DNA from: Desulfurivibrionaceae bacterium
GTDB taxonomy: Bacteria > Desulfobacterota > Desulfobulbia > Desulfobulbales > Desulfurivibrionaceae
Assembly (NCBI GenBank): GCA_041675265.1
Contig: JBAYUD010000005.1
Coordinates: 11,222-75,221 of the forward strand
Length of the DNA stretch: 64,000 bases
Direction of reading: 5' to 3'
In this document: positions 1 through 64,000 of the stretch, piece after piece
Layout of the letters: every line of letters begins with the position of its first letter
Numbering within the stretch: the stretch's first letter is position 1
Program-made: the position numbers and the translations under genes
The notes under the pieces: generated by a model
The model's input: the letters and a program-made list of their open reading frames with translations, nothing else
The model's database searches: none
What the model was told of the DNA's origin: nothing

Positions 1-42
1 AGTTTTGCAAGAGGCGATAAATAAAGAGGTCCTTGTTTCTCC

Positions 43-1137
43 ATGAAATTTGTCGATGAATACCGCGATCCGGCCCTGGCCGGGCGCCTTCTTGATGAAA
101 TCCGCCAGACCGTGACCCGTCCTTGGGTGATCATGGAGATCTGCGGCGGCCATACCCATGCCATCATGAAAAACGGGCTGGATCAGCTGCTGCCCGCCCA
201 GGTCGAGCTGGTGCATGGGCCGGGGTGCCCGGTCTGCGTGACCCCGGTGGAGACCATTGATCGGGCCGTAGCCATCGCTGCCAGGCCCGAGGTGATTTTC
301 ACCAGCTTCGGCGACATGCTCCGGGTGCCGGGCAGCGTCTCCAGCCTGTTCATGGCGAAATCCGCCGGGGCTGACGTGCGCATGGTTTATTCGCCCTTGG
401 AAGCCGTGGCCCTGGCCCGGCAGAACCCGGAGCGGGAGGTGGTTTTTCTGGCCGTGGGTTTTGAAACAACGGCGCCGGGCAATGCAATGGCCCTGCTGCA
501 AGCCAAGCGCGAGGGGTTGACGAATTTCAGCCTGCTGGCCAGCCATGTTCTGGTAGTGCCCGCCATCCGGGGGTTGCTCTCCTCGCCCGGGAATCGGGTG
601 CAGGGGTATCTGGCCCCGGGCCATGTCTGCACGGTCATGGGCTGGCGGGAATACGAACCGCTGGCCGAGGAATTCAAGGTGCCCATCGTGGTCACCGGCT
701 TTGAACTCGTCGACATCCTTGCCGGATTACTCATGGTGCTCCGGCAGCTTGAGGCGGGGCGCCACCAAGTGGAAAACCAGTACGGCCGCTCGGTGAGCCG
801 GGAGGGCAACCCGGCGGCCCAGCGGATCATGGCCGAGGTGTTCGTGGTGAGCGATCGCGCCTGGCGGGGGATCGGAGTCTTGCCTGCCAGCGGCCTGGTG
901 ATCAGGGATCATCTCGCCGCCTATGACGCCGAACGAAAGTTTGCCGTGGAGACCATCAAGGCGCGGGAATCGGAGTTGTGCAAAAGCGGCAATGTATTGC
1001 AGGGGCTGATCAAGCCCGACGCTTGCCCTGCCTTTGCCCGCGAATGCACCCCGGAGCACCCCCTGGGGGCGACCATGGTTTCGGGTGAGGGCGCTTGCGC
1101 TGCCTATTACAAGTATCACAGGACATCCCATGCATAA
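43..1137 (+). CDS. hypD: Hydrogenase maturation protein HypD
   Basis: [29 protein letters not shown] and C-terminal [12 protein letters not shown] are HypD hallmarks. Confidence 0.97.
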
Positions 1138-2185
1138 TCTGAATCCGGAAGACTTCAGCTGTCCCCTGCCCATCATGGAATATGAGACCATCCAACTGGC
1201 GCACGGCAGCGGCGGGCGGCTCTCCGCCGAGCTTGTCAGCCGGTTCTTTCTGCCGCGCTTCGGCAATGAAACCCTGAACCGGCTGGAGGATCAGGCGGTT
1301 GTCGATTTTCCCCAAGGCCGCTTGGCCCTGACCACCGATTCCTTTGTGGTGGATCCCCTTTTCTTTCCCGGCGGCGATATCGGCGATCTGGCGATCAACG
1401 GGACGGTGAACGATGTCTGCATGGGCGGGGCCACGCCGCTCTATCTGGCCGCCGCCTTTATCATCGAGGAGGGTCTGCCCATGGCCACCCTGCACCGCGT
1501 TCTGCTCTCCATGGAAAAGGCGGCAAAAACCGCCGGGGTGCGGATCGTGACCGGGGACACCAAGGTGGTCAACCGGGGCTGCTGCGACAAGCTCTTCATC
1601 ACCACCACCGGGGTGGGGCTGGTGCCGGCAGGGGTGAACATCTCCGCGGCCAATCTCGAGCCGGGGGACAAGGTCATCCTTTCCGGCACCATTGCCGATC
1701 ACGGCATGGCGATCCTGACCTCTCGGGAAGGGCTTTCCTTTGCCTCACGGGTGCACAGCGATACGGCGGCTCTGAATGGCCTGGTGGACCGGATGCTGCA
1801 CGCCTCTCCCGCCATCCACGCCATGCGCGATCCCACCCGTGGGGGCCTTGCCACTACGCTCAACGAGTTTGCCGCATCCTCCGGGGTCGGCATCATGTTG
1901 GAGGAGGCAGCCATTCCGGTGCGGCCCGAGGTGCGGGGCGCCTGCGAGGTGCTGGGCATCGACCCGATGTACGTCGCCAACGAGGGCAAGCTGGTGGCCG
2001 TTGTTCCGGCGGAGGTTGCCGGCACGGTGGTGGACGCCATGCGAAGCCATCCCCAGGGGCGGGAGGCCGCGATTATCGGCGAGGTTGTTGCAGGCAACCG
2101 GGGGCTGGTGGCCATGCGTACAGCCTTAGGGGCGCAAAGGATTGTGGATATGCCGGTGGGCGAACAGCTGCCGAGAATATGCTGA
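1130..2185 (+). CDS. hypE: Hydrogenase maturation protein HypE
   Basis: [32 protein letters not shown] and terminal PRIC. Start placed at ATG 1130, overlapping the hypD 3' end. Confidence 0.96.
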
Positions 2186-2264
2186 TCCGGGCCAATGGAA
2201 AGCAATTCCTAGAACAACAAGGGTTTGCCGGCAGGAAGAAAAAGAGAAAAACACAGATGATTTG

Positions 2265-2294
2265 TTGACTTTTTTGAAAGTAACCAGTTATAAA
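2265..2294 (+). promoter_or_regulatory. Candidate sigma70 promoter of the cytochrome c / DUF3373 operon
   Basis: TTGACT (2265-2270), 18 bp, TATAAA (2289-2294) in an AT-rich gap; overlapped by an inverted repeat TGAAAGT-N12-ACTTTCA (2275-2300). Confidence 0.5.
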
Positions 2295-2346
2295 CTTTCA
2301 GGAAACAGGATTTCTGTTATCAATTTTTGAAATGGGAGGTGAGTTG

Positions 2347-2649
2347 GTGCAGAAGCGAATCGTAACAATGCTGACAGCAATGTCGCTGATGCTTCCTACT
2401 GTCGCTTTGGCGGCCAGCGGGGACGCGCTCTTTTTGCAGAGCTGTGGCGCATGCCACAAAAAGGGAGGCAAGGCGTCTATTGTGAACCCTGCCGACAAGG
2501 CCGGTACGGTGTGGGAGAAATATTTTGCCCGTGGACGTCACACGGCGGATATGGGCATGAGTGATGCAGACCTGCAGGCGGTGGTGAAGTATTTGGTGAA
2601 GCACGCAGCCGACAGTGACCAACCGGCAGCGGCGGTTATCCCCAAATAA
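2347..2649 (+). CDS. Small exported monoheme cytochrome c
   Basis: Signal peptide ending ALA, one CGACH heme motif; GTG 2347 follows GGGAGG RBS. Confidence 0.85.
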   Translation: MQKRIVTMLTAMSLMLPTVALAASGDALFLQSCGACHKKGGKASIVNPADKAGTVWEKYFARGRHTADMGMSDADLQAVVKYLVKHAADSDQPAAAVIPK

Positions 2650-2691
2650 TTCACTGGCGAAAAAAGATATTCACTGGGAGGAGGAGAATAA

Positions 2692-4188
2692 GTGAAAAAA
2701 ATTTTATTGACCGCAGGTGCATTGCTGGCCTGGACAGGCTGCGCCGTTGCTGGAGCAGGTGGCCAGACTGTAGCCATTCCGGTAGAAGACTATAAAGCGA
2801 TTCTGGAACGTCTGGACACCTTGCAGAAGCGTGTTGACCAGATGGAAAAAACCGACAGCCCTTCCGGCAAGGCAGCTTCCGCCGCCATGCCGAGCAAGTT
2901 GGCCAAGGATGTGGAAACCATCTTCGATACCCTGGACAAGGTTGAAACCAAGACCTTGAAGGATCGGATCAACCTGGGTGCGGAGTTGCGGACCAGGGCT
3001 GATTTCTTCACCTTGAAAAACTCCACATCTTTAACCCCGGGATCTTTGGTGGCAGAAGAGCATAACGACAATTACTGGAGCAACCGCTTCCGTCTGAATC
3101 TTGATTCCGAGATCAGAAAGAACCTGTTGTTCACCGGTCGTGTTACTGCCTACAAGAATTTTGCCAACAACGAAAACAATGCGTTTGCTAATGACTCCAA
3201 TGCGGCCCATGTGCCTGGGGACAGCGGCTTGAAGCTGGATCGTGCTTATGTGGACTGGATTCCCGAGGACATGCCCATCCCGTTGGCCCTGACCTTCGGC
3301 CGTCATCCTTCCTCCGAGGGCCCTCCCTCCGAGTTGAAGGAGAACCGTCTCCGCCAGTCCACCTACCCCTCCCTTCTGTTTGACGGCGAGGCGGACGGCG
3401 TGGTGGCCACCGTTGGTTTGGAGCGGTATCTGGGGTGGAAGAACTCCGGTCTCCGTTTTGCATGGGGCAAGGCTTACCAAGACACCAATACTGCTGTAAG
3501 CTACATGGATAACGCTGGCGGAATGTATGATGACACCAATGTTTATGCCATGTTTTTCGAGACCGAGATTCCTGGGGTGCGGGACAGTCTTCTCGTCTTA
3601 AGTGCTCTCCAGGTGAAGAATTTGAATGCCGACACCTCATATTTTGGTGCAACTACCACTACCAAGGTAGATATCGGTGACATGAATTTGTATGGTGTTC
3701 ATGCGCAGGCCAATAATCTGATGGATTCAGGATTTGATCTGTTTGCTTCAGCAGGGATCAATGAAACAGACCCGAACGGCGCAACGGCCACTATTACTGG
3801 TGGTCCTTACAACGGGTATGCTCTCGGGTTGATGAATACTGGGGCGAATAACGATGAACATTCCGGGTGGGCTCTCCATGCCGGCCTGCGTTACAACATT
3901 GCGTATAAGCCATGGAACAACCCCAAGGTCGGCTTTGAGTACAATCATGGCAGCGACAATTGGTTCAGCTTTACCTGGGGCAGCGCCGAACTGTACAACA
4001 AGTTGGCTGCGCGCGGCGATGCTTATGATTTCTACTACATTCAGCCGTTCAACGACAATCTTTTTGGCCGCTTGGGATACACCCATATCGACTACAACTA
4101 TAGTAATAGCGGAATGCACATAGGCGATTTTGGTGATTCCATCACCGATCTTGACAATCTCTATTTCCTGCTCGACTGCCGCTTCTAA
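2692..4188 (+). CDS. DUF3373-like outer-membrane beta-barrel protein
   Basis: Signal peptide, N-terminal coiled coil (ILERLDTLQKRVDQME), alternating beta-strand pattern, LDRAYVDW segment, C-terminal Phe (LLDCRF); GGAGGAG RBS. Confidence 0.7.
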   Translation: MKKILLTAGALLAWTGCAVAGAGGQTVAIPVEDYKAILERLDTLQKRVDQMEKTDSPSGKAASAAMPSKLAKDVETIFDTLDKVETKTLKDRINLGAELRTRADFFTLKNSTSLTPGSLVAEEHNDNYWSNRFRLNLDSEIRKNLLFTGRVTAYKNFANNENNAFANDSNAAHVPGDSGLKLDRAYVDWIPEDMPIPLALTFGRHPSSEGPPSELKENRLRQSTYPSLLFDGEADGVVATVGLERYLGWKNSGLRFAWGKAYQDTNTAVSYMDNAGGMYDDTNVYAMFFETEIPGVRDSLLVLSALQVKNLNADTSYFGATTTTKVDIGDMNLYGVHAQANNLMDSGFDLFASAGINETDPNGATATITGGPYNGYALGLMNTGANNDEHSGWALHAGLRYNIAYKPWNNPKVGFEYNHGSDNWFSFTWGSAELYNKLAARGDAYDFYYIQPFNDNLFGRLGYTHIDYNYSNSGMHIGDFGDSITDLDNLYFLLDCRF

Positions 4189-4216
4189 CGCACGAGCAAG
4201 ACTGTTTTGGCATCAG

Positions 4217-4244
4217 AGGGTGGCCGTTTGGCCACCCTTTTTTT
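4217..4244 (+). terminator. Intrinsic terminator
   Basis: GGGTGGCC-GTTT-GGCCACCC hairpin followed by a T run, 30 bp after the stop of 2692..4188. Confidence 0.85.
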
Positions 4245-4391
4245 ATGGTTTTTCTGACCATGTGCTGTTCCAGTTTTGCCAAGTCTACGGCAAGGTGTAG
4301 CGAACCCACTTGCGCGGGATGGATGAATTGATATAGTTTTGAAAATATCGTGAGTGCCATTTTTCAAGCACAAACTGACAGGTGTGTCCCC

Positions 4392-5708
4392 ATGGATATT
4401 CGTTTACGATTCTTTTTTCCTGTGCTGGCGGTGCTGGCGTCCCTTTTCTCCGGCTGCGCGATGAATCCCGTTACCGGCAAGTCCGAGCTGGCTTTTTACA
4501 GCTTGAGCGAACAGGAAGAAGTCTCCCTCGGCAAAAAGGCCTTTCCCGAGGTAATCCAACGGATGCAGGGGGAGTACGATGATCCGCATCTTAAGGAGTA
4601 CGTCACCGCGATTGGAATGCGCCTGGCCAAGGTCAGCCATCGGCCCAATCTTCCCTATGCCTTCAAGGTGGTGAACGACTCCAGCCCCAATGCCTTTGCC
4701 ATGCCCGGCGGCAATATCGCCATCACCCGCGGTCTGCTGGTTGCCCTGGAAAACGAGGCCCAGCTTGCCGCGGTGCTGGGGCATGAGCTTGGTCATGTCA
4801 CGGCCCGGCATTCGTTGCAGAACCTGCAACGCGGGATATTGTTCAACATCGGTCTGCAGGTTTTGTCCTATGGGAGCAGTGGAACTTCTTACGGCATCCT
4901 GGCGCAGCAGGCAGGGCAGGTGGCAGGCGCGCTGCTGGACAGCTCGTACAGCCGCGAGGAGGAGCGGGAGGCTGACCGGCTGGGTATTGATTATATGGTG
5001 AAGGCTCAGTACAGCCCCAAGGGTGCCGTGGAGTTGCAGGAATTTTTGGCCCAAAAAAGTGGAGAGGGGGAAGCCCTGTGGCTCCAAGGGCTGTTCCGGA
5101 CCCATCCTTTCTCCAAGGAACGGATGCGGGATAACCAGTACTACATCGACAGCAACTACAACTGGGCCATGAACAATGAGGCGTATGTCTCCGGGGCCGG
5201 AGAGTTCCAACGGGCCATGGCGCCGTTGAGGAAAACCAAGGAGGCGTATGACGATTACGATAAGGGCAGGGAAAAAGAGCAGGCTAAGGATCTGGCCGGA
5301 GCCATTGCCCTGTATGAGCAGGCGGTTCACAAAGCCCCGCGGCAGGCTCTGCTGCAAAATGCACTGGGAATGGCGTATCTGAAAAACGACAGCCCGGAGC
5401 AAGCAAAAAAATATTTGAGCAAGGCCGTGCAGCTGGATGGGGATTATCACGAAAGCCATTTCGGCCTTGGCTACCTGTACCTGCAGGAGAACAATCCCGC
5501 CTCGGCCAAGGAACATCTGCAAAAAAGCATGAAGCTTATGCCCACCTTGGGGAGCGCCTTTTTTCTTGCCGAAAGCTATGAAAAAACCGGGGAGCTTGCA
5601 AAGGCCCATGCCTTATACGGTCAGGTGGCGGCGGCTGATTCACGCGGGAACCTGGGCAGGGCCGCGGCTGCCAGATACAGAGCGCTTGGGGGGACGGGCC
5701 GCCGTTAG
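4392..5708 (+). CDS. M48-family Zn metalloprotease lipoprotein with TPR repeats (BepA/YfgC-like)
   Basis: Lipobox LFSGC, NAFAMPGG, HELGH zinc motif, YSREEEREADRLG, RTHP, C-terminal TPR-like helices. Confidence 0.9.
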   Translation: MDIRLRFFFPVLAVLASLFSGCAMNPVTGKSELAFYSLSEQEEVSLGKKAFPEVIQRMQGEYDDPHLKEYVTAIGMRLAKVSHRPNLPYAFKVVNDSSPNAFAMPGGNIAITRGLLVALENEAQLAAVLGHELGHVTARHSLQNLQRGILFNIGLQVLSYGSSGTSYGILAQQAGQVAGALLDSSYSREEEREADRLGIDYMVKAQYSPKGAVELQEFLAQKSGEGEALWLQGLFRTHPFSKERMRDNQYYIDSNYNWAMNNEAYVSGAGEFQRAMAPLRKTKEAYDDYDKGREKEQAKDLAGAIALYEQAVHKAPRQALLQNALGMAYLKNDSPEQAKKYLSKAVQLDGDYHESHFGLGYLYLQENNPASAKEHLQKSMKLMPTLGSAFFLAESYEKTGELAKAHALYGQVAAADSRGNLGRAAAARYRALGGTGRR

Positions 5709-5713
5709 GAAGA

Positions 5714-6442
5714 TCAGGATTTGTCCGGGGTCTCGAGGGTTTTCAGAAACGGCTCGAACAGGTAGCGGAGTTCTTCGAGGGACTGCTTGACCATATAGGG
5801 CAGGGCCTTGGCGTACATATCGAGCAGGATAATGGCATTGACGGACGAGTCTGTTGTTGAGCCGCTCCGGACTCTTTTCGCCATGGCCAGGTTGACTTCC
5901 TGAATGGTGCGGTACAGATCGGTCAATTTCTCCAGGTTGAAATCCGCCTGTTTTCCCTCGTTGGTTACAAAATATTGGGCCAGCATATAGGTTGCGGTGG
6001 CGCGGAAGATGGTTTCTTCCTCGTTGGCCAGCGGCAGGTGAAACCGGGCCATGGGCTTGAAAAAGGCGGTGTGCGGGCAGCCGCTTGTCGCGATGACAAG
6101 CCCCATCAGGGAGCAGAGCGCCCTTTGTGCCGTGGTTTTCTGGATGGTTATCCTCTCGGCGGTTGTTACCTGAAGGTCCACCAGGTCAAAGGAGAGAAGC
6201 TTTTCTCCCCTCCGGACAATGGGGGCAAGGTTGCCTGCGGCGGGGCAGTGGGGAGAGGCTGCCTCCGTCAACGGGCAACTGGCGCACTGGGCAAAGGAGA
6301 GCGCGGTCCAGTGCGGCAAGGGTTCGGCAGCGGAGTCGGGCAGGGATTCAAGGGTCTGGGGGGCGAGGCGGATGGTAAAAAGCTCTTCGCTGTTGTCCTG
6401 CAGGCGGAAGCGGTATTCGATGACCAGTGGCTGCGGTTCCAT
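5714..6442 (-). CDS. Conserved hypothetical protein, Cys-rich (DUF6901-like)
   Basis: CASCPL..HCPAA and SGCPHTAFFKPMARFHLP motifs; convergent with upstream gene. Confidence 0.65.
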   Translation of the reverse strand: MEPQPLVIEYRFRLQDNSEELFTIRLAPQTLESLPDSAAEPLPHWTALSFAQCASCPLTEAASPHCPAAGNLAPIVRRGEKLLSFDLVDLQVTTAERITIQKTTAQRALCSLMGLVIATSGCPHTAFFKPMARFHLPLANEEETIFRATATYMLAQYFVTNEGKQADFNLEKLTDLYRTIQEVNLAMAKRVRSGSTTDSSVNAIILLDMYAKALPYMVKQSLEELRYLFEPFLKTLETPDKS

Positions 6443-6706
6443 GTTCGCGCGGTGCTCTCCTGTGTCGTTTCCCGAATTGGCGCCGGGGCCGGGTTCCCCC
6501 CCCCATTAACGAAGAATGCCCTTATGGTAGGCGAAATCATTCAGAAAAGCAATGATTCGTCTCGATTGGCCGCCGTGTCCACCGGGTAAGGCCGGTCGGA
6601 GATTTTGACTTTAACGCCGCCACTCTGTACACTGATTGCGGACAGGGGTGAATGCTTACTAACCGCGGGGATTCCGAGGGAATTCCTCGCATTGCCGGAA
6701 CACCGT

Positions 6707-8188
6707 ATGACACTGAGTCAATTGTTGTCCACCATCCTGGTGATTCCCGGGATCATTTTTCTCATTGCCGCGGCGCGGCTTTGCATGCAGACCAGGCGGC
6801 TGGTTCCCCTTTCCTGCGTGGGAAAATGGCGGGCTCTGTCTGCCCTGAATGTGTTTTTTATTGCCGGATACCTTTTCTTTATCATCATTCAGGTCAGACA
6901 TCTTGTTTTTCCGGTGGAACTCATCACCGGGCTGGTTTTTTTCGGTGGTTCCCTCTTTGTTTTCCTGGTCATCGGCCTGTCCAGGCTCACCATCACCAGG
7001 GTGCATGAGGCGGACCTGGAAATCGTCCGGACGAATACCGCCCTTGTTCAGAAAAACACGGAGCTTGAAAAGGAGATTGTCGCCCGGCTTGAGGCGGAAG
7101 GACGGGCCAAGGCAAGGCTCCAGCATCTGACCACCCTGCACGCCATCGACATGGTGATTACCGCGAGTCTGGATCTGCGGCTGACCATGAAGCTTTTTCT
7201 GGAACAGACCGTGTCGCAGCTGGGCATGGATGCCGGGGCCATTCTTTTGCTCAACACCCACACCCAGACCCTGGATCATGGGGCGGATTGGGGTTTTGAA
7301 GGGATCGGCATCCGCAAATCCAAGGTGCGGCTTGGCGAAGGCGGGGCCGGGATTGCCGCCTATGAGCGGCGGGTCGTTCATATTCCGGATATTGACGAAC
7401 AGCCCAATCCGTTTGTCCGCAATGAGTTGCTCATAAAAGAAAAATTCATAACCTATTATGCTGTGCCCCTCATTGCCAAAGGGCAGGTGAAGGGCGTTTT
7501 CGAGATTTTTTCCCGGGAGCGGTTTGAGGCCGACCCGGAATGGTCCGATTTTTTTGAGGCCTTGGCCATTCAGGCGGCAATCGCCATCGATAACGCGACG
7601 CTTTTCCGCAAACTCCAGGAGTCGAACATCGAATTGACCCTGGCCTACGACACCACCATCGAGGGCTGGGCAAAGGCTCTGGAGCTGCGCGATTCGGAAA
7701 CCGAGGGCCATACCCAGCGGGTGGCGGAGCTCACCTTGAAGGTGGCCTGCGCCTTGGGCATCCGGGAGGATGAGCTGGATCATGTCCGCCGCGGCGCCCT
7801 GCTCCATGATATCGGCAAGATGGCGGTGCCGGATACGGTTTTGATGAAGCCCGGCCCGCTCACCGAAGAGGAGCAGCAGATTATGCGGCGGCATCCGGCC
7901 TTTGCCTTTGACCTGTTGTCCCCCATTCACTATCTGCGCCCGGCCCTGGATATCCCCTATTGTCATCATGAACGGTGGGATGGCACCGGTTATCCGCGCG
8001 GCTTGAAAGGCGAGCAGATTCCCCTGGCGGCCAGGATCTTCTCCATTGCCGACAATTGGGACGCCCTGATCTCGGCCCGGCGCTATCGGGAGGCATGGCC
8101 TCCGGAAAAGGTTGCCCAACACATCCGTTCCCTGGCCGGAACCCAGTTTGATCCGAATCTGGTGGATATCTTTTTGGCTTCGGTATGA
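6707..8188 (+). CDS. Membrane-anchored GAF + HD-GYP c-di-GMP phosphodiesterase
   Basis: Three N-terminal TM segments, GAF region, HDIGK and HHERWDGTGYP motifs. Start uncertain (TTG 6605 or ATG 6707). Confidence 0.9.
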   Translation: MTLSQLLSTILVIPGIIFLIAAARLCMQTRRLVPLSCVGKWRALSALNVFFIAGYLFFIIIQVRHLVFPVELITGLVFFGGSLFVFLVIGLSRLTITRVHEADLEIVRTNTALVQKNTELEKEIVARLEAEGRAKARLQHLTTLHAIDMVITASLDLRLTMKLFLEQTVSQLGMDAGAILLLNTHTQTLDHGADWGFEGIGIRKSKVRLGEGGAGIAAYERRVVHIPDIDEQPNPFVRNELLIKEKFITYYAVPLIAKGQVKGVFEIFSRERFEADPEWSDFFEALAIQAAIAIDNATLFRKLQESNIELTLAYDTTIEGWAKALELRDSETEGHTQRVAELTLKVACALGIREDELDHVRRGALLHDIGKMAVPDTVLMKPGPLTEEEQQIMRRHPAFAFDLLSPIHYLRPALDIPYCHHERWDGTGYPRGLKGEQIPLAARIFSIADNWDALISARRYREAWPPEKVAQHIRSLAGTQFDPNLVDIFLASV

Positions 8189-8284
8189 CCATTGCAGCTT
8201 TTTTCTCCGTTTCGGCCCTTCAGTGGTTCTCCCCGTTCCAAGACCGTTAATTGACAGGCGAATGTAATTTCCCCAAGGAGTGTT

Positions 8285-9718
8285 ATGGGCAAGGCAAAAT
8301 TTGGGAGGGGTAATCTCTTGCGGATCATCGTGGTTGTCGTGGCGGTTGCCTGGTTGGCTCTCATGGCGTATGGAAAGGGTAAGCCCCTGCCCAAGGGGGT
8401 CTCGTTTGCAGGGGTGGCGCGTGTTGCCTCGGAGGTCGAGTTTCTGGCCGATCGCACCTATCAGCGGGACGGGCAGCCGGTGCGCGAGCAAGCCATTTTT
8501 AGCCGGATCCACCGGATCATCGACAAGGCTGAGCGTTTTGTTCTGCTCGACCTTTTTCTCTTCAACAGCGTTCATGCCCCAGGGGAGAAATATCCTCCCC
8601 TGTCCGAGGAGATGACCCGCAGGCTCGTTGAAAAAAAACAGCGGTCGCCCCAGGTGGACATTGTGCTCATCACCGATCCGATCAACCGGAGCTACGGAGG
8701 GGAGGAACCGGAGCATTTCAAGAGGTTGCGGGCAAGCGGGGTGCGGATCATTTACACCGATACCGGCAAGCTGCGTGATTCCAACTTCATCTACTCGGCC
8801 TGGTGGCGGCTTTTTTACCAATGGTTCGGCGTCAACGGGGAAGGCTGGCTGCCGTCGCCTTTCGCTAAAAATGGCCCGGCCATGACCATGCGGGGGTATT
8901 TGAGCCTGTTCAACTTCAAGGCCAATCACCGCAAGGTGGTGGCCAGTGAAAAAGAGGCGCTCATCACCTCCGCCAACCCCCATGACGCAAGCGGTTACCA
9001 TTCCAACATCGCCATCGTCGCCCAAGGGGCGGTGGTGCGGGATGTCGTCGCGGCGGAGGCTGCGGTGGCAAGCCTTTCCGGCGAGACTTTGCCCCAATGG
9101 GAGATCCCGGATCGCCCCGAAGCCGGCACCGTGCATCTGTGCCTGCTCACCGAAGGGAAGATCAAGGCGCGGCTGTTAACGGCCCTCTCCCGTTGCGGGA
9201 GCGGCTGTTCGGTGCGGATGGCCATGTTCTATCTCTCCGACCGCGAGATTATCGCAGGACTTCTCGGGGCAGCGGCCAGGGGGGCCGAGGTGCGGCTGCT
9301 CCTTGATCCCAACAAGGATGCCTTCGGCCGCAAAAAAAACGGCATCCCCAACCGGCCGGTGGCCCGGGAGCTTGTCGAGAAATCCCAGGGCAAAATCCAG
9401 GTGCGCTGGTACGGGACGCGCGGCGAGCAGTTTCATCCCAAGCTGGCCATGATTGCCCTGCCTCGAGAAACAGTGCTCATCGGTGGCTCGGCCAATCTGA
9501 CCCGGCGGAATCTTGACGACCTGAACCTGGAGGCCTGCCTTGAGGTGACGGGCCCGGCGGATTCTCCGGTGGCCAGGGAGGCAAACGATTATTTCGAGAG
9601 GATCTGGCGGAACCGGGATGGGGTCTATTCCGTTGATTACAAGGAGTTTGCCGAAAATTCGCCGCTTCGGTACGGTCTCTACCGTTTTCAGGAGTGGAGC
9701 GGGATGTCCACATTTTAA
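8285..9718 (+). CDS. Phospholipase D superfamily protein
   Basis: N-terminal TM anchor; two HxK motifs (NHRKVV..SAN, FHPKLA..GSANL). Confidence 0.85.
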   Translation: MGKAKFGRGNLLRIIVVVVAVAWLALMAYGKGKPLPKGVSFAGVARVASEVEFLADRTYQRDGQPVREQAIFSRIHRIIDKAERFVLLDLFLFNSVHAPGEKYPPLSEEMTRRLVEKKQRSPQVDIVLITDPINRSYGGEEPEHFKRLRASGVRIIYTDTGKLRDSNFIYSAWWRLFYQWFGVNGEGWLPSPFAKNGPAMTMRGYLSLFNFKANHRKVVASEKEALITSANPHDASGYHSNIAIVAQGAVVRDVVAAEAAVASLSGETLPQWEIPDRPEAGTVHLCLLTEGKIKARLLTALSRCGSGCSVRMAMFYLSDREIIAGLLGAAARGAEVRLLLDPNKDAFGRKKNGIPNRPVARELVEKSQGKIQVRWYGTRGEQFHPKLAMIALPRETVLIGGSANLTRRNLDDLNLEACLEVTGPADSPVAREANDYFERIWRNRDGVYSVDYKEFAENSPLRYGLYRFQEWSGMSTF

Positions 9719-9828
9719 CCGCACGGCGGAGGGAAAACTTGTGCTACAATTAAAAAAAGGCGGTGCGGCACAGGGATACTCAGGGCCGAGAGGCGAGTCC
9801 GATCGGCTATAGGGTTTTGGGGACGACC

Positions 9829-12273
9829 ATGAATGAAAAGATTCTGGTAGTGGACAACCAGCCGCTGATGCTCCGGCTCATGAGCAATTTCCTCGGCAAG
9901 AAAGGCTATGAGGTGAAAACCGCGCCCGACAGCCTGACAGCCCTCTCCGTGCTCGCTGATTTTGTTCCGGATATCATGTTCGTGGATCTGGTCATGCCCA
10001 ATATCAGCGGCGACAAGTTGTGCCGGATCGTGCGATCCATGCCGGAGTTGAAAAACGTCTGTATCATCATCCTTTCCGCCATCGCCGCGGAAGAAACGCT
10101 CGACTACGCCTCGTTCGGCGCCAATGCCTGTATCGCCAAGGGCCCTTTCCGCGACATCGAACAGCATGTCTCCAACTTGCTCTCCGCCCATAAGAACAAG
10201 GAAGATCTGGGTTTTTCCGGGGTTGCCGGGATTGAAAGCGTGTACCAGCGGGATATCACCAAGGAGCTGTTGAATTCAAGGAAACATTTCGAGGTTGTTC
10301 TGGGCAACATCAGCGAAGGAATCGTCGAGTGCACCGCCGAGGGAAGGGTTGTGTATGTCAACGCCGCCGGGGCGGCCATCCTGGGCGCACGGGAAGAAAA
10401 GATCCTTGCCGCCGATTTTTCCGGTTTTTTTACGGGAAGCACCCGGGAGGAAGTGGAGAGGATTTTTATCGAACTCGGCGAGCACCCCATTGCCCTGGGC
10501 GAGGAGGCCGCGCTGCTGTTGAAGGGGCGGAGAGTTGCCCTGGTCGCGCTGCCCATTGCCGATGGGGAGCAGCGGACGGCCATTGTGATCATCCGGGACA
10601 TCACCGAGCGCAAGGCCGCGGAAGAAAAGCTCGAGGGGTATCGTGACCATCTGGAAAAAATGGTGGTGGCGCGCACGGCGGAGCTTTCCCAGAAAAACGA
10701 GCAGCTCCTCAAGGAAATGCGTGAGCGCCGCGTTGCCGAAGAACGGATGGGGGAGGCCCAGCGGGAGTGGGAGCGGACCTTCGACGCCGTGGATGACATC
10801 GTTACCCTGCAGGATACCTCCTTGCGTCTCACCAGGGTAAACAAGGCGGCCTGTCGTATCCTGAAAAAAACAGCGGCGGAGTTGGTCGGCCGGCATTGTT
10901 ACGAGGTGTTCCTGGGGAGCCCCGATCCCTGTGCGGGATGCGCGGCGTATCTTCTCTCCCACGAGGGCAAGTCACATAGCCAGGAGATTTTTCATCCCGA
11001 GCTGCAAAAGACCTTTTTGCTCACCGCCACCCCGGTCATGGACGACCAGGGAAAGATAAACGGCATCGCCCATTTCGCCAAGGATATCAGCGAACAAAAG
11101 AAGCTGGAGTTCCAGCTTCTGCAGGCCCAGAAGATGGAGGCCATCGGTACCCTGGCAGGCGGCATTGCCCATGATTTCAATAACATCCTGGCCGCGGTCA
11201 TGGGCTACACGGAACTGGCCATGATGGATCTGCAGCAGAACATGCCTGCCTATGCCAAACTGGCGGAGGTGACCAGGGCCGGCAAGCGGGCCAAGGATCT
11301 GGTGGCGCAGATTCTTACCTTCAGCAGGCACAGCGAGGCAAGGCGGGAACCCCTTGAATTGCGGAGCATAGTCAAGGAGGCCATGAAGTTGCTCAGGGCC
11401 TCCTTGCCCAGCACCATGGAGATGAAACAGGAGATAGGCGACCAAGCCTGTTGGGCTTTGGCCGATCCGGTGCAGATCCACCAGGTGCTGATGAATCTCT
11501 GCATCAACGCCTCCCAGGCCATGCGCGGCAAGGGAGGGATCCTCCTCGTCACCCTCGGGCCCGAGGAGATTGATGAGTCCCGCGCTGCCTTGAATCCGGA
11601 CCTGAAGCCCGGAGCTTATGTTCATCTCGGGGTGCGCGATACCGGGCAGGGGATGGAGCAGCATGTGGTGGCGCGGATCTTCGAACCGTTTTTTACCACA
11701 AAACAAACCGGGGAAGGAACCGGGATGGGGCTTGCCGTGGTGCACGGGATCGTGAAAAGCCATCAGGGCGCCATTGAGGTTTCCAGCGTGCCGGGGCAGG
11801 GAACGGTGTTCGATCTCTACTTCCCCCGCATCAAGGAGATAGCGGAGATCAACGGCGCTGGTGGCGATTTGCGATTGTCCGGGGGGACGGAGCGCATCCT
11901 CTTTGTGGATGATGAGCCTGCCTTGGCCGAATTGGGAAAACAGGCGCTTGGGGTTGCGGGATATCGGGTGCGGGCCCATGGCGACAGCCGGGAGGCCTGG
12001 AACGAGTTTGTTGCCGATCCGGAGGGCTTTGACCTGGTCGTCACCGACCTGACCATGCCCGGCATGACCGGCACCCAGCTTGCGGAAAAGATCCTGGCCT
12101 TGCGGCCGGGCATCCCGGTTATCCTGACCACGGGCTACAGCGATATCATGACCCAGGAAGAGGCCTTGGAGCTGGGGGTGCGAGAGTATCTGCTCAAGCC
12201 CATCAGTCCCGTGAGGCTGGCGGAGGTGGTGCGGCGGGTGCTTGATGCCGGTAAACAGCGCGTTGAACAATAG
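9829..12273 (+). CDS. Hybrid sensor histidine kinase (REC-PAS-PAS-HisKA-HATPase-REC)
   Basis: N-terminal REC (ILVVDN..FVDLVMP), PAS segments, AGGIAHDFNNIL H-box, DTGQG, FFTTK, GTGMGL, C-terminal REC. Confidence 0.95.
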   Translation: MNEKILVVDNQPLMLRLMSNFLGKKGYEVKTAPDSLTALSVLADFVPDIMFVDLVMPNISGDKLCRIVRSMPELKNVCIIILSAIAAEETLDYASFGANACIAKGPFRDIEQHVSNLLSAHKNKEDLGFSGVAGIESVYQRDITKELLNSRKHFEVVLGNISEGIVECTAEGRVVYVNAAGAAILGAREEKILAADFSGFFTGSTREEVERIFIELGEHPIALGEEAALLLKGRRVALVALPIADGEQRTAIVIIRDITERKAAEEKLEGYRDHLEKMVVARTAELSQKNEQLLKEMRERRVAEERMGEAQREWERTFDAVDDIVTLQDTSLRLTRVNKAACRILKKTAAELVGRHCYEVFLGSPDPCAGCAAYLLSHEGKSHSQEIFHPELQKTFLLTATPVMDDQGKINGIAHFAKDISEQKKLEFQLLQAQKMEAIGTLAGGIAHDFNNILAAVMGYTELAMMDLQQNMPAYAKLAEVTRAGKRAKDLVAQILTFSRHSEARREPLELRSIVKEAMKLLRASLPSTMEMKQEIGDQACWALADPVQIHQVLMNLCINASQAMRGKGGILLVTLGPEEIDESRAALNPDLKPGAYVHLGVRDTGQGMEQHVVARIFEPFFTTKQTGEGTGMGLAVVHGIVKSHQGAIEVSSVPGQGTVFDLYFPRIKEIAEINGAGGDLRLSGGTERILFVDDEPALAELGKQALGVAGYRVRAHGDSREAWNEFVADPEGFDLVVTDLTMPGMTGTQLAEKILALRPGIPVILTTGYSDIMTQEEALELGVREYLLKPISPVRLAEVVRRVLDAGKQRVEQ

Positions 12274-12351
12274 CAATGCTGGATAAACAGGGCTGGGATG
12301 TGGTCTGAGCCTGCGCCGGAGCAGGCGGGTGAACTCCGGAAGGAGAGCGGT

Positions 12352-12738
12352 ATGGACCTGTTTGAGCGATTGCAGGGGATGAAGGTGTTGCTGGTTGAGG
12401 ATGAACCGTTGATCAGGGATTCCCTGCGACGTTTTTTTGCCAATGAGAATTGCGCGATCATGGCGGTTGAGACAGGGGAGGACGCCCTGGAGATCGTCAA
12501 AGGCAATGGCTGCGACATCATCATCGCCGACTACCGTTTGCCCGGCATGGACGGCCTTGAATTCCTAAAGCGGGCGCAGCGTCTCAATGCCAGGTTCAAG
12601 AAGATCCTGCTCACAGCCTACATGACCGAAGCGGTCATTGCCGAGGCCTTTCGGCTCGGAGTGCATGAATTCATCGAGAAACCGTTTTCCACGGAGGATC
12701 TGGAAGAAGCCCTTGTCAGGATCCTTGAGAAAAGATAA
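12352..12738 (+). CDS. Single-domain response regulator
   Basis: VLLVEDE, IIADYRLPGMDGLEFL, FIEKPF; AGGAG RBS before ATG 12352. Confidence 0.9.
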   Translation: MDLFERLQGMKVLLVEDEPLIRDSLRRFFANENCAIMAVETGEDALEIVKGNGCDIIIADYRLPGMDGLEFLKRAQRLNARFKKILLTAYMTEAVIAEAFRLGVHEFIEKPFSTEDLEEALVRILEKR

Positions 12739-12812
12739 TCGCCAACGCAACGGGGTTGACCCGGTAAAAACTCTGTAAAGTCCAGGGGGGACTTCACTGA
12801 AGGAGGTGTGCC

Positions 12813-13262
12813 ATGAGGGAACTTATTCCAAGGAAAGCGTTCTCGGAACTCAGCACTGTGCGCAACGAAATGGACCGGCTGTGGAACCGGTTTCTGGATG
12901 ATTGGCCATTGCCGACCATGTTCACCAAGGGTTGGGCGCCGATGGCCGACATCTCGGAAACCAAGGACAAGCTGATCGTCAAGGCCGAACTGCCCGGCCT
13001 CGACCCGGAAGACATCAAACTGAGCCTCTCCGGCAACCTGTTGACCATTGAGGGAGAGAAGAAAAAGGAAAAAGAGGAAAAAGACGAGCACCATTATTAT
13101 CTGGAGCGTTACAGCGGGGCGTTTCAACGCTCCTTTCGTCTGCCGGTGGAGGTGCAGGAGGACAAGATTGAGGCCAAGTTCGACAAGGGCGTGCTCACCA
13201 TCACCCTGCCCAAGACGGCAAAAAGCAAAAAAAAGGAAATCAAGATCAACAAGGCGAAGTGA
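12813..13262 (+). CDS. Hsp20/alpha-crystallin small heat-shock protein
   Basis: AELPGLDPEDI, ERYSGAFQRSFRLP, GVLTITLPK; AAGGAGG RBS. Confidence 0.95.
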   Translation: MRELIPRKAFSELSTVRNEMDRLWNRFLDDWPLPTMFTKGWAPMADISETKDKLIVKAELPGLDPEDIKLSLSGNLLTIEGEKKKEKEEKDEHHYYLERYSGAFQRSFRLPVEVQEDKIEAKFDKGVLTITLPKTAKSKKKEIKINKAK

Positions 13263-13306
13263 TAAAGCCCCTCCCCCCTGGGCTTTGCCGGAGTTCTTTT
13301 CTTCGT

Positions 13307-15328
13307 TTATCTTGAGAACAGACCTGTGCCCGAGGCTCCTTCCGGTTGGGCGCCGGTCTGCCGTAATCCCGATGCGTCCTTGAGGTTTGCCCCCTTAAGA
13401 TTGGCGTTGGTCAGGTCAGCCTTGTAGAAATCAACCCCTTCCAGATCGGCATTCTCCAGATTGGCTCCGGTAAGGTTCGCGCCTTTGAGGTTGGCCCCTT
13501 CCAGGTCGGCGTCACGCAGGTTTGCCCCGGAGAGATTGCAGCGCTCAAGGACAGCCTCTTTCAGTTTTTTCCCGGAGAGATCCTGTCCGGCAAGGTTGCA
13601 TTCAACGCAGCGGTTGGATTGCAGGAGTTTTTCCAGGTCGGTAAGCTTGGGGCTTTCCGGCGGTTTCACCTCTTCCGGTATCTTGCTCAAGACCGGAGGA
13701 GGGGGTGGGGTCTGCGGGACTGGCGGAGCCACGGGCTGGACGGCGACGGGTGTGGCGGTCGGCACTGTCTCCGCTGCTGCCTTGGCCGGAGGCGTCACAG
13801 CGGCCGGAGCTGTTGCGACCGGACCGCTGGGAACGGCTGCGGCCAAGGCGACAGGGGGCTCCTCATCCGAGGGTATGGCCGGGGCCGTGCTGGGCGCCGG
13901 GGCAACGGCGACGTCGGCTGTGTCGTTTTCCTGCTCGGGGGTACCCAGCGTCGGCGTTGTTTGCATGGCCTGGAAGGATGGAGCCCACAGGTTTTCCACC
14001 TGGGCGCGATCTCTTTCCAGGGGATTTTTTCTCTTGGAGGGTGGAGGGGTTTTGCTGCGGTACTGGGCGAGGAAGGCATCGATGTCCTCTTTGGTGCCTT
14101 TCTGTCGCTCTTTCTCCATAATCGTTCCGATCAGGTACGCTCCCTCAAGGTCAGCCCCGGTCAGGATTGCCCCGGTGAGGTCGGCTTTGTAGAGATCGGC
14201 TCCGGCGAGATTTGCCCTGGTAAGATTTGCCTGGCTGAGGTTTGCCGTGGCCAGGTCCGCCGTCTTGAGGCTTGCCCCTTCCAGATTGGCTCCGCTCAGG
14301 TTGGCTCCGGCCAGATTCGCCCGATTCAGATTGAGGCCGGTGAGGTCTGCTCCGGCCAGGTTGCAGCCGGGACATGCGTTTTGGGCGACCAGACGTTCCA
14401 CCTCGGAGGTGGCTCCCGAGGGCACGGGCGGTTGAATCGCTGGTTTTTTTGTGACTCGGACCGGTGCGGGCTGCGCCGGAGGCGGTTCTGTCTGGGGCGG
14501 AGATACGGCGTCCACCGCCTGTACCGTCCGCGCCGGTTCCGGCAAGGAAGTTGGCAACTGGTTTTCCGCAATCTCGGGCGTCGTTTCCTTGCGGGGCAGG
14601 GCGGGCAACGATGCCGGGGTGGGAGTCGGTTCGGGAACGGGCTTCGGCAAAGGCATCGATGCCGGAGGGGACGGAACGGGAAGCGTGGGCGCAACCTTGG
14701 CTGCAACCGGAGCAGCAGCGGGAGGGGCCGGTGCTGCTTGCTGTGTCTCGGGCTGGGGAGCAGGTATGGCCGGTTCAGCCTTTTCCGGAAGTGCCGGGGC
14801 GGCGGGCGGTTCCGGCAGGGGCTTTTCCGGCCTTGTCAGGGCATTCTCCGGGGCGGTGTATGCCGAGCCTTCGAGGATTGCCCGCTCATGGTTGCTGCGG
14901 GCGAGGGAGGCGTCCTTGAAGTTGGCCCCCTTGATAAAGGCGCCGGAGAGATCCGCCTTGTAGAGATCAGCCTCTTCCAGGTTGGCGTCGATCAGGTTTG
15001 CCCCGGAGAGGTCAACGGCCTTGAGGTTTGCCCCTTCCAGATCGGCCCCGGCCAGGTTTGCCCTGGAAAGATTGCTCCGCTCCAGGCAGGCGGCGGCAAG
15101 CTTTGCCCGGCGCAGATCCGCGCCGGAAAGATCGCATTCCACGCACCGGTTGGTGGACTTCAGGGTTTCAAGGTCTTTTTCGGTGTAGGCTCCGGCTTGG
15201 CGGGCTGGGGCAGCCAGGCACAGAGAACAGAACAGCAGGGTGGCCGCGGATGTTTTTTTGTTTGAATGTGCCAACGTTTTGTGATCCCCCGGCCATCTTC
15301 CCGATGGCGCAATGTTTGCTTGCTTCAC
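13307..15328 (-). CDS. Exported pentapeptide-repeat protein with three repeat domains and Pro/Ala-rich linkers
   Basis: A(D/N)LxG pentapeptide runs in three blocks; signal-like N-terminus. True start may be TTG near 15275. Confidence 0.85.
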   Translation of the reverse strand: MKQANIAPSGRWPGDHKTLAHSNKKTSAATLLFCSLCLAAPARQAGAYTEKDLETLKSTNRCVECDLSGADLRRAKLAAACLERSNLSRANLAGADLEGANLKAVDLSGANLIDANLEEADLYKADLSGAFIKGANFKDASLARSNHERAILEGSAYTAPENALTRPEKPLPEPPAAPALPEKAEPAIPAPQPETQQAAPAPPAAAPVAAKVAPTLPVPSPPASMPLPKPVPEPTPTPASLPALPRKETTPEIAENQLPTSLPEPARTVQAVDAVSPPQTEPPPAQPAPVRVTKKPAIQPPVPSGATSEVERLVAQNACPGCNLAGADLTGLNLNRANLAGANLSGANLEGASLKTADLATANLSQANLTRANLAGADLYKADLTGAILTGADLEGAYLIGTIMEKERQKGTKEDIDAFLAQYRSKTPPPSKRKNPLERDRAQVENLWAPSFQAMQTTPTLGTPEQENDTADVAVAPAPSTAPAIPSDEEPPVALAAAVPSGPVATAPAAVTPPAKAAAETVPTATPVAVQPVAPPVPQTPPPPPVLSKIPEEVKPPESPKLTDLEKLLQSNRCVECNLAGQDLSGKKLKEAVLERCNLSGANLRDADLEGANLKGANLTGANLENADLEGVDFYKADLTNANLKGANLKDASGLRQTGAQPEGASGTGLFSR

Positions 15329-15652
15329 CAGAAACTGATTACAACCCTGGACCTGACTTTGTCAAGTCAAGATGAGGATTCGCCCTGTCCGAATGGGGAT
15401 ACCCGGCAACGTATTTGTTGTTGGTCGCGTATTTTTTTCCTGATGACCGTGAATTTTTCGAGCAATCGGATGGTAAATTTGTTGAAATCGCAAAAAAAAG
15501 ACGCGATTACAACAGTTATTGCTTGGTAACTCTTTGATTTTATGTTACGGACATGTGGCTTCTCTCCTCTTTTGCAAGTCCGGTGAAAGGGGTAGATAGG
15601 TGTTTCTTTTGATATTTGAAATTTTTCACCAAAACAACGGGTTAGAGATACG

Positions 15653-16543
15653 ATGCTGGTCAGGGACATTCTCGACAACAACAGGTTTTCCTTCAGTTTT
15701 GAATTTTTCCCGCCCAAGGATGAGCCGGGCTGGGAAAATCTTTTTGCCAATATTTCCGATCTGATGCCCCTCAAGCCCGCCTATGTCAGCGTGACATACG
15801 GAGCGGGCGGTTCGACCAGGGATCGCACCCACAAGCTGATCGTCAGGATTCAGCAGGAGACCAATCTTACCGTTGTCTCCCATCTTACCTGTGTCGGCTC
15901 AAACCGGGCGGAAACCGGGGGAATCCTCGGTAACTACGCGGCAAGCGGGGTCAGGAATATTCTCGCCCTGCGCGGCGATCCTCCCAAGGGCCAGAAGGAT
16001 TTTGTTCAGCCCGAGGACGGCTTTGCCTATGCCGCCGATCTGGTCGCTTTTATCAAAAAGAACTTTCCCCAGATGGGCGTGGGTGTCGCCGGTTTTCCCG
16101 AGGGACATCCCGCCACCCCCAACCGTTTGCTTGAGATGGACTATCTCAAGGCCAAGGTTGACGCCGGGGCGGACTATATCGTGACCCAGCTCTTCTTCGA
16201 CAACCGCGATTTTTATGATTTCCGCGACCGTTGCGCCCTGGCCGGGATAACCGTGCCCATCATTGCCGGGCTCATGCCCATCACCACCAAGAGCGGCATG
16301 GTGCGGATGGCCGAGCTTGCCGCCGGGGCCAGGATTCCGGCCGCCTTGTTGCGCGCCCTGGATCGGGGCAGAAGCGATGAGCAGGTGGAAAAGGTCGGGG
16401 TGCATTGGGCCACCGAGCAGGTCCGCGATCTGCTGGACAACGAGGTGCGGGGCATCCATTTTTACACCCTGAATCACTCCCGGCAGGCCCTGGATATCTA
16501 CCAGTCCCTCGGTGTGGAGGATTCCATTCAGCTGGGCGCATGA
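15653..16543 (+). CDS. metF: 5,10-methylenetetrahydrofolate reductase
   Basis: SFEFFPPK, SVTYGAGGST, ALRGDPP, KVDAGADYIVTQLFFDN, IHFYTLN. Confidence 0.96.
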   Translation: MLVRDILDNNRFSFSFEFFPPKDEPGWENLFANISDLMPLKPAYVSVTYGAGGSTRDRTHKLIVRIQQETNLTVVSHLTCVGSNRAETGGILGNYAASGVRNILALRGDPPKGQKDFVQPEDGFAYAADLVAFIKKNFPQMGVGVAGFPEGHPATPNRLLEMDYLKAKVDAGADYIVTQLFFDNRDFYDFRDRCALAGITVPIIAGLMPITTKSGMVRMAELAAGARIPAALLRALDRGRSDEQVEKVGVHWATEQVRDLLDNEVRGIHFYTLNHSRQALDIYQSLGVEDSIQLGA

Positions 16544-16552
16544 CCGGCGGTT

Positions 16553-16780
16553 TCAGCCTTTGTCTTCCGCGGGCCGGGGTGTCCACCATTTGAAGATGCC
16601 GTAAACGGACAGCACCAGATAGACCGAGAAGAGGAACGCCTCGGCCATCATGCCCTTATGGGAAAAGCTGATAATCCAGCCAAGATTGGCGATGGTCCAG
16701 ATCACCCAGCCTGCCGCGCGTTTTTGCAGGTTGTAGAGGGTTCCCAGGATACTGAGCCCGGTGAGAATCCATTCGTACAT
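16553..16780 (-). CDS. Small PnuC-like membrane protein
   Basis: 75 aa, three hydrophobic helices, GWVIWTIANLGW and LSVYGIFKW resemble half of a PnuC transporter. Confidence 0.65.
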   Translation of the reverse strand: MYEWILTGLSILGTLYNLQKRAAGWVIWTIANLGWIISFSHKGMMAEAFLFSVYLVLSVYGIFKWWTPRPAEDKG

Positions 16781-16985
16781 TGACACGTCCTTTGCTGCCG
16801 CCGCACTGCTGTTTTGGCGGTTGTTGTAGGAAAAAGGGAATACGGCTCCCAACTTAAAGCCAAAAAGGGGCCTTAGGCAAGCACCATTCGTGAAAAAGGT
16901 GGGGCCCCATGTTTCGTTCCATTATAAACAACGTAATTTCATAGATATAAAATCCCTCTCGGGGAAAGACGAAAAGGAGCAAGGT

Positions 16986-17414
16986 ATGTCACAGGCCAAA
17001 AAAGGAGATAGCGTCAAGATCCATTACACCGGCACCCTGGCGGATGGGACTGTTTTCGATTCCTCGGCCGGACGGGAGCCCCTGGGGTTTACCCTCGGCG
17101 GCGGCCAGGTAATCGCGGGTTTTGAGGAGGCTGTTCTTGGGATGGCTGTCGGCGATAAGAAAACGGTCACCATTCCCTCGCACAAGGCCTATGGCGAAAA
17201 AAATTTGGAGCTGGTCATCGAGGTGCCTCGGAATCAGGTTCCCCCGGATCTCAATCCGGAGGTCGATCAGAAGCTGCAGATGGGCGGCCCCAACGGCGAA
17301 CTGGTTGTGGTCACCGTTGTGGCGGTTGATGATCAGGTGGTCGTTCTCGACGCCAATCCGCCCCTGGCAGGGAAGGATCTCACCTTTGCCCTGGAATTGG
17401 TGGCGATTTCTTGA
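16986..17414 (+). CDS. FKBP-type peptidyl-prolyl isomerase (short SlyD-like)
   Basis: VKIHYTGTLADGTVFDSS, QVIAGFEEA, DANPPLAGKDLTF; AAGGAG RBS. Confidence 0.92.
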   Translation: MSQAKKGDSVKIHYTGTLADGTVFDSSAGREPLGFTLGGGQVIAGFEEAVLGMAVGDKKTVTIPSHKAYGEKNLELVIEVPRNQVPPDLNPEVDQKLQMGGPNGELVVVTVVAVDDQVVVLDANPPLAGKDLTFALELVAIS

Positions 17415-17440
17415 GCCGGCAAATAAGTGAGTCTGTTGCG

Positions 17441-17475
17441 ATGCCCTGGTAATTTTTTTGCCGGGGCATTTTTTT
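17441..17475 (+). terminator. Intrinsic terminator after the PPIase gene
   Basis: ATGCCCTGGTAA / TTGCCGGGGCAT 12-bp stem (G-U allowed) followed by a T run. Confidence 0.7.
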
Positions 17476-17555
17476 GCGTATGGGCCCGGTTGCCTGTATC
17501 CGGGGCGCAAAAGGGTATGGTATACTCGGCGAGGGAGGCGTTGGGCGCCGGGCAT

Positions 17556-18470
17556 ATGGATAACCAGGATCGGGGTGGCATGCGGAAACTCATTGGTCAA
17601 GGGCGTTTTTTTTTCGTGCGGCATGGGCGCTTGGCCGTCGTGCTGTTTGCGGCCGCTCTGTTGTCCCAGGGGTGCGCCTCGCTGGTGATAACCCCGATGG
17701 TCGGTCCGGTGGTGAAGAATCTCAACCGTCAGGCGGACCTGGAACTGGTCTGTGACGGCGCCCCCTCGTATCTGCTGCTTCTTGACAGCCTGCTGGTTTC
17801 AGATCCCGACAACGCCCGGCTGCTGCTGCATGGCGCCCAGGCCTATACCGCCTACGCGAGCCTCATGTCGGAATGCGGCCGTCCTGAGCGGGCGCCGATT
17901 TTGGCGGAAAGGGCCAAGGAATACGGCCTGCGCCTGCTTGGCACGCACTCTGGGCTTGGTGATGCAAGCCAGGTGCCGCTTGCCGGGTTCAGCGAGGCGT
18001 TGCAGGCGGTCGACTCCGGGGAGGTGGAAAAACTGTTCTGGTCCGGCTACGGCTGGGCCACCTGGATCGGGTCCAGCAAGGGCGCGCCCGCGGCGGTGGC
18101 CGATCTGCCCAAGGTCGAGCAGCTGATGCTGCGGGTATTGGCCCTGGATGAGGGCTTTTACCATGGCGGGGCCCATCTTTTCCTCGGCATCTACTATGGC
18201 TCCCGTCCGGTGATGCTGGGCGGCAAGCCGGAGGTGAGCCGGGATCATTTCGAGAAGGCCCTTGCCCTGGGCGAGCGGCGGTTTCTTCCGGTCCTGGTGG
18301 CCTATGCTGAATATTACGGACGGCAGACCTTTGACCGGGAACTCTATGTCCGGCTCCTTGAAGAGGCGTTGGCTTTTGACCTTGCCCAGGCCCCGAACCT
18401 GACCCTGCCCAATGTCCTGGCCAAGAGGCGGGCTCGAAAACTGCTGGATCAGGTCGATGAATTCTTTTAG
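17556..18470 (+). CDS. TRAP-associated TPR lipoprotein (TatT-like)
   Basis: Lipobox LLSQGC; FYHGGAHLFLGIYYGSRPVMLGG motif; first gene of a TRAP operon. Start ATG 17556 or 17580. Confidence 0.85.
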   Translation: MDNQDRGGMRKLIGQGRFFFVRHGRLAVVLFAAALLSQGCASLVITPMVGPVVKNLNRQADLELVCDGAPSYLLLLDSLLVSDPDNARLLLHGAQAYTAYASLMSECGRPERAPILAERAKEYGLRLLGTHSGLGDASQVPLAGFSEALQAVDSGEVEKLFWSGYGWATWIGSSKGAPAAVADLPKVEQLMLRVLALDEGFYHGGAHLFLGIYYGSRPVMLGGKPEVSRDHFEKALALGERRFLPVLVAYAEYYGRQTFDRELYVRLLEEALAFDLAQAPNLTLPNVLAKRRARKLLDQVDEFF

Positions 18471-18485
18471 GGAGAAAGGAAGGTT

Positions 18486-19523
18486 ATGAATCGTCTGTTT
18501 CGTATGATCTGCTTCGTCATGGCCCTTTTGGCGCTCATGGCCCCGATGACCGCAGAGGCCGCACCCAAGCATCTCTTCAAGATTGCCACCCTTGCTCCGG
18601 AGGGCAGTGTTTGGGCCAGACGGTTTCAGGAGTTTCAAAACGAGGTGACCGCCAAGAGCAATGGCGAGATCGGCTTCAAACTCTACCTGGGCGGGGTGAT
18701 GGGCGATGACCGTGCCATGTACCGCAAGATGCGGATCGGCCAGCTCCAGGGCGGCGGCTTCACCATGACCGGGATCAGCGAGACCGTGCCGGATTTCCGG
18801 ATCATGGCCATCCCCTTTCTCTTCAGATCCTATGCCGAGGTGGACCGGCTGGCGGAGGGGCTGTTTCCGCGCTTCCAAAAGGCCTTTCTGGAAAAGGATC
18901 TGGTGCTGCTGGCCATGACCGAGGTCGGCTTTGTCTACACCATGTCCGGCGAGCCGGTGACCACGGTGGCCCAGTTGCGGGCGAGCAAATGCTGGGCGCC
19001 GGAGAACGATCCGTTGAGCCGCGGCTTTCTTGAGGATGTGGGCGTCACCCCCATCCCCCTTTCCATCCCGGATGTGCTCTCCTCCCTGCAAACCGGCATG
19101 ATCAACACGGTGTTCAACGGGTTTTACGGCTCCATCGTTCTCCAGTGGTTTACCCGGACCAAATACATCACCGATACGCCCTTTGGCTACGCCTATGGCG
19201 GGTTGGTTTTTTCCAAGAACGCCTTTGACAAGCTCTCCCCCCAGCAGGCCGCCCTCATGGAGGCCGCGGCGAAAAAACATTTCGCCGCCCTGTTGATCGA
19301 CACCCGGCGCAGCAATGAAGAGGCCCTTGCCACCCTGAAGAAAAACGGTATCCAGCTGGTTCAGGCGGACAAGGAGACCTTGCACCAGCTGGTGGCGGTG
19401 CGCGATCAAAAAACCGTGCCGCGTCTGGTTGGCAAGGCCTTTTCCAAGGAGATCCACGAGGCGGCAACCCGTCTGCTTGCCGATTTCCGGGCAAAATCCC
19501 CAGGCCAGGCCGGCGCGAAATGA
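18486..19523 (+). CDS. dctP: TRAP transporter substrate-binding protein (DctP/TatP)
   Basis: KIATLAPEGSVW, GGVMGDD, KMRIGQLQGG, SSLQTGMINT. Confidence 0.92.
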   Translation: MNRLFRMICFVMALLALMAPMTAEAAPKHLFKIATLAPEGSVWARRFQEFQNEVTAKSNGEIGFKLYLGGVMGDDRAMYRKMRIGQLQGGGFTMTGISETVPDFRIMAIPFLFRSYAEVDRLAEGLFPRFQKAFLEKDLVLLAMTEVGFVYTMSGEPVTTVAQLRASKCWAPENDPLSRGFLEDVGVTPIPLSIPDVLSSLQTGMINTVFNGFYGSIVLQWFTRTKYITDTPFGYAYGGLVFSKNAFDKLSPQQAALMEAAAKKHFAALLIDTRRSNEEALATLKKNGIQLVQADKETLHQLVAVRDQKTVPRLVGKAFSKEIHEAATRLLADFRAKSPGQAGAK

Positions 19524-20062
19524 GCGATTCCAGGGACTGGCTTTCCGGAAGCATGCAACGGATGGGCCGTTTGCTGGAGCGGCTTGAGGAGGCGGTTCTC
19601 CTGCTGCTTGTCGCGGCGATGATTGCCCTGGCCTGCGTGCAGATCGTGCTGCGCGATGTGTGGGGCGGGGGGCTTTCCTGGGCCGATCCGCTCCTGCGGG
19701 TCATGGTGCTCTGGACAGGGCTTCTCGGGGCCGTGGTGGCCACCAAAATGGACAAGCATATCTCCATTGATCTTGCCTCCCATCTGCTGCCCAAGGGGAT
19801 TTTGCGCTGGCTGCGGGTGGTGCGCCATCTTTTTGCCACGGCTGTCTGTGTGGTGCTTACCTGGGTGGCGGCCGATTTTGTCCTCCAGGAAGCGGGCCAG
19901 GGCAACGGGCAGGTCATGGCCGGGCTTGCCTCCTGGCAGCTTAACCTGATTTTCCCCCTGGCCTTCGGCGGCATCGCCCTGCGTTTTCTGGTCGGCTGCT
20001 GGCAAGGCGTTCGCGGTGCCCTGGCCGGGAAAGACCTCCAATCTTCCGATGAAATGGCCTAG
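19520..20062 (+). CDS. dctQ: TRAP transporter small permease
   Basis: Four TM helices, WADPLLR, HISIDL; ATGA overlap with dctP. Confidence 0.88.
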   Translation: MSDSRDWLSGSMQRMGRLLERLEEAVLLLLVAAMIALACVQIVLRDVWGGGLSWADPLLRVMVLWTGLLGAVVATKMDKHISIDLASHLLPKGILRWLRVVRHLFATAVCVVLTWVAADFVLQEAGQGNGQVMAGLASWQLNLIFPLAFGGIALRFLVGCWQGVRGALAGKDLQSSDEMA

Positions 20063-20070
20063 ATTCTGAT

Positions 20071-21336
20071 ATGCCGCTTGTGCAACTGATACCCCTCGGG
20101 CTGGCCGTGCTGGGCAGCCCGCTTTTCGTGGTGATGGCCGCCCTGGCCCTGCTCTCTTTCCACGGCGCAGGCGTCGATCCCTCGGTGGTGATCATCGAGA
20201 TGTCCCGGCTGGCCGATACCCCCATGCTCCTTTCCCTGCCCCTGTTCATCCTGGCCGGGACCATCCTTTCCGAAAGCAAGGCGCCGGTGCGGCTGCTGGA
20301 TCTGTCCAACGTGCTGCTGGGCTGGCTGCCCGGCGGGCTGGCGGTGATCGCCCTGGTGGTGTGTTCGGTGTTCACCGCCTTTACCGGCGCCTCCGGGGTG
20401 ACCATCTTTGCCCTGGGCGGCTTGCTTTTTCCCGCCATGCTCAAGGATCGCTACCCCGAGCAATTTTCCCTGGGGTTGATCACCACCTCCGGCAGCCTGG
20501 GGCTGTTGTTTCCCCCCAGCCTTCCCCTGATCCTTTTCGGGGTCATTGCCGAGACCAGGATCGACCATCTCTTTCTGGCCGGGATTCTGCCGGGGTTGTT
20601 GATGCTGCTCCTGCTGGGGGCCTACAGCATCAAAAAAGGCACGGCCAGCCGCGGCTCCCGTCAGCCGGTGCCGAAGGGGGAAAGGCGGCGAGCCCTGCGC
20701 GCCGCGGCCTGGGAGCTGCCCTTGCCGGTTATCGTTCTGGGGGGGATTTACGGGGGGCTCTTTGTCGTGGGCGAGGCGGCGGCGGTGACCGCCCTCTATG
20801 TGCTGCTCGTGGAGATGTGCGTGCACCGGGATATCACTCCGGCACGGCTGCCTGCCATCGTGGTGCGGAGCATGGCCCTGTTCGGGGGGATCTTCGTGGT
20901 GCTGGCCGCTTCCATGGCCTCCACCAGCTTTCTCATCGATCAGGAGATCCCGTCCAGGCTCTTTGCCGTGATCCGGGAGCATATCTCGAGCAAGTACACC
21001 TTTCTTTTGCTGCTGAACATCTTTCTGCTCATGGTCGGCTGCCTGCTGGATATCTTTTCCGCCCTGGTGCTGGTGGTGCCGCTCATCGTCCCCATCGCCC
21101 AAGGGTATGGGGTTGATCTCACCCATCTGGGCATCATCTTTCTGACCAACCTGCAGATCGGCTACTGCACCCCGCCGGTGGGGCTCGATCTTTTTCTGGC
21201 CAGCTACCGGTTCGAGCGGCCCATTGCCGAGCTGTACACCGCCACTCTGCCATTCTTGGCGATCCTGTTCGTCACCCTGGGGATCATCACCTATTTTCCG
21301 CTGCTGAGCCTTTTTTTGGTCGGGCTGTTCGGGTAG
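20071..21336 (+). CDS. dctM: TRAP transporter large permease
   Basis: LSLPLFILAG, FTAFTGASG, SGSLGLLFPPSL, TPPVGLDLF. Confidence 0.93.
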   Translation: MPLVQLIPLGLAVLGSPLFVVMAALALLSFHGAGVDPSVVIIEMSRLADTPMLLSLPLFILAGTILSESKAPVRLLDLSNVLLGWLPGGLAVIALVVCSVFTAFTGASGVTIFALGGLLFPAMLKDRYPEQFSLGLITTSGSLGLLFPPSLPLILFGVIAETRIDHLFLAGILPGLLMLLLLGAYSIKKGTASRGSRQPVPKGERRRALRAAAWELPLPVIVLGGIYGGLFVVGEAAAVTALYVLLVEMCVHRDITPARLPAIVVRSMALFGGIFVVLAASMASTSFLIDQEIPSRLFAVIREHISSKYTFLLLLNIFLLMVGCLLDIFSALVLVVPLIVPIAQGYGVDLTHLGIIFLTNLQIGYCTPPVGLDLFLASYRFERPIAELYTATLPFLAILFVTLGIITYFPLLSLFLVGLFG

Positions 21337-21338
21337 CC

Positions 21339-22361
21339 TCAGCCCTGTTCTCCCGCAAGCCTGACGGGCCAGACGGAAAACGATTCCCCTTTTTTGTGGC
21401 CGACCCCCAGGGCCCCTTTGTGGAGATACAGCGCCCAGGCCCAGTCTGTTTCGAAAAAACTGGTGGTGGCTGACCAATACGCCTCGCGCACATGGAGGAA
21501 GGGGTGGCCCGCGGGCAGGGCCGGTTCCGCCTGGGAACAGTCCACCAGCGATTCCAGGGCGTTTATGTCGGGGAGCCGCCAGTCGCTGCTGCCGTGCAGG
21601 TTGCACCGGTTGATCTCGCCGATGAAATCCAGGGCCTGCGCCCAGCTCGTGGGGTTGCCTCCCAAATCCCCATCCTTGAACCAGATGAGTCGGGTCAGAT
21701 TGTCGAGCACCGTCTCGCCGAGATCGCTGAAGCGCGGCTGCGGCCAGGCGAGGCCATGCCGGTGGTCCCCGTCTTGGCCCGAGTTCGGGCAGGGGATTTC
21801 CCGGCCAAGGACATCGTGGCAGGTTATCTGTCCGGTTTTCGGCAACAGATCATATCCGCTGCCGCGCACCGGCCAGAACAGAGAGTCCTGGTCCTTGCGT
21901 CCGTAAAACATGCGGGCGCCTTCAAGGTGGATGCACCAGGCATAGGCCGGGTGGATGGCGGCCGTGGTGGAGGTCCAGTACCAGCCCAGAAAGACGTTGC
22001 TGAACGGGTGGCCTTCCGGCAGCGAGGGCTTTTTCGTCTGATAGCTCATGAGCGAGCGCAGTTCCCGGCGGTTTGGCAGCCGCCAGTCAGTAAACCCGCC
22101 CCACTTGCGGCGATTCATCCCACCGATGAAGGCGAGGGCTTCCTGCCAGGGCATGGGGAATTCACCCAGGTTGGCGTCCCTGGACCAGGTAAACCCGGTG
22201 AGATGGTCGAGAACGGTCTCGTTTTCCAAGGAAAATCGGGGCAGCGGCCATGGCAGGCCCAGACGGAAGTCCCCGTCCTGGCCGCTGCCCCGGCAGGGGA
22301 TAGCGGCGCCTTTTTCGTCGTAGCACTCGATTTGCCCGGTGTGCAATAATCCTGTTTTCAT
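21339..22361 (-). CDS. Tandem DUF1566 (Lcl C-terminal-like) domain protein
   Basis: Two repeats of TGQxxC..GQDGD..PRF..DxLTxLxW..DWRLPxxxEL..YWxxT. Confidence 0.85.
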   Translation of the reverse strand: MKTGLLHTGQIECYDEKGAAIPCRGSGQDGDFRLGLPWPLPRFSLENETVLDHLTGFTWSRDANLGEFPMPWQEALAFIGGMNRRKWGGFTDWRLPNRRELRSLMSYQTKKPSLPEGHPFSNVFLGWYWTSTTAAIHPAYAWCIHLEGARMFYGRKDQDSLFWPVRGSGYDLLPKTGQITCHDVLGREIPCPNSGQDGDHRHGLAWPQPRFSDLGETVLDNLTRLIWFKDGDLGGNPTSWAQALDFIGEINRCNLHGSSDWRLPDINALESLVDCSQAEPALPAGHPFLHVREAYWSATTSFFETDWAWALYLHKGALGVGHKKGESFSVWPVRLAGEQG

Positions 22362-22390
22362 GGGATATTCCTGGGCAGCAGGGGGGCTCG

Positions 22391-23053
22391 TCACTCTTCC
22401 ATCCTGCCGGTAAACGGGACAAAGGCCACGGAGAGGATGCTCCGGCTGGTGATCTTTTTGCCGGATTTTTCCACCAGCAGCAGATCCTGGGGCAGATGGG
22501 GCGGCCCCACCGGAATGACCAGCCTGCCGAAAGGGGCGAGCTGCTCGATCAAGGCTGCGGGAATCCTGGGCGGTGCGGCGGTGACGATGATCCCGTCATA
22601 GGGGGCATGCTCCGGCAGCCCGGAAGAGCCGTCGGAGGCAATGACCTCCACTCTGTCGTATCCCATCTGCCGCAAACGGCGGGCAGCCTGTCGCGCCAGT
22701 TCGGGAATGATCTCCAGGCTGTATACCTGCCTTACCAGCTGCGAGAGAACGGCGGCCTGATAGCCCGAGCCGGTGCCGATTTCCAGGATGGTGTCGTCCG
22801 GCTCCGGCTCCAGCAGGTCGGTCATCAGCGCGACGATGAAGGGTTGGGAGATGGTCTGGCCGTTGCCGATGGGCAGGGGGTTGTTGTCGTAGGCGTAGGG
22901 CTTGAGTTCGTCCGGAACGAACTCCTCGCGCCGCACCGTGGCCATGGCGTCGAAGATTTGCTGGCGCAAGGTGTAGCGGCCGGTGAGTCCGCCGGTAAAG
23001 CGGCATTCTTCTTCAATGGTGCGGAGCATGGCCTGGATCATCTTCGCGCTCAT
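22391..23053 (-). CDS. pcm: Protein-L-isoaspartate O-methyltransferase
   Basis: PLPIGNGQTISQPFIVA, LEIGTGSGYQAAVL, APYDGIIVTAA, VAFVPF. Confidence 0.95.
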   Translation of the reverse strand: MSAKMIQAMLRTIEEECRFTGGLTGRYTLRQQIFDAMATVRREEFVPDELKPYAYDNNPLPIGNGQTISQPFIVALMTDLLEPEPDDTILEIGTGSGYQAAVLSQLVRQVYSLEIIPELARQAARRLRQMGYDRVEVIASDGSSGLPEHAPYDGIIVTAAPPRIPAALIEQLAPFGRLVIPVGPPHLPQDLLLVEKSGKKITSRSILSVAFVPFTGRMEE

Positions 23054-23352
23054 GATCACCTCCGATCCACACAGGATGGATTTGACTGCACAAGAACAGC
23101 TCCTGTTTCCATGATTGCTCATTCGGCCAGCCCAAGTCAAAGATTTTATTGGCCGGGCGTGGGGATGATTCGCGACTCGGGATGGGGTGGGTCAGGAAGC
23201 CGTTGTAACAACGGAATGTCGTCATCCGGATGGTCAAGCAGGCAGAAGTTATTTCGGAACGGCTCTTAAAAGCTTGTGCCGCCCAAAAAATCAGATTAGT
23301 AGAAAATAGAGAGAGGGATTATTTTACTTCCACGAGGCGGGGACGGACAGTT

Positions 23353-24219
23353 ATGGAATTCATCATGATACGGGCCGGCTTTCTTTTCGACTGGATCGAA
23401 CTGCATGTGGAAAGCAAGCAGGGCTTGAAATTTTTCGCCACCGTGCTGGTGGGTTTCTTTATCTCGGCCATTATCCTCATCGAGTTGAACCGGCGGCATT
23501 TTGTGCCCGAGCCGTTTGCCTCGCATTTTTCCCATTCCCATCTCGCGGCCATCGAGCAGGCCTTCAACCTGCTGCTGGCCCTTGAGGTGGTGAGCCTTAT
23601 CTTCAGCCTCTCCCATTCGGTGACCAAGTCGGTGGGCAAACAGTTTGAGATCCTTTCCTTGATCCTGCTGCGGGACACCTTCAAGGAATTCGCCCATTTC
23701 AGCGAGCCGTTGGTCTGGGCGGAGATCGCGCCGTCCCTGGCAAGCATTGTCGCCTCCGCTGTCGGCGCCCTGCTGATCTTTATTGTCCTGGGCTTTTTTT
23801 ACAAGGCGCAACGCTCCCATCCCATTACTGCCGACGAGAAAATCCGCAGCCATTTCATTCTCGCCAAAAAGATGATCGCCCTGCTGCTGCTTTTTTCGTT
23901 CGCGGGCATCTGCGTGGTTGATCTCTGGGGGTATTTCGCCTTGGGGTTGCCGGAGAATGCCTTTTCCTCCTTTTATACCCTGCTTGTTTTCAGCGATGTG
24001 CTGGTGGTGCTCATTTCGCTTCGCTATAGCGCGCAGTACCAGGTGTCCTTCCGTAATTCCGGCTATGCGGTTGCCACGGTCCTTATCCGGCTGGCCCTGA
24101 TTGCGCCGATTACCCTCGGCGCGGTAATCGGGGTGGGCACCACCCTTTTTGCCCTGGGGATCAGCCTGGCTTACAATGCCTTTGCCCCCAAAGCGGAATC
24201 GCTCGAAGGCGTAACCTGA
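23353..24219 (+). CDS. Uncharacterised multi-pass membrane protein
   Basis: About eight hydrophobic segments, normal codon usage; start uncertain. Confidence 0.7.
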   Translation: MEFIMIRAGFLFDWIELHVESKQGLKFFATVLVGFFISAIILIELNRRHFVPEPFASHFSHSHLAAIEQAFNLLLALEVVSLIFSLSHSVTKSVGKQFEILSLILLRDTFKEFAHFSEPLVWAEIAPSLASIVASAVGALLIFIVLGFFYKAQRSHPITADEKIRSHFILAKKMIALLLLFSFAGICVVDLWGYFALGLPENAFSSFYTLLVFSDVLVVLISLRYSAQYQVSFRNSGYAVATVLIRLALIAPITLGAVIGVGTTLFALGISLAYNAFAPKAESLEGVT

Positions 24220-24327
24220 AAAAATCGCGCGCCGCAAATTTTACTGCGGGAAATTTCCGACTACTGTATATAACCAGGGAATATAATGTGATTTTTCCTG
24301 ATTTTTCTGGCGAGGAAGGGGAGTGTC

Positions 24328-24987
24328 ATGGGTATATGTCGTATAGTGCTGGCTGATGATCATGCCTTGATCCGGCACGGGGTCAAAAAAATGATCGAGG
24401 AGGATCCCGCTCTCAAGGTGGTCGGCGAAGCGGCCGACGGCCTGGAACTCATCGAGCTTTTAAAGACCACCCCGGCCGATCTGGTCATCCTCGATATCTC
24501 CATGCCGAATCTGCGCGGGATTGAGGCCATCCGGGAGGTGCGCAAGATCTGTCCGGCGATCAAGGTGTTGATGCTGACCATGCACAAGGGCGAGCAGTAC
24601 CTTTGCTCCTCCTTTGCCTCCGGGGCGGACGGCTACCTGCTCAAGGACGATTCCGACACCGAGCTGCTGCCGGCCATCGCCAGGGTGCGCCAGGGCGAGT
24701 TCTACATCTCCCCCAATCTGGCCGGGGAATTTCCCGAGGATGTCATCGCCTCCTGCCGCAGCCGCAGCGAGGGGTCCGGCGAAGTTCTCACCCCGAGGGA
24801 AAAGCAGATCCTCCAGCTGGTGGCCGAGGGGGTTACCAGCCGGGATATCGCCGACAAGCTCGACATCAGCAAGCGGACCGTTGAGCACCATCGGGCGAAC
24901 ATGATGAAAAAGCTCAATATCAAACGCGTGGCCGATCTCATCAAGTATGCCATCGGCAGGGGGCTTTCCGACACCCCGCCTGAATGA
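24328..24987 (+). CDS. NarL/LuxR-family response regulator
   Basis: REC (VLADDH, ILDISMP) plus LuxR HTH (LTPREKQIL..RTVEHHRANMMKKL). Confidence 0.95.
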   Translation: MGICRIVLADDHALIRHGVKKMIEEDPALKVVGEAADGLELIELLKTTPADLVILDISMPNLRGIEAIREVRKICPAIKVLMLTMHKGEQYLCSSFASGADGYLLKDDSDTELLPAIARVRQGEFYISPNLAGEFPEDVIASCRSRSEGSGEVLTPREKQILQLVAEGVTSRDIADKLDISKRTVEHHRANMMKKLNIKRVADLIKYAIGRGLSDTPPE

Positions 24988-25081
24988 GTCCGTTCAGCAC
25001 ACCTTTTTTTGTTTACATAATCTCGCAAAACCTTTGCCTCTTTTTATGATGCACTGCCGCATCCGCCACAGGAGAATGAGC

Positions 25082-27115
25082 ATGAAAAAAATCGTTGGTC
25101 TTTTTTGTTTGTTGCTGACTGTTTTTTCTTGGGTGGACCGGGGGCTGGCCCTGGATGCCCTTGAGGTGCAGGCCCTTCGCCAGCAAGCGAAGCTGAGCTT
25201 CCAGGCCCTGGAGGAAGGCAAGGTGCTGGTCTCGGTTCAGGACAAGGGCGGGGAGGCCATCCTGGGCTTGAAAAAAGAGGATTTTTCCATCAAGCAAGGG
25301 GTAAAGACCGCCAAGATCATTTCGGTGGAGGATGTCCAGGAGCAACGGAACATCGGCCTCAATATCGTGCTGGTGGTGGACAACTCCTATTCCATGGAGC
25401 AGCGCAAGGCGGTGGAGCCGTTGCTGGCGGCGATGGACAGCTTCCTTGCCCTGGTCCGGCCCATCGACAATGTCCATGTCGTCACCTTTGTCGATCCGGG
25501 CACGAAACAGCCCAGACTCTCCACCCGGACCTTTCAGGCCAGCGAGACGCAGGCCTTGAACCAATTTCTGCGGAGCAGTTTCTTCCCCGCCACCACGGAC
25601 GGCACCTATCTCTATGACAGCATGCACAAGGGGCTGGAGATCATCCGCCAGATGCCCGCGGACAGCCAGAAGTTCATGCTCGTTTTTTCCGACGGGGAAG
25701 ACATCAACAGCGAGCTCAAGAGTGAGGAGGTGGCGTTGGCGGCCAAGGGGGTGAGCAACTTCGCCGCCTATGCCGTGGACTACATGGACAAACCCGGTCT
25801 GGATCCCTTCCTGACCTCCTTTGCCCAAGGCCATAACGGCATGATCCGCAAGGCCACCTCGGCCAAGGATTTTCTGCCCATTCTCAAGAAATTCTCCACC
25901 ACCATCTTCCACCGTTACGTGGTCACCTACCGCTTTCTTGAGCCCCCCACCGGGACGCTCGCGGGCGCGCCTGGTGCGGTGAACATCGAGGAGGTCACCG
26001 TGGTGGACAGCTCTCCCATGCTGAACCACGTTTATTTCGATACCGGAAAAAGTCGCATCCCCGAGAGGTACGTTGCCCTGGCCTCGGCAGAGACCGCTGC
26101 CTTTGCCGAAGAGAAACTCAAGGACACCATGGAGAAACACCATCAGGTCTTGAACGTGATCGGCAAACGGCTGCTGGCCAACCCCGAGGCCAAGATAACC
26201 CTGGTGGGCTGCAACTCCAACAGCGGAGTGGAAAAGGGCAAGATTTCCCTGGCAAGGAGCCGGGCCGAAGCGGTGTTCGCCTATCTTGAATCCGTCTGGG
26301 GCATTGATATCTCCCGGATGGAAATCAAGGCCCGGAACCTGCCAGCCGTGCCCAGCTCCAGCCGGGTTCCGGAAGGGGTTGTCGAAAATCAGCGGGTTGA
26401 AATCCTTTCCACCCATCCCGCCATCCTCGACACCATCAAGAGCACCTATGTGCAGGAACAGGCCGACACCAAGGAGCTGCGGATCACTCCTACCCTGCGG
26501 GCCGAGGCCGGGATCGAACATTGGCGGATCAGGCTGCTGGGCGCGGACAAGGTGCTGGCAACCCAGGAGGGTGCGGGAACTCCGCCGGCGGAGGTTTCCT
26601 TTGCCCTGGCGCCGCTGGGTCTGCGCAACCTTGCCCAGTTGGGGCAGGTCAGCGCCGATCTTGAAGTGAAGGACAAGGAGGGCAACGTGTTCAGCACCGT
26701 CACCGCTCCGATCGCAATCAACTTTATCCGGCGGGAGGAACGCAGCGCCCAGAAAACCGAGAACAAGGTGATCGAGAAATATGGCTTGATCCTCTTTGAC
26801 TTTGACCGGGCCGACCTGAAGGATCGCAACCAGATCATCGTCAACCGGGTGCTCGCCAGGGTGGCGGAGCTCAAGGGGGTTGCCATGGAGATCGCCGGAC
26901 ACACCGATATCATCGGCACGGAAAAATACAACATCGAATTGTCCGGCCGGAGGGCAAGAGCGGTGTACGACACCACCATCCAGACCGGGATTGTCGCCGC
27001 CGAACAGATAAGCCATGCGGGCAACGGCCCCAACAACCCGCCCTATGACAACAGCCTGCCCGAGGGGAGATCGCTCAACCGGACGGTGATCATCAACCTC
27101 CTGTATACGGAGTAG
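25082..27115 (+). CDS. Exported VWA-domain / OmpA-like domain protein
   Basis: Signal peptide, MIDAS DNSYSM and FSDGED, two OmpA_C-like segments (VYFDTGKS..RSRAEAV..NQRVEI; LFDFDRA..GHTD..LSGRRA..NRTV). Confidence 0.85.
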   Translation: MKKIVGLFCLLLTVFSWVDRGLALDALEVQALRQQAKLSFQALEEGKVLVSVQDKGGEAILGLKKEDFSIKQGVKTAKIISVEDVQEQRNIGLNIVLVVDNSYSMEQRKAVEPLLAAMDSFLALVRPIDNVHVVTFVDPGTKQPRLSTRTFQASETQALNQFLRSSFFPATTDGTYLYDSMHKGLEIIRQMPADSQKFMLVFSDGEDINSELKSEEVALAAKGVSNFAAYAVDYMDKPGLDPFLTSFAQGHNGMIRKATSAKDFLPILKKFSTTIFHRYVVTYRFLEPPTGTLAGAPGAVNIEEVTVVDSSPMLNHVYFDTGKSRIPERYVALASAETAAFAEEKLKDTMEKHHQVLNVIGKRLLANPEAKITLVGCNSNSGVEKGKISLARSRAEAVFAYLESVWGIDISRMEIKARNLPAVPSSSRVPEGVVENQRVEILSTHPAILDTIKSTYVQEQADTKELRITPTLRAEAGIEHWRIRLLGADKVLATQEGAGTPPAEVSFALAPLGLRNLAQLGQVSADLEVKDKEGNVFSTVTAPIAINFIRREERSAQKTENKVIEKYGLILFDFDRADLKDRNQIIVNRVLARVAELKGVAMEIAGHTDIIGTEKYNIELSGRRARAVYDTTIQTGIVAAEQISHAGNGPNNPPYDNSLPEGRSLNRTVIINLLYTE

Positions 27116-27160
27116 TTTCCGGAGACGATACCTCCGGAAGCGGAGGCACGGAGTCCCCCC

Positions 27161-28924
27161 TCATTTCGCTCTATTTTCGGCGTGGTGCGGGGGGATTGTT
27201 CGTTCGGGGGCGCAGCCCCGTTTTTTGTCCTGTTGCAGCCGGGCCACGGCCTGCTCCCGCATCTTGTACTTCTGGAGCTTGCCGGTGACGGTCATGGGAA
27301 ACTCCTCCACCAGCCAGATGTAGCGGGGGATCTTGTAATGGGCGATCCGGCCCTCACAGAAGGCGCGGATCTCTTCCTCGGAAAGCGCAACGCCGCTGCG
27401 GGGTTTGATCCAGGCCATGATCTCCTCGCCGTAGAAATCGTCCGGCACCCCGAAGACCGCCACCCCGGCCACCTTGGGATGGGTGAAGAGATAATCCTCG
27501 ATCTCCCGGGGATAGATATTCTCCCCGCCCCGGATGATCATCTCCTTGAGCCTGCCGGTGATCCGCACATAGCCGTCCTGGTCCATCTTCCCCAGGTCGC
27601 CGGAGTGGAGCCACCCCTCCCGGTCGATGGCCTTGTCGGTCGCTTCCGGATCGTGATAATACCCCTGCATGATATGGTAGCCCCGAAAACAGATCTCCCC
27701 CACCTCGCCCAAGGGCAGGGTTTTGCCGGAGAAAGGATCCACCACCTTCACCTCCTGGTGGGGGAGGTTTCTGCCCACGGTGTTGATCCGCCGCTCCAGG
27801 GTGTCTTCCCTGGTGGTGAGATGGGTCAGGGGCGAGGCTTCGGTTTCCCCGTAGCCGATGAGGATCTCGTTGCAGTGGAGGTCGGTCATCACCCGCTGCA
27901 TCAGGGCAGGGGGGCAGGGGGCGCCGGCCATGATCCCGGTGCGCAGGCTGGTGAGGTCCAGTTCGGGAAAGCTCGGATGCTCCAGCTCGGCAATGAACAT
28001 GGTGGGCACCCCGTGGATACCGGTGCAGCGCTCCTGGGCTATGGCCGCAAGCACCTGGCCAGGGTCGAAATGCTCGCAGGCGATGACGATGCACCCCCCC
28101 ACCGAGAGGCAGAGCAGGTTGGCCAGCACCATGCCGAAGCAGTGGTAAAAGGGCACGGGCACGCAGAGCCGGTCCTGCTCGGTAAAATGCATGGCCAGGG
28201 CGGAGAAATAGGCGTTGTTCAGGATGTTGCGGTGGCTCAGGACCACGGCCTTGGGAAAGCCGGTGGTGCCGGAGGTGTACTGGATGTTGATGGGTTCGTG
28301 GGAGTCGAGTGTGGCGGTGCATGCGGTCAGGGCGGTGTCGCTCACCAAGGGGGCGTTGGCCAGCACTTCACCCCAGAGGATGAAGCCGGGGGCGGGCCGC
28401 TCGGTGTGCAGGGGATTTGCCGGATTGTAGAGCACCACCCGCCGGAGGAAGGGAAACTCCTTGGTGGCCAGGGTCTCGGGGGGGCAGCGGGCAAGCTCGG
28501 GAATAAGCTCGGTGAGCATGGCCACGTAATCGCTGGTCTTGAAGGAGGGGATCAAAAAAAGCCCCTGCACCTCCGAGCGTTGCAGGGCAAAGGCCAGCTC
28601 CCTGGCGCGGTAGGCGGGGTTGATGTTCACCAGGATGGCGCCGATCCGAGCGGTGGCAAGCTGGACCAGGAGCCACTCGATGTTGTTGGTGGACCAGACG
28701 CCGATCCGCTCCCCCTTGGTAAAACCGAGGCCCAGCAACCCCTTGGCCAGCCCGGCCACGGCGGCGTCAAGCTCCCCATGGGTGAGCCGCCGCCCTTGGG
28801 GCAGGGAAACCACCGCCTCCCGTCCGGGAAAGCGGGCGACGATTCCGGCCAGGTGGGCCGGGATGGTCTGTTCCAGCAAGGGCTGGGTGCCATGGGTGCG
28901 GCAGTAGCTGAGATGGTCGCTCAT
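27161..28924 (-). CDS. AMP-forming acyl-CoA synthetase
   Basis: YTSGTTGFPK, GYGETE, WLHSGDLG, GRLKEMIIRGGENIYP, GKLQK. Confidence 0.95.
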   Translation of the reverse strand: MSDHLSYCRTHGTQPLLEQTIPAHLAGIVARFPGREAVVSLPQGRRLTHGELDAAVAGLAKGLLGLGFTKGERIGVWSTNNIEWLLVQLATARIGAILVNINPAYRARELAFALQRSEVQGLFLIPSFKTSDYVAMLTELIPELARCPPETLATKEFPFLRRVVLYNPANPLHTERPAPGFILWGEVLANAPLVSDTALTACTATLDSHEPINIQYTSGTTGFPKAVVLSHRNILNNAYFSALAMHFTEQDRLCVPVPFYHCFGMVLANLLCLSVGGCIVIACEHFDPGQVLAAIAQERCTGIHGVPTMFIAELEHPSFPELDLTSLRTGIMAGAPCPPALMQRVMTDLHCNEILIGYGETEASPLTHLTTREDTLERRINTVGRNLPHQEVKVVDPFSGKTLPLGEVGEICFRGYHIMQGYYHDPEATDKAIDREGWLHSGDLGKMDQDGYVRITGRLKEMIIRGGENIYPREIEDYLFTHPKVAGVAVFGVPDDFYGEEIMAWIKPRSGVALSEEEIRAFCEGRIAHYKIPRYIWLVEEFPMTVTGKLQKYKMREQAVARLQQDKKRGCAPERTIPPHHAENRAK

Positions 28925-29859
28925 GATCTTGGTTGTTCCTGCTCGTGCTCCACGTGCTGCCAGTAACGATCCACCCCGGCCTGGATCTCCGCGATCATTT
29001 CCCGGTTTTCCCTCGGGGCGAAGAGATGGCGGAAGCGGCCCTGCGCCTTGAGGTATTCCCGCACCTCCAGCCTGGGATGCGGGATCTTGGTGTGGATTAC
29101 CGTGCCGTCCACATACTCCTTGAGGGGCCAGATCCCGGTTTGCACGGCGAGCTTGCCGATCTCCACGGTGGCGCTCGGCTCATAGTCCCAGCCGGTGGGG
29201 CAGGGGGCCAGGGCCAGGATCAAGCGGGGGCCGGTCAAGGATCTGGCCCGTTCGATTTTTCGGGCCAGATCCAGGGGCTCGGCCGCAACCACGGTGGCCA
29301 CGTAGCTCGGCTGGTGCGCGGCCCAGATGGTAAAGAGATCCTTTTTGTAGCCGGGGTACCCCTTGGGCCCCTTGCTGGTGGCGGTGTGGGCCGCGTGCGG
29401 CGTGGCCGGGGAAAATTGCTGGCCGGTGTTGCCGTACCCCTCGTTGTCGTAGCAGAGGTAGAGGAAATTAAGATTGCGGTCCATGGCCCCGGAGGTGGCG
29501 GAAAGCCCCATGCCGTAGGCGGAGCCGTCGCCGGTAAGCACCACCACCGCAAGGTCTTCCGCCTCGCTGATGCGTCCCTTTTTTTTCAGGATATCGAGCC
29601 CGTCCCGCACCCCCTGTGCCCCGGCCGGGGCGCAGGCCATGGCGGTGTAGAGCCAGGAGCCGCGAAAGGGGGTATAGGGGTAGACGGAGAGCAGGGTCAG
29701 GCAGCTGGCCCCATTGACGATGACGCATTTTTCACCCATGAGGTCGTAAACCTGATGCAGGGTGGCAAGACCGCCGCAGCCCGCGCACATGGGGGTTCCG
29801 GCGCCGAGGATATGGCGGGAGGGCAGATCCCTGAGGTGGTGGTAGTGTGTCTCGCTCAT
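28921..29859 (-). CDS. 2-oxoacid:ferredoxin oxidoreductase beta subunit (TPP-binding)
   Basis: CAGCG, GDGSAYGMG, YDNEGYGNTG, APCPTGW. Confidence 0.92.
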   Translation of the reverse strand: MSETHYHHLRDLPSRHILGAGTPMCAGCGGLATLHQVYDLMGEKCVIVNGASCLTLLSVYPYTPFRGSWLYTAMACAPAGAQGVRDGLDILKKKGRISEAEDLAVVVLTGDGSAYGMGLSATSGAMDRNLNFLYLCYDNEGYGNTGQQFSPATPHAAHTATSKGPKGYPGYKKDLFTIWAAHQPSYVATVVAAEPLDLARKIERARSLTGPRLILALAPCPTGWDYEPSATVEIGKLAVQTGIWPLKEYVDGTVIHTKIPHPRLEVREYLKAQGRFRHLFAPRENREMIAEIQAGVDRYWQHVEHEQEQPRS

Positions 29860-31103
29860 GCGCCGCCTCCCTGCTTGGTGTCGGCGGCCCGGGCCACGCT
29901 CTGCATTGTGCGGACGCCGCGCAGCTCTTCTTCGGTGTAGAGCAACCGGGGCAAAGGGTTGACGCCTTCGTTCACTGCCTGTTGCACCACCTTGTGGATC
30001 TCGAAAAATTCCTCGCTGCTGATATCCCTGCCGCCCAACCCTCCGACAAAGGAGGCGAGTACGGGCGGCGCCTCCGCCATCCCGTACAGGGCGGAGGCCA
30101 GCTCCCCATGCAGGATGCCGCCCTTGCCCGGGGAAAGATTCTGGTCGATCACGGCAACCGCTTTTTTGCCTGCCAACGCCTCACGCAAGGGTGCGGCCGG
30201 GAAGGGCCGCACCAGCCGGGGCCGCACCAGCCCCACCTTTTTGCCCGCCTCGCGGAGCCGGTCCACCGCCTCCTTGGCTTTGGTGGCAAAGGAGCCGATC
30301 ATCACCAAGACGATCTCGGCATCCTCGCTTTTGTAACACTCCAGAGCGGTGTAGCTCCTGCCGAACAATCCGGCAAACTCTTGCCCCAATTCCTCGTAGA
30401 CCGCAAGCCCTTGCAGGGAGGCGAGATGCGCCTGGTAACGGAAATAGGAGTAGGCCGACCCCTCCAGCACCGCCACCCCTTCGCTCAGGGGTTCGCCCCC
30501 CCGGAAACGGATCGAGCCCGGGTTGAAGGGGGGGAGGAACCGATCCACCTCCGCCTGGCTGGGAATCAGCACCGGCTCCCGGGTAAAGGAGAGGTAGAAG
30601 CCATCCAGGTTGACCAGTACCGGCAAGCGCACCGTGGGGTGCTCGGCCAGCCGGTAGGCGATGAGCAGGTTGTCCAGCACCTCCTGGCAGGTGGCGCAGT
30701 GGAGCTGGAGAAAGCCGCAATCCCGCATGGCCAGGACATCGTTGTGGTCCGGCTCCAGGGTGATGGGCGAGGAGAGACCCCGGGAGACATTGACCATTAC
30801 CAGGGGCACCCGCCAACCTGCCACGGTGTAGAGCATCTCCGTGGCATAGAGCAGGCCCTGGCTCGAGGTGGCGGTGAAGACCCGCACCCCGGTAACCGCC
30901 GCGGCGCCCGCGGCGGTGAGCATGGAGTGCTCGGACTCCAGGGTGACCATGCGGCATTCCAATTCCCGGCCTTCGATCCAGCTCCCGAGGGTTTCGATGA
31001 TCTCGGTCTGGGGGGTGATGGGAAAGGCGGGCAGATAGTCGATTCTGGCCAGCCGCGCCCCCCAGGCCGCAGCGCCGTTGCCGGTGAGCAATTTCCGGGT
31101 CAT
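29856..31103 (-). CDS. 2-oxoacid:ferredoxin oxidoreductase alpha subunit
   Basis: FPITPQTEIIE, ESEHS, ATSSQGL; ATG 31103 overlaps the upstream stop. Confidence 0.92.
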   Translation of the reverse strand: MTRKLLTGNGAAAWGARLARIDYLPAFPITPQTEIIETLGSWIEGRELECRMVTLESEHSMLTAAGAAAVTGVRVFTATSSQGLLYATEMLYTVAGWRVPLVMVNVSRGLSSPITLEPDHNDVLAMRDCGFLQLHCATCQEVLDNLLIAYRLAEHPTVRLPVLVNLDGFYLSFTREPVLIPSQAEVDRFLPPFNPGSIRFRGGEPLSEGVAVLEGSAYSYFRYQAHLASLQGLAVYEELGQEFAGLFGRSYTALECYKSEDAEIVLVMIGSFATKAKEAVDRLREAGKKVGLVRPRLVRPFPAAPLREALAGKKAVAVIDQNLSPGKGGILHGELASALYGMAEAPPVLASFVGGLGGRDISSEEFFEIHKVVQQAVNEGVNPLPRLLYTEEELRGVRTMQSVARAADTKQGGGA

Positions 31104-32017
31104 GGCGTTTCCCCCTGGGCCGCGGCTTCCTCTTCGGGCACGGCACTGATGGCATGGGCAGGGCACTGGGCCAGACAGATCAGGCATCCCTTGCAGTGAC
31201 CATAATCGATGCGCGGCCTGCGCTCGTCATCCACCTGGATGGCGCCCTCCGGGCAGAAGGTGGAGCAGATCCACCAGCAGCGGTTGCAGCGGGATCCATC
31301 GATTATCGGCCTTTCCGTCCGCCAAAGGCCGGTTTGCGACAGCTCGCTGGTGGCTGCGGCATGGATGGCCGGGGCGCTTAAAAGTGGCTCCTCGCAGGCA
31401 AGGGTCAGCCAGCCGGGCGGCGTGTACTCCTCGGCGGAAATCGGGCCTCCTTCGTGTACCGCGCCGCGATGCGCGGCCAGGGAAGCATAGGCCGTGCGGG
31501 CCACGCCGAGATTGATTGCCACCAGCTCCGGACCCAGGGGGGCAAGCTCTTCTTGCACCGCCTCGGCGAGAAGGTCGATGTTCAGCTCGCTGATCAGGGC
31601 CGCGGCCCCACCGGCGCAGGCAGCGCCGCGGAAGCGCAGTTCGTTTTCAGGCAAACCAGGCAGGGTGAAGACCGGCCCTTGCAGGTTGAGGCGTTCCCGC
31701 CAGAGGGATGGTTTTTCGTGGCTGTGGATGAGAAAGGCTGTTTGCGGCTGAGCGCCGGAAAGCACGCCTGCGCCGGGCATGGCCAAGAGATGGTCGTCGG
31801 CGACGATGATGAGGTCGGGGCGGCTGATGACGCCGCGTTCGAGGATGGGCGTCCGGCCGGCGCGGACATAGGCAAAGATCGGCGCGCCCCGCCGTTCCGC
31901 GCCGTAGCGCGGGGCATCCTGCACCTCAAAGCCGGCCAGGAAAAAGACACTGCCGAGGATGCGGCCGGCGGTTTTCATGCCCTGGCCGCCGCGGCCGTGC
32001 AAGCGGATGCGGTACAT
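31100..32017 (-). CDS. 2-oxoacid:ferredoxin oxidoreductase fused gamma-delta subunit
   Basis: HGRGGQG, YGAERRGAP, then a 2[4Fe-4S] ferredoxin (CNRCWWICSTFCP; CKGCLICLAQCP). Confidence 0.92.
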   Translation of the reverse strand: MYRIRLHGRGGQGMKTAGRILGSVFFLAGFEVQDAPRYGAERRGAPIFAYVRAGRTPILERGVISRPDLIIVADDHLLAMPGAGVLSGAQPQTAFLIHSHEKPSLWRERLNLQGPVFTLPGLPENELRFRGAACAGGAAALISELNIDLLAEAVQEELAPLGPELVAINLGVARTAYASLAAHRGAVHEGGPISAEEYTPPGWLTLACEEPLLSAPAIHAAATSELSQTGLWRTERPIIDGSRCNRCWWICSTFCPEGAIQVDDERRPRIDYGHCKGCLICLAQCPAHAISAVPEEEAAAQGETP

Positions 32018-32032
32018 GGCTCCTCCTTTCCT

Positions 32033-33145
32033 TTAGAAAATCCCCCACCGCTTATAGGTCATGGCCCGTTCCACCCGGCGGGTGGCCAGATTGATCGCGG
32101 CCTGCCGGGGCATGATCGCATCCTGCCTGGCCTCCACCAGCACCTGCTGGGTGTTGTCGCGGATTTTTTCGGCAATGGCGCGGAAGGCCTCGGTCTGGGT
32201 GGAGCCGTGGTACTCCATGGCCGCGCAGATCACCCCGCCGGCATTGGCGATGAAATCCGGCAGACAGAGGACGCCCCGGTCATGGAGATAGTGCTCCGCG
32301 CCGAGGGTTAGGGGGATATTGGCGCCCTGGGCCACCAGCCTGGTTTTCAGCCGGTGGATATTGTTTTCATGCAGCACATCGGGACGGGCTGCCGGTACCC
32401 AGATCTCGCATTCCAGATCGATGATCGCGTCCCGGTCCGCCTTGCAGCCCCCGGGATAATCCAGGACCGAGCCGCCCTGGTTCTTGATGCGGATCAGCTC
32501 CTCAATCTTGATCCCGGCCGGGTCATGGAGGGTGCCCCTTGAATCGGAGGCCCCCACCAGGCTCACCCCCCGCTCGGCGAGAAAGCGGGCGGTATGCTTG
32601 CCCACCGCGCCGAACCCCTGCACCACCAAGCGGGCGCCGGTGAGGGAGAAATCGCAAAAAGGAATGGCCGTCTCCACGGCCTGGCACAGTCCCCAGCCGG
32701 TGGCGCCGAGCCGGTCCAGGGGGATGCCGCCCACCTCGCAGGGCAAGCCGACCGAACGGCCGATCTCGTCCTTGACCCAGGCCATGCACTCTTCGTTGGT
32801 GCCCATGTCCGGCCCGAAGATGTAGTCCTCCTCCCGGCGCAAGGCAAAGGCAAAGGCGCGGATCAACCGTTCCTTGTCGGCCCGGTCCATCTTCGGGTCG
32901 CCCTGGAGCACGGATTTGCCGCCGCCGTGCGGAAGGCCCGCGGCCGCGTTCTTCATCGTCATGGCCCGGGCCAGACGGGCGCATTCACCGGTGCTGACGT
33001 CCTCGGCCATGCGCAAGCCGCCGATGGCGGGGCCGCAGGCCACGTTGTCCACCACCAGCACGCCCTTCAGGCCGAGTTGCGGCTGGGAGACATGGATCAC
33101 CTTGGCCGGGCCCAGTACATCCCCGAGAGCAAAAATATCCTCCAT
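32033..33145 (-). CDS. Glu/Leu/Phe/Val dehydrogenase
   Basis: IGGLRM, GGGKSV, GPDMGT, QGFGAVG, PDFIANAGGV. Confidence 0.93.
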   Translation of the reverse strand: MEDIFALGDVLGPAKVIHVSQPQLGLKGVLVVDNVACGPAIGGLRMAEDVSTGECARLARAMTMKNAAAGLPHGGGKSVLQGDPKMDRADKERLIRAFAFALRREEDYIFGPDMGTNEECMAWVKDEIGRSVGLPCEVGGIPLDRLGATGWGLCQAVETAIPFCDFSLTGARLVVQGFGAVGKHTARFLAERGVSLVGASDSRGTLHDPAGIKIEELIRIKNQGGSVLDYPGGCKADRDAIIDLECEIWVPAARPDVLHENNIHRLKTRLVAQGANIPLTLGAEHYLHDRGVLCLPDFIANAGGVICAAMEYHGSTQTEAFRAIAEKIRDNTQQVLVEARQDAIMPRQAAINLATRRVERAMTYKRWGIF

Positions 33146-33421
33146 GCCCCTCCTCCTCTTCCATGCCGGAGTCCGGCGTTTTCCGGCAACGATCCCGGCG
33201 CGGACGCAAAGACTCTTTTCTTTCAGTACAGCACAAGGGGGGAAGCGTTGTCAAATCCAATCAGCGGTCGGTGCGGAGCGGTTTTTTCCGGAGCGGCGGA
33301 ATCGGAATCGTGCCGGTTTTTTTTCATGGTGTTTTTGGCTTTATGTCGGGGTAATATCTTGATAGGGTGATTCCTTGAACGTACCCGGGAACTCCAAGCT
33401 TACCCCGCGCTTTGCCGCGTT

Positions 33422-34147
33422 ATGCGAGAAACGGACATGAACCAATGGAACCAACTCACGGATGTTTTTGGATGCAAGTGGAGTGAAGACGCCATCCCGG
33501 AGTGCGCCGCCGACAATATCTGTATTGCCTGGCCCTCGATTATTCATTGCATTGAAAAGGTTTTTGGCAAGCCAAGCCGGCTCAATGCGTTGGATTTCGG
33601 CTGCGGAGGCGGGCTGTTTTGCCGGAAACTGCACGAAATGGGCTTTGCGGTAACGGGTTACGACGAGTCGGAAGACCTTGTCGAAGCGGCCCGTGTCAAT
33701 GTCCCCGAGGGGGTGACGGTAACCAACTCGGCCACTCTCGCGGCACAGCGGGGCAGGTATGACTTGATAACTTCCATAATGGTGCTGCAATTTGTCGAGG
33801 ATATCGAAGCAACGGCGGAAAAGATCATCTCCCTCTTAAAGCCCGACGGGTTACTCGTCTCTGCTGTTTTCAACCCCGAATTCATAGAAGAAAACTCGGG
33901 CGATACTGTTTTTACGGGGTTCAGGGATGGCCGGACCGGGTATATGGAGCTGAAAAAAGGGGTGAGGATCCCTGTGTGCAATCGGACCGACTCGGAATAC
34001 CGGGATATTTTCGAGAGGTTCGGCTGCAAGGAGATATATCGCGACCTTCCTCATTTCACCGCGGAGTTTCTTGGCAAATACACGATGCCGTTTTCAACCG
34101 AAAAACCGGAATATCTCATCCAGGCCTTTAGGAGAGATGGAAGATAA
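33422..34147 (+). CDS. Class I SAM-dependent methyltransferase
   Basis: LDFGCGGG motif I, GYDES, YDLITS. Confidence 0.8.
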   Translation: MRETDMNQWNQLTDVFGCKWSEDAIPECAADNICIAWPSIIHCIEKVFGKPSRLNALDFGCGGGLFCRKLHEMGFAVTGYDESEDLVEAARVNVPEGVTVTNSATLAAQRGRYDLITSIMVLQFVEDIEATAEKIISLLKPDGLLVSAVFNPEFIEENSGDTVFTGFRDGRTGYMELKKGVRIPVCNRTDSEYRDIFERFGCKEIYRDLPHFTAEFLGKYTMPFSTEKPEYLIQAFRRDGR

Positions 34148-34270
34148 GTCGCAAGTTCGGCGGACTTGCTTTTTTATCCGAGAGCGGCAATGCTAAGTTG
34201 TACGCAATGCAACGCGAGATAGGTTTTTTTCAGTTTTTTCATTATCCAGCGGCCATCACGGAGGGAGAAA

Positions 34271-35455
34271 ATGTCTCAGCCCGAAAATACGTTCCCGCCC
34301 AAGGAAATAGCCCTGCTTGAGATGCTTTCCCTGGTGTACGAGGAAATGGATATCGATGCCATCGAGGAGCGCTTTGTCAATCTTACCGCCGAGATCTTCG
34401 GTTTTGACCGGGTGGGCCTTTTTTTCGTGAAACATCGCAAGGGAATGTTGCAGGGAAAACTGTGCCGGGGGTTTGACGCGGGGACCATCAGCTCTCTCCA
34501 GATTCCGGTGACGGCCGACAACCTGTTGACCAGACCGCTGGTGACAGGGTTTCCTGTTTTCAATAAGGAGGCGGCGGCAGCCGATCCCTACATTCTTAAG
34601 ATGGGCCTGACGAATTTTGCCCTTGTTCCCATCGTGAACAAGAAGCGCCTTTCCTGTTGGCAGATCCTCAAATGCTACAAGAACGAGTGCCCGGCGTTCG
34701 GCAAGCGATGGCTGCGCTGCTGGCTGGTGCCGGGAACCAAGTGCGGCGATATTCCCATGGATGATCGCGGGCAAAAAGAGCAAATGTGCCGGGAGTGCGA
34801 GGTCTATGCCCAACAGGATGTCGATGCCGTCGAAGGGGTGATGGTGGTCGACAACTCGGTTTCGGATCGCCCCATTGATTCGGAACAGGTGACCCTGCTC
34901 TCCATCGTCGCCCACGCGGTGGGCGGGGCGATCAACAACGCCAAGGTCTATTCCCGGACCTTACGGGAGTCGATACATGACGAACTCACCGGCCTTTACA
35001 ACAGGCGTTTCTTCAACGAGCGGCTGCTGGATGAAGTGGAGCGGACAAGGAGATATGGCGGCCATTTCAGTCTCGTTATCTGTGATATAGACCTCTTCAA
35101 ACGGGTCAACGATACCTATGGCCATCCGGTCGGGGACCGGGTCTTGATGCAAGTCGCCTCGGTGCTCCAGAACAGTATCCGCGGCAGCGATATGGTGTGC
35201 CGCTATGGCGGCGAGGAGTTTGCCGTGCTGCTGCTCAATTCCGGCAAGGAGCTCGCCTGCGGCCTTGCGGAACAGCTGCGTAACAAAATAGCCGCCACCC
35301 CCATGGCTGACCTTGGAGGGGAGAGTATCACGGCAAGTTTTGGGGTCGCCAGCTTCGGCGAAGACTCCATCTCCTTCGAGGGGCTCCTGAGCAAGGCGGA
35401 TCAGGCCCTGTACCAGGCCAAGACCGGGGGGCGCAATCAGGTGCGGACGCTGTGA
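34271..35455 (+). CDS. GAF + two-CW + GGDEF diguanylate cyclase
   Basis: GAF-like N-terminus, Cys/Trp insert, DELTGLYNRR, DIDLFKRVND, RYGGEEF. Confidence 0.92.
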   Translation: MSQPENTFPPKEIALLEMLSLVYEEMDIDAIEERFVNLTAEIFGFDRVGLFFVKHRKGMLQGKLCRGFDAGTISSLQIPVTADNLLTRPLVTGFPVFNKEAAAADPYILKMGLTNFALVPIVNKKRLSCWQILKCYKNECPAFGKRWLRCWLVPGTKCGDIPMDDRGQKEQMCRECEVYAQQDVDAVEGVMVVDNSVSDRPIDSEQVTLLSIVAHAVGGAINNAKVYSRTLRESIHDELTGLYNRRFFNERLLDEVERTRRYGGHFSLVICDIDLFKRVNDTYGHPVGDRVLMQVASVLQNSIRGSDMVCRYGGEEFAVLLLNSGKELACGLAEQLRNKIAATPMADLGGESITASFGVASFGEDSISFEGLLSKADQALYQAKTGGRNQVRTL

Positions 35456-35549
35456 CGCCTCGCGTCTTTTCCAGGACCTGAAAAACGGCCGTTCGCACAA
35501 CCGGTTTCATTCTTATGGGTTCAACAGGCATCCGATGAGGGTGTGAGCC

Positions 35550-36329
35550 ATGATCATCAATTTTGGGGGAAACCTGAAAGAGCTGTTGCGGCCCCAATTC
35601 AGGGGGCTGAGCCGGATTGAGTACCAACTGACCCGCCAGGCTTCGGTCAAGGATATTATCGAAGCCTGCGGCGTTCCCCATACCGAGGTCGGACGCCTTA
35701 CCGTTGCCGGCCGAGAGATCCCTTTTTCCTGGCCCGGCGTAGATAGTGACATCCTGGAGGTCCATCCCCTGTGCGCTCCCGTGGATGTGTCGTCCCCAAC
35801 CCTGCTTCGGCCGGAGGTTTTGGGCGCCGTCACCTTTGCGGTGGATATGAACGTCGGCAAGCTGGCCACCCTGCTGCGCATGGCAGGTTTCGACACCTTT
35901 TACAGGAATGACATCTCCGATCCGGACCTGATCGCGGTTGCGCTACGGGAAAAGCGCATCCTGTTGAGCAAGGACACGGATCTTCTAAAACGCAAAGAGG
36001 TTGTTTTTGGGTATCTCGTTCGAGAAATCCATCCGGAAAAACAACTGGCCGAAATTGTCCATCTCTACGGAATCAAAGAACAATTCAAGCCGTTAAGCCG
36101 ATGCCTGCGCTGCAATGGGGAGTTGCAGCCGGTCGGCAAGCAGGAGATCATCGACCAGCTGGAGCCGCTCACCAAGAAATACTACGACTCTTTTCGCCGG
36201 TGCCGGGGGTGTGGCAAGATCTACTGGCCGGGCAGTCATCGGGACAAGATGCTGCGGATGCTGGGCCGGTATGGCGAGTATCGCGATCTTGCCTGGCCGG
36301 AAGGGAGTCAACCGAAAAAGATCGCCTGA
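35550..36329 (+). CDS. Mut7-C RNase (PIN-like) protein with N-terminal ubiquitin-like domain
   Basis: SVKDIIEACGVPHTEV; DMNVGKLA..LRMAGFDT; C-terminal RCLRCN..CRGCGKIYWPGSH Zn ribbon. Confidence 0.88.
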   Translation: MIINFGGNLKELLRPQFRGLSRIEYQLTRQASVKDIIEACGVPHTEVGRLTVAGREIPFSWPGVDSDILEVHPLCAPVDVSSPTLLRPEVLGAVTFAVDMNVGKLATLLRMAGFDTFYRNDISDPDLIAVALREKRILLSKDTDLLKRKEVVFGYLVREIHPEKQLAEIVHLYGIKEQFKPLSRCLRCNGELQPVGKQEIIDQLEPLTKKYYDSFRRCRGCGKIYWPGSHRDKMLRMLGRYGEYRDLAWPEGSQPKKIA

Positions 36330-36398
36330 TTCCCCGGAATTAAGTATGGTGCCCGCCTACTTGTTGCCTGCCTGAAGTCCTGTTAAGAAAAATGGAGA

Positions 36399-37076
36399 AT
36401 GATGCCTTTGCTTGAGATGAGCGGTTTGGCCGCGGCCCGGAAGGAATGGGGGGCCGAGATGCCGATTGCCCCGGAAGAGAACTTCGTCAACAACGTGTAT
36501 TCTGCCGTGGATGCGGCGACTGCCTGCGAATTGCTGCGGCTGCGCAGCGAAGATGGCGTTGTGTCAAGTTGCAAGTCGGGCTGTTGCCACTGCTGCCGCT
36601 ATCATATCCTGACCAACATTGCCGAGGCCCACACCCTGGCGCAATACGTCAAACGGGAATTGTCCGCGGAACAGATAAACGATCTGCGGATGCGAACCCA
36701 ACAGTGGCATGAGTGGGATAATTCCAGGCCGGGCAGGCCGTCGGCCATCATCAACGAGCAGACGGATCTTTCCGGCTACGAGCATTGCTGCCCTCTGGTG
36801 GTCGATGGGGCCTGCAGCGTCTATCCGGTGAGGCCGGTGGTGTGCCGGGCGCATTTTGTCTCGTCACCTTCCCGATACTGCAATGCGGCAAATGATCCCG
36901 GCTCCGGGGAAGATGCTCCGGTGGTGCTCAAAACCGTGGTGGCGGCGGCAGGGCCGTTTTCCTTGGTGATGCGGGATCACATCGAGGAGGCAGGCCTGGA
37001 TTTCAGCCGGACACTCATGCTGCTGCCGCAATGGCTGGCCATTGAGATGGGGTGGGATTTCGCCATCGCGCCATGA
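36399..37076 (+). CDS. YkgJ-family cysteine-cluster protein
   Basis: CKSGCCHCC and CPLVVDGACSVYPVRPVVCR. Confidence 0.8.
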   Translation: MMPLLEMSGLAAARKEWGAEMPIAPEENFVNNVYSAVDAATACELLRLRSEDGVVSSCKSGCCHCCRYHILTNIAEAHTLAQYVKRELSAEQINDLRMRTQQWHEWDNSRPGRPSAIINEQTDLSGYEHCCPLVVDGACSVYPVRPVVCRAHFVSSPSRYCNAANDPGSGEDAPVVLKTVVAAAGPFSLVMRDHIEEAGLDFSRTLMLLPQWLAIEMGWDFAIAP

Positions 37077-37126
37077 TCTCTTGCGGATGTCCGGCCGGGG
37101 GATCATCCGCAAAAGACCCCAACCAT

Positions 37127-37615
37127 TCAGCTGAATTTCGCCAAGGCCTTCTTGGCCGAACTGCGCAGTTCATTCCATGCCCTATCGACCCCCTGCTTGG
37201 TGATGTTCCAGGCATCTTCGCTTGCCGCCGCAAGGCCATGGGATTTTTTCTTGAGATCCTCGATCTTCTTTTCGAGCTTGTGGATGTCGGCGAGGGCCTC
37301 CGTCTTGCCGGCCCCCATGGTTTTCTGTGATTTCTTCTTCAGGTCGGCAAGCTTGGCGGTGAGGGTTTCCAGCTCCGCCTTTATTTTTTTGAGGTAGAGC
37401 TTTTTGGTCTGTTCGTATTTTTTTTCAAGATCCTGCGAGGGCAGGCATGCCTTTCGCCAGGCGCAGGAGAGTTGATTGCAGTAATCCTTTGCCGTTTCAA
37501 AGCAGGGGAAGTTTCCCTCCTTGCTCTGGATGGCCCGGATCAAGTCCACCTTCTTCATTCTTCCGGCCTGGATGCCAAGCTGTTTTGCCTTTTCCTTGAT
37601 TTTCGACATATCCAT
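37127..37615 (-). CDS. Small protein: Rho-N/SAP-like Cys-motif domain fused to a coiled coil
   Basis: MKKVDLIRAIQSKEGNFPCF..CNQLSCAWRKACL then Lys-rich coiled coil; GGAGGG RBS. The rest of the 442-aa track ORF is not believed coding. Confidence 0.7.
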   Translation of the reverse strand: MDMSKIKEKAKQLGIQAGRMKKVDLIRAIQSKEGNFPCFETAKDYCNQLSCAWRKACLPSQDLEKKYEQTKKLYLKKIKAELETLTAKLADLKKKSQKTMGAGKTEALADIHKLEKKIEDLKKKSHGLAAASEDAWNITKQGVDRAWNELRSSAKKALAKFS

Positions 37616-37921
37616 AACGATTCCCTCCCCAAAAAAAGAAAAATTTATCTGCCCTGTTAAAGATGATGGATCATCGAGGCGGAGAATGTCAAGCTGATCT
37701 TTCCACGGAAAAATGGCTGGATACCTCGGAAACCGCATGCCGCAGGGGAGAGGCGGAGGCGCGTAAATAAATCTGATTTGGTCCTTGTGTTTTACCCTGC
37801 GGCTGGATGTATAATTTAAACATGGGGAGTGACCATCATGGCGATACGGACGTGGCCGGTCTGCCCTTGAAAACGTGATGCTGCCTGAAGGTGAACCGCA
37901 CAAGACAAGGAGAGAAACCCT

Positions 37922-38407
37922 ATGGACAAAGGCCAATTTGGAAGAAGGGACCGGCTGATTCAGGAAAAGCGGCATGACACCTACCATGAACGGAGAAAGT
38001 TGCCCGAGCCCACGGTGTGCAGCGAATGCCGGGCCGTGTTTCTGGAAGGCCGCTGGGCGTGGTGGGATCCGGCGGTCAATGCCCATGCCATCGTCTGTCC
38101 GGCCTGCCAGCGGATCAAGGATAATTTTCCGGCCGGCACCCTGGAGATCCGGGGGGGATTTTTCGCAACCCATGGCGAGGAGATCAACAACCTGATCCGC
38201 AACCTGGAGGAGCAAGAGAAAAAAGCGCACCCCATGGAGCGGCTCATGGCCATCACGGCGGAAAAGGACCGCACCCTCGTGACCACCACCGGCATCCACC
38301 TGGCCCGGCGGATCGGCGAGGCCTTGAAAAACGCCTATCAGGGCGAGCTCGATTTTGCCTACGGAGATGGCGAAAAAAGCATCCGCCTCAACTGGGTGAG
38401 GGAATAA
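37922..38407 (+). CDS. Conserved hypothetical protein (BCAM0308-like, Zn-finger motifs)
   Basis: PEPTVCSECRAVF..GRW; CPACQRIKDNFPAG; TTTGIHLARRIGEAL; AAGGAG RBS. Confidence 0.75.
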   Translation: MDKGQFGRRDRLIQEKRHDTYHERRKLPEPTVCSECRAVFLEGRWAWWDPAVNAHAIVCPACQRIKDNFPAGTLEIRGGFFATHGEEINNLIRNLEEQEKKAHPMERLMAITAEKDRTLVTTTGIHLARRIGEALKNAYQGELDFAYGDGEKSIRLNWVRE

Positions 38408-38543
38408 GCCTACGCTCCCGGCCTTGCCGGGGGGAGAAGGGCGGCGTTGTTGCAACAGGGTTCAGGGGACACCTCCCGGATTACATACCATTGAGGGTGG
38501 TGTCCCCCAACCGGTTGCCTTGCTGCCGCAAGGAGGTGATGAC

Positions 38544-39080
38544 ATGGCCAGGAAATCCTTTCCCCTGCCCAAGGTGTACGGCTTGCTCGAGCCGGGGCCG
38601 GTCGTCTTGCTCACCACCGCCCGCGATGGGCGCCCAAACATCATGGCCATGTCGTGGCACACCATGCTCGAGTTCGAGCCGCCGTTGGTGGGTTGCGTCA
38701 TCGGCAATCGCAGTCATTCCTTCGGCCTGCTGCGGGCAACCAGTGAATGTGTCATCAATATTCCCACGGTGGAGATAGCGGAAAAGGTCGTGGGGTGCGG
38801 CAACACCTCGGGGGCGAATCTGGACAAGTTCGCGAGGTTTGGCCTCACGCCCGAGCCTGCCGCGCTGGTCGGCGCGCCGCTCGTCAAGGAGTGCTTTGCC
38901 AATCTCGAGTGCCGGGTGGCCGACACCGGGATGGTGGCCAAGTATTGCCTGTTCGTCCTTGAGGTGGTCAAGGCCTGGATCGATCCCGCGGTGAAAAACC
39001 CGCGGACGATCCACCACCTCGGCAGCGGCAACTTCATGGTCGGGGGAGAAAGGATCAAGTTGAAGTCAAAGATGAAGTAG
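38544..39080 (+). CDS. Flavin reductase-like FMN-binding protein
   Basis: EPGPVVLLTT, NIMAMSW, ECVINIPT, ECFANLECRV; AAGGAGG RBS. Confidence 0.88.
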   Translation: MARKSFPLPKVYGLLEPGPVVLLTTARDGRPNIMAMSWHTMLEFEPPLVGCVIGNRSHSFGLLRATSECVINIPTVEIAEKVVGCGNTSGANLDKFARFGLTPEPAALVGAPLVKECFANLECRVADTGMVAKYCLFVLEVVKAWIDPAVKNPRTIHHLGSGNFMVGGERIKLKSKMK

Positions 39081-39113
39081 TGTCGGGAAGATTCACTCCC
39101 CCTCGCCGTGGCC

Positions 39114-39659
39114 CTATCCCTTCGGCCGGACGGACTTGCTCCGGCATTTGTCCTTTGGCAACCGCCCCTGTTCATGTCCAGCCGGTGCCCCAAACTCCGC
39201 CTCGTACCCCACGGTGAAGCGGCTTGTCGTGCTGTTGCGCAGACTCAGGAAATGCGCATTGTTTGTGTCAAATGGGCAGATCGGCATCACGCAGGGCTCA
39301 AAGCCGAATTTCCGGTAAAAACGGGGGTCGCCTAAAACAAAGACGGCCGTATCCTTGATCGCCTCCTGCCGCAAGGCAAAGCGCAGCAGCTCGGAGCCGA
39401 TTCCCTGGTTTTGAAACTCCGGCTTCACCGCCAACGGCGCCAGATGCAGGCCGCAGACCGTCGAGCCGTTGTAGGCATTGGTAAAGGCGATATAGGCGAT
39501 GACCGCGTTGATGTGAAGACAGACCCATTCATGCATTGGTTTGCCATGCTTGTGCAGGTTTTCCACCAATTGCACCTCATAGGTGGTGCGGGGGAATGCC
39601 TGGCGCAACAGGGCGGCGGCCTTGGGGTAATTTTCCGGGGTGAGTGCACGTATCTTCAC
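39114..39659 (-). CDS. GNAT acetyltransferase (YhbS-like)
   Basis: LAPLAVKPEFQNQGIGSELL, VLGDPRFYRKFGF. Confidence 0.88.
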   Translation of the reverse strand: MKIRALTPENYPKAAALLRQAFPRTTYEVQLVENLHKHGKPMHEWVCLHINAVIAYIAFTNAYNGSTVCGLHLAPLAVKPEFQNQGIGSELLRFALRQEAIKDTAVFVLGDPRFYRKFGFEPCVMPICPFDTNNAHFLSLRNSTTSRFTVGYEAEFGAPAGHEQGRLPKDKCRSKSVRPKG

Positions 39660-39847
39660 GGTTTTTGTGCTCGTAACGTATTGTTTTTCATGGGATTAAA
39701 CGGTTCGTTTTATTTTTTTTGGTCTTGCCGGCTTGCGTCAAGGGATAATCCGGTTTAGGGTGCACCGCCGGATGTGCGGCGGGGCGTCAATGGCCATGCT
39801 GTCTCCTTTGTAACAGAAGAAAATATCGACCGCGAGAAAATCGTAGA

Positions 39848-41929
39848 ATGAAAGTTGTTATTGCCGAGAAGCCCTCCGTGGCCCGCGACATTGCCGAGGT
39901 TCTCGAGATCAAGGGCAAGAAGAAGGGGTATATCGAGGGGCGCGGCTGCGCGATCACCTGGGCCTTCGGCCATCTGGTGACCCTGCAGGAGCCGGGCGAC
40001 TACGATCCGGCCCTCAAGCACTGGTCCCTCGATACCCTGCCGTTTGTGCCGGAGAAGTTCAAGCTCGCCCTGATCAAGAACCGCGGGGTGGACGAGCAGT
40101 TCCGGGTCATCGAAACCCTGTGCCAGCAGGCCGAGGAGATTATCTGCGCCACGGATGCCGGGCGGGAAGGGGAGCTGATTTTTCGCTACATCCTGGCCCT
40201 GTGCAACTGCGAGGATAAGCCGATCCGCCGCCTCTGGCTCAATTCGCTCACCCCGGACGCCATTTCAGAAGCGTTCAAGGATCTCAAGGACGGCCACGAC
40301 TACGACGCGCTCTATGCCGCAGCCCGCTGCCGCAGCGAGTCCGACTGGATCGTCGGCCTCAACGCCACCCGCTATTACACGGTCCGCCATGGCCGGATCG
40401 GCGGCGCCAACGACCGGGTGCTCTGGAGCATCGGCAGGGTGCAGACCCCGGTGCTGGCCATGATCGTGGAGCGCGACGACGCCATCCTCCAGTTCCGGCC
40501 CCAGTTGTTCTGGGAACTCACCACCCGTTACCGGGAGGTGGTGTTCAAATACACGGGCAAGCGGTTTGAAAAGCCGGAAAAGGCCCAGGTGCTGCTGGAA
40601 AAGATCATGGGGCAGCTCTTTGCCGTCACCGGGGTCGCTGCCAAGGAGAAAAAAGAGCAGCCGCCCCAGCTCTTCGACCTCACCACCCTGCAGCGGGAAA
40701 TCAACAAGGCGCACGGGCTTTCCGCCGCCGATACCCTGGCCGCCACCCAGAATCTCTACGAAAAAAAATTCGTCACCTATCCGCGTACCGATTCGCGCTA
40801 CCTCAGCAAGGATCTGCAGCCGCGCATCCCCAAGATCCTCGAACAGCTCAGGCCCCTGCGGCCCGAAGAGATCGCGCTCCTCAACCTGGCCAAGCTGCCT
40901 TTTGGCAAGCGGATCATCGACGACACCAAGGTGAGCGATCACCACGCCATCATTCCCACCGGCGTTGCGCCGCGCGGCCTCAATGCCAACGAACAGCTGG
41001 TGTACGAGGCGATTGTCACCCAGTTCATCGCTGCCTTTTATCCCGCCTGCGTCAAGAATATCACCACGGTGGACGGGGTCAGCAACGGGGTAAAGTTCGA
41101 GGCCAAGGGGACGCAGATTGTCGAGCCGGGCTGGACCGCGCTTTTTGCCAACAAGAAGCAGAGCCAGGAGGCGGCCGAGGAGCAGACCCTGCCGCTTTTT
41201 GAGACAGGCGAAACCGGGGGGCACGAGCCGTCCCTGCGCGAAGGCAAAACCGTGCCGCCCAAGCACTTTACGGAAAATTCGCTGCTCGGGGCCATGGAGG
41301 CGGCGGGCAAACTGGTCGAGGACGATACCCTGCGCGAAGCGCTCAAGGAGCGCGGCATCGGCACTCCGGCCACCCGGGCGGCCATCATCGAAACCTTGCT
41401 CAGCCGCAACTATATCCAGCGCGAAAAGAAACAGCTGCGCTGCACCGACATGGGCCGCTGCCTGATCGCCCTTATCCGGGATCCGTTGCTGAAATCCCCG
41501 GAGATGACCGGGGAGTGGGAGGAAAAACTGAAACAGATCGAGCGCGGCCAACTTGACCCCGACGCGTTCATGAGCACCATCTCCGGCTACATCCGCACCC
41601 TGATTAAAAGCGGCACGGCGGAGAGGTTGGACACCGCCCGCTGGGGCAGCTGCCCCCTCTGCGGCAAGGAGGTGGTCAAGGGGAACAGAGCCTACGGCTG
41701 CTCGGGCTGGAAGGATGGCTGCGGATTTGTGCTCGAACCGGAGTGCAAGGGGGTGGCGCTTACCGCCAAACAGATCCAGGTGCTGCTCCAGCAGCGTATC
41801 CTGCCGCAGCCGGTGCGGATCGAGGATGAGCCGCGCATGCTGATCCTCTCCACCCAGGGCATGGTCATGGACCTTGGGCTGCCCGCTGCCGAGCGGCAGA
41901 AAAGGGTGGAAAAATCGGATCGCCCTTGA
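39848..41929 (+). CDS. topB: DNA topoisomerase III (type IA)
   Basis: IAEKPSVA, CATDAGREGE, SIGRVQTP, catalytic TYPRTDS, HHAIIPT, C-terminal CPLCG..GCSGWKDGC. Confidence 0.92.
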   Translation: MKVVIAEKPSVARDIAEVLEIKGKKKGYIEGRGCAITWAFGHLVTLQEPGDYDPALKHWSLDTLPFVPEKFKLALIKNRGVDEQFRVIETLCQQAEEIICATDAGREGELIFRYILALCNCEDKPIRRLWLNSLTPDAISEAFKDLKDGHDYDALYAAARCRSESDWIVGLNATRYYTVRHGRIGGANDRVLWSIGRVQTPVLAMIVERDDAILQFRPQLFWELTTRYREVVFKYTGKRFEKPEKAQVLLEKIMGQLFAVTGVAAKEKKEQPPQLFDLTTLQREINKAHGLSAADTLAATQNLYEKKFVTYPRTDSRYLSKDLQPRIPKILEQLRPLRPEEIALLNLAKLPFGKRIIDDTKVSDHHAIIPTGVAPRGLNANEQLVYEAIVTQFIAAFYPACVKNITTVDGVSNGVKFEAKGTQIVEPGWTALFANKKQSQEAAEEQTLPLFETGETGGHEPSLREGKTVPPKHFTENSLLGAMEAAGKLVEDDTLREALKERGIGTPATRAAIIETLLSRNYIQREKKQLRCTDMGRCLIALIRDPLLKSPEMTGEWEEKLKQIERGQLDPDAFMSTISGYIRTLIKSGTAERLDTARWGSCPLCGKEVVKGNRAYGCSGWKDGCGFVLEPECKGVALTAKQIQVLLQQRILPQPVRIEDEPRMLILSTQGMVMDLGLPAAERQKRVEKSDRP

Positions 41930-41991
41930 CCCGGAAACGCTGAGGTTGTATCCCGAATTGCCCCTGGTTTTTTCGCAAAGGATCTGAATAT

Positions 41992-42264
41992 ATGGCTGAA
42001 ATAATCCCGCAAGACATCAAGGAAGACCTGGAAAAGGCGGCCAGCCTGCACCAGCGCGCCTCTTCCGATTACGAAAAATGCGTGGAATTCAACAAGCTGA
42101 TGTCCGGCCTCCTGGGAAGGCTGGAAGACGCCCACTGCTATAAAACCGCCGACAAGGTGATGGGGATCCTCATCGACTGCAACCCCAAACAAGGATCCCA
42201 GTGCGAAAAAGCCTCCCGGATCGGGGATAAGATGAAGAAGTTTCAACGGGAAAAAGGGGACTAG
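41992..42264 (+). CDS. Hypothetical 90-aa protein
   Basis: Clean ORF after AAGGA, normal codon usage, four Cys. Confidence 0.6.
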   Translation: MAEIIPQDIKEDLEKAASLHQRASSDYEKCVEFNKLMSGLLGRLEDAHCYKTADKVMGILIDCNPKQGSQCEKASRIGDKMKKFQREKGD

Positions 42265-42363
42265 CAGGGTGTTGAAAAACTCGTTTTTCGATGCCCTGCG
42301 TGCGGTCCAGGGATGGATCGTGGTTGAAAAAAGCCAGGACGGCTTTTTTCAACATCCTGCTAG
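42261..42363. mobile_element. MITE/REP-like palindromic element bounded by CTAG
   Basis: CTAGCAGGGTGTTGAAAAA ... TTTTTCAACATCCTGCTAG, a 19-bp inverted repeat with 1 mismatch; internal 13-bp perfect hairpin GTTGAAAAAAGCC/GGCTTTTTTCAAC. Confidence 0.7.
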
Positions 42364-43235
42364 AGAGTCCCGCCCCCGCTCTTTTTCTTAAAAACCCGGA
42401 CCTCCACATCGACATCCAGCCGCAGCCGTTCCAGGGCCGCCACCTTACCCTTTGTCTCCCGATCGATGTTCCAGTAATAGGGCGTCATGGCCAGCAGGTC
42501 CATGATCGTCCGGGCGCCTTCAAGTTCGAGCGGGTAGGTGATCCGCGACACCGTGGCCGGGGAAAAAAGTTCCTTGGCCTTTCCGGTGATCGAGGGCGCT
42601 TCATGCTCCCTGGTGATGGGATAGATGATCTCCCGCAACCCGTTGAGGTGTTTCGGGCCGGGGCTTACGAAGACCAGGCTGCCGTTTTCCTTGAGGATCC
42701 GGGCGAATTCCAGGATGTTTGCCGGGGAAAAGACATTGAGCACGATGTCCAGGGAGGAATCCAAAAAGGGCAGATCGTTGATGCTGGCCACGAACCAGGC
42801 CATGCTCCGGTCCCGCTGGGTGGCCTGGCGCACCGCGAACTTGGACACATCGACGCCGTGGTACTCGATGGGGAGGCGCGGATCGCGGCCCTGGGACAGA
42901 CCCTCCTTGAGGCGCTGGAGATAAAAGCCTTCGCCGCAACCGGCATCCAGAACGCTGCAATCGGTGCTCCGCGCCAGTCCCGAAAGCACGGCGCGGATGG
43001 CCTCGTTGATCCCGTCCGAGATCGGGTTATAATATCCCAGGTCCAGGAACCGTCTCCGGCTCAGGACCATGTCCGGGTCGTCCCCCGGCTCCTTGGAATG
43101 TTTTTTGTGGGCAAGCACGAGGTTGACGTACCCCTGGCGGGCGGCGTCGAAGCTGTGCATCGCGGCGCATCGGTAGCCGTCCGCGGTTGCAAGCAACGGT
43201 TTCCGGCACACGGGGCATTGGAGAATGGATGTCAT
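42360..43235 (-). CDS. RlmA-like rRNA methyltransferase
   Basis: N-terminal CPVC..C..HSFD Zn finger, GYVNL, LDAGCGEGFY, LAMTPYYW. Confidence 0.85.
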   Translation of the reverse strand: MTSILQCPVCRKPLLATADGYRCAAMHSFDAARQGYVNLVLAHKKHSKEPGDDPDMVLSRRRFLDLGYYNPISDGINEAIRAVLSGLARSTDCSVLDAGCGEGFYLQRLKEGLSQGRDPRLPIEYHGVDVSKFAVRQATQRDRSMAWFVASINDLPFLDSSLDIVLNVFSPANILEFARILKENGSLVFVSPGPKHLNGLREIIYPITREHEAPSITGKAKELFSPATVSRITYPLELEGARTIMDLLAMTPYYWNIDRETKGKVAALERLRLDVDVEVRVFKKKSGGGTL

Positions 43236-43414
43236 GTGCGCATCCTTGGCATGGGGCCTGATCTCATGTGCGCTTGATGAGTCGGGTTTCAGATGTATTG
43301 GGTGGCGGGGGCAATGCCGCCTATCCGGTGTTCGATCTCCGCCAAGGGAAAAAGCGGGAAAACGGATCGTTCTTGGCTGGACCGCTTTTCAGGGCCAGGC
43401 CCCGCCTCGCGTAT

Positions 43415-43756
43415 TCAGGCGAGCTTTAACAGTGGCTTGATTTTGGCTTTGATTTCAGCCAGCTCGGCCACGGTGGCCGTTCCTTTGTGTTCGGCCTGGC
43501 GGGCTTGCCAGTCGAGGCTTTTGACCTGATCGGCCAAGGCGGCGCCGGTCGCACCGGCGCCGGAGAGCACGACCTCAAAAGGGTAGCCCTTGATCTGATT
43601 GGTCACCGGCACACAGACCGCCAGCCCGGCACGGCTGTTATATGCCTTCGGGCTGAGCACCACGGCCGGACGCCGGCCTGCCTGTTCGTGGCCGCTCTGC
43701 GGCGTGAAATTCAGCCAGACGATATCCCCTTCGTCGGGAATATATGGCGCAGCCAT
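43415..43756 (-). CDS. mazF: MazF/PemK endoribonuclease toxin
   Basis: YIPDEGDIVWLNFTPQSGHEQAGRRPAVVLSP, DQVKSLDW. Confidence 0.95.
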   Translation of the reverse strand: MAAPYIPDEGDIVWLNFTPQSGHEQAGRRPAVVLSPKAYNSRAGLAVCVPVTNQIKGYPFEVVLSGAGATGAALADQVKSLDWQARQAEHKGTATVAELAEIKAKIKPLLKLA

Positions 43757-43998
43757 CAGAGGATTTCCCGGCCTTGGGGTATGCCGAAATCTGCTTCCGA
43801 ATGGCGATTCTCCGGGGTGATTTCCGCCAGGAGATCTTCCAGGTCGTACTCGGGTGCTGCCGGCTCAATGATGACGCGCCCGTGGTCGGCACGGACCTGC
43901 ACCGGCTGATTCAACGAAAGATGCGCCGATTCCATGATCGCGGCCGGGATGCGCACCGCCGGGCTGTTGCCCCATTTTTTGACAAGTTGAACCGCCAT
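43756..43998 (-). CDS. mazE: MazE (AbrB-fold) antitoxin
   Basis: KKWGNSPAVRIP, YDLEDLLAEITPENRH; 1-bp overlap with mazF. Confidence 0.95.
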   Translation of the reverse strand: MAVQLVKKWGNSPAVRIPAAIMESAHLSLNQPVQVRADHGRVIIEPAAPEYDLEDLLAEITPENRHSEADFGIPQGREIL

Positions 43999-44019
43999 GA
44001 CTGTTACCCCATTCGCTAC

Positions 44020-44041
44020 TGTAGAAACGATTGTTGATACA
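44020..44041. promoter_or_regulatory. Candidate MazE operator
   Basis: Imperfect palindrome TGTAGAAAC-GATT-GTTGATACA just upstream of mazE. Confidence 0.45.
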
Positions 44042-44137
44042 AGGAAGTATAGCCAGTGTACCGGCTGGTTTCAACTTGTTTCTCTCCGGCATGCGGGGAA
44101 ACTCCTCGCCTGCGAAACAGCGATTTCCTGATGGCCA

Positions 44138-44482
44138 CTATTTTTTCCGCAGCCATTGGTTGTAGAAATCAGGATGAAAGCCGATCACAAACTCGTCGCC
44201 GGCCCGCAAGGCAGGGGCGCGAAGATTGCCGCTCGGGCCCATCACCTGCTTGAGGATTTCCTCCTTCCCGTCCTGTCTCGGGTGCAAGTGCGAAAACGTT
44301 TTTCCCTTGGCAACGGTGATTTTCGCCGCGTTCCGCAATACCTCCCACGCCGCCGCGCTGTCCATCCGCACCGTGCGGGCGTCAACCACCTCGCCAATTA
44401 CTACCTTTTCCTGCTCGAGAACCTCCCGGGCATTGTTGCAGGAGGTTCAGCCCTTACGGAGATAGGCCCAATCGATTTTCAT
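44138..44482 (-). CDS. ArsC/glutaredoxin-like protein with UxxC motif (probable selenoprotein, TGA at 44447-44449)
   Basis: ATG AAA ATC GAT TGG GCC TAT CTC CGT AAG GGC TGA ACC TCC TGC reads in frame into the 83-aa track ORF (GNLRAPAL..VIGF); GAGGA RBS upstream. Confidence 0.85.
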
Positions 44483-44687
44483 CGTATTCCTCGTTTTTTG
44501 CCATGGATTGATCTTGTTGCGGCGCTCTTCCTTCCTGAAGATCCACCAAAACAGCAGCGGATGGCAAGGCAAATCCGTGCGCAAGACAAGAAATATCCCC
44601 CCGGAGCATTGCAATTCCCGCCGGAGTCGGGTTTCATAGGGGGAATCATCCTCACCCTGAAAAAATAAACTTCCATAGCCATTATAT

Positions 44688-46268
44688 ATGTCGCCCATAT
44701 CGAAAAAGATCATCCGCCCCAGCCTTTGGCACACCGCGGTCACGCTCTGCCTTTTGCCCCTGCTCCTCCTCTCTGTTGCCGTAGAGGCAATGGCTGTTCC
44801 GGACACCAGCCGCTACGACGTGCTCTATATCTGGGACGCCGACCTGCGCAACCTCCAGGATTACAAGGAGGAGCTGGAGGCCCAGCTCGGCGCCGAGGTC
44901 GGCAAGGACTTGCACCTTATCCAGCGCGGCGACCAGTACGGGATCATCTATGACTGCAACACCACCGCCCTTGCCGCGGCAAAGCTGGCCATCCGTCACA
45001 GCGTCATCCTCGACAAGGTCGAGCTGGGCGATGCCAGGGCCATCAAGGATGAAGACTACCACGAACTCTACAATGTCTGTTACGGCCACGGTCCGAACCT
45101 CGCGGCCTTGACCGAACAGTACCAGGCAATCTACCGCAACCTCGGCGCCGAGGTCGGCAAGGATCTCTTTATCGAAAAGAGCGCGGACGGCAAATACACC
45201 CTGATCTACAGAAGACAGACGGATAAGCAATCGACCATGGGTGTGGCCCGTCTCCACGCCAAACTGCTGGCCAAGTCAGGCATCTCCGCCTCCATCACCC
45301 GTGAGGAAAACAACGAGGTGGTTTTCGGCGAGTCAAGCCTGCTTGACCACGAGGAAAGGGATCCGAAGGGCGCCCCTGCGCAAGCCGCGCCGGAATCCGC
45401 CTTGGGCAAAAAGCAAAAAACAGCAGCCGAGCCGGTTCCGCTGCTGAGCGGAGACAAGAAGAAAAGCGTTGGTAAAACCGTCGCCGCCGGCAGCACCCTG
45501 GAAAAAAAGGTGAAGGAGTATCTCGATGGGTTGCGGGGCAAGGGGCTGGTCGACAAGGATGAGAGAACCGGTTGGCTGGCCATCGATCTGACCAAGGGGG
45601 AAACCATTGTCGACATCAACGTCGACAGCCCCTACCAGGCAGCGAGCATGATCAAGCCGTTCATCGCCCTGGCCTATTTCCACCAGCGCCAAGAGGGAAA
45701 ACAGACTTACACCTCCACGGCCCGGAGCAAAATGGAGGCGATGATTCAACGCAGCGACAACGGCGCCACCAACTGGGTCTTAAAGCAGGTCGGCGGCCCC
45801 AAGGCGGCGCAGAAGATTTTGCGCAAGCATTACGGCCAGCTGCTCCGCGAAACCAGCATTGTCGAATACATCCCCGGCGGCGGGAAAACCTACCGGAACA
45901 AGGCCTCGGCCAAGGACTACGGCCGGTTCCTGGTGGCGCTCTGGCGCAAGGAACTCCCCCACGACGATGAGCTTCGCCGGTTGATGGCCCTGCCCGGACG
46001 CGACCGGATCTACTGCGGCACTTCGATCCCCCAGGGCACCCTGGTCTACAACAAGACCGGCACCACCGCGAAACTCTGCGGGGATATGGGCATCCTGGCC
46101 CCCAAGGCACAGAACGGCCGCCGCTATCCCTATGTGGTGGTGGGGATCATTGAAAAACAAAGAGCCGCCGGCAACTACGGGCACTGGGCAATGGCCAGGG
46201 GCAACGTGATTCGCCAGGTTTCTGACATGATTTATCAGGAGATGAAGGCGAATTATAATCTGCTGTGA
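44688..46268 (+). CDS. Exported class A beta-lactamase-like serine hydrolase with a long N-terminal extension
   Basis: Signal peptide; SxxK (ASMIK), SDN (RSDNG) and KTG (NKTGT) motifs in order. Confidence 0.85.
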   Translation: MSPISKKIIRPSLWHTAVTLCLLPLLLLSVAVEAMAVPDTSRYDVLYIWDADLRNLQDYKEELEAQLGAEVGKDLHLIQRGDQYGIIYDCNTTALAAAKLAIRHSVILDKVELGDARAIKDEDYHELYNVCYGHGPNLAALTEQYQAIYRNLGAEVGKDLFIEKSADGKYTLIYRRQTDKQSTMGVARLHAKLLAKSGISASITREENNEVVFGESSLLDHEERDPKGAPAQAAPESALGKKQKTAAEPVPLLSGDKKKSVGKTVAAGSTLEKKVKEYLDGLRGKGLVDKDERTGWLAIDLTKGETIVDINVDSPYQAASMIKPFIALAYFHQRQEGKQTYTSTARSKMEAMIQRSDNGATNWVLKQVGGPKAAQKILRKHYGQLLRETSIVEYIPGGGKTYRNKASAKDYGRFLVALWRKELPHDDELRRLMALPGRDRIYCGTSIPQGTLVYNKTGTTAKLCGDMGILAPKAQNGRRYPYVVVGIIEKQRAAGNYGHWAMARGNVIRQVSDMIYQEMKANYNLL

Positions 46269-46296
46269 CAGGTCCATTAGGCAAAAAAAGCTGACC

Positions 46297-46461
46297 CCCA
46301 ATATCGGCACGGCGAAAGGGGTAACCAACCAGCGCTTTTGAGTCGTTTGGCTCAGGGTTTTCCATCAAGCCGAACACTTTGTTCGCCACCTGCCTGAACT
46401 GCTTCGGCGGCAACTGTTCGAGAAAACCCAAGGCTTTCTTGGTCAGATCCAGCTTAAGCAT
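46297..46461 (-). pseudogene. Truncated RelE/ParE-like toxin (N-terminal 55 codons)
   Basis: MLKLDLTKKALGFLEQLPPKQFRQV..NPEPNDSKALVGYPFRRADIG, then loses RelE character (expected YRIIY strand absent). Confidence 0.7.
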
Positions 46462-46549
46462 GCTTCTCTTTCAGAAATGCCAGACTCTTTCCCGTTTCGG
46501 CATACCATTCCTGTTCCGCGGCAAGAGCCTTTTGGCCCCAATTGTATCT
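46454..46549 (-). pseudogene. C-terminal remnant of a cognate antitoxin
   Basis: WGQKALAAEQEWYAETGKSLAFLKEKHA* with its stop overlapping the toxin start (ATGCTTAA); no start codon before the upstream in-frame TAA. Confidence 0.5.
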
Positions 46550-46616
46550 GCTTGACAGGGAGGCTTTCCCAGATTAAAAGTTGCGCTCAGATCAATTTCC
46601 TGCTTACATATTTTAT

Positions 46617-46922
46617 ATGACTTTTGATCCGACCGAAAAGATAGACAACGAAAAAGCGCTTGCGCTGATCAGGGAAGCTGCCACCAAGAATAACCTGATT
46701 TATGGTGGGCACGTGAAACAGCGCATGCGCGAACGACGCTTCACGATTCAGGATATTCTTTTCATTCTTCAGCATGGCGAATTAAGCGGGAAAGAGTACA
46801 GGGAAGAATACGAGAATTGGGTCTATTCGATCAGGGGCGTTGATCTTGAAGGGGAAGAAGGGCGAGTTGTGACCGCCATCGTCTCCGAATATTCGGTACA
46901 GATCATCACCGTCACAAGCTGA
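46617..46922 (+). CDS. DUF4258-like protein (putative RNase toxin)
   Basis: HVKQRMRERRFTIQDIL..G..IITV pattern; directly upstream of an MqsA-like gene. Confidence 0.75.
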   Translation: MTFDPTEKIDNEKALALIREAATKNNLIYGGHVKQRMRERRFTIQDILFILQHGELSGKEYREEYENWVYSIRGVDLEGEEGRVVTAIVSEYSVQIITVTS

Positions 46923-46964
46923 TTGTGCACCGGGGAAAATGTTTGCCGGAGGAGGAAATTGAAC

Positions 46965-47492
46965 ATGAAAAAATGCGTTGAGTGTGGTGGAAAAATCACC
47001 TCGATCAAGAATAAGCCGTACACGTATGATGAATGTGGGCTAGACGTAATTATCCATGGATTAACTCAATTCAAATGCGAGAAGTGCGGCGAGGTGTATG
47101 TTTCTCTTCCCAATATTGAGAAACTCCATCGGGTGATCGGCGGCTTTATTTGTTCTCAAAGAAAATCTCTTCTTACCTCGGCGGAGATCAAATTTTTGCG
47201 CAAGGATTTACATCTCAAATCCAAGGAGCTTGCAGCCGCCCTGGGTATCAGGCCGGAAACCATTTCCCGGTGGGAAAATGATAAAGAGCCTATCGGAGAA
47301 ACCCAAGACCGGCTTTTGCGGTCAATCTACATGAATTATGCCTCTGAATCGGCAAACAGTGTCATTTGCCACGGTGTTGTCCAGATGTTTTCCGGGCTTC
47401 CCCGTGAACGCAGCAAGATCAAGTCTCCGAAGAAAATCGAATTAAACCCCACCGACTGGCTCGGGGCTGGAATGGAGTTGTGCGGAGCCTGA
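46965..47492 (+). CDS. MqsA-like antitoxin (YgiT-type Zn finger + XRE HTH)
   Basis: CVECGG..CEKCGE, LLTSAEIKFLRK..ELAAALG..TISRWEN; GGAGG RBS. Confidence 0.88.
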   Translation: MKKCVECGGKITSIKNKPYTYDECGLDVIIHGLTQFKCEKCGEVYVSLPNIEKLHRVIGGFICSQRKSLLTSAEIKFLRKDLHLKSKELAAALGIRPETISRWENDKEPIGETQDRLLRSIYMNYASESANSVICHGVVQMFSGLPRERSKIKSPKKIELNPTDWLGAGMELCGA

Positions 47493-47621
47493 GAGGAAAC
47501 ACCGCGCTGCTTGTGTTGCCGCGTTGGCGTCGGTGCTTGCGTTGCGGGTGCCTCGACGGATTCGGGCTGCACTATTGCAAGCCCTGGCCCCTGATATTGT
47601 AAAAAAGACATAAAGATGTTG

Positions 47622-47635
47622 ACAGACAAGTCTGT
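47622..47635. promoter_or_regulatory. Putative TetR operator 1
   Basis: ACAGAC-AA-GTCTGT palindrome overlapping TTGACA upstream of tetR. Confidence 0.65.
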
Positions 47636-47649
47636 CTAGATTATCCCTG

Positions 47650-48237
47650 TTGCGTATGACAAGCAAAGATTCCAGCACCGCCCGCGAGCGGATTATCGAA
47701 ACCGCCCTGAACCTTTTTTACAGGCAGGGCTATCTGGCCACCGGGATCAATCAGGTCATCGCCGAATCACAGGTGGCCAAGGCGACTTTTTACGCCCAGT
47801 TCCCCTCCAAGGAAGAGCTGTGTATCGTCTACCTGCAAGCCCGGCATCTCCGCTGGATGGAGTGGCTTCGGATGAGCGTCGAAAGTCATCCCGCAGGCCG
47901 CGCACGGCTTCTCGGGGTTTTTTCGTTTCTCCAGAAATGGATGGAGGAGAGCGACTATCGGGGCTGCGCCTTTTTGAACATTGCCACCGAGGTGCCGGTC
48001 TGCGATTCCAGGATTCGCGCCGAGGTCATCAAACACAAGAATGCCCTGCAACAGTATCTCAAGGCAATCATTGACGATATTGTCGCGGAGCAGGCCGGGA
48101 CCGACCTCGATCCCGACAAGCTGGCAGGCATGGTCTATGTTTTGGTTGAAGGGGCAATTGTTGCCAGCCAGAATTACCATGCCTCCTGGCCCATCGACGC
48201 CGGGCAAGAGGCAGTAGCGAAGCTCTTGAGCCGCTGA
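47650..48237 (+). CDS. TetR/AcrR-family regulator
   Basis: RERIIETALNLFYRQGYLATGINQVIAESQVAKATFYAQFPSKEEL HTH; RGCAFLN. Confidence 0.93.
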   Translation: MRMTSKDSSTARERIIETALNLFYRQGYLATGINQVIAESQVAKATFYAQFPSKEELCIVYLQARHLRWMEWLRMSVESHPAGRARLLGVFSFLQKWMEESDYRGCAFLNIATEVPVCDSRIRAEVIKHKNALQQYLKAIIDDIVAEQAGTDLDPDKLAGMVYVLVEGAIVASQNYHASWPIDAGQEAVAKLLSR

Positions 48238-48248
48238 TTTTTTTTACG

Positions 48249-48310
48249 CCCATACAGACAGACCTGTCTGTATGGGAAATTCTGATCGGCGCATGGACAG
48301 ACCTGCCCGT
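48249..48310. promoter_or_regulatory. Putative TetR operators 2 and 3
   Basis: ACAGAC-CT-GTCTGT (48258-48271, within a 12-bp perfect inverted repeat) and ACAGAC-CT-GCCCGT (48297-48310). Confidence 0.6.
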
Positions 48311-48345
48311 GCGCAAACAACAACCATTGAGCATGGAGGAAAGCG

Positions 48346-48981
48346 ATGGGCAAAAGACTGGGAATCTACATCTTCGACAATGCGGAGGTCATTGACTGGG
48401 CCGGGCCGACCGGAGTGATTGCGGTGGCCAGGAGAATGGACCCTGAACTCGAAACCTTTCTGATCGGCGACACCATGACAACGGTGGTGGCAACCGGCGG
48501 CCTGCGGGTGCTGCCCAAGTACGGCTTAAACGATCAACCCGGCATGGACGCCTTCCTGATCCCCGGCGGCCTGGGGACCAGAGGGGAAATCCACAACCAG
48601 CGCTTACTGAACTTTGTGAAATCGTTACCGGCTACGACCCTGCTGGTCAGCGTTTGCACCGGTTCCTGGGTGTATGGGGTGGCGGGCCTGCTGGACGGCA
48701 TCAAGGCCACCAATCGCAAAAACGGTGACCCAAGCGAAGTGCTGGTGCCCATCGATCGGTTGGCGCAACTGGCTCCCAAGTGCGTAATCGATCGGCACCG
48801 GGTGGTCGATACCGGGCGAATTATCACCGGCGGCGGGATCACCTCGGGAATTGAGGTCGGCTTCCACATCCTCAAACGCTTCGGATATTCAAGCGAGTTC
48901 GTCGATACAGTCGCCCATATCATGGAGTATGAAAAACAGTGGGCGTTGATGCAGGACGATCTGGTTGTGGAGAATCAATAG
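48346..48981 (+). CDS. DJ-1/PfpI-family protein
   Basis: IYIFDNAEVIDWAGP, LIPGGLGTR, SVCTGS nucleophile, IITGGGITSGI. Confidence 0.9.
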   Translation: MGKRLGIYIFDNAEVIDWAGPTGVIAVARRMDPELETFLIGDTMTTVVATGGLRVLPKYGLNDQPGMDAFLIPGGLGTRGEIHNQRLLNFVKSLPATTLLVSVCTGSWVYGVAGLLDGIKATNRKNGDPSEVLVPIDRLAQLAPKCVIDRHRVVDTGRIITGGGITSGIEVGFHILKRFGYSSEFVDTVAHIMEYEKQWALMQDDLVVENQ

Positions 48982-49186
48982 AGCACTGAGAGAACAGGCT
49001 AAAACCGGTGGACCGAGGCTCAGCGGTTTTGGCCTGCCCGAGAATGGCCTACCTGACTGAAATAATATGAGAAAAATAAAGTCCCTGTTTTTTGGTTGAC
49101 TGGAATTGAGTATTATGTCACCGGAATTGCGGATACAACTCATGGCGTGATTCATTGTAGAGCCACGGCACCCCTTCTCAAACGCT

Positions 49187-49283
49187 AGTCAAGCAATTCT
49201 CAACAGGTAACCACTTGATTGCAAAGTAATTTATTTAAATTACGGGATTGTGGCTTCCACCCAGTCAAGCAACAGTCAAGCAA
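49187..49283. repeat. Three AGTCAAGCAA direct repeats with an intervening IHF consensus (att-arm-like)
   Basis: Copies at 49187, 49263 and 49274 (last two tandem, 11-bp period); TAACCACTTGATT at 49208-49220 matches YAANNNNTTGATW. Confidence 0.6.
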
Positions 49284-49302
49284 ATCCAGGCAAACAAAAA
49301 AC

Positions 49303-49331
49303 TTGACTTCCCCCCACATTGAGCCGATATT
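49303..49331 (+). promoter_or_regulatory. Candidate sigma70 promoter of a small RNA
   Basis: TTGACT (49303-49308), exactly 17 bp, GATATT (49326-49331); no plausible protein gene downstream on this strand. Confidence 0.55.
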
Positions 49332-49336
49332 GTAGG

Positions 49337-49399
49337 CAGCTCATCTACCATGTGTGGAAGGAGTAACGAAGCCGTCCTCGGGGCGGCTTCAGCTTTTTT
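49337..49399 (+). ncRNA. Candidate structured small RNA convergent on the DUF3800 operon
   Basis: Hairpin TCTAC/GTGGA, AGGAG linker, stem GAAGCCGTCC/GGGCGGCTTC, AGC, then TTTTTT; possible closing helix AGCT/AGCT. Confidence 0.55.
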
Positions 49400-49889
49400 G
49401 ACTATTCGTTCGCCAATAGTCATCATGTTCCCTCAGCAATTTTCGTTGCCGATGCGGCTGTTCAACCAGATAGGCTGTCCACGGAAGAATGTAATCGCCG
49501 CGATCTGCCAGGATGACCAAGTAGTTTTCCTGCGCGAACCATAAACACACCCTTTCTTCCTTGCCACGTCGGTTGCGCCAGATCTTAATGGCCGGATCGT
49601 CGTCGTGTTCAATGATCGGTCGAGGCCAGCGTATCCGCTCACAACGTCGGAAATCTGGCGTACGATCTTCCTCAATATCTCCGTCCTGGATCATGTGCCA
49701 GAAGGTCGCTTCCTTGCCATGGGTCAGCGGGTGCCGTTTCAAGCCGAGCCGCCGTCCCTGAAACAGAGGCTTGCTGTCGAGGAAGTCTTGCTTGAACCAG
49801 GCGTAAACGGCATCCAGATATGCATCCCAGTTGCCGTGGTAGTCGTTGAACAGGACCAGCGGCGGCAGCCAATCCGGCGTTGCGCTCAT
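49389..49889 (-). CDS. Uncharacterised DUF3800-partner protein
   Basis: 166-aa ORF starting 2 bp after the DUF3800 stop; FWHMI, RRCERIRWP and LPWTAY motifs. Confidence 0.8.
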   Translation of the reverse strand: MSATPDWLPPLVLFNDYHGNWDAYLDAVYAWFKQDFLDSKPLFQGRRLGLKRHPLTHGKEATFWHMIQDGDIEEDRTPDFRRCERIRWPRPIIEHDDDPAIKIWRNRRGKEERVCLWFAQENYLVILADRGDYILPWTAYLVEQPHRQRKLLREHDDYWRTNSQKS

Positions 49890-49891
49890 CC

Positions 49892-50596
49892 CTAAATCTC
49901 CGACGCGTGCCAGCGGAAAAGATTAACCTTTTCCTCGCGTAGCAGGGTCGATTTGGTCAAACAGTAGCCGGAGCGTTGCCGCATTCGTTCAATCAGCGCC
50001 ATTTTCCCGGCATTCCCCTGCAATCCTCGGTTCAGGTAAGCAACCGCGCCAATGAGCAGGTCGGCCAGTTGCAACTGCTCGATTTCGTGGGAGTGTACCA
50101 GTTGCAACCGTTCGATCACCTCTTGCGAGAAATCGTACCTGTCGTTGCACAGCACCTCGTGCAGCTTGGCCGCCTTCTCCGCCCCGCGAGTGTCCTTGAT
50201 GTCGAGGTATATCCGGTAGCTGGCATCGGGCCGGAAGATGACTTTCAGCATGTCGAAGTACATCTTGTAATACCAGCCGTCATGGTCCTGGCCGGGAAAG
50301 GCGTCGTGGTGCAGCAGAGTTTTGTCCGGCACGATCAAGGCACGGAAGTGCAGATCGTCGTCATCGAAGAAATAATCGACTAGATCAAGGTACAGCTCTT
50401 TCTTGGCAGGCGAAACCTTGGTCCACTTCACCTCAAAATGCGGCGGCAGTCCGTGCTTCTGTTTGATTTCGCGCAACCGGACGGCAATCTCCCTGGTCTT
50501 GTCCAACGGGCACCAGATGGCTCCCAGCACCATGGCCTTCTGGTGATCGTTTTCCAGATGGCAGGATTCATCACAGTAGATGTTATATGTGCTCAT
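49892..50596 (-). CDS. DUF3800-domain protein
   Basis: N-terminal IYCDESCH, VLGAI, EVKWTK and C-terminal QLADLLIG. Confidence 0.85.
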   Translation of the reverse strand: MSTYNIYCDESCHLENDHQKAMVLGAIWCPLDKTREIAVRLREIKQKHGLPPHFEVKWTKVSPAKKELYLDLVDYFFDDDDLHFRALIVPDKTLLHHDAFPGQDHDGWYYKMYFDMLKVIFRPDASYRIYLDIKDTRGAEKAAKLHEVLCNDRYDFSQEVIERLQLVHSHEIEQLQLADLLIGAVAYLNRGLQGNAGKMALIERMRQRSGYCLTKSTLLREEKVNLFRWHASEI

Positions 50597-50641
50597 GATT
50601 GTTTTTGCCGTCTTATGATTTATCAGAACAAAAAAAAAGCA

Positions 50642-52408
50642 TTATGCCACCGCCTGTTCGACGATGGCGTCGGCCAATTGGACTTGGGTAATTTTGGCGT
50701 CGTGCAACCGTTCTTTGAGGGTGTCGCAGAGGGCCAGCAGTTCATCGACTTTGGCGACGATGCGGTGTTGTTCGGCTAGTGGGGGCAGTGCTATTAACAA
50801 CATACGAATTTGATCTCTCGAAACATTTTTCATCGAACTACTCGTACCACCGGCAACTCTTGAATAATACTCACGGGAGGAAGAACTCCCATTCGCCAAA
50901 TTAACAAATTGAGTATTGCTGCTCCGTGAAAATACAAATCTGATAATTTTATCACTCATCATAAGACGAGGAGGAGTTTCTTTCGGGACTATAACAGCAC
51001 GTGCTACAAGTTCTGATGTATTAGCTCTCGAAATCAAAAAATCATCAGGAAAAACTTCAAATTCAGGTCTCGGTCTTAAATTAGCCGGTAATGCTTTGTT
51101 TTCATCTGGGTTATATTGGCCCCACGAAACTGCGCTTACTTTGAGAACACCCCAATCATTATCTTTTCTTGGGGTGGGCTCACAATTGGGGCTCCATCCA
51201 GCTTCAGAACGTAAAGCGAGATCATCCAGCCTTACCCACCCCCAACCTACCGGCAAATCAAAAGGCTTTTCATCCTCACTGATTTTCGGCAAAGTTTTTT
51301 GCTTTTTGATTTTGCCTTCTTTAATGAGTTTTGCTTTTTCTTTGGCGATTTTTTCCAGCAGGGTGCTGGCGGGTTCGTCGTTGGGGTTTTGGGGGACGAG
51401 TTTGCCCATGACGGCGAGTTGGAGGATGGTTTGTTTGAGTTGGTCGATGGACTCTTCGGTGGTGAACAGGGTGTCGAAGTGACCCACGATGCGTTGCCAG
51501 CTTACAGCAAACTCGGCTGGATCGGCGACGGTGGTGAGGGTGGCAAGCAGGGTTTCCACCAGGGTTTGGTGGGTATCGTTACTGTCGGCTTGTTGCTGTT
51601 CCAGCTTGTCGCAGAGGGCCATCAGTTCATCGACTTTGGCGACGATGCGGTGTTGTTCGGCTTTTGAAGTAATTGGGAACAAAGCAAGCCGGGCTTTTTC
51701 AGTGCCCATGCGTGGAAGATTCATTCCATGAGTTGAATCATTAGCATACCGAATAAAGCAGGGGGACTTCATTACAAGCCGGAGGTACTGCGAGGCTATA
51801 TGAGCATAGCCTTTGAGAGGGACCATTTCAGTTGTGCAAATCCCGTTTTCATCAGCCACTATTACTTTGTCGAGATATGGCCGCAATTTCCCGTAGATCA
51901 CGTCCCCTTTAGAAAATACATTCTTTGAACTTCTAAACTGTCTATCAGCAACTCTTACTTTTTGTAAAAGCTTGGAAGTATCTTTTTCGACGTCCTCTAA
52001 TTCAAGAATCCAGGTGTCCTCACTAACGGAACCAGGCTCAGCTTTTTCTGAAAATCCATAATCAGTAACGTTTCCAAGCCGTGTCCACCCCCACCCTTTC
52101 GGCAATTCATATGGCTTTTCATCCTCGCTGATTTCCGGCAGGGACGTATCTTTTTTGATTTTGCCTTCCTTAATGAGCCGAGCTTTTTCTTTGGCGATTT
52201 TTTCCAACAATACGCTGGCCGGTTCGTCTTTTGGGTCTTGCGGCACCAGTTTGCCTCGCACGGCCAATTCCAAAATCAACTCCCGCAACTTCTTAATGCC
52301 ATGCGGGCTTTGCCCGTTCGACCCTCTCCCGCGCCCCCTCCCGCCATTGGCCTTGGGAATTTCAGCACCAGTCCAGGTGGCAATATGTTCGGTAATCAAA
52401 TCCATCAT
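50642..52408 (-). CDS. hsdS: Type I RM specificity subunit (EcoAI/type IB-like, two TRDs)
   Basis: Duplicated conserved regions (IL.LAV.GKLVPQ.P.DEPAS.LLEKI; EQHRIVAKVDEL.ALCD) around two AT-rich TRDs. Confidence 0.95.
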   Translation of the reverse strand: MMDLITEHIATWTGAEIPKANGGRGRGRGSNGQSPHGIKKLRELILELAVRGKLVPQDPKDEPASVLLEKIAKEKARLIKEGKIKKDTSLPEISEDEKPYELPKGWGWTRLGNVTDYGFSEKAEPGSVSEDTWILELEDVEKDTSKLLQKVRVADRQFRSSKNVFSKGDVIYGKLRPYLDKVIVADENGICTTEMVPLKGYAHIASQYLRLVMKSPCFIRYANDSTHGMNLPRMGTEKARLALFPITSKAEQHRIVAKVDELMALCDKLEQQQADSNDTHQTLVETLLATLTTVADPAEFAVSWQRIVGHFDTLFTTEESIDQLKQTILQLAVMGKLVPQNPNDEPASTLLEKIAKEKAKLIKEGKIKKQKTLPKISEDEKPFDLPVGWGWVRLDDLALRSEAGWSPNCEPTPRKDNDWGVLKVSAVSWGQYNPDENKALPANLRPRPEFEVFPDDFLISRANTSELVARAVIVPKETPPRLMMSDKIIRFVFSRSSNTQFVNLANGSSSSREYYSRVAGGTSSSMKNVSRDQIRMLLIALPPLAEQHRIVAKVDELLALCDTLKERLHDAKITQVQLADAIVEQAVA

Positions 52409-52477
52409 GACGGGGTCACCTTGTTTCCATTTGGAGCCAGCAAATTCACGGTCAAACGGATCAGGAGATCCTCCCTT

Positions 52478-52897
52478 AAATGCAGAATTAAAAATGGCAA
52501 ATGCAAAATTATTGTTTCCCCAGGTTGTTCTTTGTATTCTTGATGATTGTAACGAAGATCGCTGTCAACTCTCTTGATTCCTGAAGCAAATCCGCAAGGT
52601 TGCTCTCGGTCATGATCCCACCTTCGACCAGCAATTCAAGCCAGTATGTTGTTTCATCGAGTTCCTTGAGACAATCACCCATCTTAGCCACAAACTCTGC
52701 TTTGGATCTGCCACGCGACGCCTCCCTGTAGTTTGCGCCGACCGATGTACCGGAACGTAGCACTTGTTTCCCTAATACTCTCGCTTCAGTCGACTTTGGC
52801 AATGTCGAATACATGGCTAAAATCCGCAGGGCAAATTTCTTAGTCCGATCTTTCAGGTCTTTCTCGTTTTGCATTCTAAATTCTACTTTTTGCCTTT
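52478..52897. repeat. Inverted 7-nt-periodic arrays flanking the four-helix-bundle gene
   Basis: Plus strand 52478-52512: AAATGCA GAATTAA AAATGGC AAATGCA AAATTAT. Minus strand 52897-52863: AAAGGCA AAAAGTA GAATTTA GAATGCA AAACGAG. Confidence 0.65.
52509..52874 (-). CDS. Four-helix-bundle protein (23S rRNA IVP / bAvd-like family)
   Basis: LKDRTKKFALRI, QVLRSGTSVGANYREA, SKAEFVAK, ELDETTYWLELL. Confidence 0.92.
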   Translation of the reverse strand: MQNEKDLKDRTKKFALRILAMYSTLPKSTEARVLGKQVLRSGTSVGANYREASRGRSKAEFVAKMGDCLKELDETTYWLELLVEGGIMTESNLADLLQESRELTAIFVTIIKNTKNNLGKQ

Positions 52898-53339
52898 ATG
52901 CAGCTTGCTCCATCTCGGAGAGTCCCTTTTCTGCCAGGCGCCTCTCGTTGGTGGTATAGCCTTGGATCAGGTGGTCTTTCAGGACCGAAGTCGCCCAAAT
53001 GCGAAATTGGGTGCCGCGTTGCGACTTGACCCGGTAGCCGACGGAAATAATGACGTCAAGATTATAGAAGGCGACCGGTTTATCTGAATTTGCAATATGC
53101 ATTTTTTGCATATTGCTTTCCTCGGCCAACTCTCCTTCCTTGAAAACATTGCGGAGATGACGGGAGATGACGGACTGATCTCTTTGAAAAAGCTCAACCA
53201 TCTGGGTCTGGCTCAACCAGACGGTTTCATCAGCCAGATGCACGTCGAGTCCGGCCCGGCCGTCAGCGGACTTATAGATAATAATCTCACCCTGGGCGGG
53301 ATGACCTTGGTTGTCCATGCTCACTTCTTCACGTTTCAT
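52896..53339 (-). pseudogene. RhuM-family protein, N-terminal part only (Fic/DOC half missing)
   Basis: ETVWLSQTQMVELF, YNLDVIISVGYRVKS.RGTQFRIWAT; stops at EMEQAA exactly at the heptamer array. A C-terminal-like remnant (REDLLIRLTVNLLA) lies at 52405-52476. Confidence 0.7.
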
Positions 53340-54811
53340 TTGCCCTTCCCCAGACAGCCCAGGAGCTCCTTCTTCAAGGCCTCGCGGGTCGCCGCCACCT
53401 CGGCCTGCTGCCTGGCATACTTGGCCAGCAACACTTCGGGATCGTGGATGATCTGTTCGCCGACATGGGGGTTCTTGATATCCAGGTTGTAGCTGCGGGC
53501 TTTGATATCATCAATCGTGACCTTCCAGGCCTGTTCGGTTTCGACCCTGGCCGCAAAACCATCTGCCTCGCTGCCCCACCAGTCGATCTCCGGCTGGAAC
53601 TCTTCAAAGCGCATGGGCTTGGTCTTGTTATAGCTGACAACGCCTTCCGGGTAGGGGTGCTCGTAATACCAGATCTGCTCGGTGGGCTGGCCTTTGGTGA
53701 AAAAGAGCAAGTTGGTTTTGATGCCGGTGTAGGGGTTGAAGACGCCGTTGGGCAACCGGACAATGGTGTGCAGGTTGCACTCGGCCAGCAGTTTTTCCTT
53801 GAGGCGGGTCTTCATACCCTCGCCAAAGAAAAAGCCATCGGGCAGAACCACGGCGGCGCGGCCCTGATCTTTGAGCAGGTGGATGATCAGGGTCATGAAG
53901 AGGTCGGCGGTTTCTCGGGTGCGGAAGGTGGCCGGGAAGTTGTTTTCGATGCCGTCTTCTTCCATGCCGCCAAAGGGCGGGTTGGTGACGATGACCTTGA
54001 CCCGGTCTTTATTGGTGTAGTCCCGCAGGGGGCGGCTCAGGGTGTTGTCGTGCTTGATGTTGGTCGGGGTGTCGATGCCATGCAGAATCATGTTGGTAAC
54101 GCAGAGCATATGGGGCATGGACTTTTTCTCGACCCCGTTGATCGTGGCTTGCAGGGTCTCTTCATCCGCTGCCGATTTTACATAGTTTTTGCGCTTGTGC
54201 TCGATGGTGCAGGACAAAAAGCCGCCGGTGCCGCAGGCTGGGTCGAGCACGGTTTCGTCTAGTGTGGGGTTGACCCGATCGACGATAAATCTGGTGACGG
54301 CCCGTGGGGTGTAGAACTCCCCGGCATTGCCGGCGGATTGCAGGTCTTTAAGAATCTGCTCGTAAATGGAGCCGAAGGTATGGCGATCTTCCTTGGTGTT
54401 GAAGTTGATCTCGCAGATTTTATTGATCACCTGACGCATCAGGGTGCCGGATTTCATGTAGTTGTAGGCGTCTTCAAAAACGTCTTTCACCACCAGCGCC
54501 CGTTTGCCGCCCGGCCCCAGGGTATTGAGTTTGTTTTTCAGGGTCGGGAAGAGCTGGAGATTAACAAAATCGGACAACTCGTCACCGGTCATCCCTTCCG
54601 AATCCTTGGCCCAGGACCGCCAGCGGAGATGAGCCGGCAGCGGGGATTTGTAGTCATCTTCGAGAAGTTCCAGCTCGGCTTCGCGGTCGTCAAAGATTTT
54701 CAGAAAAAACATCCAGACCAACTGACTGATGCGCTGGGCATCGCCATCGACACCGACATCCTTGCGCATGATGTCCTGGATGGATTTGATGATGCCGGAA
54801 ACGTTACTCAT
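53336..54811 (-). CDS. hsdM: Type I RM m6A methyltransferase subunit
   Basis: GEFYTPR, LDPACGTGGFL, NPPF motif IV, ATFRTRETADLF. Confidence 0.97.
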   Translation of the reverse strand: MSNVSGIIKSIQDIMRKDVGVDGDAQRISQLVWMFFLKIFDDREAELELLEDDYKSPLPAHLRWRSWAKDSEGMTGDELSDFVNLQLFPTLKNKLNTLGPGGKRALVVKDVFEDAYNYMKSGTLMRQVINKICEINFNTKEDRHTFGSIYEQILKDLQSAGNAGEFYTPRAVTRFIVDRVNPTLDETVLDPACGTGGFLSCTIEHKRKNYVKSAADEETLQATINGVEKKSMPHMLCVTNMILHGIDTPTNIKHDNTLSRPLRDYTNKDRVKVIVTNPPFGGMEEDGIENNFPATFRTRETADLFMTLIIHLLKDQGRAAVVLPDGFFFGEGMKTRLKEKLLAECNLHTIVRLPNGVFNPYTGIKTNLLFFTKGQPTEQIWYYEHPYPEGVVSYNKTKPMRFEEFQPEIDWWGSEADGFAARVETEQAWKVTIDDIKARSYNLDIKNPHVGEQIIHDPEVLLAKYARQQAEVAATREALKKELLGCLGKGK

Positions 54812-57156
54812 GCGGATTGCTCCTGATTAAACAACTCTTTCTCCAATTCCTGAATGGCGTTTTCGTACTCTGTTTTCCCGCCAAAGACCTGATTGATAAT
54901 CTCCATGGGGGTGCCCATATCGCTGAAGGGCTGGAGCTTGAGGATCTTGGCGTTTTCAAGGGAACGGATACCTTCATTGGCGTAGTTATCGAGCAAGGCG
55001 GTGAGTACTGCCCGGGCCTGCTCGCCGTATTTGGTAAAGTAGTTGCGTTTTTTGACATTATTGGCCCGCTCTTTACGGGTAAGCGGGGGCTGATCATAGG
55101 CGATATGACAGATAAGGTCAAAGTCTCCGTAGTCACGACCCACTTCCTCGGCAAGATTATCAAGCACGATGCCGTGTTCTTCCAGGAGTTCGAGAATTAT
55201 CTGTTTCTTTTGCGCGCTGTTCCATCTGCGGAGGAAATCATCAAGGGTCGCAAACTCTGACTTGATCTGCTTGCGGGAAAAATCCCGGTACGATTCGGTA
55301 ATCAGGGTGCCGTCCGGGCCGATGTATTCGATCCGCTCGGCGATGATTTTGGCCGAAACCCCGCTGATGTAAACTTTTTTGCTCTCACAAGTTTCCGGTG
55401 GATCGATTACAGGATCGTCATCATATGGTTTCGGGTCGGGCGGAACAGGGGGTTCATCCGGGCCGGGCTCAAAGATAACCACCGGCTCACCGTCAAAATC
55501 AGGATCTCGGAACAGCTCGGTAGCCTTCTTAAAATCCATGATGGTGAAGTAGTACTTGTTTTGCTCTTCCTCGATCCGGGTGCCGCGCCCGATGATCTGC
55601 TTGAACATGGTCATGGAGTTGATATTTTTATCCAAGACAATGACCTTGCAGGTTTTGGCATCCACCCCGGTGGACAAGAGCTCCGAGGTTGTGGCGATAA
55701 CCGGGAACTTGCTTTCCGGATCGATAAAGTTGTCGAGTTCGGCTTTGCCCTCGACACTGTCGCCGGTGATGCGCATCACATATTTAGGGTTATCGATGGC
55801 GATTTGCCCGGCAGCATTCACGATGGCGCGGCGCATGCGTTCGGCGTGGTCGATATCCTCACAGAAAATAATGGTTTTCGCGAAGGGATCGGTGGCATTG
55901 AGAAGTTGCATGACCCGTCTGGCCACCAGCCTTGTCCGCTGATTGAGAACGAGGATGCGGTCCATATCTTTCTGGTTATAGGTCCGACTTTCGATTTCCT
56001 GACCAAGGTCATCAAGCATTCCCGGAGGTGGTGTCCAGCCTTCGATATCTTTATCGATATCGATACGCACCACCTTATAGGGGGCGAGAAAACCATCCTC
56101 GATGCCCTGCTTTAAGCTGTAAGTATAAACAGGCTCACCAAAATAGGTGAGGTTGGAAACATATTTTGTTTCCTTGGGGGTGGCTGTCATGCCGAGTTGG
56201 ATGGCGCTTGAAAAATAATCGAGGATTTCGCGCCAGGCCGAATCGTCGGCAGCGCTGCCGCGATGACACTCGTCAATGACGATCATGTCGAAAAAGTCTG
56301 GAGAGACGTTTTTGAAGATTTTGTCCTCTTCGTCTGTCCCGGTTATGGCCTGATAGAGAGCGAGATGGATTTCGTAGGACGGGTCGATCTTGCGGTTTTT
56401 GACCTTGGCCATGACCGAGCCGAAGGGCTTGAAATCGTTGACCAGGGTTTGGTCGGCAAGGATATTGCGATCAACCAGAAAGAGAACGCGCTTGACGGCC
56501 TTTGCCTTCCAGAGTCGCCAGATAATTTGAAAGGTGGTGTAAGTCTTGCCGGTGCCGGTGGCCATGACCAGCAGAATGCGCTTTTGGTTGTTGGCCACCG
56601 CTTCAACCACTCGGTTAATGGCCTCGGTCTGATAGTAGCGGGGCTCTTTGCCGGAACTGTCCGTGTGATAGGGCTGCAGGACCAGCTCATCGGAAGTATC
56701 ATTGATGCCGCGAAATGATTTATAGCGTTGCCAAAGTATTTCGGGTGGAGGAAACGCTTCGAGCGGAAATTCCGTTTCAATGTCTTCGCCGATCTTTATT
56801 GCTTCTTTATTATGCGAGGCAAAGGCATCACCGTTAGAACTGAAGGCGCTGGGAACTTTGAGTATATCTGCATAGCCCAATGCTTGCTGCATACCGTCGC
56901 TCACGGTGTGGTTGTTGTCCTTGGCTTCGACTACCGCGACGGGGACACCGGGCTCCCAAGAAAGGATGTAATCTGCGAATTTTTTCTTCTTCTTGTTCCG
57001 GGACGACATATTGCCCCGCACAATAACAGGGCCTGGGGTGAGAGTAACCTCGCGCCGAATCTGTTTTAATTGATCCCAGCCAGCATCTTTAAGGGCAGGC
57101 GTGATGAACAAATCGCAGATATCGATTTCGCTGAGTTCTTTTTTGTCCATTTGCAA
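54808..57156 (-). CDS. hsdR: Type I RM restriction subunit (EcoEI/EcoAI-like)
   Basis: AVVEAK nuclease, RYYQ, MATGTGKT, DECHRG, QIIGRGTR, EcoEI-type C-terminus. Confidence 0.97.
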   Translation of the reverse strand: MQMDKKELSEIDICDLFITPALKDAGWDQLKQIRREVTLTPGPVIVRGNMSSRNKKKKKFADYILSWEPGVPVAVVEAKDNNHTVSDGMQQALGYADILKVPSAFSSNGDAFASHNKEAIKIGEDIETEFPLEAFPPPEILWQRYKSFRGINDTSDELVLQPYHTDSSGKEPRYYQTEAINRVVEAVANNQKRILLVMATGTGKTYTTFQIIWRLWKAKAVKRVLFLVDRNILADQTLVNDFKPFGSVMAKVKNRKIDPSYEIHLALYQAITGTDEEDKIFKNVSPDFFDMIVIDECHRGSAADDSAWREILDYFSSAIQLGMTATPKETKYVSNLTYFGEPVYTYSLKQGIEDGFLAPYKVVRIDIDKDIEGWTPPPGMLDDLGQEIESRTYNQKDMDRILVLNQRTRLVARRVMQLLNATDPFAKTIIFCEDIDHAERMRRAIVNAAGQIAIDNPKYVMRITGDSVEGKAELDNFIDPESKFPVIATTSELLSTGVDAKTCKVIVLDKNINSMTMFKQIIGRGTRIEEEQNKYYFTIMDFKKATELFRDPDFDGEPVVIFEPGPDEPPVPPDPKPYDDDPVIDPPETCESKKVYISGVSAKIIAERIEYIGPDGTLITESYRDFSRKQIKSEFATLDDFLRRWNSAQKKQIILELLEEHGIVLDNLAEEVGRDYGDFDLICHIAYDQPPLTRKERANNVKKRNYFTKYGEQARAVLTALLDNYANEGIRSLENAKILKLQPFSDMGTPMEIINQVFGGKTEYENAIQELEKELFNQEQSA

Positions 57157-57310
57157 ACTGCTCCTAGGGAAACCGGGACAGATTTATTGTATATGCATGG
57201 CTAGCCGCACAGCGCATGACCACTAAAAAATCCTAACGGAATATTGCCCGACCATTTGATCATATTTGCAATTAAATTCATAGGGATATGTCATTTTGTT
57301 TTTTTCAGTT

Positions 57311-58159
57311 TCATTTGATATCCTCAGGCGAACGCAATGATCGACTCCCAAGCACATAGGCGCCAACCTCAAGCTCCAGATGGTACCGCCTATCCCACTC
57401 CGGGGCTGGGGCAAAACGCCAAACCCAACTATCACAAGGCGGCTCCAGACCCCCCTCCCCCAGAATAACCTCCCGCTCCAGCTCGCTTTCATCCAATCCC
57501 CGGACCACCAAGGCGCGGTCTCCAATGAGAAGCCGCACTCCGGGCAGATCCCGCAGCCATTCGAGATGACGAAGCGCTGCGGCCCGACGGAGGTGCATGG
57601 AAAATTCCTCTTCCCGGGAACACCCTTTCTTCAGCCACTTGGCAGGCAGGTGGCCGAGCTGGGAGGCAAGATTCACGGAGACGGTGAGGTCGCAACTCGA
57701 GGCGAGAGCGGGGGGCAGACTTGGCGAGGCTTGGCGGAAGAGGGATATCGCCGGTTCGTCGTCCAGTCCATTGCCTGCCTGGTACAGTTTCTCCACCGCC
57801 CCGGTGCAATCGAAATCAACACAGGCGATGTTGGGGGCCACGGCTTCGGCCTTGCGACGGTTGCGGGGCAGGTGCAGGATATCGGCCAGGATTACCTGTT
57901 GGAAACGACCGGCCAGCTCGGCCAGGGGCACATCGTTGATCAGGCCACCCCCTAAGATCAAGGCGGTGCGGTGCTGGGAGCAGGTGTCGGCCGCAGCGAG
58001 GATGGCGGCGCGGCTGCGTTTGAGGTGCGGCTCCCAGCTGGCGCGGTTTCGTTGGCAACGGGCTTCGATGGCAAGCTGTTCCCGGAGAAAACCCATCCGC
58101 CGGAGATACCGGGGGCAGGGAGTGAGCAGGCTTTCCAGCCACAGAGTGATCAGGGACAT
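57311..58159 (-). CDS. Hypothetical protein, possible SAM-methyltransferase-like fold
   Basis: LILGGGLINDVPL..VILADI resembles Rossmann motif I; DLTVSVNLASQL. Confidence 0.55.
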   Translation of the reverse strand: MSLITLWLESLLTPCPRYLRRMGFLREQLAIEARCQRNRASWEPHLKRSRAAILAAADTCSQHRTALILGGGLINDVPLAELAGRFQQVILADILHLPRNRRKAEAVAPNIACVDFDCTGAVEKLYQAGNGLDDEPAISLFRQASPSLPPALASSCDLTVSVNLASQLGHLPAKWLKKGCSREEEFSMHLRRAAALRHLEWLRDLPGVRLLIGDRALVVRGLDESELEREVILGEGGLEPPCDSWVWRFAPAPEWDRRYHLELEVGAYVLGSRSLRSPEDIK

Positions 58160-58197
58160 AATGGTGCGGGGAGAGATGGGGAGGTCATATCAAGCGC

Positions 58198-59037
58198 TTA
58201 TCCTTTCTTCTTGGGGCGCGGCTTGGCGGGCGGTAAAAAATTCTCTCCGGAGACCACCGCTTTGCCGGTCTTGGCCTCCAGCGCCTTGCGCGCTTGCTTG
58301 GCTATCGCCCCGCCTTTTTTTGCCGCCCCCTTGTTTTCAGTCATCCCGGTTGCTTCATCCGTCTCGGCAATCTGTCGTGTCGATAACTCCGCCAGGGCGG
58401 TGAAAATCAGTTCCGCCTCGCTCATGTGGTCGCGCAGGTTCTGATCCTGCAAACCCTTCATCGCCTTGTGCGTCTTCACGCTCACCCCCGACCATTCCTG
58501 GTGGATGATGCTGGTGAGAATGGCGAATTCCTCCTTTTTGGTGATTTCGTGGCTTGCCCAGTAATCGGTCAGCTTGTTGCGCGTTTCCTGCCCGGTCATG
58601 CGCTGCTGGATCCATTTTTCGCTACGCCCGTGCTTCTGCCAGGTTTCGCGGGCGCGTTCCAGCGACAGCGCCGGATCAGCCATTTCCTGCATGCGCTCGT
58701 GGCCCACTTTAGCCAGCCAGAGCTTGATCGGCTCCGCCTTCGGGCTGGGAACGGATTGCACCAAACGCAGCAGGGTCTCGGCGGTGGCCACGTCGGTAAG
58801 ACGTTGCTTGCCGTCTTCGGCGGTCATTTTCAACTGGTGACAATTTGTCACCAGTTGGCTCCCTTCTTTGCCCAGCCGCTCTTTCAGTTTGTTCCAGTAC
58901 TTGCGTGCCGTCTGAAAATCCGGCTGCTGGGTCAACGCCTGAATGATATCCACCACCGAGAACCACCAGATTCCGGTTTCCTCGTCATAGACACGGCGGA
59001 TGGCGTGGGTTTCGAAAAAAGCGGATTGAAGTTGCAT
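58198..59037 (-). CDS. BRO-family (Bro-N) DNA-binding protein
   Basis: IRRVYDE..WWFSVVDII.AL..RKYWNKLKERL, PSPKAEPIKLWLA, LRDHMSEAELIFTALAE. Confidence 0.88.
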   Translation of the reverse strand: MQLQSAFFETHAIRRVYDEETGIWWFSVVDIIQALTQQPDFQTARKYWNKLKERLGKEGSQLVTNCHQLKMTAEDGKQRLTDVATAETLLRLVQSVPSPKAEPIKLWLAKVGHERMQEMADPALSLERARETWQKHGRSEKWIQQRMTGQETRNKLTDYWASHEITKKEEFAILTSIIHQEWSGVSVKTHKAMKGLQDQNLRDHMSEAELIFTALAELSTRQIAETDEATGMTENKGAAKKGGAIAKQARKALEAKTGKAVVSGENFLPPAKPRPKKKG

Positions 59038-59156
59038 GACTCGGCTCCTGACCATGGCATTCCGGGAAAATCAGGGATACTCCCCAGTTTCTTTTTGCCG
59101 CGGCAAAGTTCGGTTGTTGACGGCGGCGGAATATACTATTATTCAATACATCATCA

Positions 59157-59231
59157 GGGCGATTAGCTCAGCGGGAGAGCACTGCCTTCACACGGCAGGG
59201 GTCACTGGTTCGATCCCAGTATCGCCCACCA
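59157..59231 (+). tRNA. tRNA-Val (anticodon CAC)
   Basis: GGGCGAT/ATCGCCC acceptor stem, TAGCTCAG, CTGCC-TTCACAC-GGCAG anticodon arm, GGTTCGATCC, encoded CCA. Confidence 0.97.
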
Positions 59232-59267
59232 TTGCACACAACGGGAGCATTCGCTCACGATTCCCTC

Positions 59268-59738
59268 CTATGCCTTTTCGTGAAAGACAATCACCGCCTC
59301 CTGGTCGCGGCTCGCGATCTGGCGGGCCACTTTGGCCGGGACCACCTCGTAGCCTGCGCCGAGTTTGACAATGGCCAATTGGCCGCGGCTGAGCTGGTCG
59401 GTCATCTCCTCGGAGACGAAGATCCTCTTGATCTTGTTCTGTTCGGCAAAGTGGTAGGGCTCGCCCCGGCCGTCCCGGGGCAAGCGATTGGTCTCGATGA
59501 GCTGTTTTACCTGGGCCTTCTGCTCCCGCAGCCTGGTCTCCTCGGCGCGCTGGAGGTTGAGTTCCCGGTTGCGTTGCTCCTTGGCCGCCTGCTCCGCCCG
59601 TGCCGTGTTGCTGACCGCTGCGGGGGGATTGGTGCTGTTCTGCTTGCGGCTGATCCGTTTTTCGTGTTCGGCCTTTTTGGCCTGTTTTTTACTGGCCAGC
59701 CCGGCCTTGAGAAGTTGTTCCTGCAACGGGTTTGCCAT
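59268..59738 (-). CDS. DUF2058 (YaiL-like) protein
   Basis: LQEQLLKAGL N-terminus, QVKQLIE, QLSRGQLAIV, YEVVPAKVA. Confidence 0.85.
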   Translation of the reverse strand: MANPLQEQLLKAGLASKKQAKKAEHEKRISRKQNSTNPPAAVSNTARAEQAAKEQRNRELNLQRAEETRLREQKAQVKQLIETNRLPRDGRGEPYHFAEQNKIKRIFVSEEMTDQLSRGQLAIVKLGAGYEVVPAKVARQIASRDQEAVIVFHEKA

Positions 59739-59898
59739 GTGCGTTTCCTTGCGAGTGTATGCAACGGCCGGCAAAAGCATGCAGCTTTTTCCCAGCCATG
59801 AAGAATCGAATTGCTGCGCGGTATTTGACCATATTCGCCAAGGGATGCAAAGTGATATGATGGGCGCGGAGCAATTCAAAATTGTTGAATAACAGGTG

Positions 59899-60004
59899 CT
59901 TCGACAAGCTCAGCACGAACGGAGATTTGATTCGGTAAATGCGGAGGGAACAACGTAATTTCAAGATGTTAAAGAAACATCCGTTCGCCCTGAGCTTGTC
60001 GAAG
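59899..60004. repeat. REP-like 25-bp inverted repeat pair
   Basis: CTTCGACAAGCTCAGCACGAACGGA (59899-59923) vs TCCGTTCGCCCTGAGCTTGTCGAAG (59980-60004): 23/25 complementary. Confidence 0.75.
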
Positions 60005-60119
60005 GGGCCTTTTGCGAGATCGTCAATCCATGGTACAGCAAAAAACCATTGGCGCTGCGGCGCAAATATGAATACAAAAGCAACCATGAACCAACATCGG
60101 CAAGACATGCAAATGGTGC

Positions 60120-61346
60120 GTGATGACGACTGAGGCGCAAACAGGGGTACAAGGGGTGGAAAGCCGGAGCGAGCTTTTTTTCAGCCTGCTGGGGGAGAGT
60201 CTGGCCGGCCATACCTTTGTCAAACTCATCCTGGGAAAATATTGCGGGACGGAACCGGGGTTGGATCGGATCTTTGTCCGTCGGCTTACCCTGAAGGGGC
60301 GGGAGCACCTCTCCTTTCTCTACCGCTACCAGACCAAGGACATCACCAAGAATCTGGAGATTCCCACAGGCATCGCCGCCATCCGTGAGCTGTGCGCCAC
60401 CTCGTTCAACAACGCGCACCTGCAGACGGTGAGCGAGGATATCCAGCTGGCCAGGAGCAAGAAGGGCAAGTACACCCTGCAACGGGGCAAGGGGGCGGTG
60501 CGGGCTATCGCCCCCCAGGAGCATGACCGCGAAAAGGAGCGTTTTCTCGATCTTGCCGCCCCCTTTTTGCGGGAGCTGGGGGTCACCAACGCGCAGCACC
60601 AGCTCATCCCCTCCATGGCCCGCAAGTGGAAGCAGATCAACAAGTTCATCGAGGTTATGGACCACGCCATCGGGGCCGCCAAGCTCAAAGAGCAGGCGCT
60701 GGTGCGGGTGGTTGATTTCGGCTCGGGCAAGGGCTACCTGACCTTTGCCATGGAGGAGTATCTGCGCGCTCGCCTGGGGCTCACCGCCAAGGTGATTGGG
60801 GTGGAGTTGCGGGAGGATCTTGTCAACCTGTGCGCCAAGGCGGCCCAGAGGCTGAAGCTCGACACCCTCTCCTTCGTCCGGGGCGACATCCGGAGCTACA
60901 CCCCCGAGGGGATCGAGATCATGATCGCCCTGCACGCCTGCGACATGGCCACGGATTACGCCATCCATCTGGGGATTCGCGCTGGCGCTTCGATCATCAT
61001 GTGCGCGCCGTGCTGCCACAAGCAGCTCCGGCCCCAGATGCAAAGTCCCGAGCTGCTCAAGCCCATGCTCAAGCACGGCATCCACATGGGCCAGGAAGCG
61101 GAGATGGTCACCGACTCCCTGCGCGCTTTGCTCCTTGAGGCTTCCGGCTACGAGACCCAGATCTTCGAGTTCGTTTCCCTGGAGCACACGAGCAAGAACA
61201 AGATGATCCTGGGGGTGAAGGGGAGTGGCCCAAGGAAACAGGCGGAGCTGCTGGCCCAGATCCGGGGGATCAAGGAATTTTACTCCATCCGGGAGCACTG
61301 CCTTGAGACCCTGCTTATGGCCGACGGCTTGGGCCAGGGCGGCTGA
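60120..61346 (+). CDS. SAM-dependent methyltransferase of unknown substrate
   Basis: KWKQINKFIE, VDFGSGKGYLTF, ALHACDMATD, APCCHKQ. Confidence 0.85.
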   Translation: MMTTEAQTGVQGVESRSELFFSLLGESLAGHTFVKLILGKYCGTEPGLDRIFVRRLTLKGREHLSFLYRYQTKDITKNLEIPTGIAAIRELCATSFNNAHLQTVSEDIQLARSKKGKYTLQRGKGAVRAIAPQEHDREKERFLDLAAPFLRELGVTNAQHQLIPSMARKWKQINKFIEVMDHAIGAAKLKEQALVRVVDFGSGKGYLTFAMEEYLRARLGLTAKVIGVELREDLVNLCAKAAQRLKLDTLSFVRGDIRSYTPEGIEIMIALHACDMATDYAIHLGIRAGASIIMCAPCCHKQLRPQMQSPELLKPMLKHGIHMGQEAEMVTDSLRALLLEASGYETQIFEFVSLEHTSKNKMILGVKGSGPRKQAELLAQIRGIKEFYSIREHCLETLLMADGLGQGG

Positions 61347-61412
61347 AGAGAAATAACGCCTGGCCGTGTCTCCGTTTGGTGTTTTCCGGAGCCGGCCTGC
61401 AAGGAGGATGCG

Positions 61413-61709
61413 GTGGAAAAGACGGATTCCCTCACCAACCTGCTGAAACTGAATAATGTTGATATCTCCACGGTCAAGGCGAACAAGATTCTGGTGGCTC
61501 GTGGTCTGCTGGCCGAGAAAGAGCGGCCCAGCGCAAAATACGCGGGCAAGATGAAAAAATACAAGGCCCTGACCGAGCAGGGGCTCCAGTACGGGGTAAA
61601 CGTGGAGAACCCGAGCAGCCCGGGCCAGACCACCCCGCATTATTTCAGTGATTCCTTTGGGGAGTTGCTGGCGCTGATCCAACAGGAAAGCAAGCGAGGC
61701 CCCGCATGA
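61413..61709 (+). CDS. Small hypothetical protein, possibly DNA-binding
   Basis: Basic 98-aa ORF after AAGGAGG; overlaps the next gene (ATGA). Confidence 0.6.
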   Translation: MEKTDSLTNLLKLNNVDISTVKANKILVARGLLAEKERPSAKYAGKMKKYKALTEQGLQYGVNVENPSSPGQTTPHYFSDSFGELLALIQQESKRGPA

Positions 61710-61903
61710 GCGGCGGGGATCGCAGCGAGATCAAGCCCGGGTTGCGGGTCTGCATCGTCCTCAAGGAGGACCAGCGTTCGGGCAAGCTCACCGAGGGCAT
61801 AGTCAAGGATATCCTGACCAAATCCCCCACCCATCCCCATGGCATCAAGGTCCGGCTGGAAAGCGGGGCAGTGGGGCGGGTGCAAAAAATCGGAGCATTA
61901 TAA
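61706..61903 (+). CDS. YwbE-family (DUF2196) protein
   Basis: IVLKEDQRSGKLTEGIVKDILTKSPTHPHGIKVRLESGAVGRV. Confidence 0.9.
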   Translation: MSGGDRSEIKPGLRVCIVLKEDQRSGKLTEGIVKDILTKSPTHPHGIKVRLESGAVGRVQKIGAL

Positions 61904-62593
61904 ATGGCGCAACCATGGCGCGTAGTGGACAGCATTGACACCGACGAGGGGCTTCTCGACCTGCGGCAGCGGGGCGAGACGGATTTCCTCATCACCATCG
62001 ACAGCCGGGTGCTGATGACCTCCTCGGCTAATCGCTCCGAGATCGTGCTCTCCGAGTTGGCCTGCGCCCCCTTGCAGCAGATCAAGAGGCCCAGGGTGTT
62101 GGTGGGCGGCTTGGGCATGGGGTACACCCTCAAGGCGGCCCTGGACAATCTCCCCGCCGATGCCGAGGTGGTGGTGGCGGAACTCAACCCGATCATGGTC
62201 ACCTGGTGCCAGGGGCCCATCGCCCAATTAACCAACGGGGCGGTGGACGACCCCCGGGTCACGGTGAAGATCAGCGATGTGGCCAAGGTGATTGGTGAGG
62301 CGGCGAACAAGGGCAAGGAGCACCGCTTTGACGCCATCATCCTCGACCTGTACGAAGGGCCCTACGAGGGGGACCAGGGCAGGGGCGACTATCTCTACGG
62401 CAGGAAGGCGTTGGAAACAAGTCGAAACGCCCTGAAACCGGGCGGGGTGTTTGCCGTCTGGTCCGAGGACCCGGATGCGGCTTTTGAAAAACGGCTGCAG
62501 GCGGCCGGATTCTCGGTGAACCGCCAACGCCCTGGCCGGGGCGGGCGGCGCCATGTGGTGTACATCGCCGGGAAGGTGGAGAAGAATGGCTAG
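61904..62593 (+). CDS. Spermidine-synthase-like SAM-binding protein
   Basis: VLVGGLGMGYTL, VVAELNP, FDAIILDL. Confidence 0.8.
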   Translation: MAQPWRVVDSIDTDEGLLDLRQRGETDFLITIDSRVLMTSSANRSEIVLSELACAPLQQIKRPRVLVGGLGMGYTLKAALDNLPADAEVVVAELNPIMVTWCQGPIAQLTNGAVDDPRVTVKISDVAKVIGEAANKGKEHRFDAIILDLYEGPYEGDQGRGDYLYGRKALETSRNALKPGGVFAVWSEDPDAAFEKRLQAAGFSVNRQRPGRGGRRHVVYIAGKVEKNG

Positions 62594-62647
62594 CCGGGGG
62601 CTGGAGATCCTCGACCTGGGGAGTGGCGCGGGACGGAAAAGAGGATT

Positions 62648-62884
62648 TTATTTGAAATAGCCGCCTGTTTTTGCCCCGCCCACTGAAAATTTGTCGCGTG
62701 CTATGCGCATGGCAAAAATGGAAACAAAGTCCTTGACCACCGCCTCTGTCCAAATTTCGCGATAGGTGCGCATCAAAAACGATCTGATGGATTCCGGCTC
62801 GAGCTGAAGTTGTCTGGCCAGATCAGCGATAATGCCTTCAATAATTTTTTCGTCTGGGTCTTGCTTGCCGTTCTTCTTATCCAT
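62648..62884 (-). CDS. Small helical hypothetical protein (DUF3562-like)
   Basis: EAVVKDFVSIFAMR resembles the three-helix DUF3562 motif; GAGG upstream. Confidence 0.5.
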   Translation of the reverse strand: MDKKNGKQDPDEKIIEGIIADLARQLQLEPESIRSFLMRTYREIWTEAVVKDFVSIFAMRIARDKFSVGGAKTGGYFK

Positions 62885-62909
62885 CATTCCCTCCTCTACC
62901 ACGATCCGT

Positions 62910-64000
62910 TTATGACAGCGAGAGCAACAAGGGCACCAGCAGCCGGGGCTCGCAAAGGGGAGCGCTTTCCTCGCTGACCAGCGGACAGTCGATCAGCTGA
63001 ATTCCCAGTTCCGCAAGCCTTTCTTGATCCACTTCCCCGGAGTACCCGCCATTTTTTGAGTCGATGAGGACACAGTTCAGCACCTGATGGGTTGGGATGT
63101 CAGGCCGGTTTTTCCTCAGGTAGTGCAGCAAGGTTTCGATTTGATCCATCAGGGTCAGACCAACCGTCTCCGGATCCTTACCCATGCTGGGAATGTAGAT
63201 CTTCGGGCAGAGATTCCGCTGGATGGCCTCGGTGACCCCCTCCGGCAGCAGGCTGGCAATGATGCTGGAATAGAAGCTTCCCATGGGGTAGCAGATCAGC
63301 TGGGCGGAAAGGATCAGCTTGGAGAGCTTGTCGCGCACCCTTGGCCGGATCTCCCCCTTGCTGGAGGGGGAGGTGGTCATGCTGAGAAAGAGGTGGACGA
63401 TTTTTTTTCTCAGGGACGGCGCCTCCTTGCCGGTGAGCAGGTGCTGGCCTATCACCGCCTCGCCGTCGTCAAGCATTGCCCCGAGATGCAGATAACGGTT
63501 GAGCACCGGCCGGACCGTGCCCCGCGCCTCGACCAGTTTTGAAAAAAGGAAGATCACCGTGTCGAGATGCCGTCCGTTGTCCAGATATCCGGCGGTAAGG
63601 ACCAAGTTGCCGATGCTGGCCCCGGCCAGGGCGAAGTTCTCCGGCATCCTGGCCAGGAAGATCTTCAGGTGATGGCGGACGATCTTGCGCAAGGGATCGG
63701 GGATGACCGACACCAGGCGGTGTTTTCCCGCCGCCATGGCCCGCAGCTCCGTCAGGAGCTTTTCCTGGTTGCCCTCCTTGGGGAAGCGGTGGGCAAAGAG
63801 CCGGTACATCTCCGGGTTGCCCTGCACGCTCTGGTCGGCCAGATCCATGAGCCGGGCCCGGATATCGCCTATGGAGGGCATGAAAAACGTCTGCCGGAGG
63901 GTGGCCGAACTGCCGCCGGAATCGACGGCGGTCATGATGTGGCAGGAGTTGTGGGTGTAGCGGATCAGTTCCCGGCTCACCCCGCGCATGGCGCTGCCGC
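62910..64000 (-). CDS. CofD/YvcK-like protein (GAK-system type), 5'-partial
   Basis: Frame open to the window end (GSAMRGVSREL); TAVDSGGSSA, SIGDIRARL, ICYPMGSFYSS. Confidence 0.85.
   Translation of the reverse strand, partial: GSAMRGVSRELIRYTHNSCHIMTAVDSGGSSATLRQTFFMPSIGDIRARLMDLADQSVQGNPEMYRLFAHRFPKEGNQEKLLTELRAMAAGKHRLVSVIPDPLRKIVRHHLKIFLARMPENFALAGASIGNLVLTAGYLDNGRHLDTVIFLFSKLVEARGTVRPVLNRYLHLGAMLDDGEAVIGQHLLTGKEAPSLRKKIVHLFLSMTTSPSSKGEIRPRVRDKLSKLILSAQLICYPMGSFYSSIIASLLPEGVTEAIQRNLCPKIYIPSMGKDPETVGLTLMDQIETLLHYLRKNRPDIPTHQVLNCVLIDSKNGGYSGEVDQERLAELGIQLIDCPLVSEESAPLCEPRLLVPLLLSLS

Follow-up and report, generated by a model that had tools for sequence, protein, structure and literature searches.

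Organization of the locus

Translation of the minus strand of the window, by which we mean the whole stretch of 64,000 nucleotides analyzed here, revealed one frame of 114 sense codons plus a closing TAG at 44482..44138. The frame begins with ATG at 44482-44480, ends with TAG at 44140-44138, and is translated as MKIDWAYLRKG-stop-TSCNNAREVLEQ...LRKK-stop. Its sole internal stop is the TGA of codon 12 (44449-44447), beyond which the frame runs on as MKIDWAYLRKG-TGA-TSCNNAREVLEQEKVV...GPSGNLRAP...FYNQWLRKK-stop. As pointed out in a preliminary description of this DNA, the list of open reading frames cuts the frame in two, namely 44447..44806 and 44138..44389, both on the minus strand. The same description had regarded the ATG as backed by a ribosome-binding site, and a Shine-Dalgarno-like GAGGA was indeed located at 44488..44492 (minus strand), 5 nt before the ATG, with GGAGG or GAGGA equivalents preceding the aligned ATG in the inspected homologous loci.

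Read with selenocysteine (Sec, U) at codon 12, the frame at 44138..44482 (minus strand) would constitute a complete gene for an ArsC/Spx-related UxxC selenoprotein of the family NF041106, full-length orthologues of which (111-115 aa) were found in 80+ genomes. The in-frame TGA (44447..44449, minus strand) would accordingly start a U-T-S-C redox motif whose partner residue, Cys15, is encoded by the TGC at 44440-44438 (minus strand). Further downstream lies a GPSGNLRAP motif (residues 82-90; 44213..44239, minus strand), which was made up of invariant alignment columns.

Conservation of the in-frame TGA codon

A genome scan with one genome per GTDB species identified 538 genomes with a relative, from which the best 80 loci were fetched, and 83 homologous loci sharing 52-82% identity with the window protein were compared in total. 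These loci spanned Desulfurivibrionaceae (up to 82% identity), Desulfuromonadales, Geobacteraceae, Geopsychrobacteraceae, Desulfobulbaceae, and SAR324, and they included cultured carriers, namely Hydrosulfovibrio ferrireducens CB1MN, Desulfuromusa kysingii DSM 7343, and Malonomonas rubra DSM 5091 (loci L009, L058, and L083). Codon 12 was TGA in all 83 loci, and in every one of the 83 an ATG was positioned exactly 11 codons before it. The N-terminal 11 residues (MKIDWAYLRKG) were near-invariant as protein, with a synonymous normalised entropy of 0.6-1.0, i.e., with free synonymous sites. Such conservation of the N-terminal peptide at the protein level alone indicated that translation runs across the TGA to give a single polypeptide.

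When 1.84 billion cluster representatives were searched exhaustively with HMMER, more distant members were recovered, many of which carried a true CxxC at the site aligned with the TGA, for example MIIDWAYFRKGCISC (RKGCISC) in P0158, FMRNSCATC in P0145, HRNGCETC in P0143, and HRKNCETC in P0164. The earlier proposal that the TGA occupies the first position of a CxxC-type motif was thus substantiated, and its expectation of either Cys or TGA in homologues agreed with the occurrence of TGA throughout the 83 nearby loci and of Cys in the distant relatives. Retention of TGA in one clade with Cys in others is the classical signature of a selenoprotein, and the TGA pattern observed here is far beyond chance. 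The TGA was also without variant in four independent public assemblies, comprising one from a landfill, two groundwater metagenomes, and one aquifer metatranscriptome, in which strain variants were scattered elsewhere in the gene. The Sec form is kept in 80+ species of Desulfobulbales, Desulfuromonadales, and related groups, with no swap to Cys among close orthologues; judging from these sequences, this retention suggests that Sec is functionally required.

A single in-frame stop has the look of a fresh nonsense mutation, by which a Cys (TGC/TGT) or Trp (TGG) codon would have been changed to TGA and the gene would be dead, and Trp does appear, superficially, at this site in database homologues. 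Against such a nonsense pseudogene, TGA recurs at the same codon in all 83 loci, including those of only 52% identity, the DNA of the Trp entries likewise reads TGA, the family-invariant residues are all intact in the window copy, and both the N-terminal peptide and the SECIS hairpin described below are under selection. We therefore regard a pseudogene at this locus as exceedingly improbable and treat the frame hereafter as a Sec-encoding gene.

Several individual copies showed peculiarities of their own. In a Geopsychrobacter MAG (around nt 3057 of locus L046), an extra in-frame TAG stands in place of the GAG of invariant Glu20 within the SECIS stem (NAQ-stop-FLE); this copy, the only broken one among the 83, represents either a real pseudogene or a sequencing error. 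Two paralogous copies occur in each of the MAGs VMSS01 (L012 and L014) and JAOUDB01 (L074 and L078), all of them with TGA, the members of one such pair being 75% and 61% identical to the window protein. One metatranscriptome contig (1539 nt, run X6), which matches 44126-44485, has the 3' portion of the gene at one terminus and, separated from it by 1276 nt of unrelated sequence, the 5' portion, ending 3 nt upstream of the ATG, at the opposite terminus. Assembly chimerism, a circular or tandem arrangement, or the joining of two variants could account for this contig.

Truncated and Trp-bearing database entries

Among 5.8 billion proteins searched, 369 relatives were identified. The closest of these (70-84% identity) were database entries of 83-88 aa that start after the TGA, and they are short because gene callers begin past this codon. 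Some 30 more distant full-length entries read Trp at the Sec position (...LRKGWxSC...; e.g., P0020 and P0039-P0071, and at the loci L001:288-623, L002:158-502, and L003:910-1248). When the DNA of three Trp entries was inspected, the codon proved to be TGA in all three, and the table-11 translation disagreed with the database protein. The W is thus an artefact of gene calling with code 4/25 on short metagenome contigs, consistent with which some of the Trp entries bear spurious C-terminal extensions. Trp in homologues was considered as a refutation of the Sec reading and was rejected, since TGA was present in the DNA of every case checked; the W-bearing entries could nonetheless mislead any homologue test based on Cys, Sec, and Trp. 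One entry, P0086, already carries the NCBI name 'ArsC family (seleno)protein'.

That pipelines picked code 4/25 for about 30 short metagenome contigs with the gene could be taken as a sign that UGA specifies a standard amino acid through reassignment or readthrough, either Trp (code 4/25) or Cys/Gly by near-cognate decoding. However, TGA ends many confidently identified genes of the window (including hypE, metF, topoisomerase III, hsdR, and hsdM), indicating the standard code, and homologues without TGA have Cys, and in no case Trp, at the aligned site. In addition, a reassigned codon needs no dedicated covarying hairpin at SECIS distance, and the probability of this explanation appeared to be negligible.

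Alternatively, the TGA could be a true stop, for instance after loss of the Sec trait, in which case translation from an internal start, e.g., GTG 44389, would give only an N-terminally truncated protein. Gene callers do predict products of 75-88 aa for the window and its closest relatives (P0001-P0019), and the Sec machinery is not visible in the window. Such a product, however, would be devoid of β1, the UxxC motif, and α1, and on the structural model would form no functional thioredoxin fold. Furthermore, codons 1-11 and 13-31 are conserved as protein, and the internal start is not conserved, being GTG in the window and MV, ML, or MSC at differing positions in the others. Lineages that lose Sec typically convert it to Cys or drop the gene (PMC1794560). 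On this evidence, true termination at codon 12 is very unlikely, and decoding of the TGA as Sec is preferred.

The SECIS hairpin downstream of the TGA

It had been proposed that GCCCGGGAGGTTCTCGAGC (= GCCCGGGAGGUUCUCGAGC) downstream of the TGA can fold into a SECIS-like hairpin. This sequence is present at 44431-44413, with AGGUU beginning 23 nt past the UGA, and the hairpin was borne out as a SECIS candidate by its behavior as a conserved and covarying element. The bacterial SECIS hairpin thus delineated on the basis of covariation, synonymous constraint, and folding, GCCCGGGA-GGU-UCUCGAGC (44413..44431, minus strand), comprises nt 19-37 counted from the U of UGA. Its stem consists of 5+2 pairs beneath an apical GGU loop at 44423-44421, and an optional U18-A38 pair lengthens it to 44432-44412.

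The 48 nt from the UGA onward were aligned without gaps for 80 distinct sequences. Standard pairs between nt 19-26 and 30-37 were found in 89% of the cells, and compensatory double changes were observed at four of the eight pairs (19-37, 21-35, 23-33, and 26-30), such as UA to GC or CG at 21-35, AU to GC at 23-33, and AU to CG or GC at 26-30. The covariation score of the hairpin was 0.158 against a shuffle mean of 0.097; it was matched by none of 500 shuffles and lay above all slid controls. The first loop nucleotide, G27, was invariant in this alignment. In the hairpin codons, Glu20 was encoded by GAG in 77/77 sequences, Leu22 by CTT in 80/82, and Glu23 by GAG in 64/64, and the mean normalised synonymous entropy was 0.29 as opposed to 0.84 in the rest of the gene (Mann-Whitney p = 0.004). 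This suppression of synonymous variation indicated that selection acts on the RNA besides the protein.

In the window copy, the substitution Q19R (CAR to CGG) is offset in the stem by a change of the Leu codon from CTT to CTC, so that the two changes turn pair 23-33 from A-U into G-C. The window hairpin also has a C.A mismatch at pair 21-35, where 9 of the 80 sequences are without a standard pair; a close metatranscriptome strain variant regains U-A at this position. The strict 19-37 stem of the window was calculated at -7.1 kcal/mol, compared with a family median of -7.4, and reached -8.0 with the U18-A38 pair. The bSECIS consensus describes a loop of 3-9 nt with G within the first two positions followed by G or U, a stem of 4-16 bp, a distance of 16-37 nt from the UGA to the loop, and an MFE of at most -7.5 (PMC13188914). 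With its spacing of 23 nt, the window hairpin conforms to this consensus, although its energy does so with the U18-A38 pair, the strict value of -7.1 being borderline against -7.5. A search of the 64-kb window with Rfam at gathering thresholds detected tRNA-Val alone and no SECIS family.

The competing stem noted earlier, GAACCUCC/GGAGGUUC, is likewise present as an 8-bp stem within 44419..44448 (minus strand), in which 44448-44441 pairs with 44426-44419 and the GA of the UGA is included. For naked RNA, this stem gave the MFE fold (-17.9 kcal/mol), which is limited to the window and a few close relatives. As a conserved element it was rejected: no covariation was detected, 499 of 500 shuffles scored equal or better, and its middle pairs were open in 46-58 of the 80 sequences. 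In the window and these few relatives, the codons used (ACC UCC ... GAG GUU) generate the competing stem as a side effect. Once the 12-15 nt after the UGA were masked, mimicking a ribosome that holds the UGA in its A site, the SECIS hairpin became the MFE structure. A possible lower SECIS stem, pairing nt 8-12 with 42-46, reached just 70% pairing and is disrupted in the window.

Family assignment and predicted fold

With U read as C, the window protein matched NCBIfam NF041106 ('ArsC_rel_Se_1', ArsC family (seleno)protein) at 120.6 bits (E = 4e-35; curated cutoff 85 bits), residues 3-107 aligning with positions 1-107 of the 107 in the profile. Comparison with Pfam gave a weak, sub-threshold Glutaredoxin match. 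ArsC (PF03960) was matched neither by the window protein (threshold E ≤ 1) nor by any of 36 relatives (E ≤ 0.1). TIGR01617 aligned over the full length with E = 0.014. The absence of PF03960 from all members tested indicated that 'ArsC' is a remote-superfamily label, which does not in itself point to arsenate reductase activity.

P0020, a homologue of full length sharing 60% identity with the window protein, was modelled with AF2 from a 36-sequence alignment (pLDDT 94.4, pTM 0.86). The elements of the model are arranged in the order β1 (5-8), α1 (13-24), β2, α2, a β-hairpin, and α3, followed by the C-terminal elements β (91-94), β (97-100), and α (104-112). The protein is accordingly predicted to adopt a thioredoxin-like fold, with Sec residue 12 at the N-terminus of α1. 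In a Foldseek search against the PDB, Spx (1z3e, 3ihq, 6gho, and 3l78), YffB (1rw1), and ArsC-related proteins came out on top for this model. The top nine matches were Spx and YffB (probability 0.98-1.0, TM ~0.5, E ~1e-3, identity 13-16%), below which NrdH and glutaredoxins were ranked, and a profile search of PDB sequences weakly gave the same set (1rw1, E = 0.019; 3l78, E = 0.084). The profile alignment placed the Sec of U-x-S-C on the first Cys of Spx C-T-S-C. GPSGNLRAP aligned to the R-P (cis-Pro) loop that precedes strand β3 of the thioredoxin fold, its invariant LRAP facing the KRP/RRP loop (MIKRP in YffB and LLRRP in Spx). On the model, membership in the ArsC/Spx/YffB superfamily by fold appears remote but consistent. 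The original description of the product as an ArsC-related, glutaredoxin-like protein of thioredoxin fold was therefore upheld by the NF041106 assignment, the weak Glutaredoxin match, and the fold matches to Spx/YffB/ArsC and then NrdH/Grx.

These similarities also allow for a real selenoprotein that serves not as a general oxidoreductase but as an Spx-like redox regulator binding RNA polymerase, or as an arsenate/metalloid reductase. Spx entries (1z3e, 3l78, and 6gho) are the top structural and profile matches, U-T-S-C-x-x-A aligns with Spx C-T-S-C-R-K-A, and the family, named ArsC-related, was put in CDD cd03032 in the GOS analysis. On the other hand, the similarity amounts to TM ~0.5 and 13-16% identity, the insertion between β2 and β3 holds a β-hairpin in the P0020 model, and there is no Pfam ArsC match. 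Among Arg residues, R88 is the sole invariant one and R36 is nearly invariant, and no counterpart of the R773 ArsC Arg triad was recognized in the invariant positions. Moreover, no ars, regulator, or partner gene is conserved beside the gene, the most frequent neighbor reaching 9 of 80 loci. Spx is a regulator of Firmicutes. Such a specialized role is therefore unlikely, and a general redox function of the selenoprotein is favored.

Selenocysteine machinery and genomic context

NCBIfam and Pfam scans of approximately 50 ORFs of the 64-kb window detected no selA, selB, or selD, and no tRNA-Sec (selC) was found by ARAGORN in the window or in 60 related loci. The HypE ORF was considered as SelD and rejected, its score of 42 bits against a cutoff of 125 reflecting PurM-superfamily similarity only. 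A scan of the window for a second TGA-interrupted UxxC/CxxU ORF gave out-of-frame noise only. Desulfobulbales and Desulfuromonadales are documented users of Sec (PMC1794560). From the intact, selected UGA and SECIS, the retention of TGA across strains, and the Sec use of related orders, we infer that the organism possesses the Sec trait, and the recognized gene marks it as a likely Sec user.

The gene is followed by mazEF and preceded by a divergent gene for a β-lactamase-fold protein. The toxin-antitoxin pair directly downstream comprises mazE (43756-43998, minus strand) and mazF (43415-43756, minus strand). In close relatives, the downstream neighbor is instead an RlmA-like methyltransferase gene, and mazEF thus looks like an insertion in the window. 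No neighbor recurred in more than 9 of the 80 loci, and with no conserved neighbor the genomic context gives no functional inference. A terminator scan detected none after the gene, and the sole sigma70-like promoter (44074-44046, minus strand) is situated past the 3' end of the gene, being probably that of mazE.

Other features of the window were recorded in passing. Two long ORFs overlap on opposite strands (42291-43277, plus; 42360-43235, minus); the gene call on the identical JGI contig L084 indicates that the real gene is the minus-strand one, encoding an RlmA-type zinc-ribbon methyltransferase, and the 328-aa plus-strand ORF, with no family match, is probably spurious. Genes for a DUF4258 protein and then an MqsA-family antitoxin (CxxCG zinc-finger + HTH) at 46581-47492 (plus strand) probably form a second toxin-antitoxin pair. 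A complete type I restriction-modification system occupies 50642-57156 (minus strand), with hsdR of the EcoAI/FtnUII family at 54808-57156, hsdM at 53336-54811, and hsdS at 50642-52408, small ORFs lying between hsdM and hsdS. An apparent 2-oxoacid catabolic operon at 27161-33145 (minus strand) consists of genes for a Glu/Leu-type amino-acid dehydrogenase (32033-33145), a 2-oxoacid:ferredoxin oxidoreductase with fused gamma/delta, alpha, and beta subunits (28921-32017), and a fatty-acid CoA ligase family protein (27161-28924). The hydrogenase maturation genes hypD and hypE are located at 43-2185 (plus strand), and an unusually long pentapeptide-repeat protein (673 aa) with several repeat blocks is encoded at 13307-15328 (minus strand). 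At the window edge, 62910-63989 (minus strand) encodes a CofD-like protein of the 'GAK system' (TIGR04357, 478 bits).

Proposed decoding mechanism and function

Taken together, we conclude with high confidence that the locus is a genuine Sec-encoding gene for a 114-residue thioredoxin-fold protein (NF041106) whose residue 12 is Sec. With a ribosome at UGA-12, the first 12-15 nt downstream would be inside the mRNA channel, where the stem overlapping the UGA could not form. The 3' arm, thus freed, would fold into the conserved hairpin at +19..+37, and the G-first apical loop GGU would recruit SelB-GTP-Sec-tRNA(Sec). By analogy with the established mechanism of bacterial Sec insertion, Sec would be inserted without termination, yielding a product that would bear the U12-T-S-C15 motif at the N-terminus of helix α1.

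Since U12 occupies the canonical redox position of the thioredoxin fold, the protein most likely cycles between the selenol/thiol and selenenylsulfide states. From motif and fold, the most likely function is that of a small oxidoreductase or redox sensor in which U12 and C15 carry out selenol/thiol-selenenylsulfide chemistry. Both the actual insertion of Sec in the organism and this redox chemistry would follow from the decoding signals, the motif, and the fold described above. A more specific role as a Sec-containing Spx counterpart of Desulfobacterota, which would be a selenol-based sensor of redox or sulfur/metalloid stress acting on the transcription machinery or another specific partner, seems a distinctly long shot. 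The Spx-like U-T-S-C-x-x-A, the invariant KGK and GPSGNLRAP surfaces, and the absence of an operon partner are compatible with such a standalone sensor.

As to practical significance, standard gene callers shorten the gene to 75-88 aa or mistranslate Sec as Trp, and recognizing the TGA as Sec restores a complete redox protein. The scientific addition is nevertheless small: the residual value lies in annotation hygiene and in the covariation-backed SECIS model for the family, which is the addition of the present work, and the biochemical role of the family poses a modest question.

Comparison with known systems

Like SECIS elements of the E. coli fdhF type and the bSECIS consensus, the hairpin of the window lies in the coding sequence directly 3' of the UGA and has a small apical loop starting with G-G/U at 23 nt from the UGA. 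Unlike the fdhF SECIS, it has a short stem of 7-8 bp, a loop of 3 nt (or 5 nt, A-GGU-U), and no clear bulged U, and its sequence is unrelated to that of fdhF.

At the protein level, the predicted product shares with Spx/MgsR (TIGR01617, cd03032) and YffB (1rw1) the thioredoxin-like fold. A CxxC-type motif starts helix α1 in Spx as in the window protein (CTSC and UTSC, respectively), and a conserved R-x-P/RP loop ahead of β3 is common to Spx, YffB, and the window protein. It differs from Spx and YffB in its low similarity (13-16% identity, TM ~0.5), in having Sec for the first Cys, and in its occurrence in other taxa. According to the P0020 model, the inserted subdomain of the window family also holds a β-hairpin, whereas the equivalent subdomain of Spx and ArsC is all-helical. 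With the glutaredoxin-coupled ArsC of the R773 type (PF03960, TIGR00014), which also has a UxxS form, the family shares the superfamily and a catalytic Cys/Sec at the N-terminus of α1. It differs from R773-type ArsC in the absence of a PF03960 match, in its UxxC motif instead of UxxS or a single Cys, and in its loci, which are not ars operons.

The reported occurrence of ArsC-like UxxC selenoproteins, on which the preliminary description had drawn, is confirmed by three publications. For Desulfotalea psychrophila and Desulfuromonas acetoxidans, Zhang et al. (2006) listed an 'ArsC-like' selenoprotein that is homologous to thiol-based oxidoreductases (PMC1794560). Zhang and Gladyshev (2008) listed 'Arsenate reductase 2, cd03032, UxxC' with 42 Sec and 238 Cys sequences in the GOS data (PMC2398784), and the prokaryotic selenoproteome catalogue of 2026 lists NF041106 as 'Arsenate reductase-like protein, UxxC' (PMC13188914). 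The family has thus been catalogued since 2006-2008, a curated NCBI model exists, and the gene of the window is an ordinary, already known orthologue. It agrees with the NF041106 family of the 2006, 2008, and 2026 catalogues in its UxxC motif, its distribution in Desulfobulbales and Desulfuromonadales, and its Sec/Cys alternation, and nothing substantive sets it apart, the window copy being distinguished by Q19R (CGG), the change of CTT to CTC, and one C.A mismatch.

Follow-up and report, generated by a model that had tools for sequence, protein, structure and literature searches.

We identified a structured small RNA (sRNA) gene of about 60 nt which, judging from comparison of related loci, is very probably a genuine third component of the RlfA-RlfB module, a gene pair encoding a DUF3800 protein and a partner protein. 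The module was found in a window of 64,000 nt (the whole stretch of DNA that was analyzed) from a contig of a Desulfurivibrionaceae bacterium (JBAYUD010000005.1), and the RNA and both genes travel together across many phyla and in phages. The two proteins have already been catalogued as the defence candidate PDC-M04 and as RlfA and RlfB of phage P1, whereas the RNA is new to the literature searched and to Rfam 15. We infer that the RNA may be a trans-acting ligand of RlfA/RlfB which functions as an antitoxin-like inhibitor and has been copied by phages as a decoy, a reading to which we assign a probability of about 0.4.

Genomic organization of the rlfA-rlfB locus

On the minus strand of the window hsdS (50642-52408) is followed by the rlfA-like gene and then by the rlfB-like gene, the latter two being separated by 2 nt (Table 1). 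This agrees with the first-pass annotation of the sequence, which had described a two-gene operon following hsdS on the same strand. The pair closes a type I restriction-modification (R-M) operon and matches PDC-M04, in support of the proposed R-M context and of a candidate role in defence. The terminator stem of the sRNA overlaps the stop codon of rlfB (TGA, 49389-49391), also as proposed, but the arrangement of the operon and the RNA gene, originally called head-to-head, is in fact tail-to-tail (convergent). Homology to the related loci L001 (94%), L205 and L135 ends at 49293/49279, just 5' of the -35 box of the sRNA, and its opposite limit is the start of rlfA. Because homology breaks just upstream of the -35 box, the boundary of the cassette takes in the sRNA promoter. 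The cassette is about 1.3 kb in size.

Table 1. Features of the rlfA-rlfB-sRNA cassette (positions in the window).
Feature	Position	Strand	Details
Three-part cassette (rlfA, rlfB, sRNA with promoter)	49293..50596	.	Extent of conserved nucleotide homology
Sigma-70 promoter of the sRNA (predicted)	49303..49331	+	-35 TTGACT 49303-49308; 17-nt spacer; -10 GATATT 49326-49331
sRNA gene (predicted)	49338..49399	+	About 62 nt; AGCUCAUCUACCAUGUGUGGAAGGAGUAACGAAGCCGUCCUCGGGGCGGCUUCAGCUUUUUU; covariance model R1
Hairpin P1	49339..49364	+	Outer helix, 1x2 internal loop, inner helix, loop
P1 outer helix GCUC/GAGU	49339-49342/49361-49364	+	Never varies
P1 inner helix	49344-49348/49354-49358	+	Covariation
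P1 loop CAUGU	49349-49353	+	
Near-invariant stretch AAGGAGUAACG	49358..49368	+	Entropy profile and alignments
Intrinsic terminator P2	49368..49399	+	10-bp stem 49368-49377/49381-49390, then tail AGCUUUUUU
rlfB-like gene	49389..49889	-	166 aa; PADLOC PDC-M04B
rlfA-like gene	49892..50596	-	DUF3800 protein, 234 aa; PADLOC PDC-M04A

Promoter and structure of the small RNA

Covariance model R1 detected one copy of the RNA within the window (82.7 bits), and tandem repeats of the RNA were not found there. Comparison of loci placed the start of the RNA at the A of AGCUCAU, giving the geometry TTGACT-17-GATATT-6-A(+1); both promoter boxes and their 17-nt spacing had been recognized in the first-pass annotation. 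Its fold of about 60 nt with a hairpin, a GC stem and a U6 tail was likewise recovered, the ~62-nt unit having a minimum free energy of -26.3 kcal/mol (z = -3.5). The optional AGCU/AGCU closure was abandoned, since the 3' copy reads AGCC in most relatives and the GCUC/GAGU outer helix is better supported. The near-invariant stretch AAGGAGUAACG varies only at the A/U position of UAAC and holds a Shine-Dalgarno-like AAGGAG that is partly sequestered within the P1 outer helix.

A generic bidirectional terminator next to a chance promoter match could be mistaken for such a unit. Promoter-like sites are not above chance within the window alone (7 found versus 4.5 ± 2.2 expected from shuffles in 5 kb), and the only weak Rfam matches of the RNA are driven by its terminator hairpin. 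That the promoter is more than chance was judged from related loci and not from the window alone: across 78 loci its position is kept, with a -35 box TTGAnT, a -10 box nATAnT and a pyrimidine at -1 fixed relative to an invariant A(+1), and the spacer sequence is free to vary while this geometry holds. The phage P1 copy and the loci in which the RNA is co-directional with rlfB share the geometry seen in the window. Moreover, the most conserved portion of the locus is the 5' half of the RNA, upstream of the terminator, so that conservation extends beyond a generic terminator hairpin (confinement to one had been named in advance as speaking against the RNA); and phage copies drop the U tail yet retain everything else. 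These comparative data refute the generic terminator, the probability of which we regard as practically negligible. With a fixed -35/-10 geometry before +1, a covarying GC-rich stem and a U tract, the sRNA shows the hallmarks of an independent sRNA gene and is predicted to be an independently transcribed unit.

The public sequencing runs that contain the window are DNA metagenomes. In a wetland metatranscriptome, an rlfB of 97% identity is represented by a contig at low depth which ends at 49388, with nothing over the sRNA gene. RNA-seq assemblies containing phage P1 consist of long contigs without strand direction, and no P1 reads were present in two raw-read runs.

The RNA is linked to rlfB and covaries

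Among loci with enough flanking sequence, the RNA adjoins rlfB in 77 of 77 genome loci and in 22 of 22 viral (IMG/VR) rlfB loci, so that linkage is complete (99/99) when starting from the protein. The proposal of a plus-strand structured RNA tied to DUF3800 and its partner is thereby upheld. Identity of the 31-nt RNA core across loci is 93.8%, compared to 68-73% for coding DNA (68% for rlfB). Covariation at homologous loci, which the first-pass annotation had suggested as a check, was found for both helices. In two alignments 98.5% and 98.3% of the helix cells are paired and 10 and 12 of the 19 pairs, respectively, have changed on both sides; the covariation score was reached by none of 500 shuffles and collapsed in slid controls, and the seven top mutual-information pairs are all helix pairs. 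In P2, 8 of 10 and 10 of 10 pairs show two-sided changes in the two alignments. In the P1 inner helix, 99% of the cells are paired, two pairs have two-sided changes and one shows AU/GU variation, and its pairs rank among the top mutual-information pairs; phage copies add the types UCAAC/GUUGA, UGAAC/GUUCA and UGUAC/GUACA. Additional covariation, of a tertiary or pseudoknot kind, did not emerge from the mutual-information scan. The sequence of the RNA does not depend on that of its flanks and has no guide-like variable segment, its variation being confined to helices and loops.

In most loci the RNA is convergent with its tail overlapping the rlfB stop codon, which could suggest a cis-antisense regulator, type I-like or by convergent transcription, that pairs with the 3' end of the rlfB/rlfA mRNA or interferes with its transcription. 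Such a role would fit three loci in which the rlfB open reading frame continues through the RNA gene. The mRNA strand of the terminator hairpin has no U tract, and read-through of the rlfB mRNA would therefore yield a fully complementary 3' UTR. However, the RNA of three loci is co-directional with rlfB, each time with its own TTGACA-17-TATACT-6-A promoter and no rlfB overlap, indicating that antisense overlap is not required and arguing against a purely antisense role. In addition, orphan copies of the RNA lack any antisense target, the single-stranded bases are invariant although antisense pairing needs no sequence conservation, and the sRNA gave no signal of pairing around the translation starts of rlfA or rlfB (mean z = -0.3, 71 loci). 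We consider cis-antisense regulation quite improbable.

Two further contexts of the RNA were observed. In locus L186 it lies beside a different DUF3800 gene with no RlfB, and approximately 10-15% of the promoter-bearing metagenomic copies adjoin other defence or toxin-antitoxin genes.

Sequence and predicted fold of RlfA and RlfB

The RlfA-like protein matches Pfam DUF3800 (E 1e-14, profile search) and PDC-M04A (E 6e-97, PADLOC), and is 55% identical to RlfA of phage P1 (E 6e-71). D9, E10 and Q176..D179 are kept in at least 97% of 76 sequences, and the DE and QxxD motifs are invariant. The DUF3800 fold is predicted to be RNase H-like (PMC10910872, PMC7736814). The RlfB-like protein matches PDC-M04B (E 3e-73, PADLOC) and P1 RlfB (41% identity, E 4e-27) and has 2182 homologues, and no Pfam family matches it. 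Its invariant residues are F63, W64, H65, R82, R85, W88, W104, Y123 and V125, and conserved His, Arg and Tyr are thus present; the FWHMI, RRCERIRWP and LPWTAY motifs noted earlier are among its most conserved stretches. Both proteins look soluble. PDB sequence searches with RlfA and RlfB gave no match for either.

The partner had been proposed to be a BECR-like RNase. An AlphaFold2 model of RlfB built from 46 diverse sequences (pLDDT 92.2) superseded an earlier model from 23 close homologues, for which a fold search was meaningless (pLDDT 69). The fold search that had been suggested was run with the new model: Foldseek against the PDB returned nothing at E ≤ 1e-3, and the best weak matches are HigB1 (E 0.1, TM 0.24/0.31), colicin D, RelE and Cami1 (E 0.1-1.8). 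Of the BECR proposal there remains a faint resemblance of the modelled RlfB to toxins of this type, and a significant match to them was not found.

Copies of the RNA in phage P1 and other phages

In phage P1 (NC_005856.1) the RNA copy lies on the minus strand at about 52906-52976 and scores 48.4 bits with the covariance model. It is convergent, its tail reaching the stop codon of rlfB, and has diverged to ACUCAU and GAAAGAGCGAUCG. A further copy, in Bifidobacterium phage Bbif-1, scores 48.9 bits, and RlfB there is only 31% identical. The P7 counterparts of P1 rlfA-rlfB are rapA-rapB. The identity of the pair with P1 rlfA/rlfB, the occurrence of the RNA alone in phages and its occasional co-direction with rlfB are points that go beyond the first-pass annotation.

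The P1 record places rlfA-rlfB after repL/oriL, with a C1 operator (Orlf) preceding rlfA, and annotates the genes as 'possibly associated with lytic replication'; the RNA has no annotation there. This context would fit an RNA that serves replication, as a primer or a regulator processed by the RNase H-like RlfA. ColE1 RNA II, on which RNase H acts, is a precedent for a replication-linked RNA and lends the idea some support by analogy. Against it, most cassettes lie in chromosomal R-M/defence contexts with no replication genes nearby, and the RNA sequence does not depend on the flanking DNA. Furthermore, P1 rlfA and rlfB are non-essential with no reported phenotype, and knock-down of either leaves P1 growth unimpaired (PMC10695390). 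A link to replication is therefore highly improbable.

The RNA was also found without RlfA/RlfB, namely in Vibrio phages 1.084.O and 1.121.O, in 11 temperate phi3T/SPbeta-like Bacillus phages and in 18 IMG/VR contigs. The GenBank orphan-RNA phages have no RlfA or RlfB genome-wide, whereas 4-15 kb was viewed per IMG/VR contig and the genes could lie elsewhere. In the IMG/VR contigs the orphan RNAs lie inside tRNA arrays, co-oriented with the tRNAs, and in one contig the RNA exactly fills the gap between two tRNAs.

These orphan copies raise the alternative that the RNA acts in its own right, for instance during translation, in the processing of RNA or in phage takeover, or is selfish, with RlfA/RlfB merely linked to it or exploiting or monitoring it as bait. 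Promoter-bearing copies beside unrelated defence or toxin-antitoxin genes point the same way. So does the conservation of the sequence between phages that infect Gram-positive and Gram-negative bacteria, since it suggests that the interaction partner is universally conserved. This alternative is nevertheless distinctly unlikely in view of the complete linkage seen when starting from the protein and of the RNA promoter lying inside the cassette boundary. It also finds no support in similarity to known RNAs: local alignment of the RNA with E. coli 16S rRNA was no better than with shuffled sequences, the R1 model did not match the rrsA locus, and the RNA belongs to no Rfam family, tRNA included. 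Mimicry of the 16S decoding site/helix 45, the tRNA D-arm, the tRNAfMet anticodon loop or the sarcin-ricin loop had been considered by eye and was dropped as unsupported.

A proposed role for the RNA

In the reading that we prefer, the RNA would be a trans-acting ligand that the proteins bind specifically, by virtue of its shape and of the single-stranded bases that are invariant in it. RlfA would be a likelier direct partner than RlfB, a link favoured by locus L186, by the association of other DUF3800 genes with RNAs (PMC5737381) and by the invariant DE/QxxD motifs. The RNA would restrain a putative nuclease or toxin activity of the pair in the manner of a type III RNA antitoxin, and this activity would be released when host transcription is lost or the RNA decays during infection. 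Phages carrying the RNA alone may use it as a decoy or antidote, and tRNA processing would excise the copies from phage tRNA arrays. The orphan copies, if they are released in the manner of tRNAs, hint at a contest over the RNA between phages and hosts, which would make it a rare RNA-based anti-defence element. That the RNA is inhibitory and its phage copies are decoys is put forward tentatively, as a proposition with somewhat less than even odds. Conservation of the RNA greatly exceeds that of its protein partners, which is unusual for an antitoxin and may point to a cellular target or a cofactor role. Given the C1 operator before P1 rlfA, the proteins may be produced chiefly during the lytic cycle, and this is less readily reconciled with a defence of the lysogen.

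In a narrower version, which we think unlikely, RlfA (RNase H-like) and RlfB (possibly BECR-like) would together form a toxin that targets RNA, and the sRNA would be an antitoxin that mimics their substrate, with the processed copies from phage tRNA arrays acting as natural and widespread anti-defence decoys. The near-invariant sequence of the sRNA would then reflect mimicry of a universal cellular RNA. If true, RNA-based counter-defence would gain a new class, ranging from Vibrio to Bacillus phages, and a DUF3800-associated RNA would for the first time have a function.

Alternatively, the RNA could be a positive cofactor (scaffold, activator or fixed 'guide') for target recognition or cutting by the RNase H-like DUF3800 protein, the effector being an RNA-protein complex. 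Dependence on RNA is common among nucleases of the RNase H fold, which is the fold predicted for DUF3800 (PMC10910872, PMC7736814); DUF3800 proteins also accompany Cas12a2/a3 and Cas13 systems (PMC13594972, 10.64898/2026.08.25.746378). An essential role in catalysis or recognition would be in keeping with the strict linkage of the RNA to the genes and with its extreme conservation, and the invariant AAGGAG might conceivably bind the 16S anti-Shine-Dalgarno or another sequence that is universal. On the other hand, the RNA offers no variable segment that could serve as a guide, and phages with orphan RNAs would be arming a weapon of the host, unless the RNA serves them otherwise. We therefore hold a cofactor role to be rather unlikely.

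DUF3800 genes have been seen beside many unrelated structured RNAs since 2017. One RNA tied to a defined three-part cassette makes this association tractable, and the presence of the cassette in phage P1 allows direct study in E. coli. P1 rlfA/rlfB thereby gain a concrete hypothesis for their function. The RNA also adds a component missing from the protein-only definition of PDC-M04, so that expression tests without the RNA could fail or be toxic.

Comparison with known RNA families and defence systems

DUF3800 genes adjoin structured RNAs of unknown function, the motifs DUF3800-I to -XI (Weinberg et al., 2017; PMC5737381). The RNA described here resembles these motifs (e.g., RF02969, RF02964, RF02968) in being a structured RNA beside a DUF3800 gene in either orientation, also in locus L186, and in its intrinsic terminator, its spread over many phyla and its UAA trinucleotide, both the terminator and UAA being frequent among the motifs (PMC5737381). 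It differs in being tied to one DUF3800 subfamily plus RlfB, and in occurring also alone in phages. The first-pass annotation had pointed to the Rfam DUF3800 models, and a match to these motifs did not materialize: DUF3800 families were absent even at E ≤ 10 (76-nt and 1.8-kb stretches and the P1 copy), and no Rfam 15 family was found for the RNA (window, 76-nt and 1.8-kb stretches, 17 genome loci, 15 viral loci and the P1 copy). Across the window and 17 related loci the only match above the gathering score was a separate one to DUF3800-V, elsewhere in locus L064.

As in PDC-M04 (Payne et al., 10.1101/2024.01.29.577857), both protein profiles match strongly and the genes are adjacent in a type I R-M operon; PDC-M04 was catalogued by guilt-by-embedding as a two-protein, unvalidated candidate with no described RNA. 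Neither 'PDC-M04' nor the RNA sequence occurs in any searchable paper text. P1 rlfA-rlfB shares with the window homologous proteins, identical gene order and a convergent RNA with its tail at the rlfB stop, and differs in its position behind repL/oriL and the C1 operator. Those of the papers searched that name rlfA/rlfB give neither a function nor the RNA.

Type VII retrons (reverse transcriptase plus DUF3800; PMC7736814) similarly couple a DUF3800 effector to a dedicated non-coding nucleic acid. In contrast to their msr-msd, the RNA of the cassette is a simple two-hairpin sRNA, and no reverse transcriptase domain is encoded by the neighbouring genes. The anticodon nuclease PrrC is embedded in type I R-M loci (10.1101/2024.01.29.577857). 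Like PrrC, the cassette sits as an accessory inside an hsd operon and might plausibly serve as a back-up once restriction has been disabled. To our knowledge PrrC has no RNA component, and its proteins are unrelated to RlfA/RlfB.

Type I toxin-antitoxin modules differ from the cassette, which encodes no small hydrophobic peptide (its proteins are 234 and 166 aa long) and in which overlap is missing in the co-directional loci. In type III toxin-antitoxin modules (ToxIN, CptIN, TenpIN), a small abundant RNA neutralizes a protein toxin; the modules lie among defence genes, and phages escape them by carrying the RNA (pseudo-ToxI). Their RNA is a tandem-repeat array upstream of the toxin, whereas that of the RlfA-RlfB cassette is single-copy, downstream and convergent, with its own promoter. 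The cassette furthermore has two proteins, neither of them of the ToxN type, and no ToxN/AbiQ-, CptN- or TenpN-type family was found in RlfA or RlfB in Pfam, NCBIfam and PADLOC searches. What the cassette would share with type III modules, by analogy, is the proposed logic of an RNA that restrains a toxin and is carried by phages.

Genomic context and identity of the RlfA/RlfB pair

The cassette under study consists of two genes, encoding a DUF3800 protein and a 166-amino-acid partner, and a small RNA gene with its own promoter (Table below). The rhuM-like fragment and the four-helix-bundle gene between hsdM and hsdS indicate that the restriction-modification operon is host to several embedded accessory genes. 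A tRNA-Val gene is present at 59157-59231 (+), about 2 kb past the hsdR start, and the whole restriction-modification/defence island may represent a tRNA gene-adjacent insertion.

Table. Features of the restriction-modification operon and the adjacent cassette (window positions)
Feature	Position	Strand	Remarks
hsdR	54808-57156	-	type I restriction-modification operon
hsdM	53336-54811	-	type I restriction-modification operon
rhuM-like N-terminal fragment, 147 aa	52896-53339	-	strong PADLOC PDC-S05/S23 matches; between hsdM and hsdS
'23S rRNA intervening sequence' protein gene, four-helix bundle	52509-52874	-	between hsdM and hsdS
hsdS, long	50642-52408	-	type I restriction-modification operon
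DUF3800 (rlfA-like) gene, 234 aa	49892-50596	-	same strand as restriction-modification operon, after hsdS
rlfB-like gene, 166 aa	49389-49889	-	without Pfam family; same strand as restriction-modification operon, after DUF3800 gene
RNA gene	49338-49399	+	AGCUCAUCUACCAUGUGUGGAAGGAGUAACGAAGCCGUCCUCGGGGCGGCUUCAGCUUUUUU; convergent to the DUF3800 and 166-aa genes
RNA promoter	TTGACT 49303-49308; GATATT 49326-49331	+	17-nt spacer, 6 nt to RNA start

The protein pair matches the PADLOC profiles PDC-M04A (E 6e-97) and PDC-M04B (E 3e-73), candidates proposed because such genes lie embedded in defence systems already known ('guilt by embedding'; bioRxiv 10.1101/2024.01.29.577857). No validation or discussion of PDC-M04 was found in the searchable literature text. 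In tblastn searches of GenBank phages, the DUF3800 protein showed 55% identity to RlfA (E 6e-71) and the 166-amino-acid protein 41% identity to RlfB (E 4e-27) of phage P1; P7 RapA/RapB are also homologous to the pair, and about 100 P1-like phage-plasmids of E. coli and Salmonella carry RlfA/RlfB. In the P1 record, rlfA/rlfB are located after repL/oriL, behind the C1 operator Orlf, and their sole annotation is 'possibly associated with lytic replication'. A replication role of rlfAB and the RNA is unlikely, as a CRISPRi screen of P1 found rlfA/rlfB to be dispensable (PMC10695390) and cassettes also occur in chromosomal restriction-modification contexts. The rlfA/rlfB region is variable among P1-like plasmids (PMC6906374).

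The RlfB family comprises 2182 proteins (E<=1e-5) from Proteobacteria, Chlorobiota, Planctomycetota, Nitrospirota, Chloroflexota, Spirochaetes, Verrucomicrobia and Actinobacteria phages. At least 97% of 76 RlfA sequences retain the residues typical of DUF3800, D9-E10 and Q176..D179, and an RNase H-like fold has been predicted for DUF3800 (PMC10910872, PMC7736814). In the structure of RlfB, confidently predicted from a diverse alignment (pLDDT 92.2, pTM 0.87), helices precede an antiparallel sheet of four strands, and a long helix forms the C-terminus. The first-pass annotation had suggested a BECR-like RNase. No PDB structure was matched by Foldseek at E<=1e-3; the strongest of the weak matches (HigB1, colicin D, RelE and Cami1; E 0.1-1.8, TM 0.2-0.38) are all BECR-fold RNases, making the suggestion a lead, not a result. 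The only match in BFVD was one uncharacterised homologue. A low-depth 206-nt contig from a wetland metatranscriptome (run X30) contains a 97%-identical rlfB matching 49388-49593 and ends at 49388, at the stop codon/terminator stem, which is weak evidence that rlfB relatives are expressed in nature.

The RNA gene is conserved with the cassette

The plus-strand unit described in the first-pass annotation proved accurate except for its orientation, as the units meet tail-to-tail and not head-to-head. The RNA gene folds with an MFE of -26.3 kcal/mol (z = -3.5), and its terminator stem extends into the TGA that ends the 166-aa gene. Within the window, promoter matches do not exceed chance expectation (7 sites versus 4.5 +/- 2.2 expected). 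A scan with R1, a covariance model of the RNA, found a single copy (82.7 bits).

Eighty genome loci were fetched with an RlfB alignment, and in 74 of these a DUF3800 gene is located directly upstream of rlfB. The sequence past the rlfB stop is near-identical in all 77 loci with DNA there, variation being confined to helices, loops and the promoter spacer. The 31-nt RNA core has a mean identity to the window of 93.8% (61 loci), compared to 68% for rlfB and 73% for rlfA DNA. At the nucleotide level, homology of the window to its closest relatives does not extend past 49293, slightly upstream of the -35 element, which points to a travelling unit of about 1.3 kb made up of the two protein genes, rlfA and rlfB, the RNA gene and the RNA promoter. 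Immediately beyond this boundary the spacer is not conserved; it contains a 22-nt inverted repeat (49087-49108/49281-49302; arms 172 nt apart and 86% complementary) as well as direct repeats of the TCAAGCAA type (49178-49199/49265-49286). Promoter positions are fixed in 78 loci (-35 TTGAnT at -35 to -30, -10 nATAnT at -12 to -7), with a pyrimidine at -1 followed by an invariant A and a spacer that is free to vary; by this geometry, the RNA begins with the A of AGCUCAU.

In an MAFFT alignment of 77 RNA sequences (A2), the two proposed helices, a 5' hairpin (helix P1) and the terminator hairpin (P2), are 98.5% paired. Changes on both sides were found in 10 of 19 pairs, and the covariation score was reached by none of 500 shuffles, so that the covariation check proposed in the first-pass annotation supports both helices. 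When the 3' partners were shifted by 1-3 columns, pairing fell to 37-54%. A second alignment (A5) of 100 largely distinct sequences, aligned to the model and therefore biased towards structure, gave 98.3% pairing and both-side changes in 12 of 19 pairs. In a mutual-information scan the seven highest-ranking pairs all belonged to the helices, and no sign of a pseudoknot was seen. The inner P1 helix covaries, occurring as UCUAC/GUAGA, UUUAC/GUAAA and UCCAC/GUGGA, and in phages also as UCAAC/GUUGA, UGAAC/GUUCA and UGUAC/GUACA, while the outer GCUC/GAGU helix is invariant and therefore neither supported nor contradicted. Also essentially invariant are the 5' AGCUCAU, the loop CC and AAGGAGU(A/U)ACG. 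Five loci from Marinobacter and Pseudidiomarina (L061, L065, L067, L072, L080) carry a 12-13-nt GC-rich insertion (ACCAGCCCACGGGCGUAAGUGUGG) in the P1 loop with the RNA otherwise unchanged; the loop evidently accommodates an added hairpin. A plain terminator was excluded as a reading of the RNA.

More distant relatives carry the RNA as well. The phage P1 copy (NC_005856.1, ~52906-52976, minus strand; 48.4 bits with R1) has a TTGAAA-17-TAGATT-6-A promoter and its tail at the rlfB stop codon, at a position where the P1 record contains no feature. Bifidobacterium phage Bbif-1 has a copy scoring 48.9 bits, beside an RlfB of only 31% identity. Thirty-three IMG/VR loci encode RlfB relatives (33-48% identity); the flank is long enough in 22 of them, and in every one of these the RNA lies next to rlfB. 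Comparison across loci shows a discrete, structured RNA gene to be part of the cassette.

In three loci (L024, L057, L076) the rlfB frame continues through the RNA gene to a stop inside GATGAGCT, the RNA being fully antisense to coding sequence. Cis-antisense regulation is unlikely, because the RNA of L235, L236 and L247 is co-directional with rlfB, lies about 90 nt further downstream and is preceded by a perfect TTGACA-17-TATACT-6-A promoter. Antisense overlap is thus not required, and the RNA, by its predicted promoter an independent transcription unit, most likely acts in trans.

Copies of the RNA without RlfA/RlfB

BLAST and pattern scans identified the RNA in Vibrio phages 1.084.O and 1.121.O, 11 phi3T/SPbeta-like Bacillus phages, one Geobacillus phage and 18 IMG/VR contigs. 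These orphan copies score 56-76 bits with R1, including phi3T (55.9 bits), which was left out of model building. No RlfA/RlfB genes were found in the orphan viral loci, an absence that is genome-wide for the GenBank phages; by this comparison, the predicted RNA exists alone in phages. In IMG/VR contigs the orphan copies usually have no promoter and are located inside tRNA arrays, on the tRNA strand. The RNA takes up almost exactly the interval separating tRNA-Arg from tRNA-Leu in L095 and starts 4 nt past a tRNA in L082, so that ordinary tRNA processing would yield ends matching those of the bacterial RNA. In L084, a 12.5-kb stretch of a phage contig, the RNA lies between tRNA-Lys and tRNA-Asn in one array of 31 tRNA genes and a tmRNA gene. 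A phage tRNA array in L094 contains a second, diverged copy (7618-7680 (-), 29 bits) beside the main one. Two direct repeats of about 28 nt (CAGTTGRCARGCAACATAAAAACTTG) are found upstream of the phi3T copy (L221, KY030782.1, ~2790-2935), in a 700-nt stretch without annotated gene.

In a metagenome scan, RlfB was present at 67 of the 96 RNA matches with room for the gene, among the matches listed. The other 29 of those listed look phage-like, or keep a promoter and lie beside other defence or toxin-antitoxin genes, their neighbours including AAA_15/AAA_21 ATPases, a macro-domain protein, a DUF5615 PIN-like protein and, in L186, a different DUF3800 gene. This gene is apparently split (144 + 93 aa) and convergent to the RNA with its promoter (8447-8510 (+)), and RlfB is absent. 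The metagenomic contig L218, in which RlfA and RlfB were detected by tblastn, contains two identical RNA copies (4872-4935 and 7369-7432 (-)), about 2.5 kb apart, with identical upstream flanks.

Possible function and relation to known systems

DUF3800 genes are known to be associated with structured RNAs (PMC5737381). These form an established class of eleven motifs without assigned function, in which we place the RNA. In the comparison with Rfam DUF3800 models proposed in the first-pass annotation, no deposited model fitted the RNA, and it is absent from searchable papers. Three findings appear to be new: that the RNA has a constant position in the RlfA/RlfB (PDC-M04) cassette, that phage P1 carries it, and that orphan copies occur in phages. 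In L064 ('Candidatus Anammoxibacter') a DUF3800-V RNA (4909-5004 (-), 40.7 bits, above the gathering score) is located about 370 nt from the cassette RNA on the same strand, with no second DUF3800 gene within 2 kb; two different DUF3800-type RNAs are therefore present at one rlfAB locus.

We propose that the RNA would be a protein ligand. L186 hints that DUF3800 may be its direct partner, and together with the general association of DUF3800 with RNAs this locus makes DUF3800 a likelier candidate than RlfB. The main rival to the inhibitory reading given below is that the RNA would be a positive cofactor, a role which the orphan copies in phages make less likely. The RNA is far more conserved than its proteins, which leaves room for mimicry or binding of a universal cellular component; attempts to identify one were unsuccessful. 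Most likely, the RNA would restrain the activity of the RlfA/RlfB proteins and the phage copies would be decoys. Such restraint by an RNA, and such phage decoys, would have a parallel in type III toxin-antitoxin systems and phage-borne pseudo-antitoxins.

Follow-up and report, generated by a model that had tools for sequence, protein, structure and literature searches.

A 432-bp insert in a type I restriction operon of a Desulfurivibrionaceae bacterium is, in our judgement, probably an intervening sequence (IVS)-type S23p cassette living in a protein-coding mRNA operon, with a mechanism based on an RNA stem and on insertion followed by deletion. The unit lacks a promoter of its own and comprises a 121-codon PF05635 gene flanked on either side by an array of 7-nt repeats, one array being inverted relative to the other. 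Heptamers and a terminal stem are already known from the Coxiella IVS (PMC4990558), while the present case would place an IVS-type cassette in an mRNA operon. It links two observations that stayed unconnected for some 30 years, namely the S23p-encoding IVSs of 23S rRNA and the “four helix bundle protein” genes scattered in operons, including those of restriction-modification and CRISPR systems. Both share one architecture, in which inverted and covarying arrays of heptamers enclose an ORF, so that the nature and origin of IVSs and the role of S23p can be tested in everyday operons as well as through comparative genomics on a large scale. Annotation gains an explanation for genes that are split or “replaced” beside such cassettes and a rule for recognising cassette ends. 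In the window, a 147-aa stub and an orphan frame of 23 codons are all that is left of a RhuM-Doc toxin gene; at other loci hsdM and ORF6N genes are affected. The data suggest that the arrays act as local hot spots of deletion and reshape defence islands.

The window, i.e., the whole 64-kb stretch of DNA analysed, carries a minus-strand operon in the order hsdR-hsdM-rhuM'-IVP-'rhuM-hsdS, with the following features:

54808-57156, minus strand: hsdR, type I restriction subunit, 782 aa (Pfam ResIII 3.8e-46, EcoEI_R_C 8.4e-38, HSDR_N)
53336-54811, minus strand: hsdM, 491 aa (Pfam N6_Mtase 4.6e-78, HsdM_N; gene order as in the homologous loci L089 and L107)
52905-53339, minus strand: native 5' part of rhuM-doc, codons 1-145 (96% nucleotide identity to the intact L107 allele up to 52905)
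52473-52904, minus strand: cassette, 432 nt (alignment to L107; stands for 523 nt of the intact allele)
52864-52904, minus strand: 5' arm, degenerate heptamer array TAAAGGC AAAAAGT AGAATTT AGAATGC AAAACGA (sequence; lag-7 signal; inverted-repeat arm)
52509-52874, minus strand: IVP/S23p gene, 121-aa four-helix-bundle protein, PF05635 (Pfam 23S_rRNA_IVP, E 3.5e-20)
52473-52513, minus strand: 3' arm, inverted degenerate array ..TTGCATT TGCCATT TTTAATT CTGCATT TAAGGG (starts at the IVP stop codon)
52405-52472, minus strand: 3' remnant of rhuM-doc, ending ..DLLIRLTVNLLAPNGNKVTPS* (matches the C-terminus of intact P0354, QKDLLIRLTVNLLAPNGNKVIPS, and other RhuM/Fic proteins)
50642-52408, minus strand: hsdS, 588 aa (Pfam Methylase_S; position matches L107 and L089)

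The layout given in a preliminary description of this DNA was recovered on the minus strand: the rhuM stop codon TAA at 52896-52898, two 7-nt arrays, a four-helix gene starting inside one of them, and an orphan-frame TGA (52407-52405) overlapping the hsdS ATG (52408-52406). The overlaps behind the operon coupling that the same account held to be kept are present at both ends: the hsdM stop and rhuM start also overlap as ATGA. Rfam gives a single tRNA in the window, and the element lies inside rhuM-doc, not in a 23S or 16S rRNA helix. Neither a promoter-like site adjoining the IVP start nor a terminator-like site beside the IVP gene was found; the nearest promoter-like match is located ~190 nt upstream of IVP inside rhuM, and counts of such matches are near shuffle expectation.

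The boundaries of the cassette follow from comparison with an intact allele (L107, protein P0354), a RhuM/Fic-Doc protein of 341 aa whose flanks are 96% identical to the window. Relative to this allele 523 nt are missing, equivalent to 175 codons and including the Doc/Fic motif HPFSDGNKR, and DNA homology restarts at 52472. The X15 contig has 523 nt at the place of the window's 432 nt (52473-52904); an independent lake-metagenome contig gives junctions identical to those from L107, and contigs of other metagenome runs break at 52472 and 52905. The earlier proposal that the cassette stands in place of the middle of a RhuM/Fic-Doc gene is thereby borne out. No target-site duplication is present at the junctions in the alignment to L107. 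Microhomology was also considered: a match, AAGGCAAAA, between the native gene at the right junction and the left array was not significant by local alignment against shuffles.

What remains of the host gene is of the RhuM/Fic-Doc type (PF13310 + PF02661), with the N-terminal RhuM domain present and the gene lying between hsdM and hsdS with overlapping stops and starts. The upstream fragment is an ORF from 53339 to 52896, the TAA of which (52898-52896) falls inside the cassette, and it matches only positions 15-70 of 252 in the Pfam Virulence_RhuM profile. Downstream, the orphan frame REDLLIRLTVNLLAPNGNKVTPS* agrees with P0354 in 20 of 23 residues and is the true RhuM-Doc C-terminus; aligning intact rhuM-fic genes to confirm this remnant and size the deletion had been proposed beforehand. 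The Fic/Doc domain with its HPFxDGNKR motif is absent from the window gene and present in P0354 and eight other full-length homologues. The window gene is a remnant whose Doc toxin half is gone. Kept are the final 21 codons of rhuM-doc, the region of the hsdS ribosome-binding site and the overlapping ATGA.

The assignment of the encoded protein to the 23S-rRNA-IVS family related to Avd, made at the outset, was upheld by Pfam and Foldseek. The sequence matches PDB 2rld at E 3e-26, and an AlphaFold2 model (pLDDT 92.9) contains four helices. Searching with this model, Foldseek returned 2rld, 2gsc and Avd 4dwl at TM 0.72-0.91, with 4dwl itself at 0.74-0.83; 8ub7 was also among the matches. IVP is modelled with the S23p/Avd fold and is a homologue of the Coxiella IVS protein S23p and of Avd from diversity-generating retroelements (DGRs). 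Compared with its homologue at locus L002, the gene has a pN of 0.105 and a pS of 0.825; the protein is functional and under purifying selection. Long open frames at three loci (L058, L034, L017) prompted the idea that the cassette is translated by read-through in another frame. Alternative sense frames are open through the IVP ORF in 1 (+1) and 10 (+2) of 84 loci, all GC-rich, and the idea was rejected.

The two arrays in the window are mutual reverse complements that extend a few codons into the start of the ORF and up to its stop codon. The 5' arm holds stop codons in three frames (TAA, TAG, TAG) and the IVP start codon (ATG 52874-52872, within the unit AGAATGC), and the 3' arm contains a direct repeat, AAATGCAGAATTA/AAATGCAAAATTA, with a spacing of 21 nt (3x7). 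Tandem Repeats Finder, run on the region and on the whole window, calls no period-7 array; because the units are too degenerate for this program, we used an autocorrelation statistic. Over 28 nt, the lag-7 self-match peaks at 17 upstream and 16 downstream, compared with a mean of 10.5 (sd 2.0) over 110-nt tiles of the whole window, of which 0.6-0.8% reach 16-17. Both arrays therefore lie within the top 1% for period-7 signal, the upstream one in the top 0.6%. An inverted repeat of 31 nt with 71% complementarity (I1, 52478-52508 / 52860-52890) brackets the IVP ORF, and visual inspection reveals a perfect core of 10 bp between the arms, with AGAAUGCAAA/UUUGCAUUCU-type pairing that includes the AUG. 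The duplex energy of the 45-nt arms is -17.5 kcal/mol versus -11.0 +/- 3.0 kcal/mol for shuffles, a value reached by 30 of 1000 shuffles (p ~0.03). The minimum-free-energy fold of the whole cassette shows no gain in stability over shuffles (z +1.37) and lacks the terminal stem, which appears, with paired arms, only in the centroid structure. Taken from the window alone, the array and stem signal is modest; together with the family data it becomes decisive.

Across non-redundant homologous loci, lag 7 is the best period in 69 of 82 upstream and 70 of 82 downstream flanks versus 28 of 335 control windows, a strong enrichment of the kind the preliminary description had named as a check. Mean lag-7 matches in the family are 18.7 upstream and 19.8 downstream out of 28, with other lags at ~12. 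The inverted-repeat score exceeds all 20 shuffles in 62 of 82 loci; arm duplex energy averages -42.8 versus -29.9 when shuffled (stronger than all 15 shuffles in 56 of 84 loci), and the AUG is paired in 60 of 84. This layout is shared by IVP genes only 36-50% identical, the units of which are quite different (AATCCGA, ATAATGG, AATTCGT x4): unit sequence varies between loci, and complementarity is kept within each locus. The top upstream heptamer is the reverse complement of the top downstream one in 25 of 86 loci, with 3.4 expected from cross-locus pairs. A single pairing register for all loci was excluded, as registers vary. Among 11 loci taken as a fixed-register subset, pairing is seen in 78% of cells versus 32-52% with the partner slid, a percentage inflated by the choice of this subset for good pairing; compensatory changes occur in 16 of 33 pairs, which 0 of 500 shuffles reach. 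Stop codons in three frames were considered as the purpose of the arrays and rejected, the enrichment being mild (38 of 82 versus 22.8 expected). Instead of selection on RNA, template switching between the inverted repeats in DNA could be what keeps the arms complementary.

Cassettes with this common layout are found in dozens of unrelated contexts and several phyla, with neighbours that include Cas4, Cas6, HsdR, HsdM and HsdS. Most are intergenic with intact neighbours, and ~80% are co-oriented with the flanking ORFs; some are antisense to their neighbours (the P0097 loci), which fits poorly with a strict dependence on operon read-through. The window itself is present in DNA metagenomes only, and no RNA run searched contains its sequence. 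At one homologous locus, L042, co-transcription is observed: metatranscriptome contigs cross both cassette junctions, and array-length variants are present. The public RNA runs are contigs without end information, in which cleavage cannot appear.

This distribution bears on the possibility that the cassette is a DNA-level foldback or MITE-like element, the inverted arrays serving as terminal inverted repeats for a recombinase or transposase supplied in trans, or forming single-stranded hairpins or cruciforms, with RNA pairing incidental and the arms kept alike by template switching or gene conversion. The many unrelated contexts would suit such an element, as would the coincidence of the cassette ends with the outer array ends (52473, 52904), the joining of the L042 cassette to contigs from other contexts at the first array unit, and an array copy number that differs between strains (also PMC4990558). 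We nevertheless regard it as unlikely. The junctions show neither target-site duplication nor significant microhomology, no transposase was found by Pfam among the 8 neighbouring ORFs scanned (49389-59055), and the cassette is single-copy in the 64-kb window. That the cassette encodes no transposase, as the preliminary description had it, is supported. In addition, two cassettes on one contig carry different heptamers (L035, L013), which makes a shared end-recognising enzyme unlikely. Identical IVP proteins were sought in different contexts as a sign of recent transposition, and two of them (P0109 and P0097, nine contigs each) always occur in one context. A clean filled/empty pair that would give an insertion footprint was not found among the loci; the empty site of L042 is represented by one low-support joint (2931->3398), too little to define such a footprint.

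Alternatively, the arrays might be binding sites for the encoded, pentameric, Avd-like IVP in an autoregulatory or self-packaging RNP, with the heptamer period reflecting protein spacing rather than helix formation. The strong purifying selection on the protein and the presence of multi-unit arrays on both sides of the gene would agree with this, as would the fold of Avd, which functions bound to RNA and reverse transcriptase (8ub7 among the matches). Yet where IVP proteins are 65-70% identical, the units are wholly different (AAGGATG, AAAGGCT, AATGACC, AAAATGC), and a protein-binding array needs no inverted complementarity. We consider this reading improbable.

Several cassettes stand in place of gene segments: in rhuM-doc (window), ORF6N (L002) and hsdM (seven loci). 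Such cases, together with the homology of IVP to Avd, could speak for an RNA-level copy-and-replace process, in line with the possibly RNA-level mobility of the preliminary description, in which the stem-bounded RNA is excised and reverse-transcribed by a host enzyme with the Avd-like IVP, and the cDNA replaces a target stretch, accounting for the missing gene segments. This is very doubtful. No reverse transcriptase domain was found by Pfam in the 8 ORFs between 49389 and 59055, and most cassettes are intergenic, beside intact genes. The IVPs of the seven hsdM-embedded cassettes, 85-98% identical, group in a single clade, and the cassettes' junctions are nested on both the left and the right, as one insertion with later deletions predicts, and comparison of L006 with L002 shows such a deletion directly, by microhomology between TGGAAAATTG in the gene and an identical decamer in the array. 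Because of the nested hsdM junctions and the L006/L002 deletion, the rhuM-doc “replacement” is best explained by insertion followed by array-anchored deletions, an order of events taken from other loci rather than from the window. The Doc half is gone, but rather than to its removal by the cassette itself, as had been suggested, the same two comparisons point to insertion with later deletions that begin at the arrays.

That nothing special is present, the arrays being chance low-complexity sequence in the A-rich leader and T-rich trailer of an ordinary small accessory gene and rhuM-doc a decayed pseudogene, would accord with the silence of Tandem Repeats Finder, the unexceptional stability of the whole-cassette fold and the frequent internal deletions without any cassette in RhuM-Doc homologues (P0127, P0142, P0184, P0197), but can be dismissed given the family-wide period-7, inverted, covarying arrays, the top-1% rank of each window array for lag 7 and the exact junctions.

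In the IVS-type reading that we favour, the cassette would be transcribed together with the operon, and the arrays would pair in RNA to form an imperfect stem of ~35 bp that would seal the ORF off and hide its AUG, much like the stem of S23p-encoding 23S rRNA IVSs. This stem might be cut by RNase III, gate the translation of IVP, or both; gated translation would depend on ribosomes coming from the upstream gene. These steps, from pairing in the living cell to RNase III cleavage and the gating of translation, are inferred, as is a function of the protein. Arrival of the cassette would be a rare insertion event, after which deletions beginning at the slippage-prone arrays would wear away the dead neighbour gene and end where selection forbids, in the window presumably at the hsdS translation signals. 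The cassette-bearing allele would then be passed between hsd operons by homologous recombination. At locus L001, the rhuM 5' part is only ~65% identical, but ~45 nt ahead of the junction identity rises to ~98% and stays there on into hsdS, a jump in keeping with recombinational spread of the allele between hsd operons.

More tentatively, PF05635 cassettes with covarying inverted heptamer arrays may be a widespread class of “intervening sequences” of polycistronic mRNAs, not described before, of which the 23S rRNA IVSs would be the special case in rRNA. In this possible generalisation, RNase III would process the stem, or the stem would gate translation. The conserved Avd-like protein would promote retention or spread of its cassette by acting on the cassette's stem-bounded RNA or DNA, and host genes next to the arrays, many of them for defence or toxins, would become prone to deletion because of these arrays.

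Among known elements, the foldback transposons of eukaryotes have long terminal inverted repeats built of short tandem repeats; they are much larger, and a transposase is known for some members, so that the likeness is a formal analogy only. Unlike MITEs and non-autonomous IS elements, the cassette has no target-site duplication, and no copies sharing its terminal repeats are present in the window. The heptameric tandem repeats of Xanthomonas (GGGAATC, 70-75 convergent pairs) and the cyanobacterial STRR (GGGGAYT) (Rehm et al. 2015, PMC4692102) resemble the arrays in several ways: they too have a unit of 7 nt, lie between genes inside operons, vary in length from strain to strain and often occur as two arrays in inverted orientation. 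They differ in being G-rich and genome-wide, with one unit per genome, and are not known to be linked to S23p genes, and we regard a relationship as a lead only.

The Avd protein of DGRs, a homopentamer that binds nucleic acid according to the literature, shares the four-helix-bundle fold; in contrast to DGRs, the cassette has no reverse transcriptase among the neighbouring genes scanned, and heptamer arrays are not a described DGR feature. Genes of the 23S_rRNA_IVP family inside cas loci have been treated as possible Cas-associated proteins (Zhang, Doak & Ye 2013, PMC3936711). These are members of the same family and likewise small extra genes wedged in defence operons, although that study describes neither flanking heptamer arrays nor a cassette structure. 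In our literature search, which was incomplete, no account of heptamer arrays flanking PF05635 genes outside rRNA was found.

The closest counterpart is the 23S rRNA IVS of Coxiella, with an S23p ORF and a 28-bp terminal stem cut by RNase III; two to three tandem heptamers (GACAGAT) in strain-variable number lie just 5' of the ATG, and the ORF is thought to be decaying and untranslated (PMC4990558). The window cassette differs in its site, inside rhuM-doc between hsdM and hsdS rather than in helix 9, 25 or 45 of 23S rRNA, and in its ORF, which is intact and under apparent purifying selection. RNase III excision is published for the rRNA element and may also occur here, where cleavage of the mRNA, unlike that of rRNA, would separate cistrons. 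In size (432 nt, compared with 428 nt in Coxiella) the cassette is close to the S23p IVSs of Coxiella and Leptospira, with which it also shares a single sense-oriented S23p/PF05635 ORF, tandem heptamers just upstream of the ORF start, complementary termini that form a stem of ~28-35 bp around the ORF (here predicted), the absence of a transposase, and a sporadic distribution that suggests horizontal transfer.

The hsd operon of the window lies on the minus strand, and its gene between hsdM and hsdS is interrupted by a 432-nt cassette (52473-52904, minus strand) encoding a PF05635-family four-helix-bundle protein, hereafter IVP. The operon comprises the following features:

57156..54808, minus strand: hsdR
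54811..53336, minus strand: hsdM
53339..52896, minus strand: rhuM fragment ORF of 147 codons, matching only positions 15-70 of 252 of the Pfam Virulence_RhuM profile
52874..52509, minus strand: IVP gene, 121 codons, PF05635 (23S_rRNA_IVP)
TGA at 52407-52405, minus strand: short orphan open frame
52408..50642, minus strand: hsdS

Stop and start share an ATGA at two junctions, hsdM with rhuM and the orphan frame with hsdS. An identical gene arrangement occurs on a 105-kb ENA metagenome contig (L089) and a JGI contig (L001). The stretch directly 3' of hsdS (49389-50596, minus) comprises a DUF3800 gene of 234 aa and a 166-aa ORF without Pfam match, the stop of the former overlapping the start of the latter; the two may form a further module of the same defence island. 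Upstream of hsdR, the region 57311-59228 includes a 282-aa ORF, a gene for a protein with a Bro-N domain (58198-59055) and, on the plus strand, a tRNA gene (59157-59228). This tRNA is the sole Rfam match in the window, and the hsd operon may belong to an island that integrated beside it. A 15-nt unit (AGGTTTGCCCCGGCC-like) forms three short arrays about 750 nt apart (13473-13510, 14208-14256, 15024-15063) that bear no relation to the cassette.

Comparison with intact genes establishes that the Doc half of rhuM-doc was replaced by the cassette with exact borders. Full-length RhuM-Doc relatives (321-347 aa) combine PF13310 with PF02661 (Fic/Doc). One of them, P0354 (341 aa), is encoded in an hsdR-hsdM-rhuM/fic-hsdS operon (L107) whose DNA is approximately 96% identical to the window on either side of the cassette. 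Homology ends at 52905 (..ATGGAGCAA) and restarts at 52472 (AGGATCTCCTGATCCG..), and between these points the window contains 432 nt versus exactly 523 nt in L107; since 523 + 2 nt equal 175 codons, the intact gene is in frame. The segment missing from the window includes the Doc motif HPFSDGNKRIGSF. The preliminary description had proposed that the cassette replaces the middle of a rhuM/fic gene, with the orphan frame as its remnant, and both points hold on alignment, as the orphan frame REDLLIRLTVNLLAPNGNKVTPS matches the P0354 C-terminus ..QKDLLIRLTVNLLAPNGNKVIPS. A lake-metagenome contig supports this independently: it aligns to 52113-52472 and to 52905-53112, the two parts being separated by 523 nt. 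In other metagenomes, contig break points fall at precisely 52472 and 52905. Neither a target-site duplication nor significant microhomology was found at the junctions between window and L107. Within rhuM, a perfect 10-bp palindrome, GCAATATGCA-AAAAA-TGCATATTGC (53096-53120, minus), encodes the most conserved peptide, SNMQKMHIA. In several metagenomes, coverage over the surrounding 45-60 nt or so (about 53059-53119) is very deep, up to about 700x, and many contigs diverge to either side.

Cassettes in place of gene segments are recurrent. In L002-L008 an ORF6N gene is split (..AFTEQGV* / cassette / MRAFTKLR..), and in L006 an additional deletion fuses TGGAAAATTG in the gene to an identical decamer in the array. 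Seven cassettes lie within hsdM (L017, L022, L031, L034, L037, L045, L058; at about 3001-3370 in most), and their IVPs group as a single clade, with 85-98% identity among its members and at most 80% to all others. Their junctions are nested: L037 retains DPACGSGGM / .. / VLANPPFN, L034 and L058 share its left junction and restart at AWVQHFIHH, and L022, L031, L045 and L017 have progressively larger losses on one or both sides. A single insertion would yield such nesting if later deletions ran outward from the edges of a cassette kept intact by selection. Since the hsdM remnants of these seven different species-level genomes have stayed very similar, the dead hsdM and its cassette seem to travel as a unit. 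For the window, by analogy, the 523-nt loss is most simply explained as a secondary deletion after insertion, which would have halted on the right at the start of the hsdS ribosome-binding region and ATGA overlap; as a full rhuM-doc gene carrying the cassette was sought and not found, we only infer this order. Internal RhuM-Doc segments are also often lost without a cassette in close homologues on long contigs (P0127, P0142/P0135, P0184, P0197/P0218), through in-frame deletions that differ from case to case and remove the linker or a portion of the Doc domain. The gene therefore looks like a hot spot for deletions or a target of counter-selection, which seems to act frequently on the toxin half.

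The cassette is bordered by heptamer arrays. The left arm, in coding-strand orientation, reads TAAAGGC AAAAAGT AGAATTT AGAATGC AAAACGA, with the IVP ATG within the fourth unit and TAA, TAG and TAG, one per frame; the right arm reads ..TTGCATT TGCCATT TTTAATT CTGCATT TAAGGG from the IVP stop. Tandem Repeats Finder called neither arm. Their best self-matches at a 7-nt offset (lag 7) are 17/28 and 16/28 versus a window-wide mean of 10.5 (sd 2.0), values attained by 0.6-0.8% of window tiles. A repeat search returned a 31-nt inverted repeat, 71% complementary, bracketing the ORF borders. The predicted arm duplex (-17.5 versus -11.0 +/- 3.0 kcal/mol for shuffles) was reached by 30 of 1000 shuffles, and its best register, assigned partly by inspection, is a perfect 10-bp helix including the AUG, with weaker pairing nearly to the cassette ends. 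The terminal stem is absent from the minimum-free-energy fold of the whole cassette, whose stability is not unusual, and present in the centroid structure.

Close relatives of the IVP number in the thousands. We analyzed 80 genome loci from Verrucomicrobiota, Thermodesulfobacteriota, Chloroflexota, Nitrospirota and other phyla (IVP identity 61-82%), plus several metagenome loci. In most, the upstream flank contains short tandem repeats of 7 nt that are rich in purines on the sense strand, and the downstream flank their reverse complement (GAATTAT/GAAGGAT with TTCATAA/CCTTCAT; AAGGCTA with TAGCCTT; AATGACC with GGTCATT; AAATGCA with TTTTGCA). The enrichment of inverted 7-mer arrays around homologues that the preliminary description called for is clear, and with the matching remnant its observation is confirmed overall: in the non-redundant set, lag 7 ranks first among the periods in 69/82 upstream and 70/82 downstream flanks versus 28/335 control windows from the same loci, with mean matches of 18.7 and 19.8 of 28 versus about 12 at other lags and 10.6 in controls. 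Upstream flanks match reverse-complemented downstream flanks better than all 20 shuffles in 62/82 loci. Duplex energies average -42.8 versus -29.9, 56 of 84 loci beating all 15 shuffles, and the IVP AUG is paired in 60/84. The commonest heptamer is the same on both sides after reverse complementing in 25/86 loci, where cross-locus pairing predicts 3.4. In 11 loci of one shared register, 78% of cells are paired versus 32-52% with slid partners, a percentage inflated by picking this subset for good pairing; both sides changed in 16 of 33 pairs (e.g., GC<->UA), which 0/500 shuffles reached. Distant IVP genes (36-50% identity; same contigs or viral contigs) keep the layout with different units (AATCCGA; ATAATGG/ATAATTG; perfect AATTCGT x4 / ACGAATT x4). 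On a viral or proviral IMG/VR contig (L110:1400-1950; IVP identity 46%), the latter two arrays sit directly before the ATG and directly after the TAA. The flank statistics and differing units therefore show that each cassette has its own heptamer, with both ends staying complementary, and covarying inverted arrays are established family-wide.

It is likewise established that the cassette encodes a conserved Avd-fold protein. The AlphaFold2 model is a confident four-helix bundle (pLDDT 92.9), top Foldseek matches are the S23-family protein 2rld (TM 0.81-0.91), Xcc0516 (2gsc) and DGR Avd (4dwl/8ub7), and the family motif (Q)xxRxxxSxxxNxxE is present. Against the L002 homologue, pN is 0.105 and pS 0.825 (saturated), which indicates selection on the protein and not on the RNA alone.

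Neither a promoter-like site next to the IVP start nor a terminator-like one beside the gene was found; the nearest coding-strand promoter-like match lies about 190 nt upstream, inside rhuM, with counts close to shuffle level. Cassette and flanking ORFs are co-oriented in roughly 80% of cases. At the peat-bog locus L042, the source of the RNA data, metatranscriptome contigs, which cannot reveal cleavage sites, bridge the upstream gene to IVP and IVP to the downstream gene, and show array-length variants. The window itself was found in none of the RNA runs. The two arrays would pair in RNA, and might then be processed by RNase III or gate IVP translation. One low-depth contig (run X54; L042:2964-3351) has both arrays with 40 nt instead of the ORF, recalling the short ORF-less IVSs of enterobacteria; on others (run X26; L042:2928-2972) the upstream arrays are shortened or altered.

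L001 shares its cassette and junctions with the window. The DNA of the rhuM 5' part there matches at only about 65% identity; roughly 45 nt ahead of the junction the figure rises to about 98%, a level kept into hsdS. Judged by this jump, the cassette-bearing segment evidently moved from one hsd operon to another, different one through homologous recombination. Identical IVPs on many contigs always occupy one context, so transposition, if any, is rare. Among about 80 flanking ORFs per side, defence-related families include HsdR (6), HsdM (5), Fic (4), Cas4 (4), Eco57I-type methylase (4), ORF6N (2), Cas6 (2) and HsdS (2), the remainder being housekeeping operons; this enrichment is only suggestive and the count not rigorous, because several loci are orthologous.

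The IVP flanks of L080 (about 2950-3420) carry the unit AATGACC / TTGGTCA, presumably one of the cyanobacterial STRR heptamers and so a possible link between repeats of the STRR type and IVP cassettes. In Xanthomonas and Nostoc, heptameric repeats are abundant and frequently form convergent pairs, with no connection to S23p drawn (Rehm et al. 2015, PMC4692102), and 23S_rRNA_IVP genes wedged in cas loci have been reported with no mention of flanking repeats (Zhang et al. 2013, PMC3936711). In the searchable literature, which is incomplete, we found no description of inverted heptamer arrays bordering non-rRNA PF05635 genes. In Coxiella burnetii, 23S rRNA contains an intervening sequence (IVS) 428 nt long that carries an S23p ORF, 2-3 tandem heptamers (GACAGAT) shortly before the ATG, their number varying among strains, and a 28-bp terminal stem cleaved by RNase III, whose 5' site is at the first repeat (Warrier et al. 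2016, PMC4990558). The 432-nt window element agrees with it point by point but resides in an mRNA operon instead of 23S rRNA; it is an S23p cassette of the IVS type, whose architecture is already known but whose location is new.
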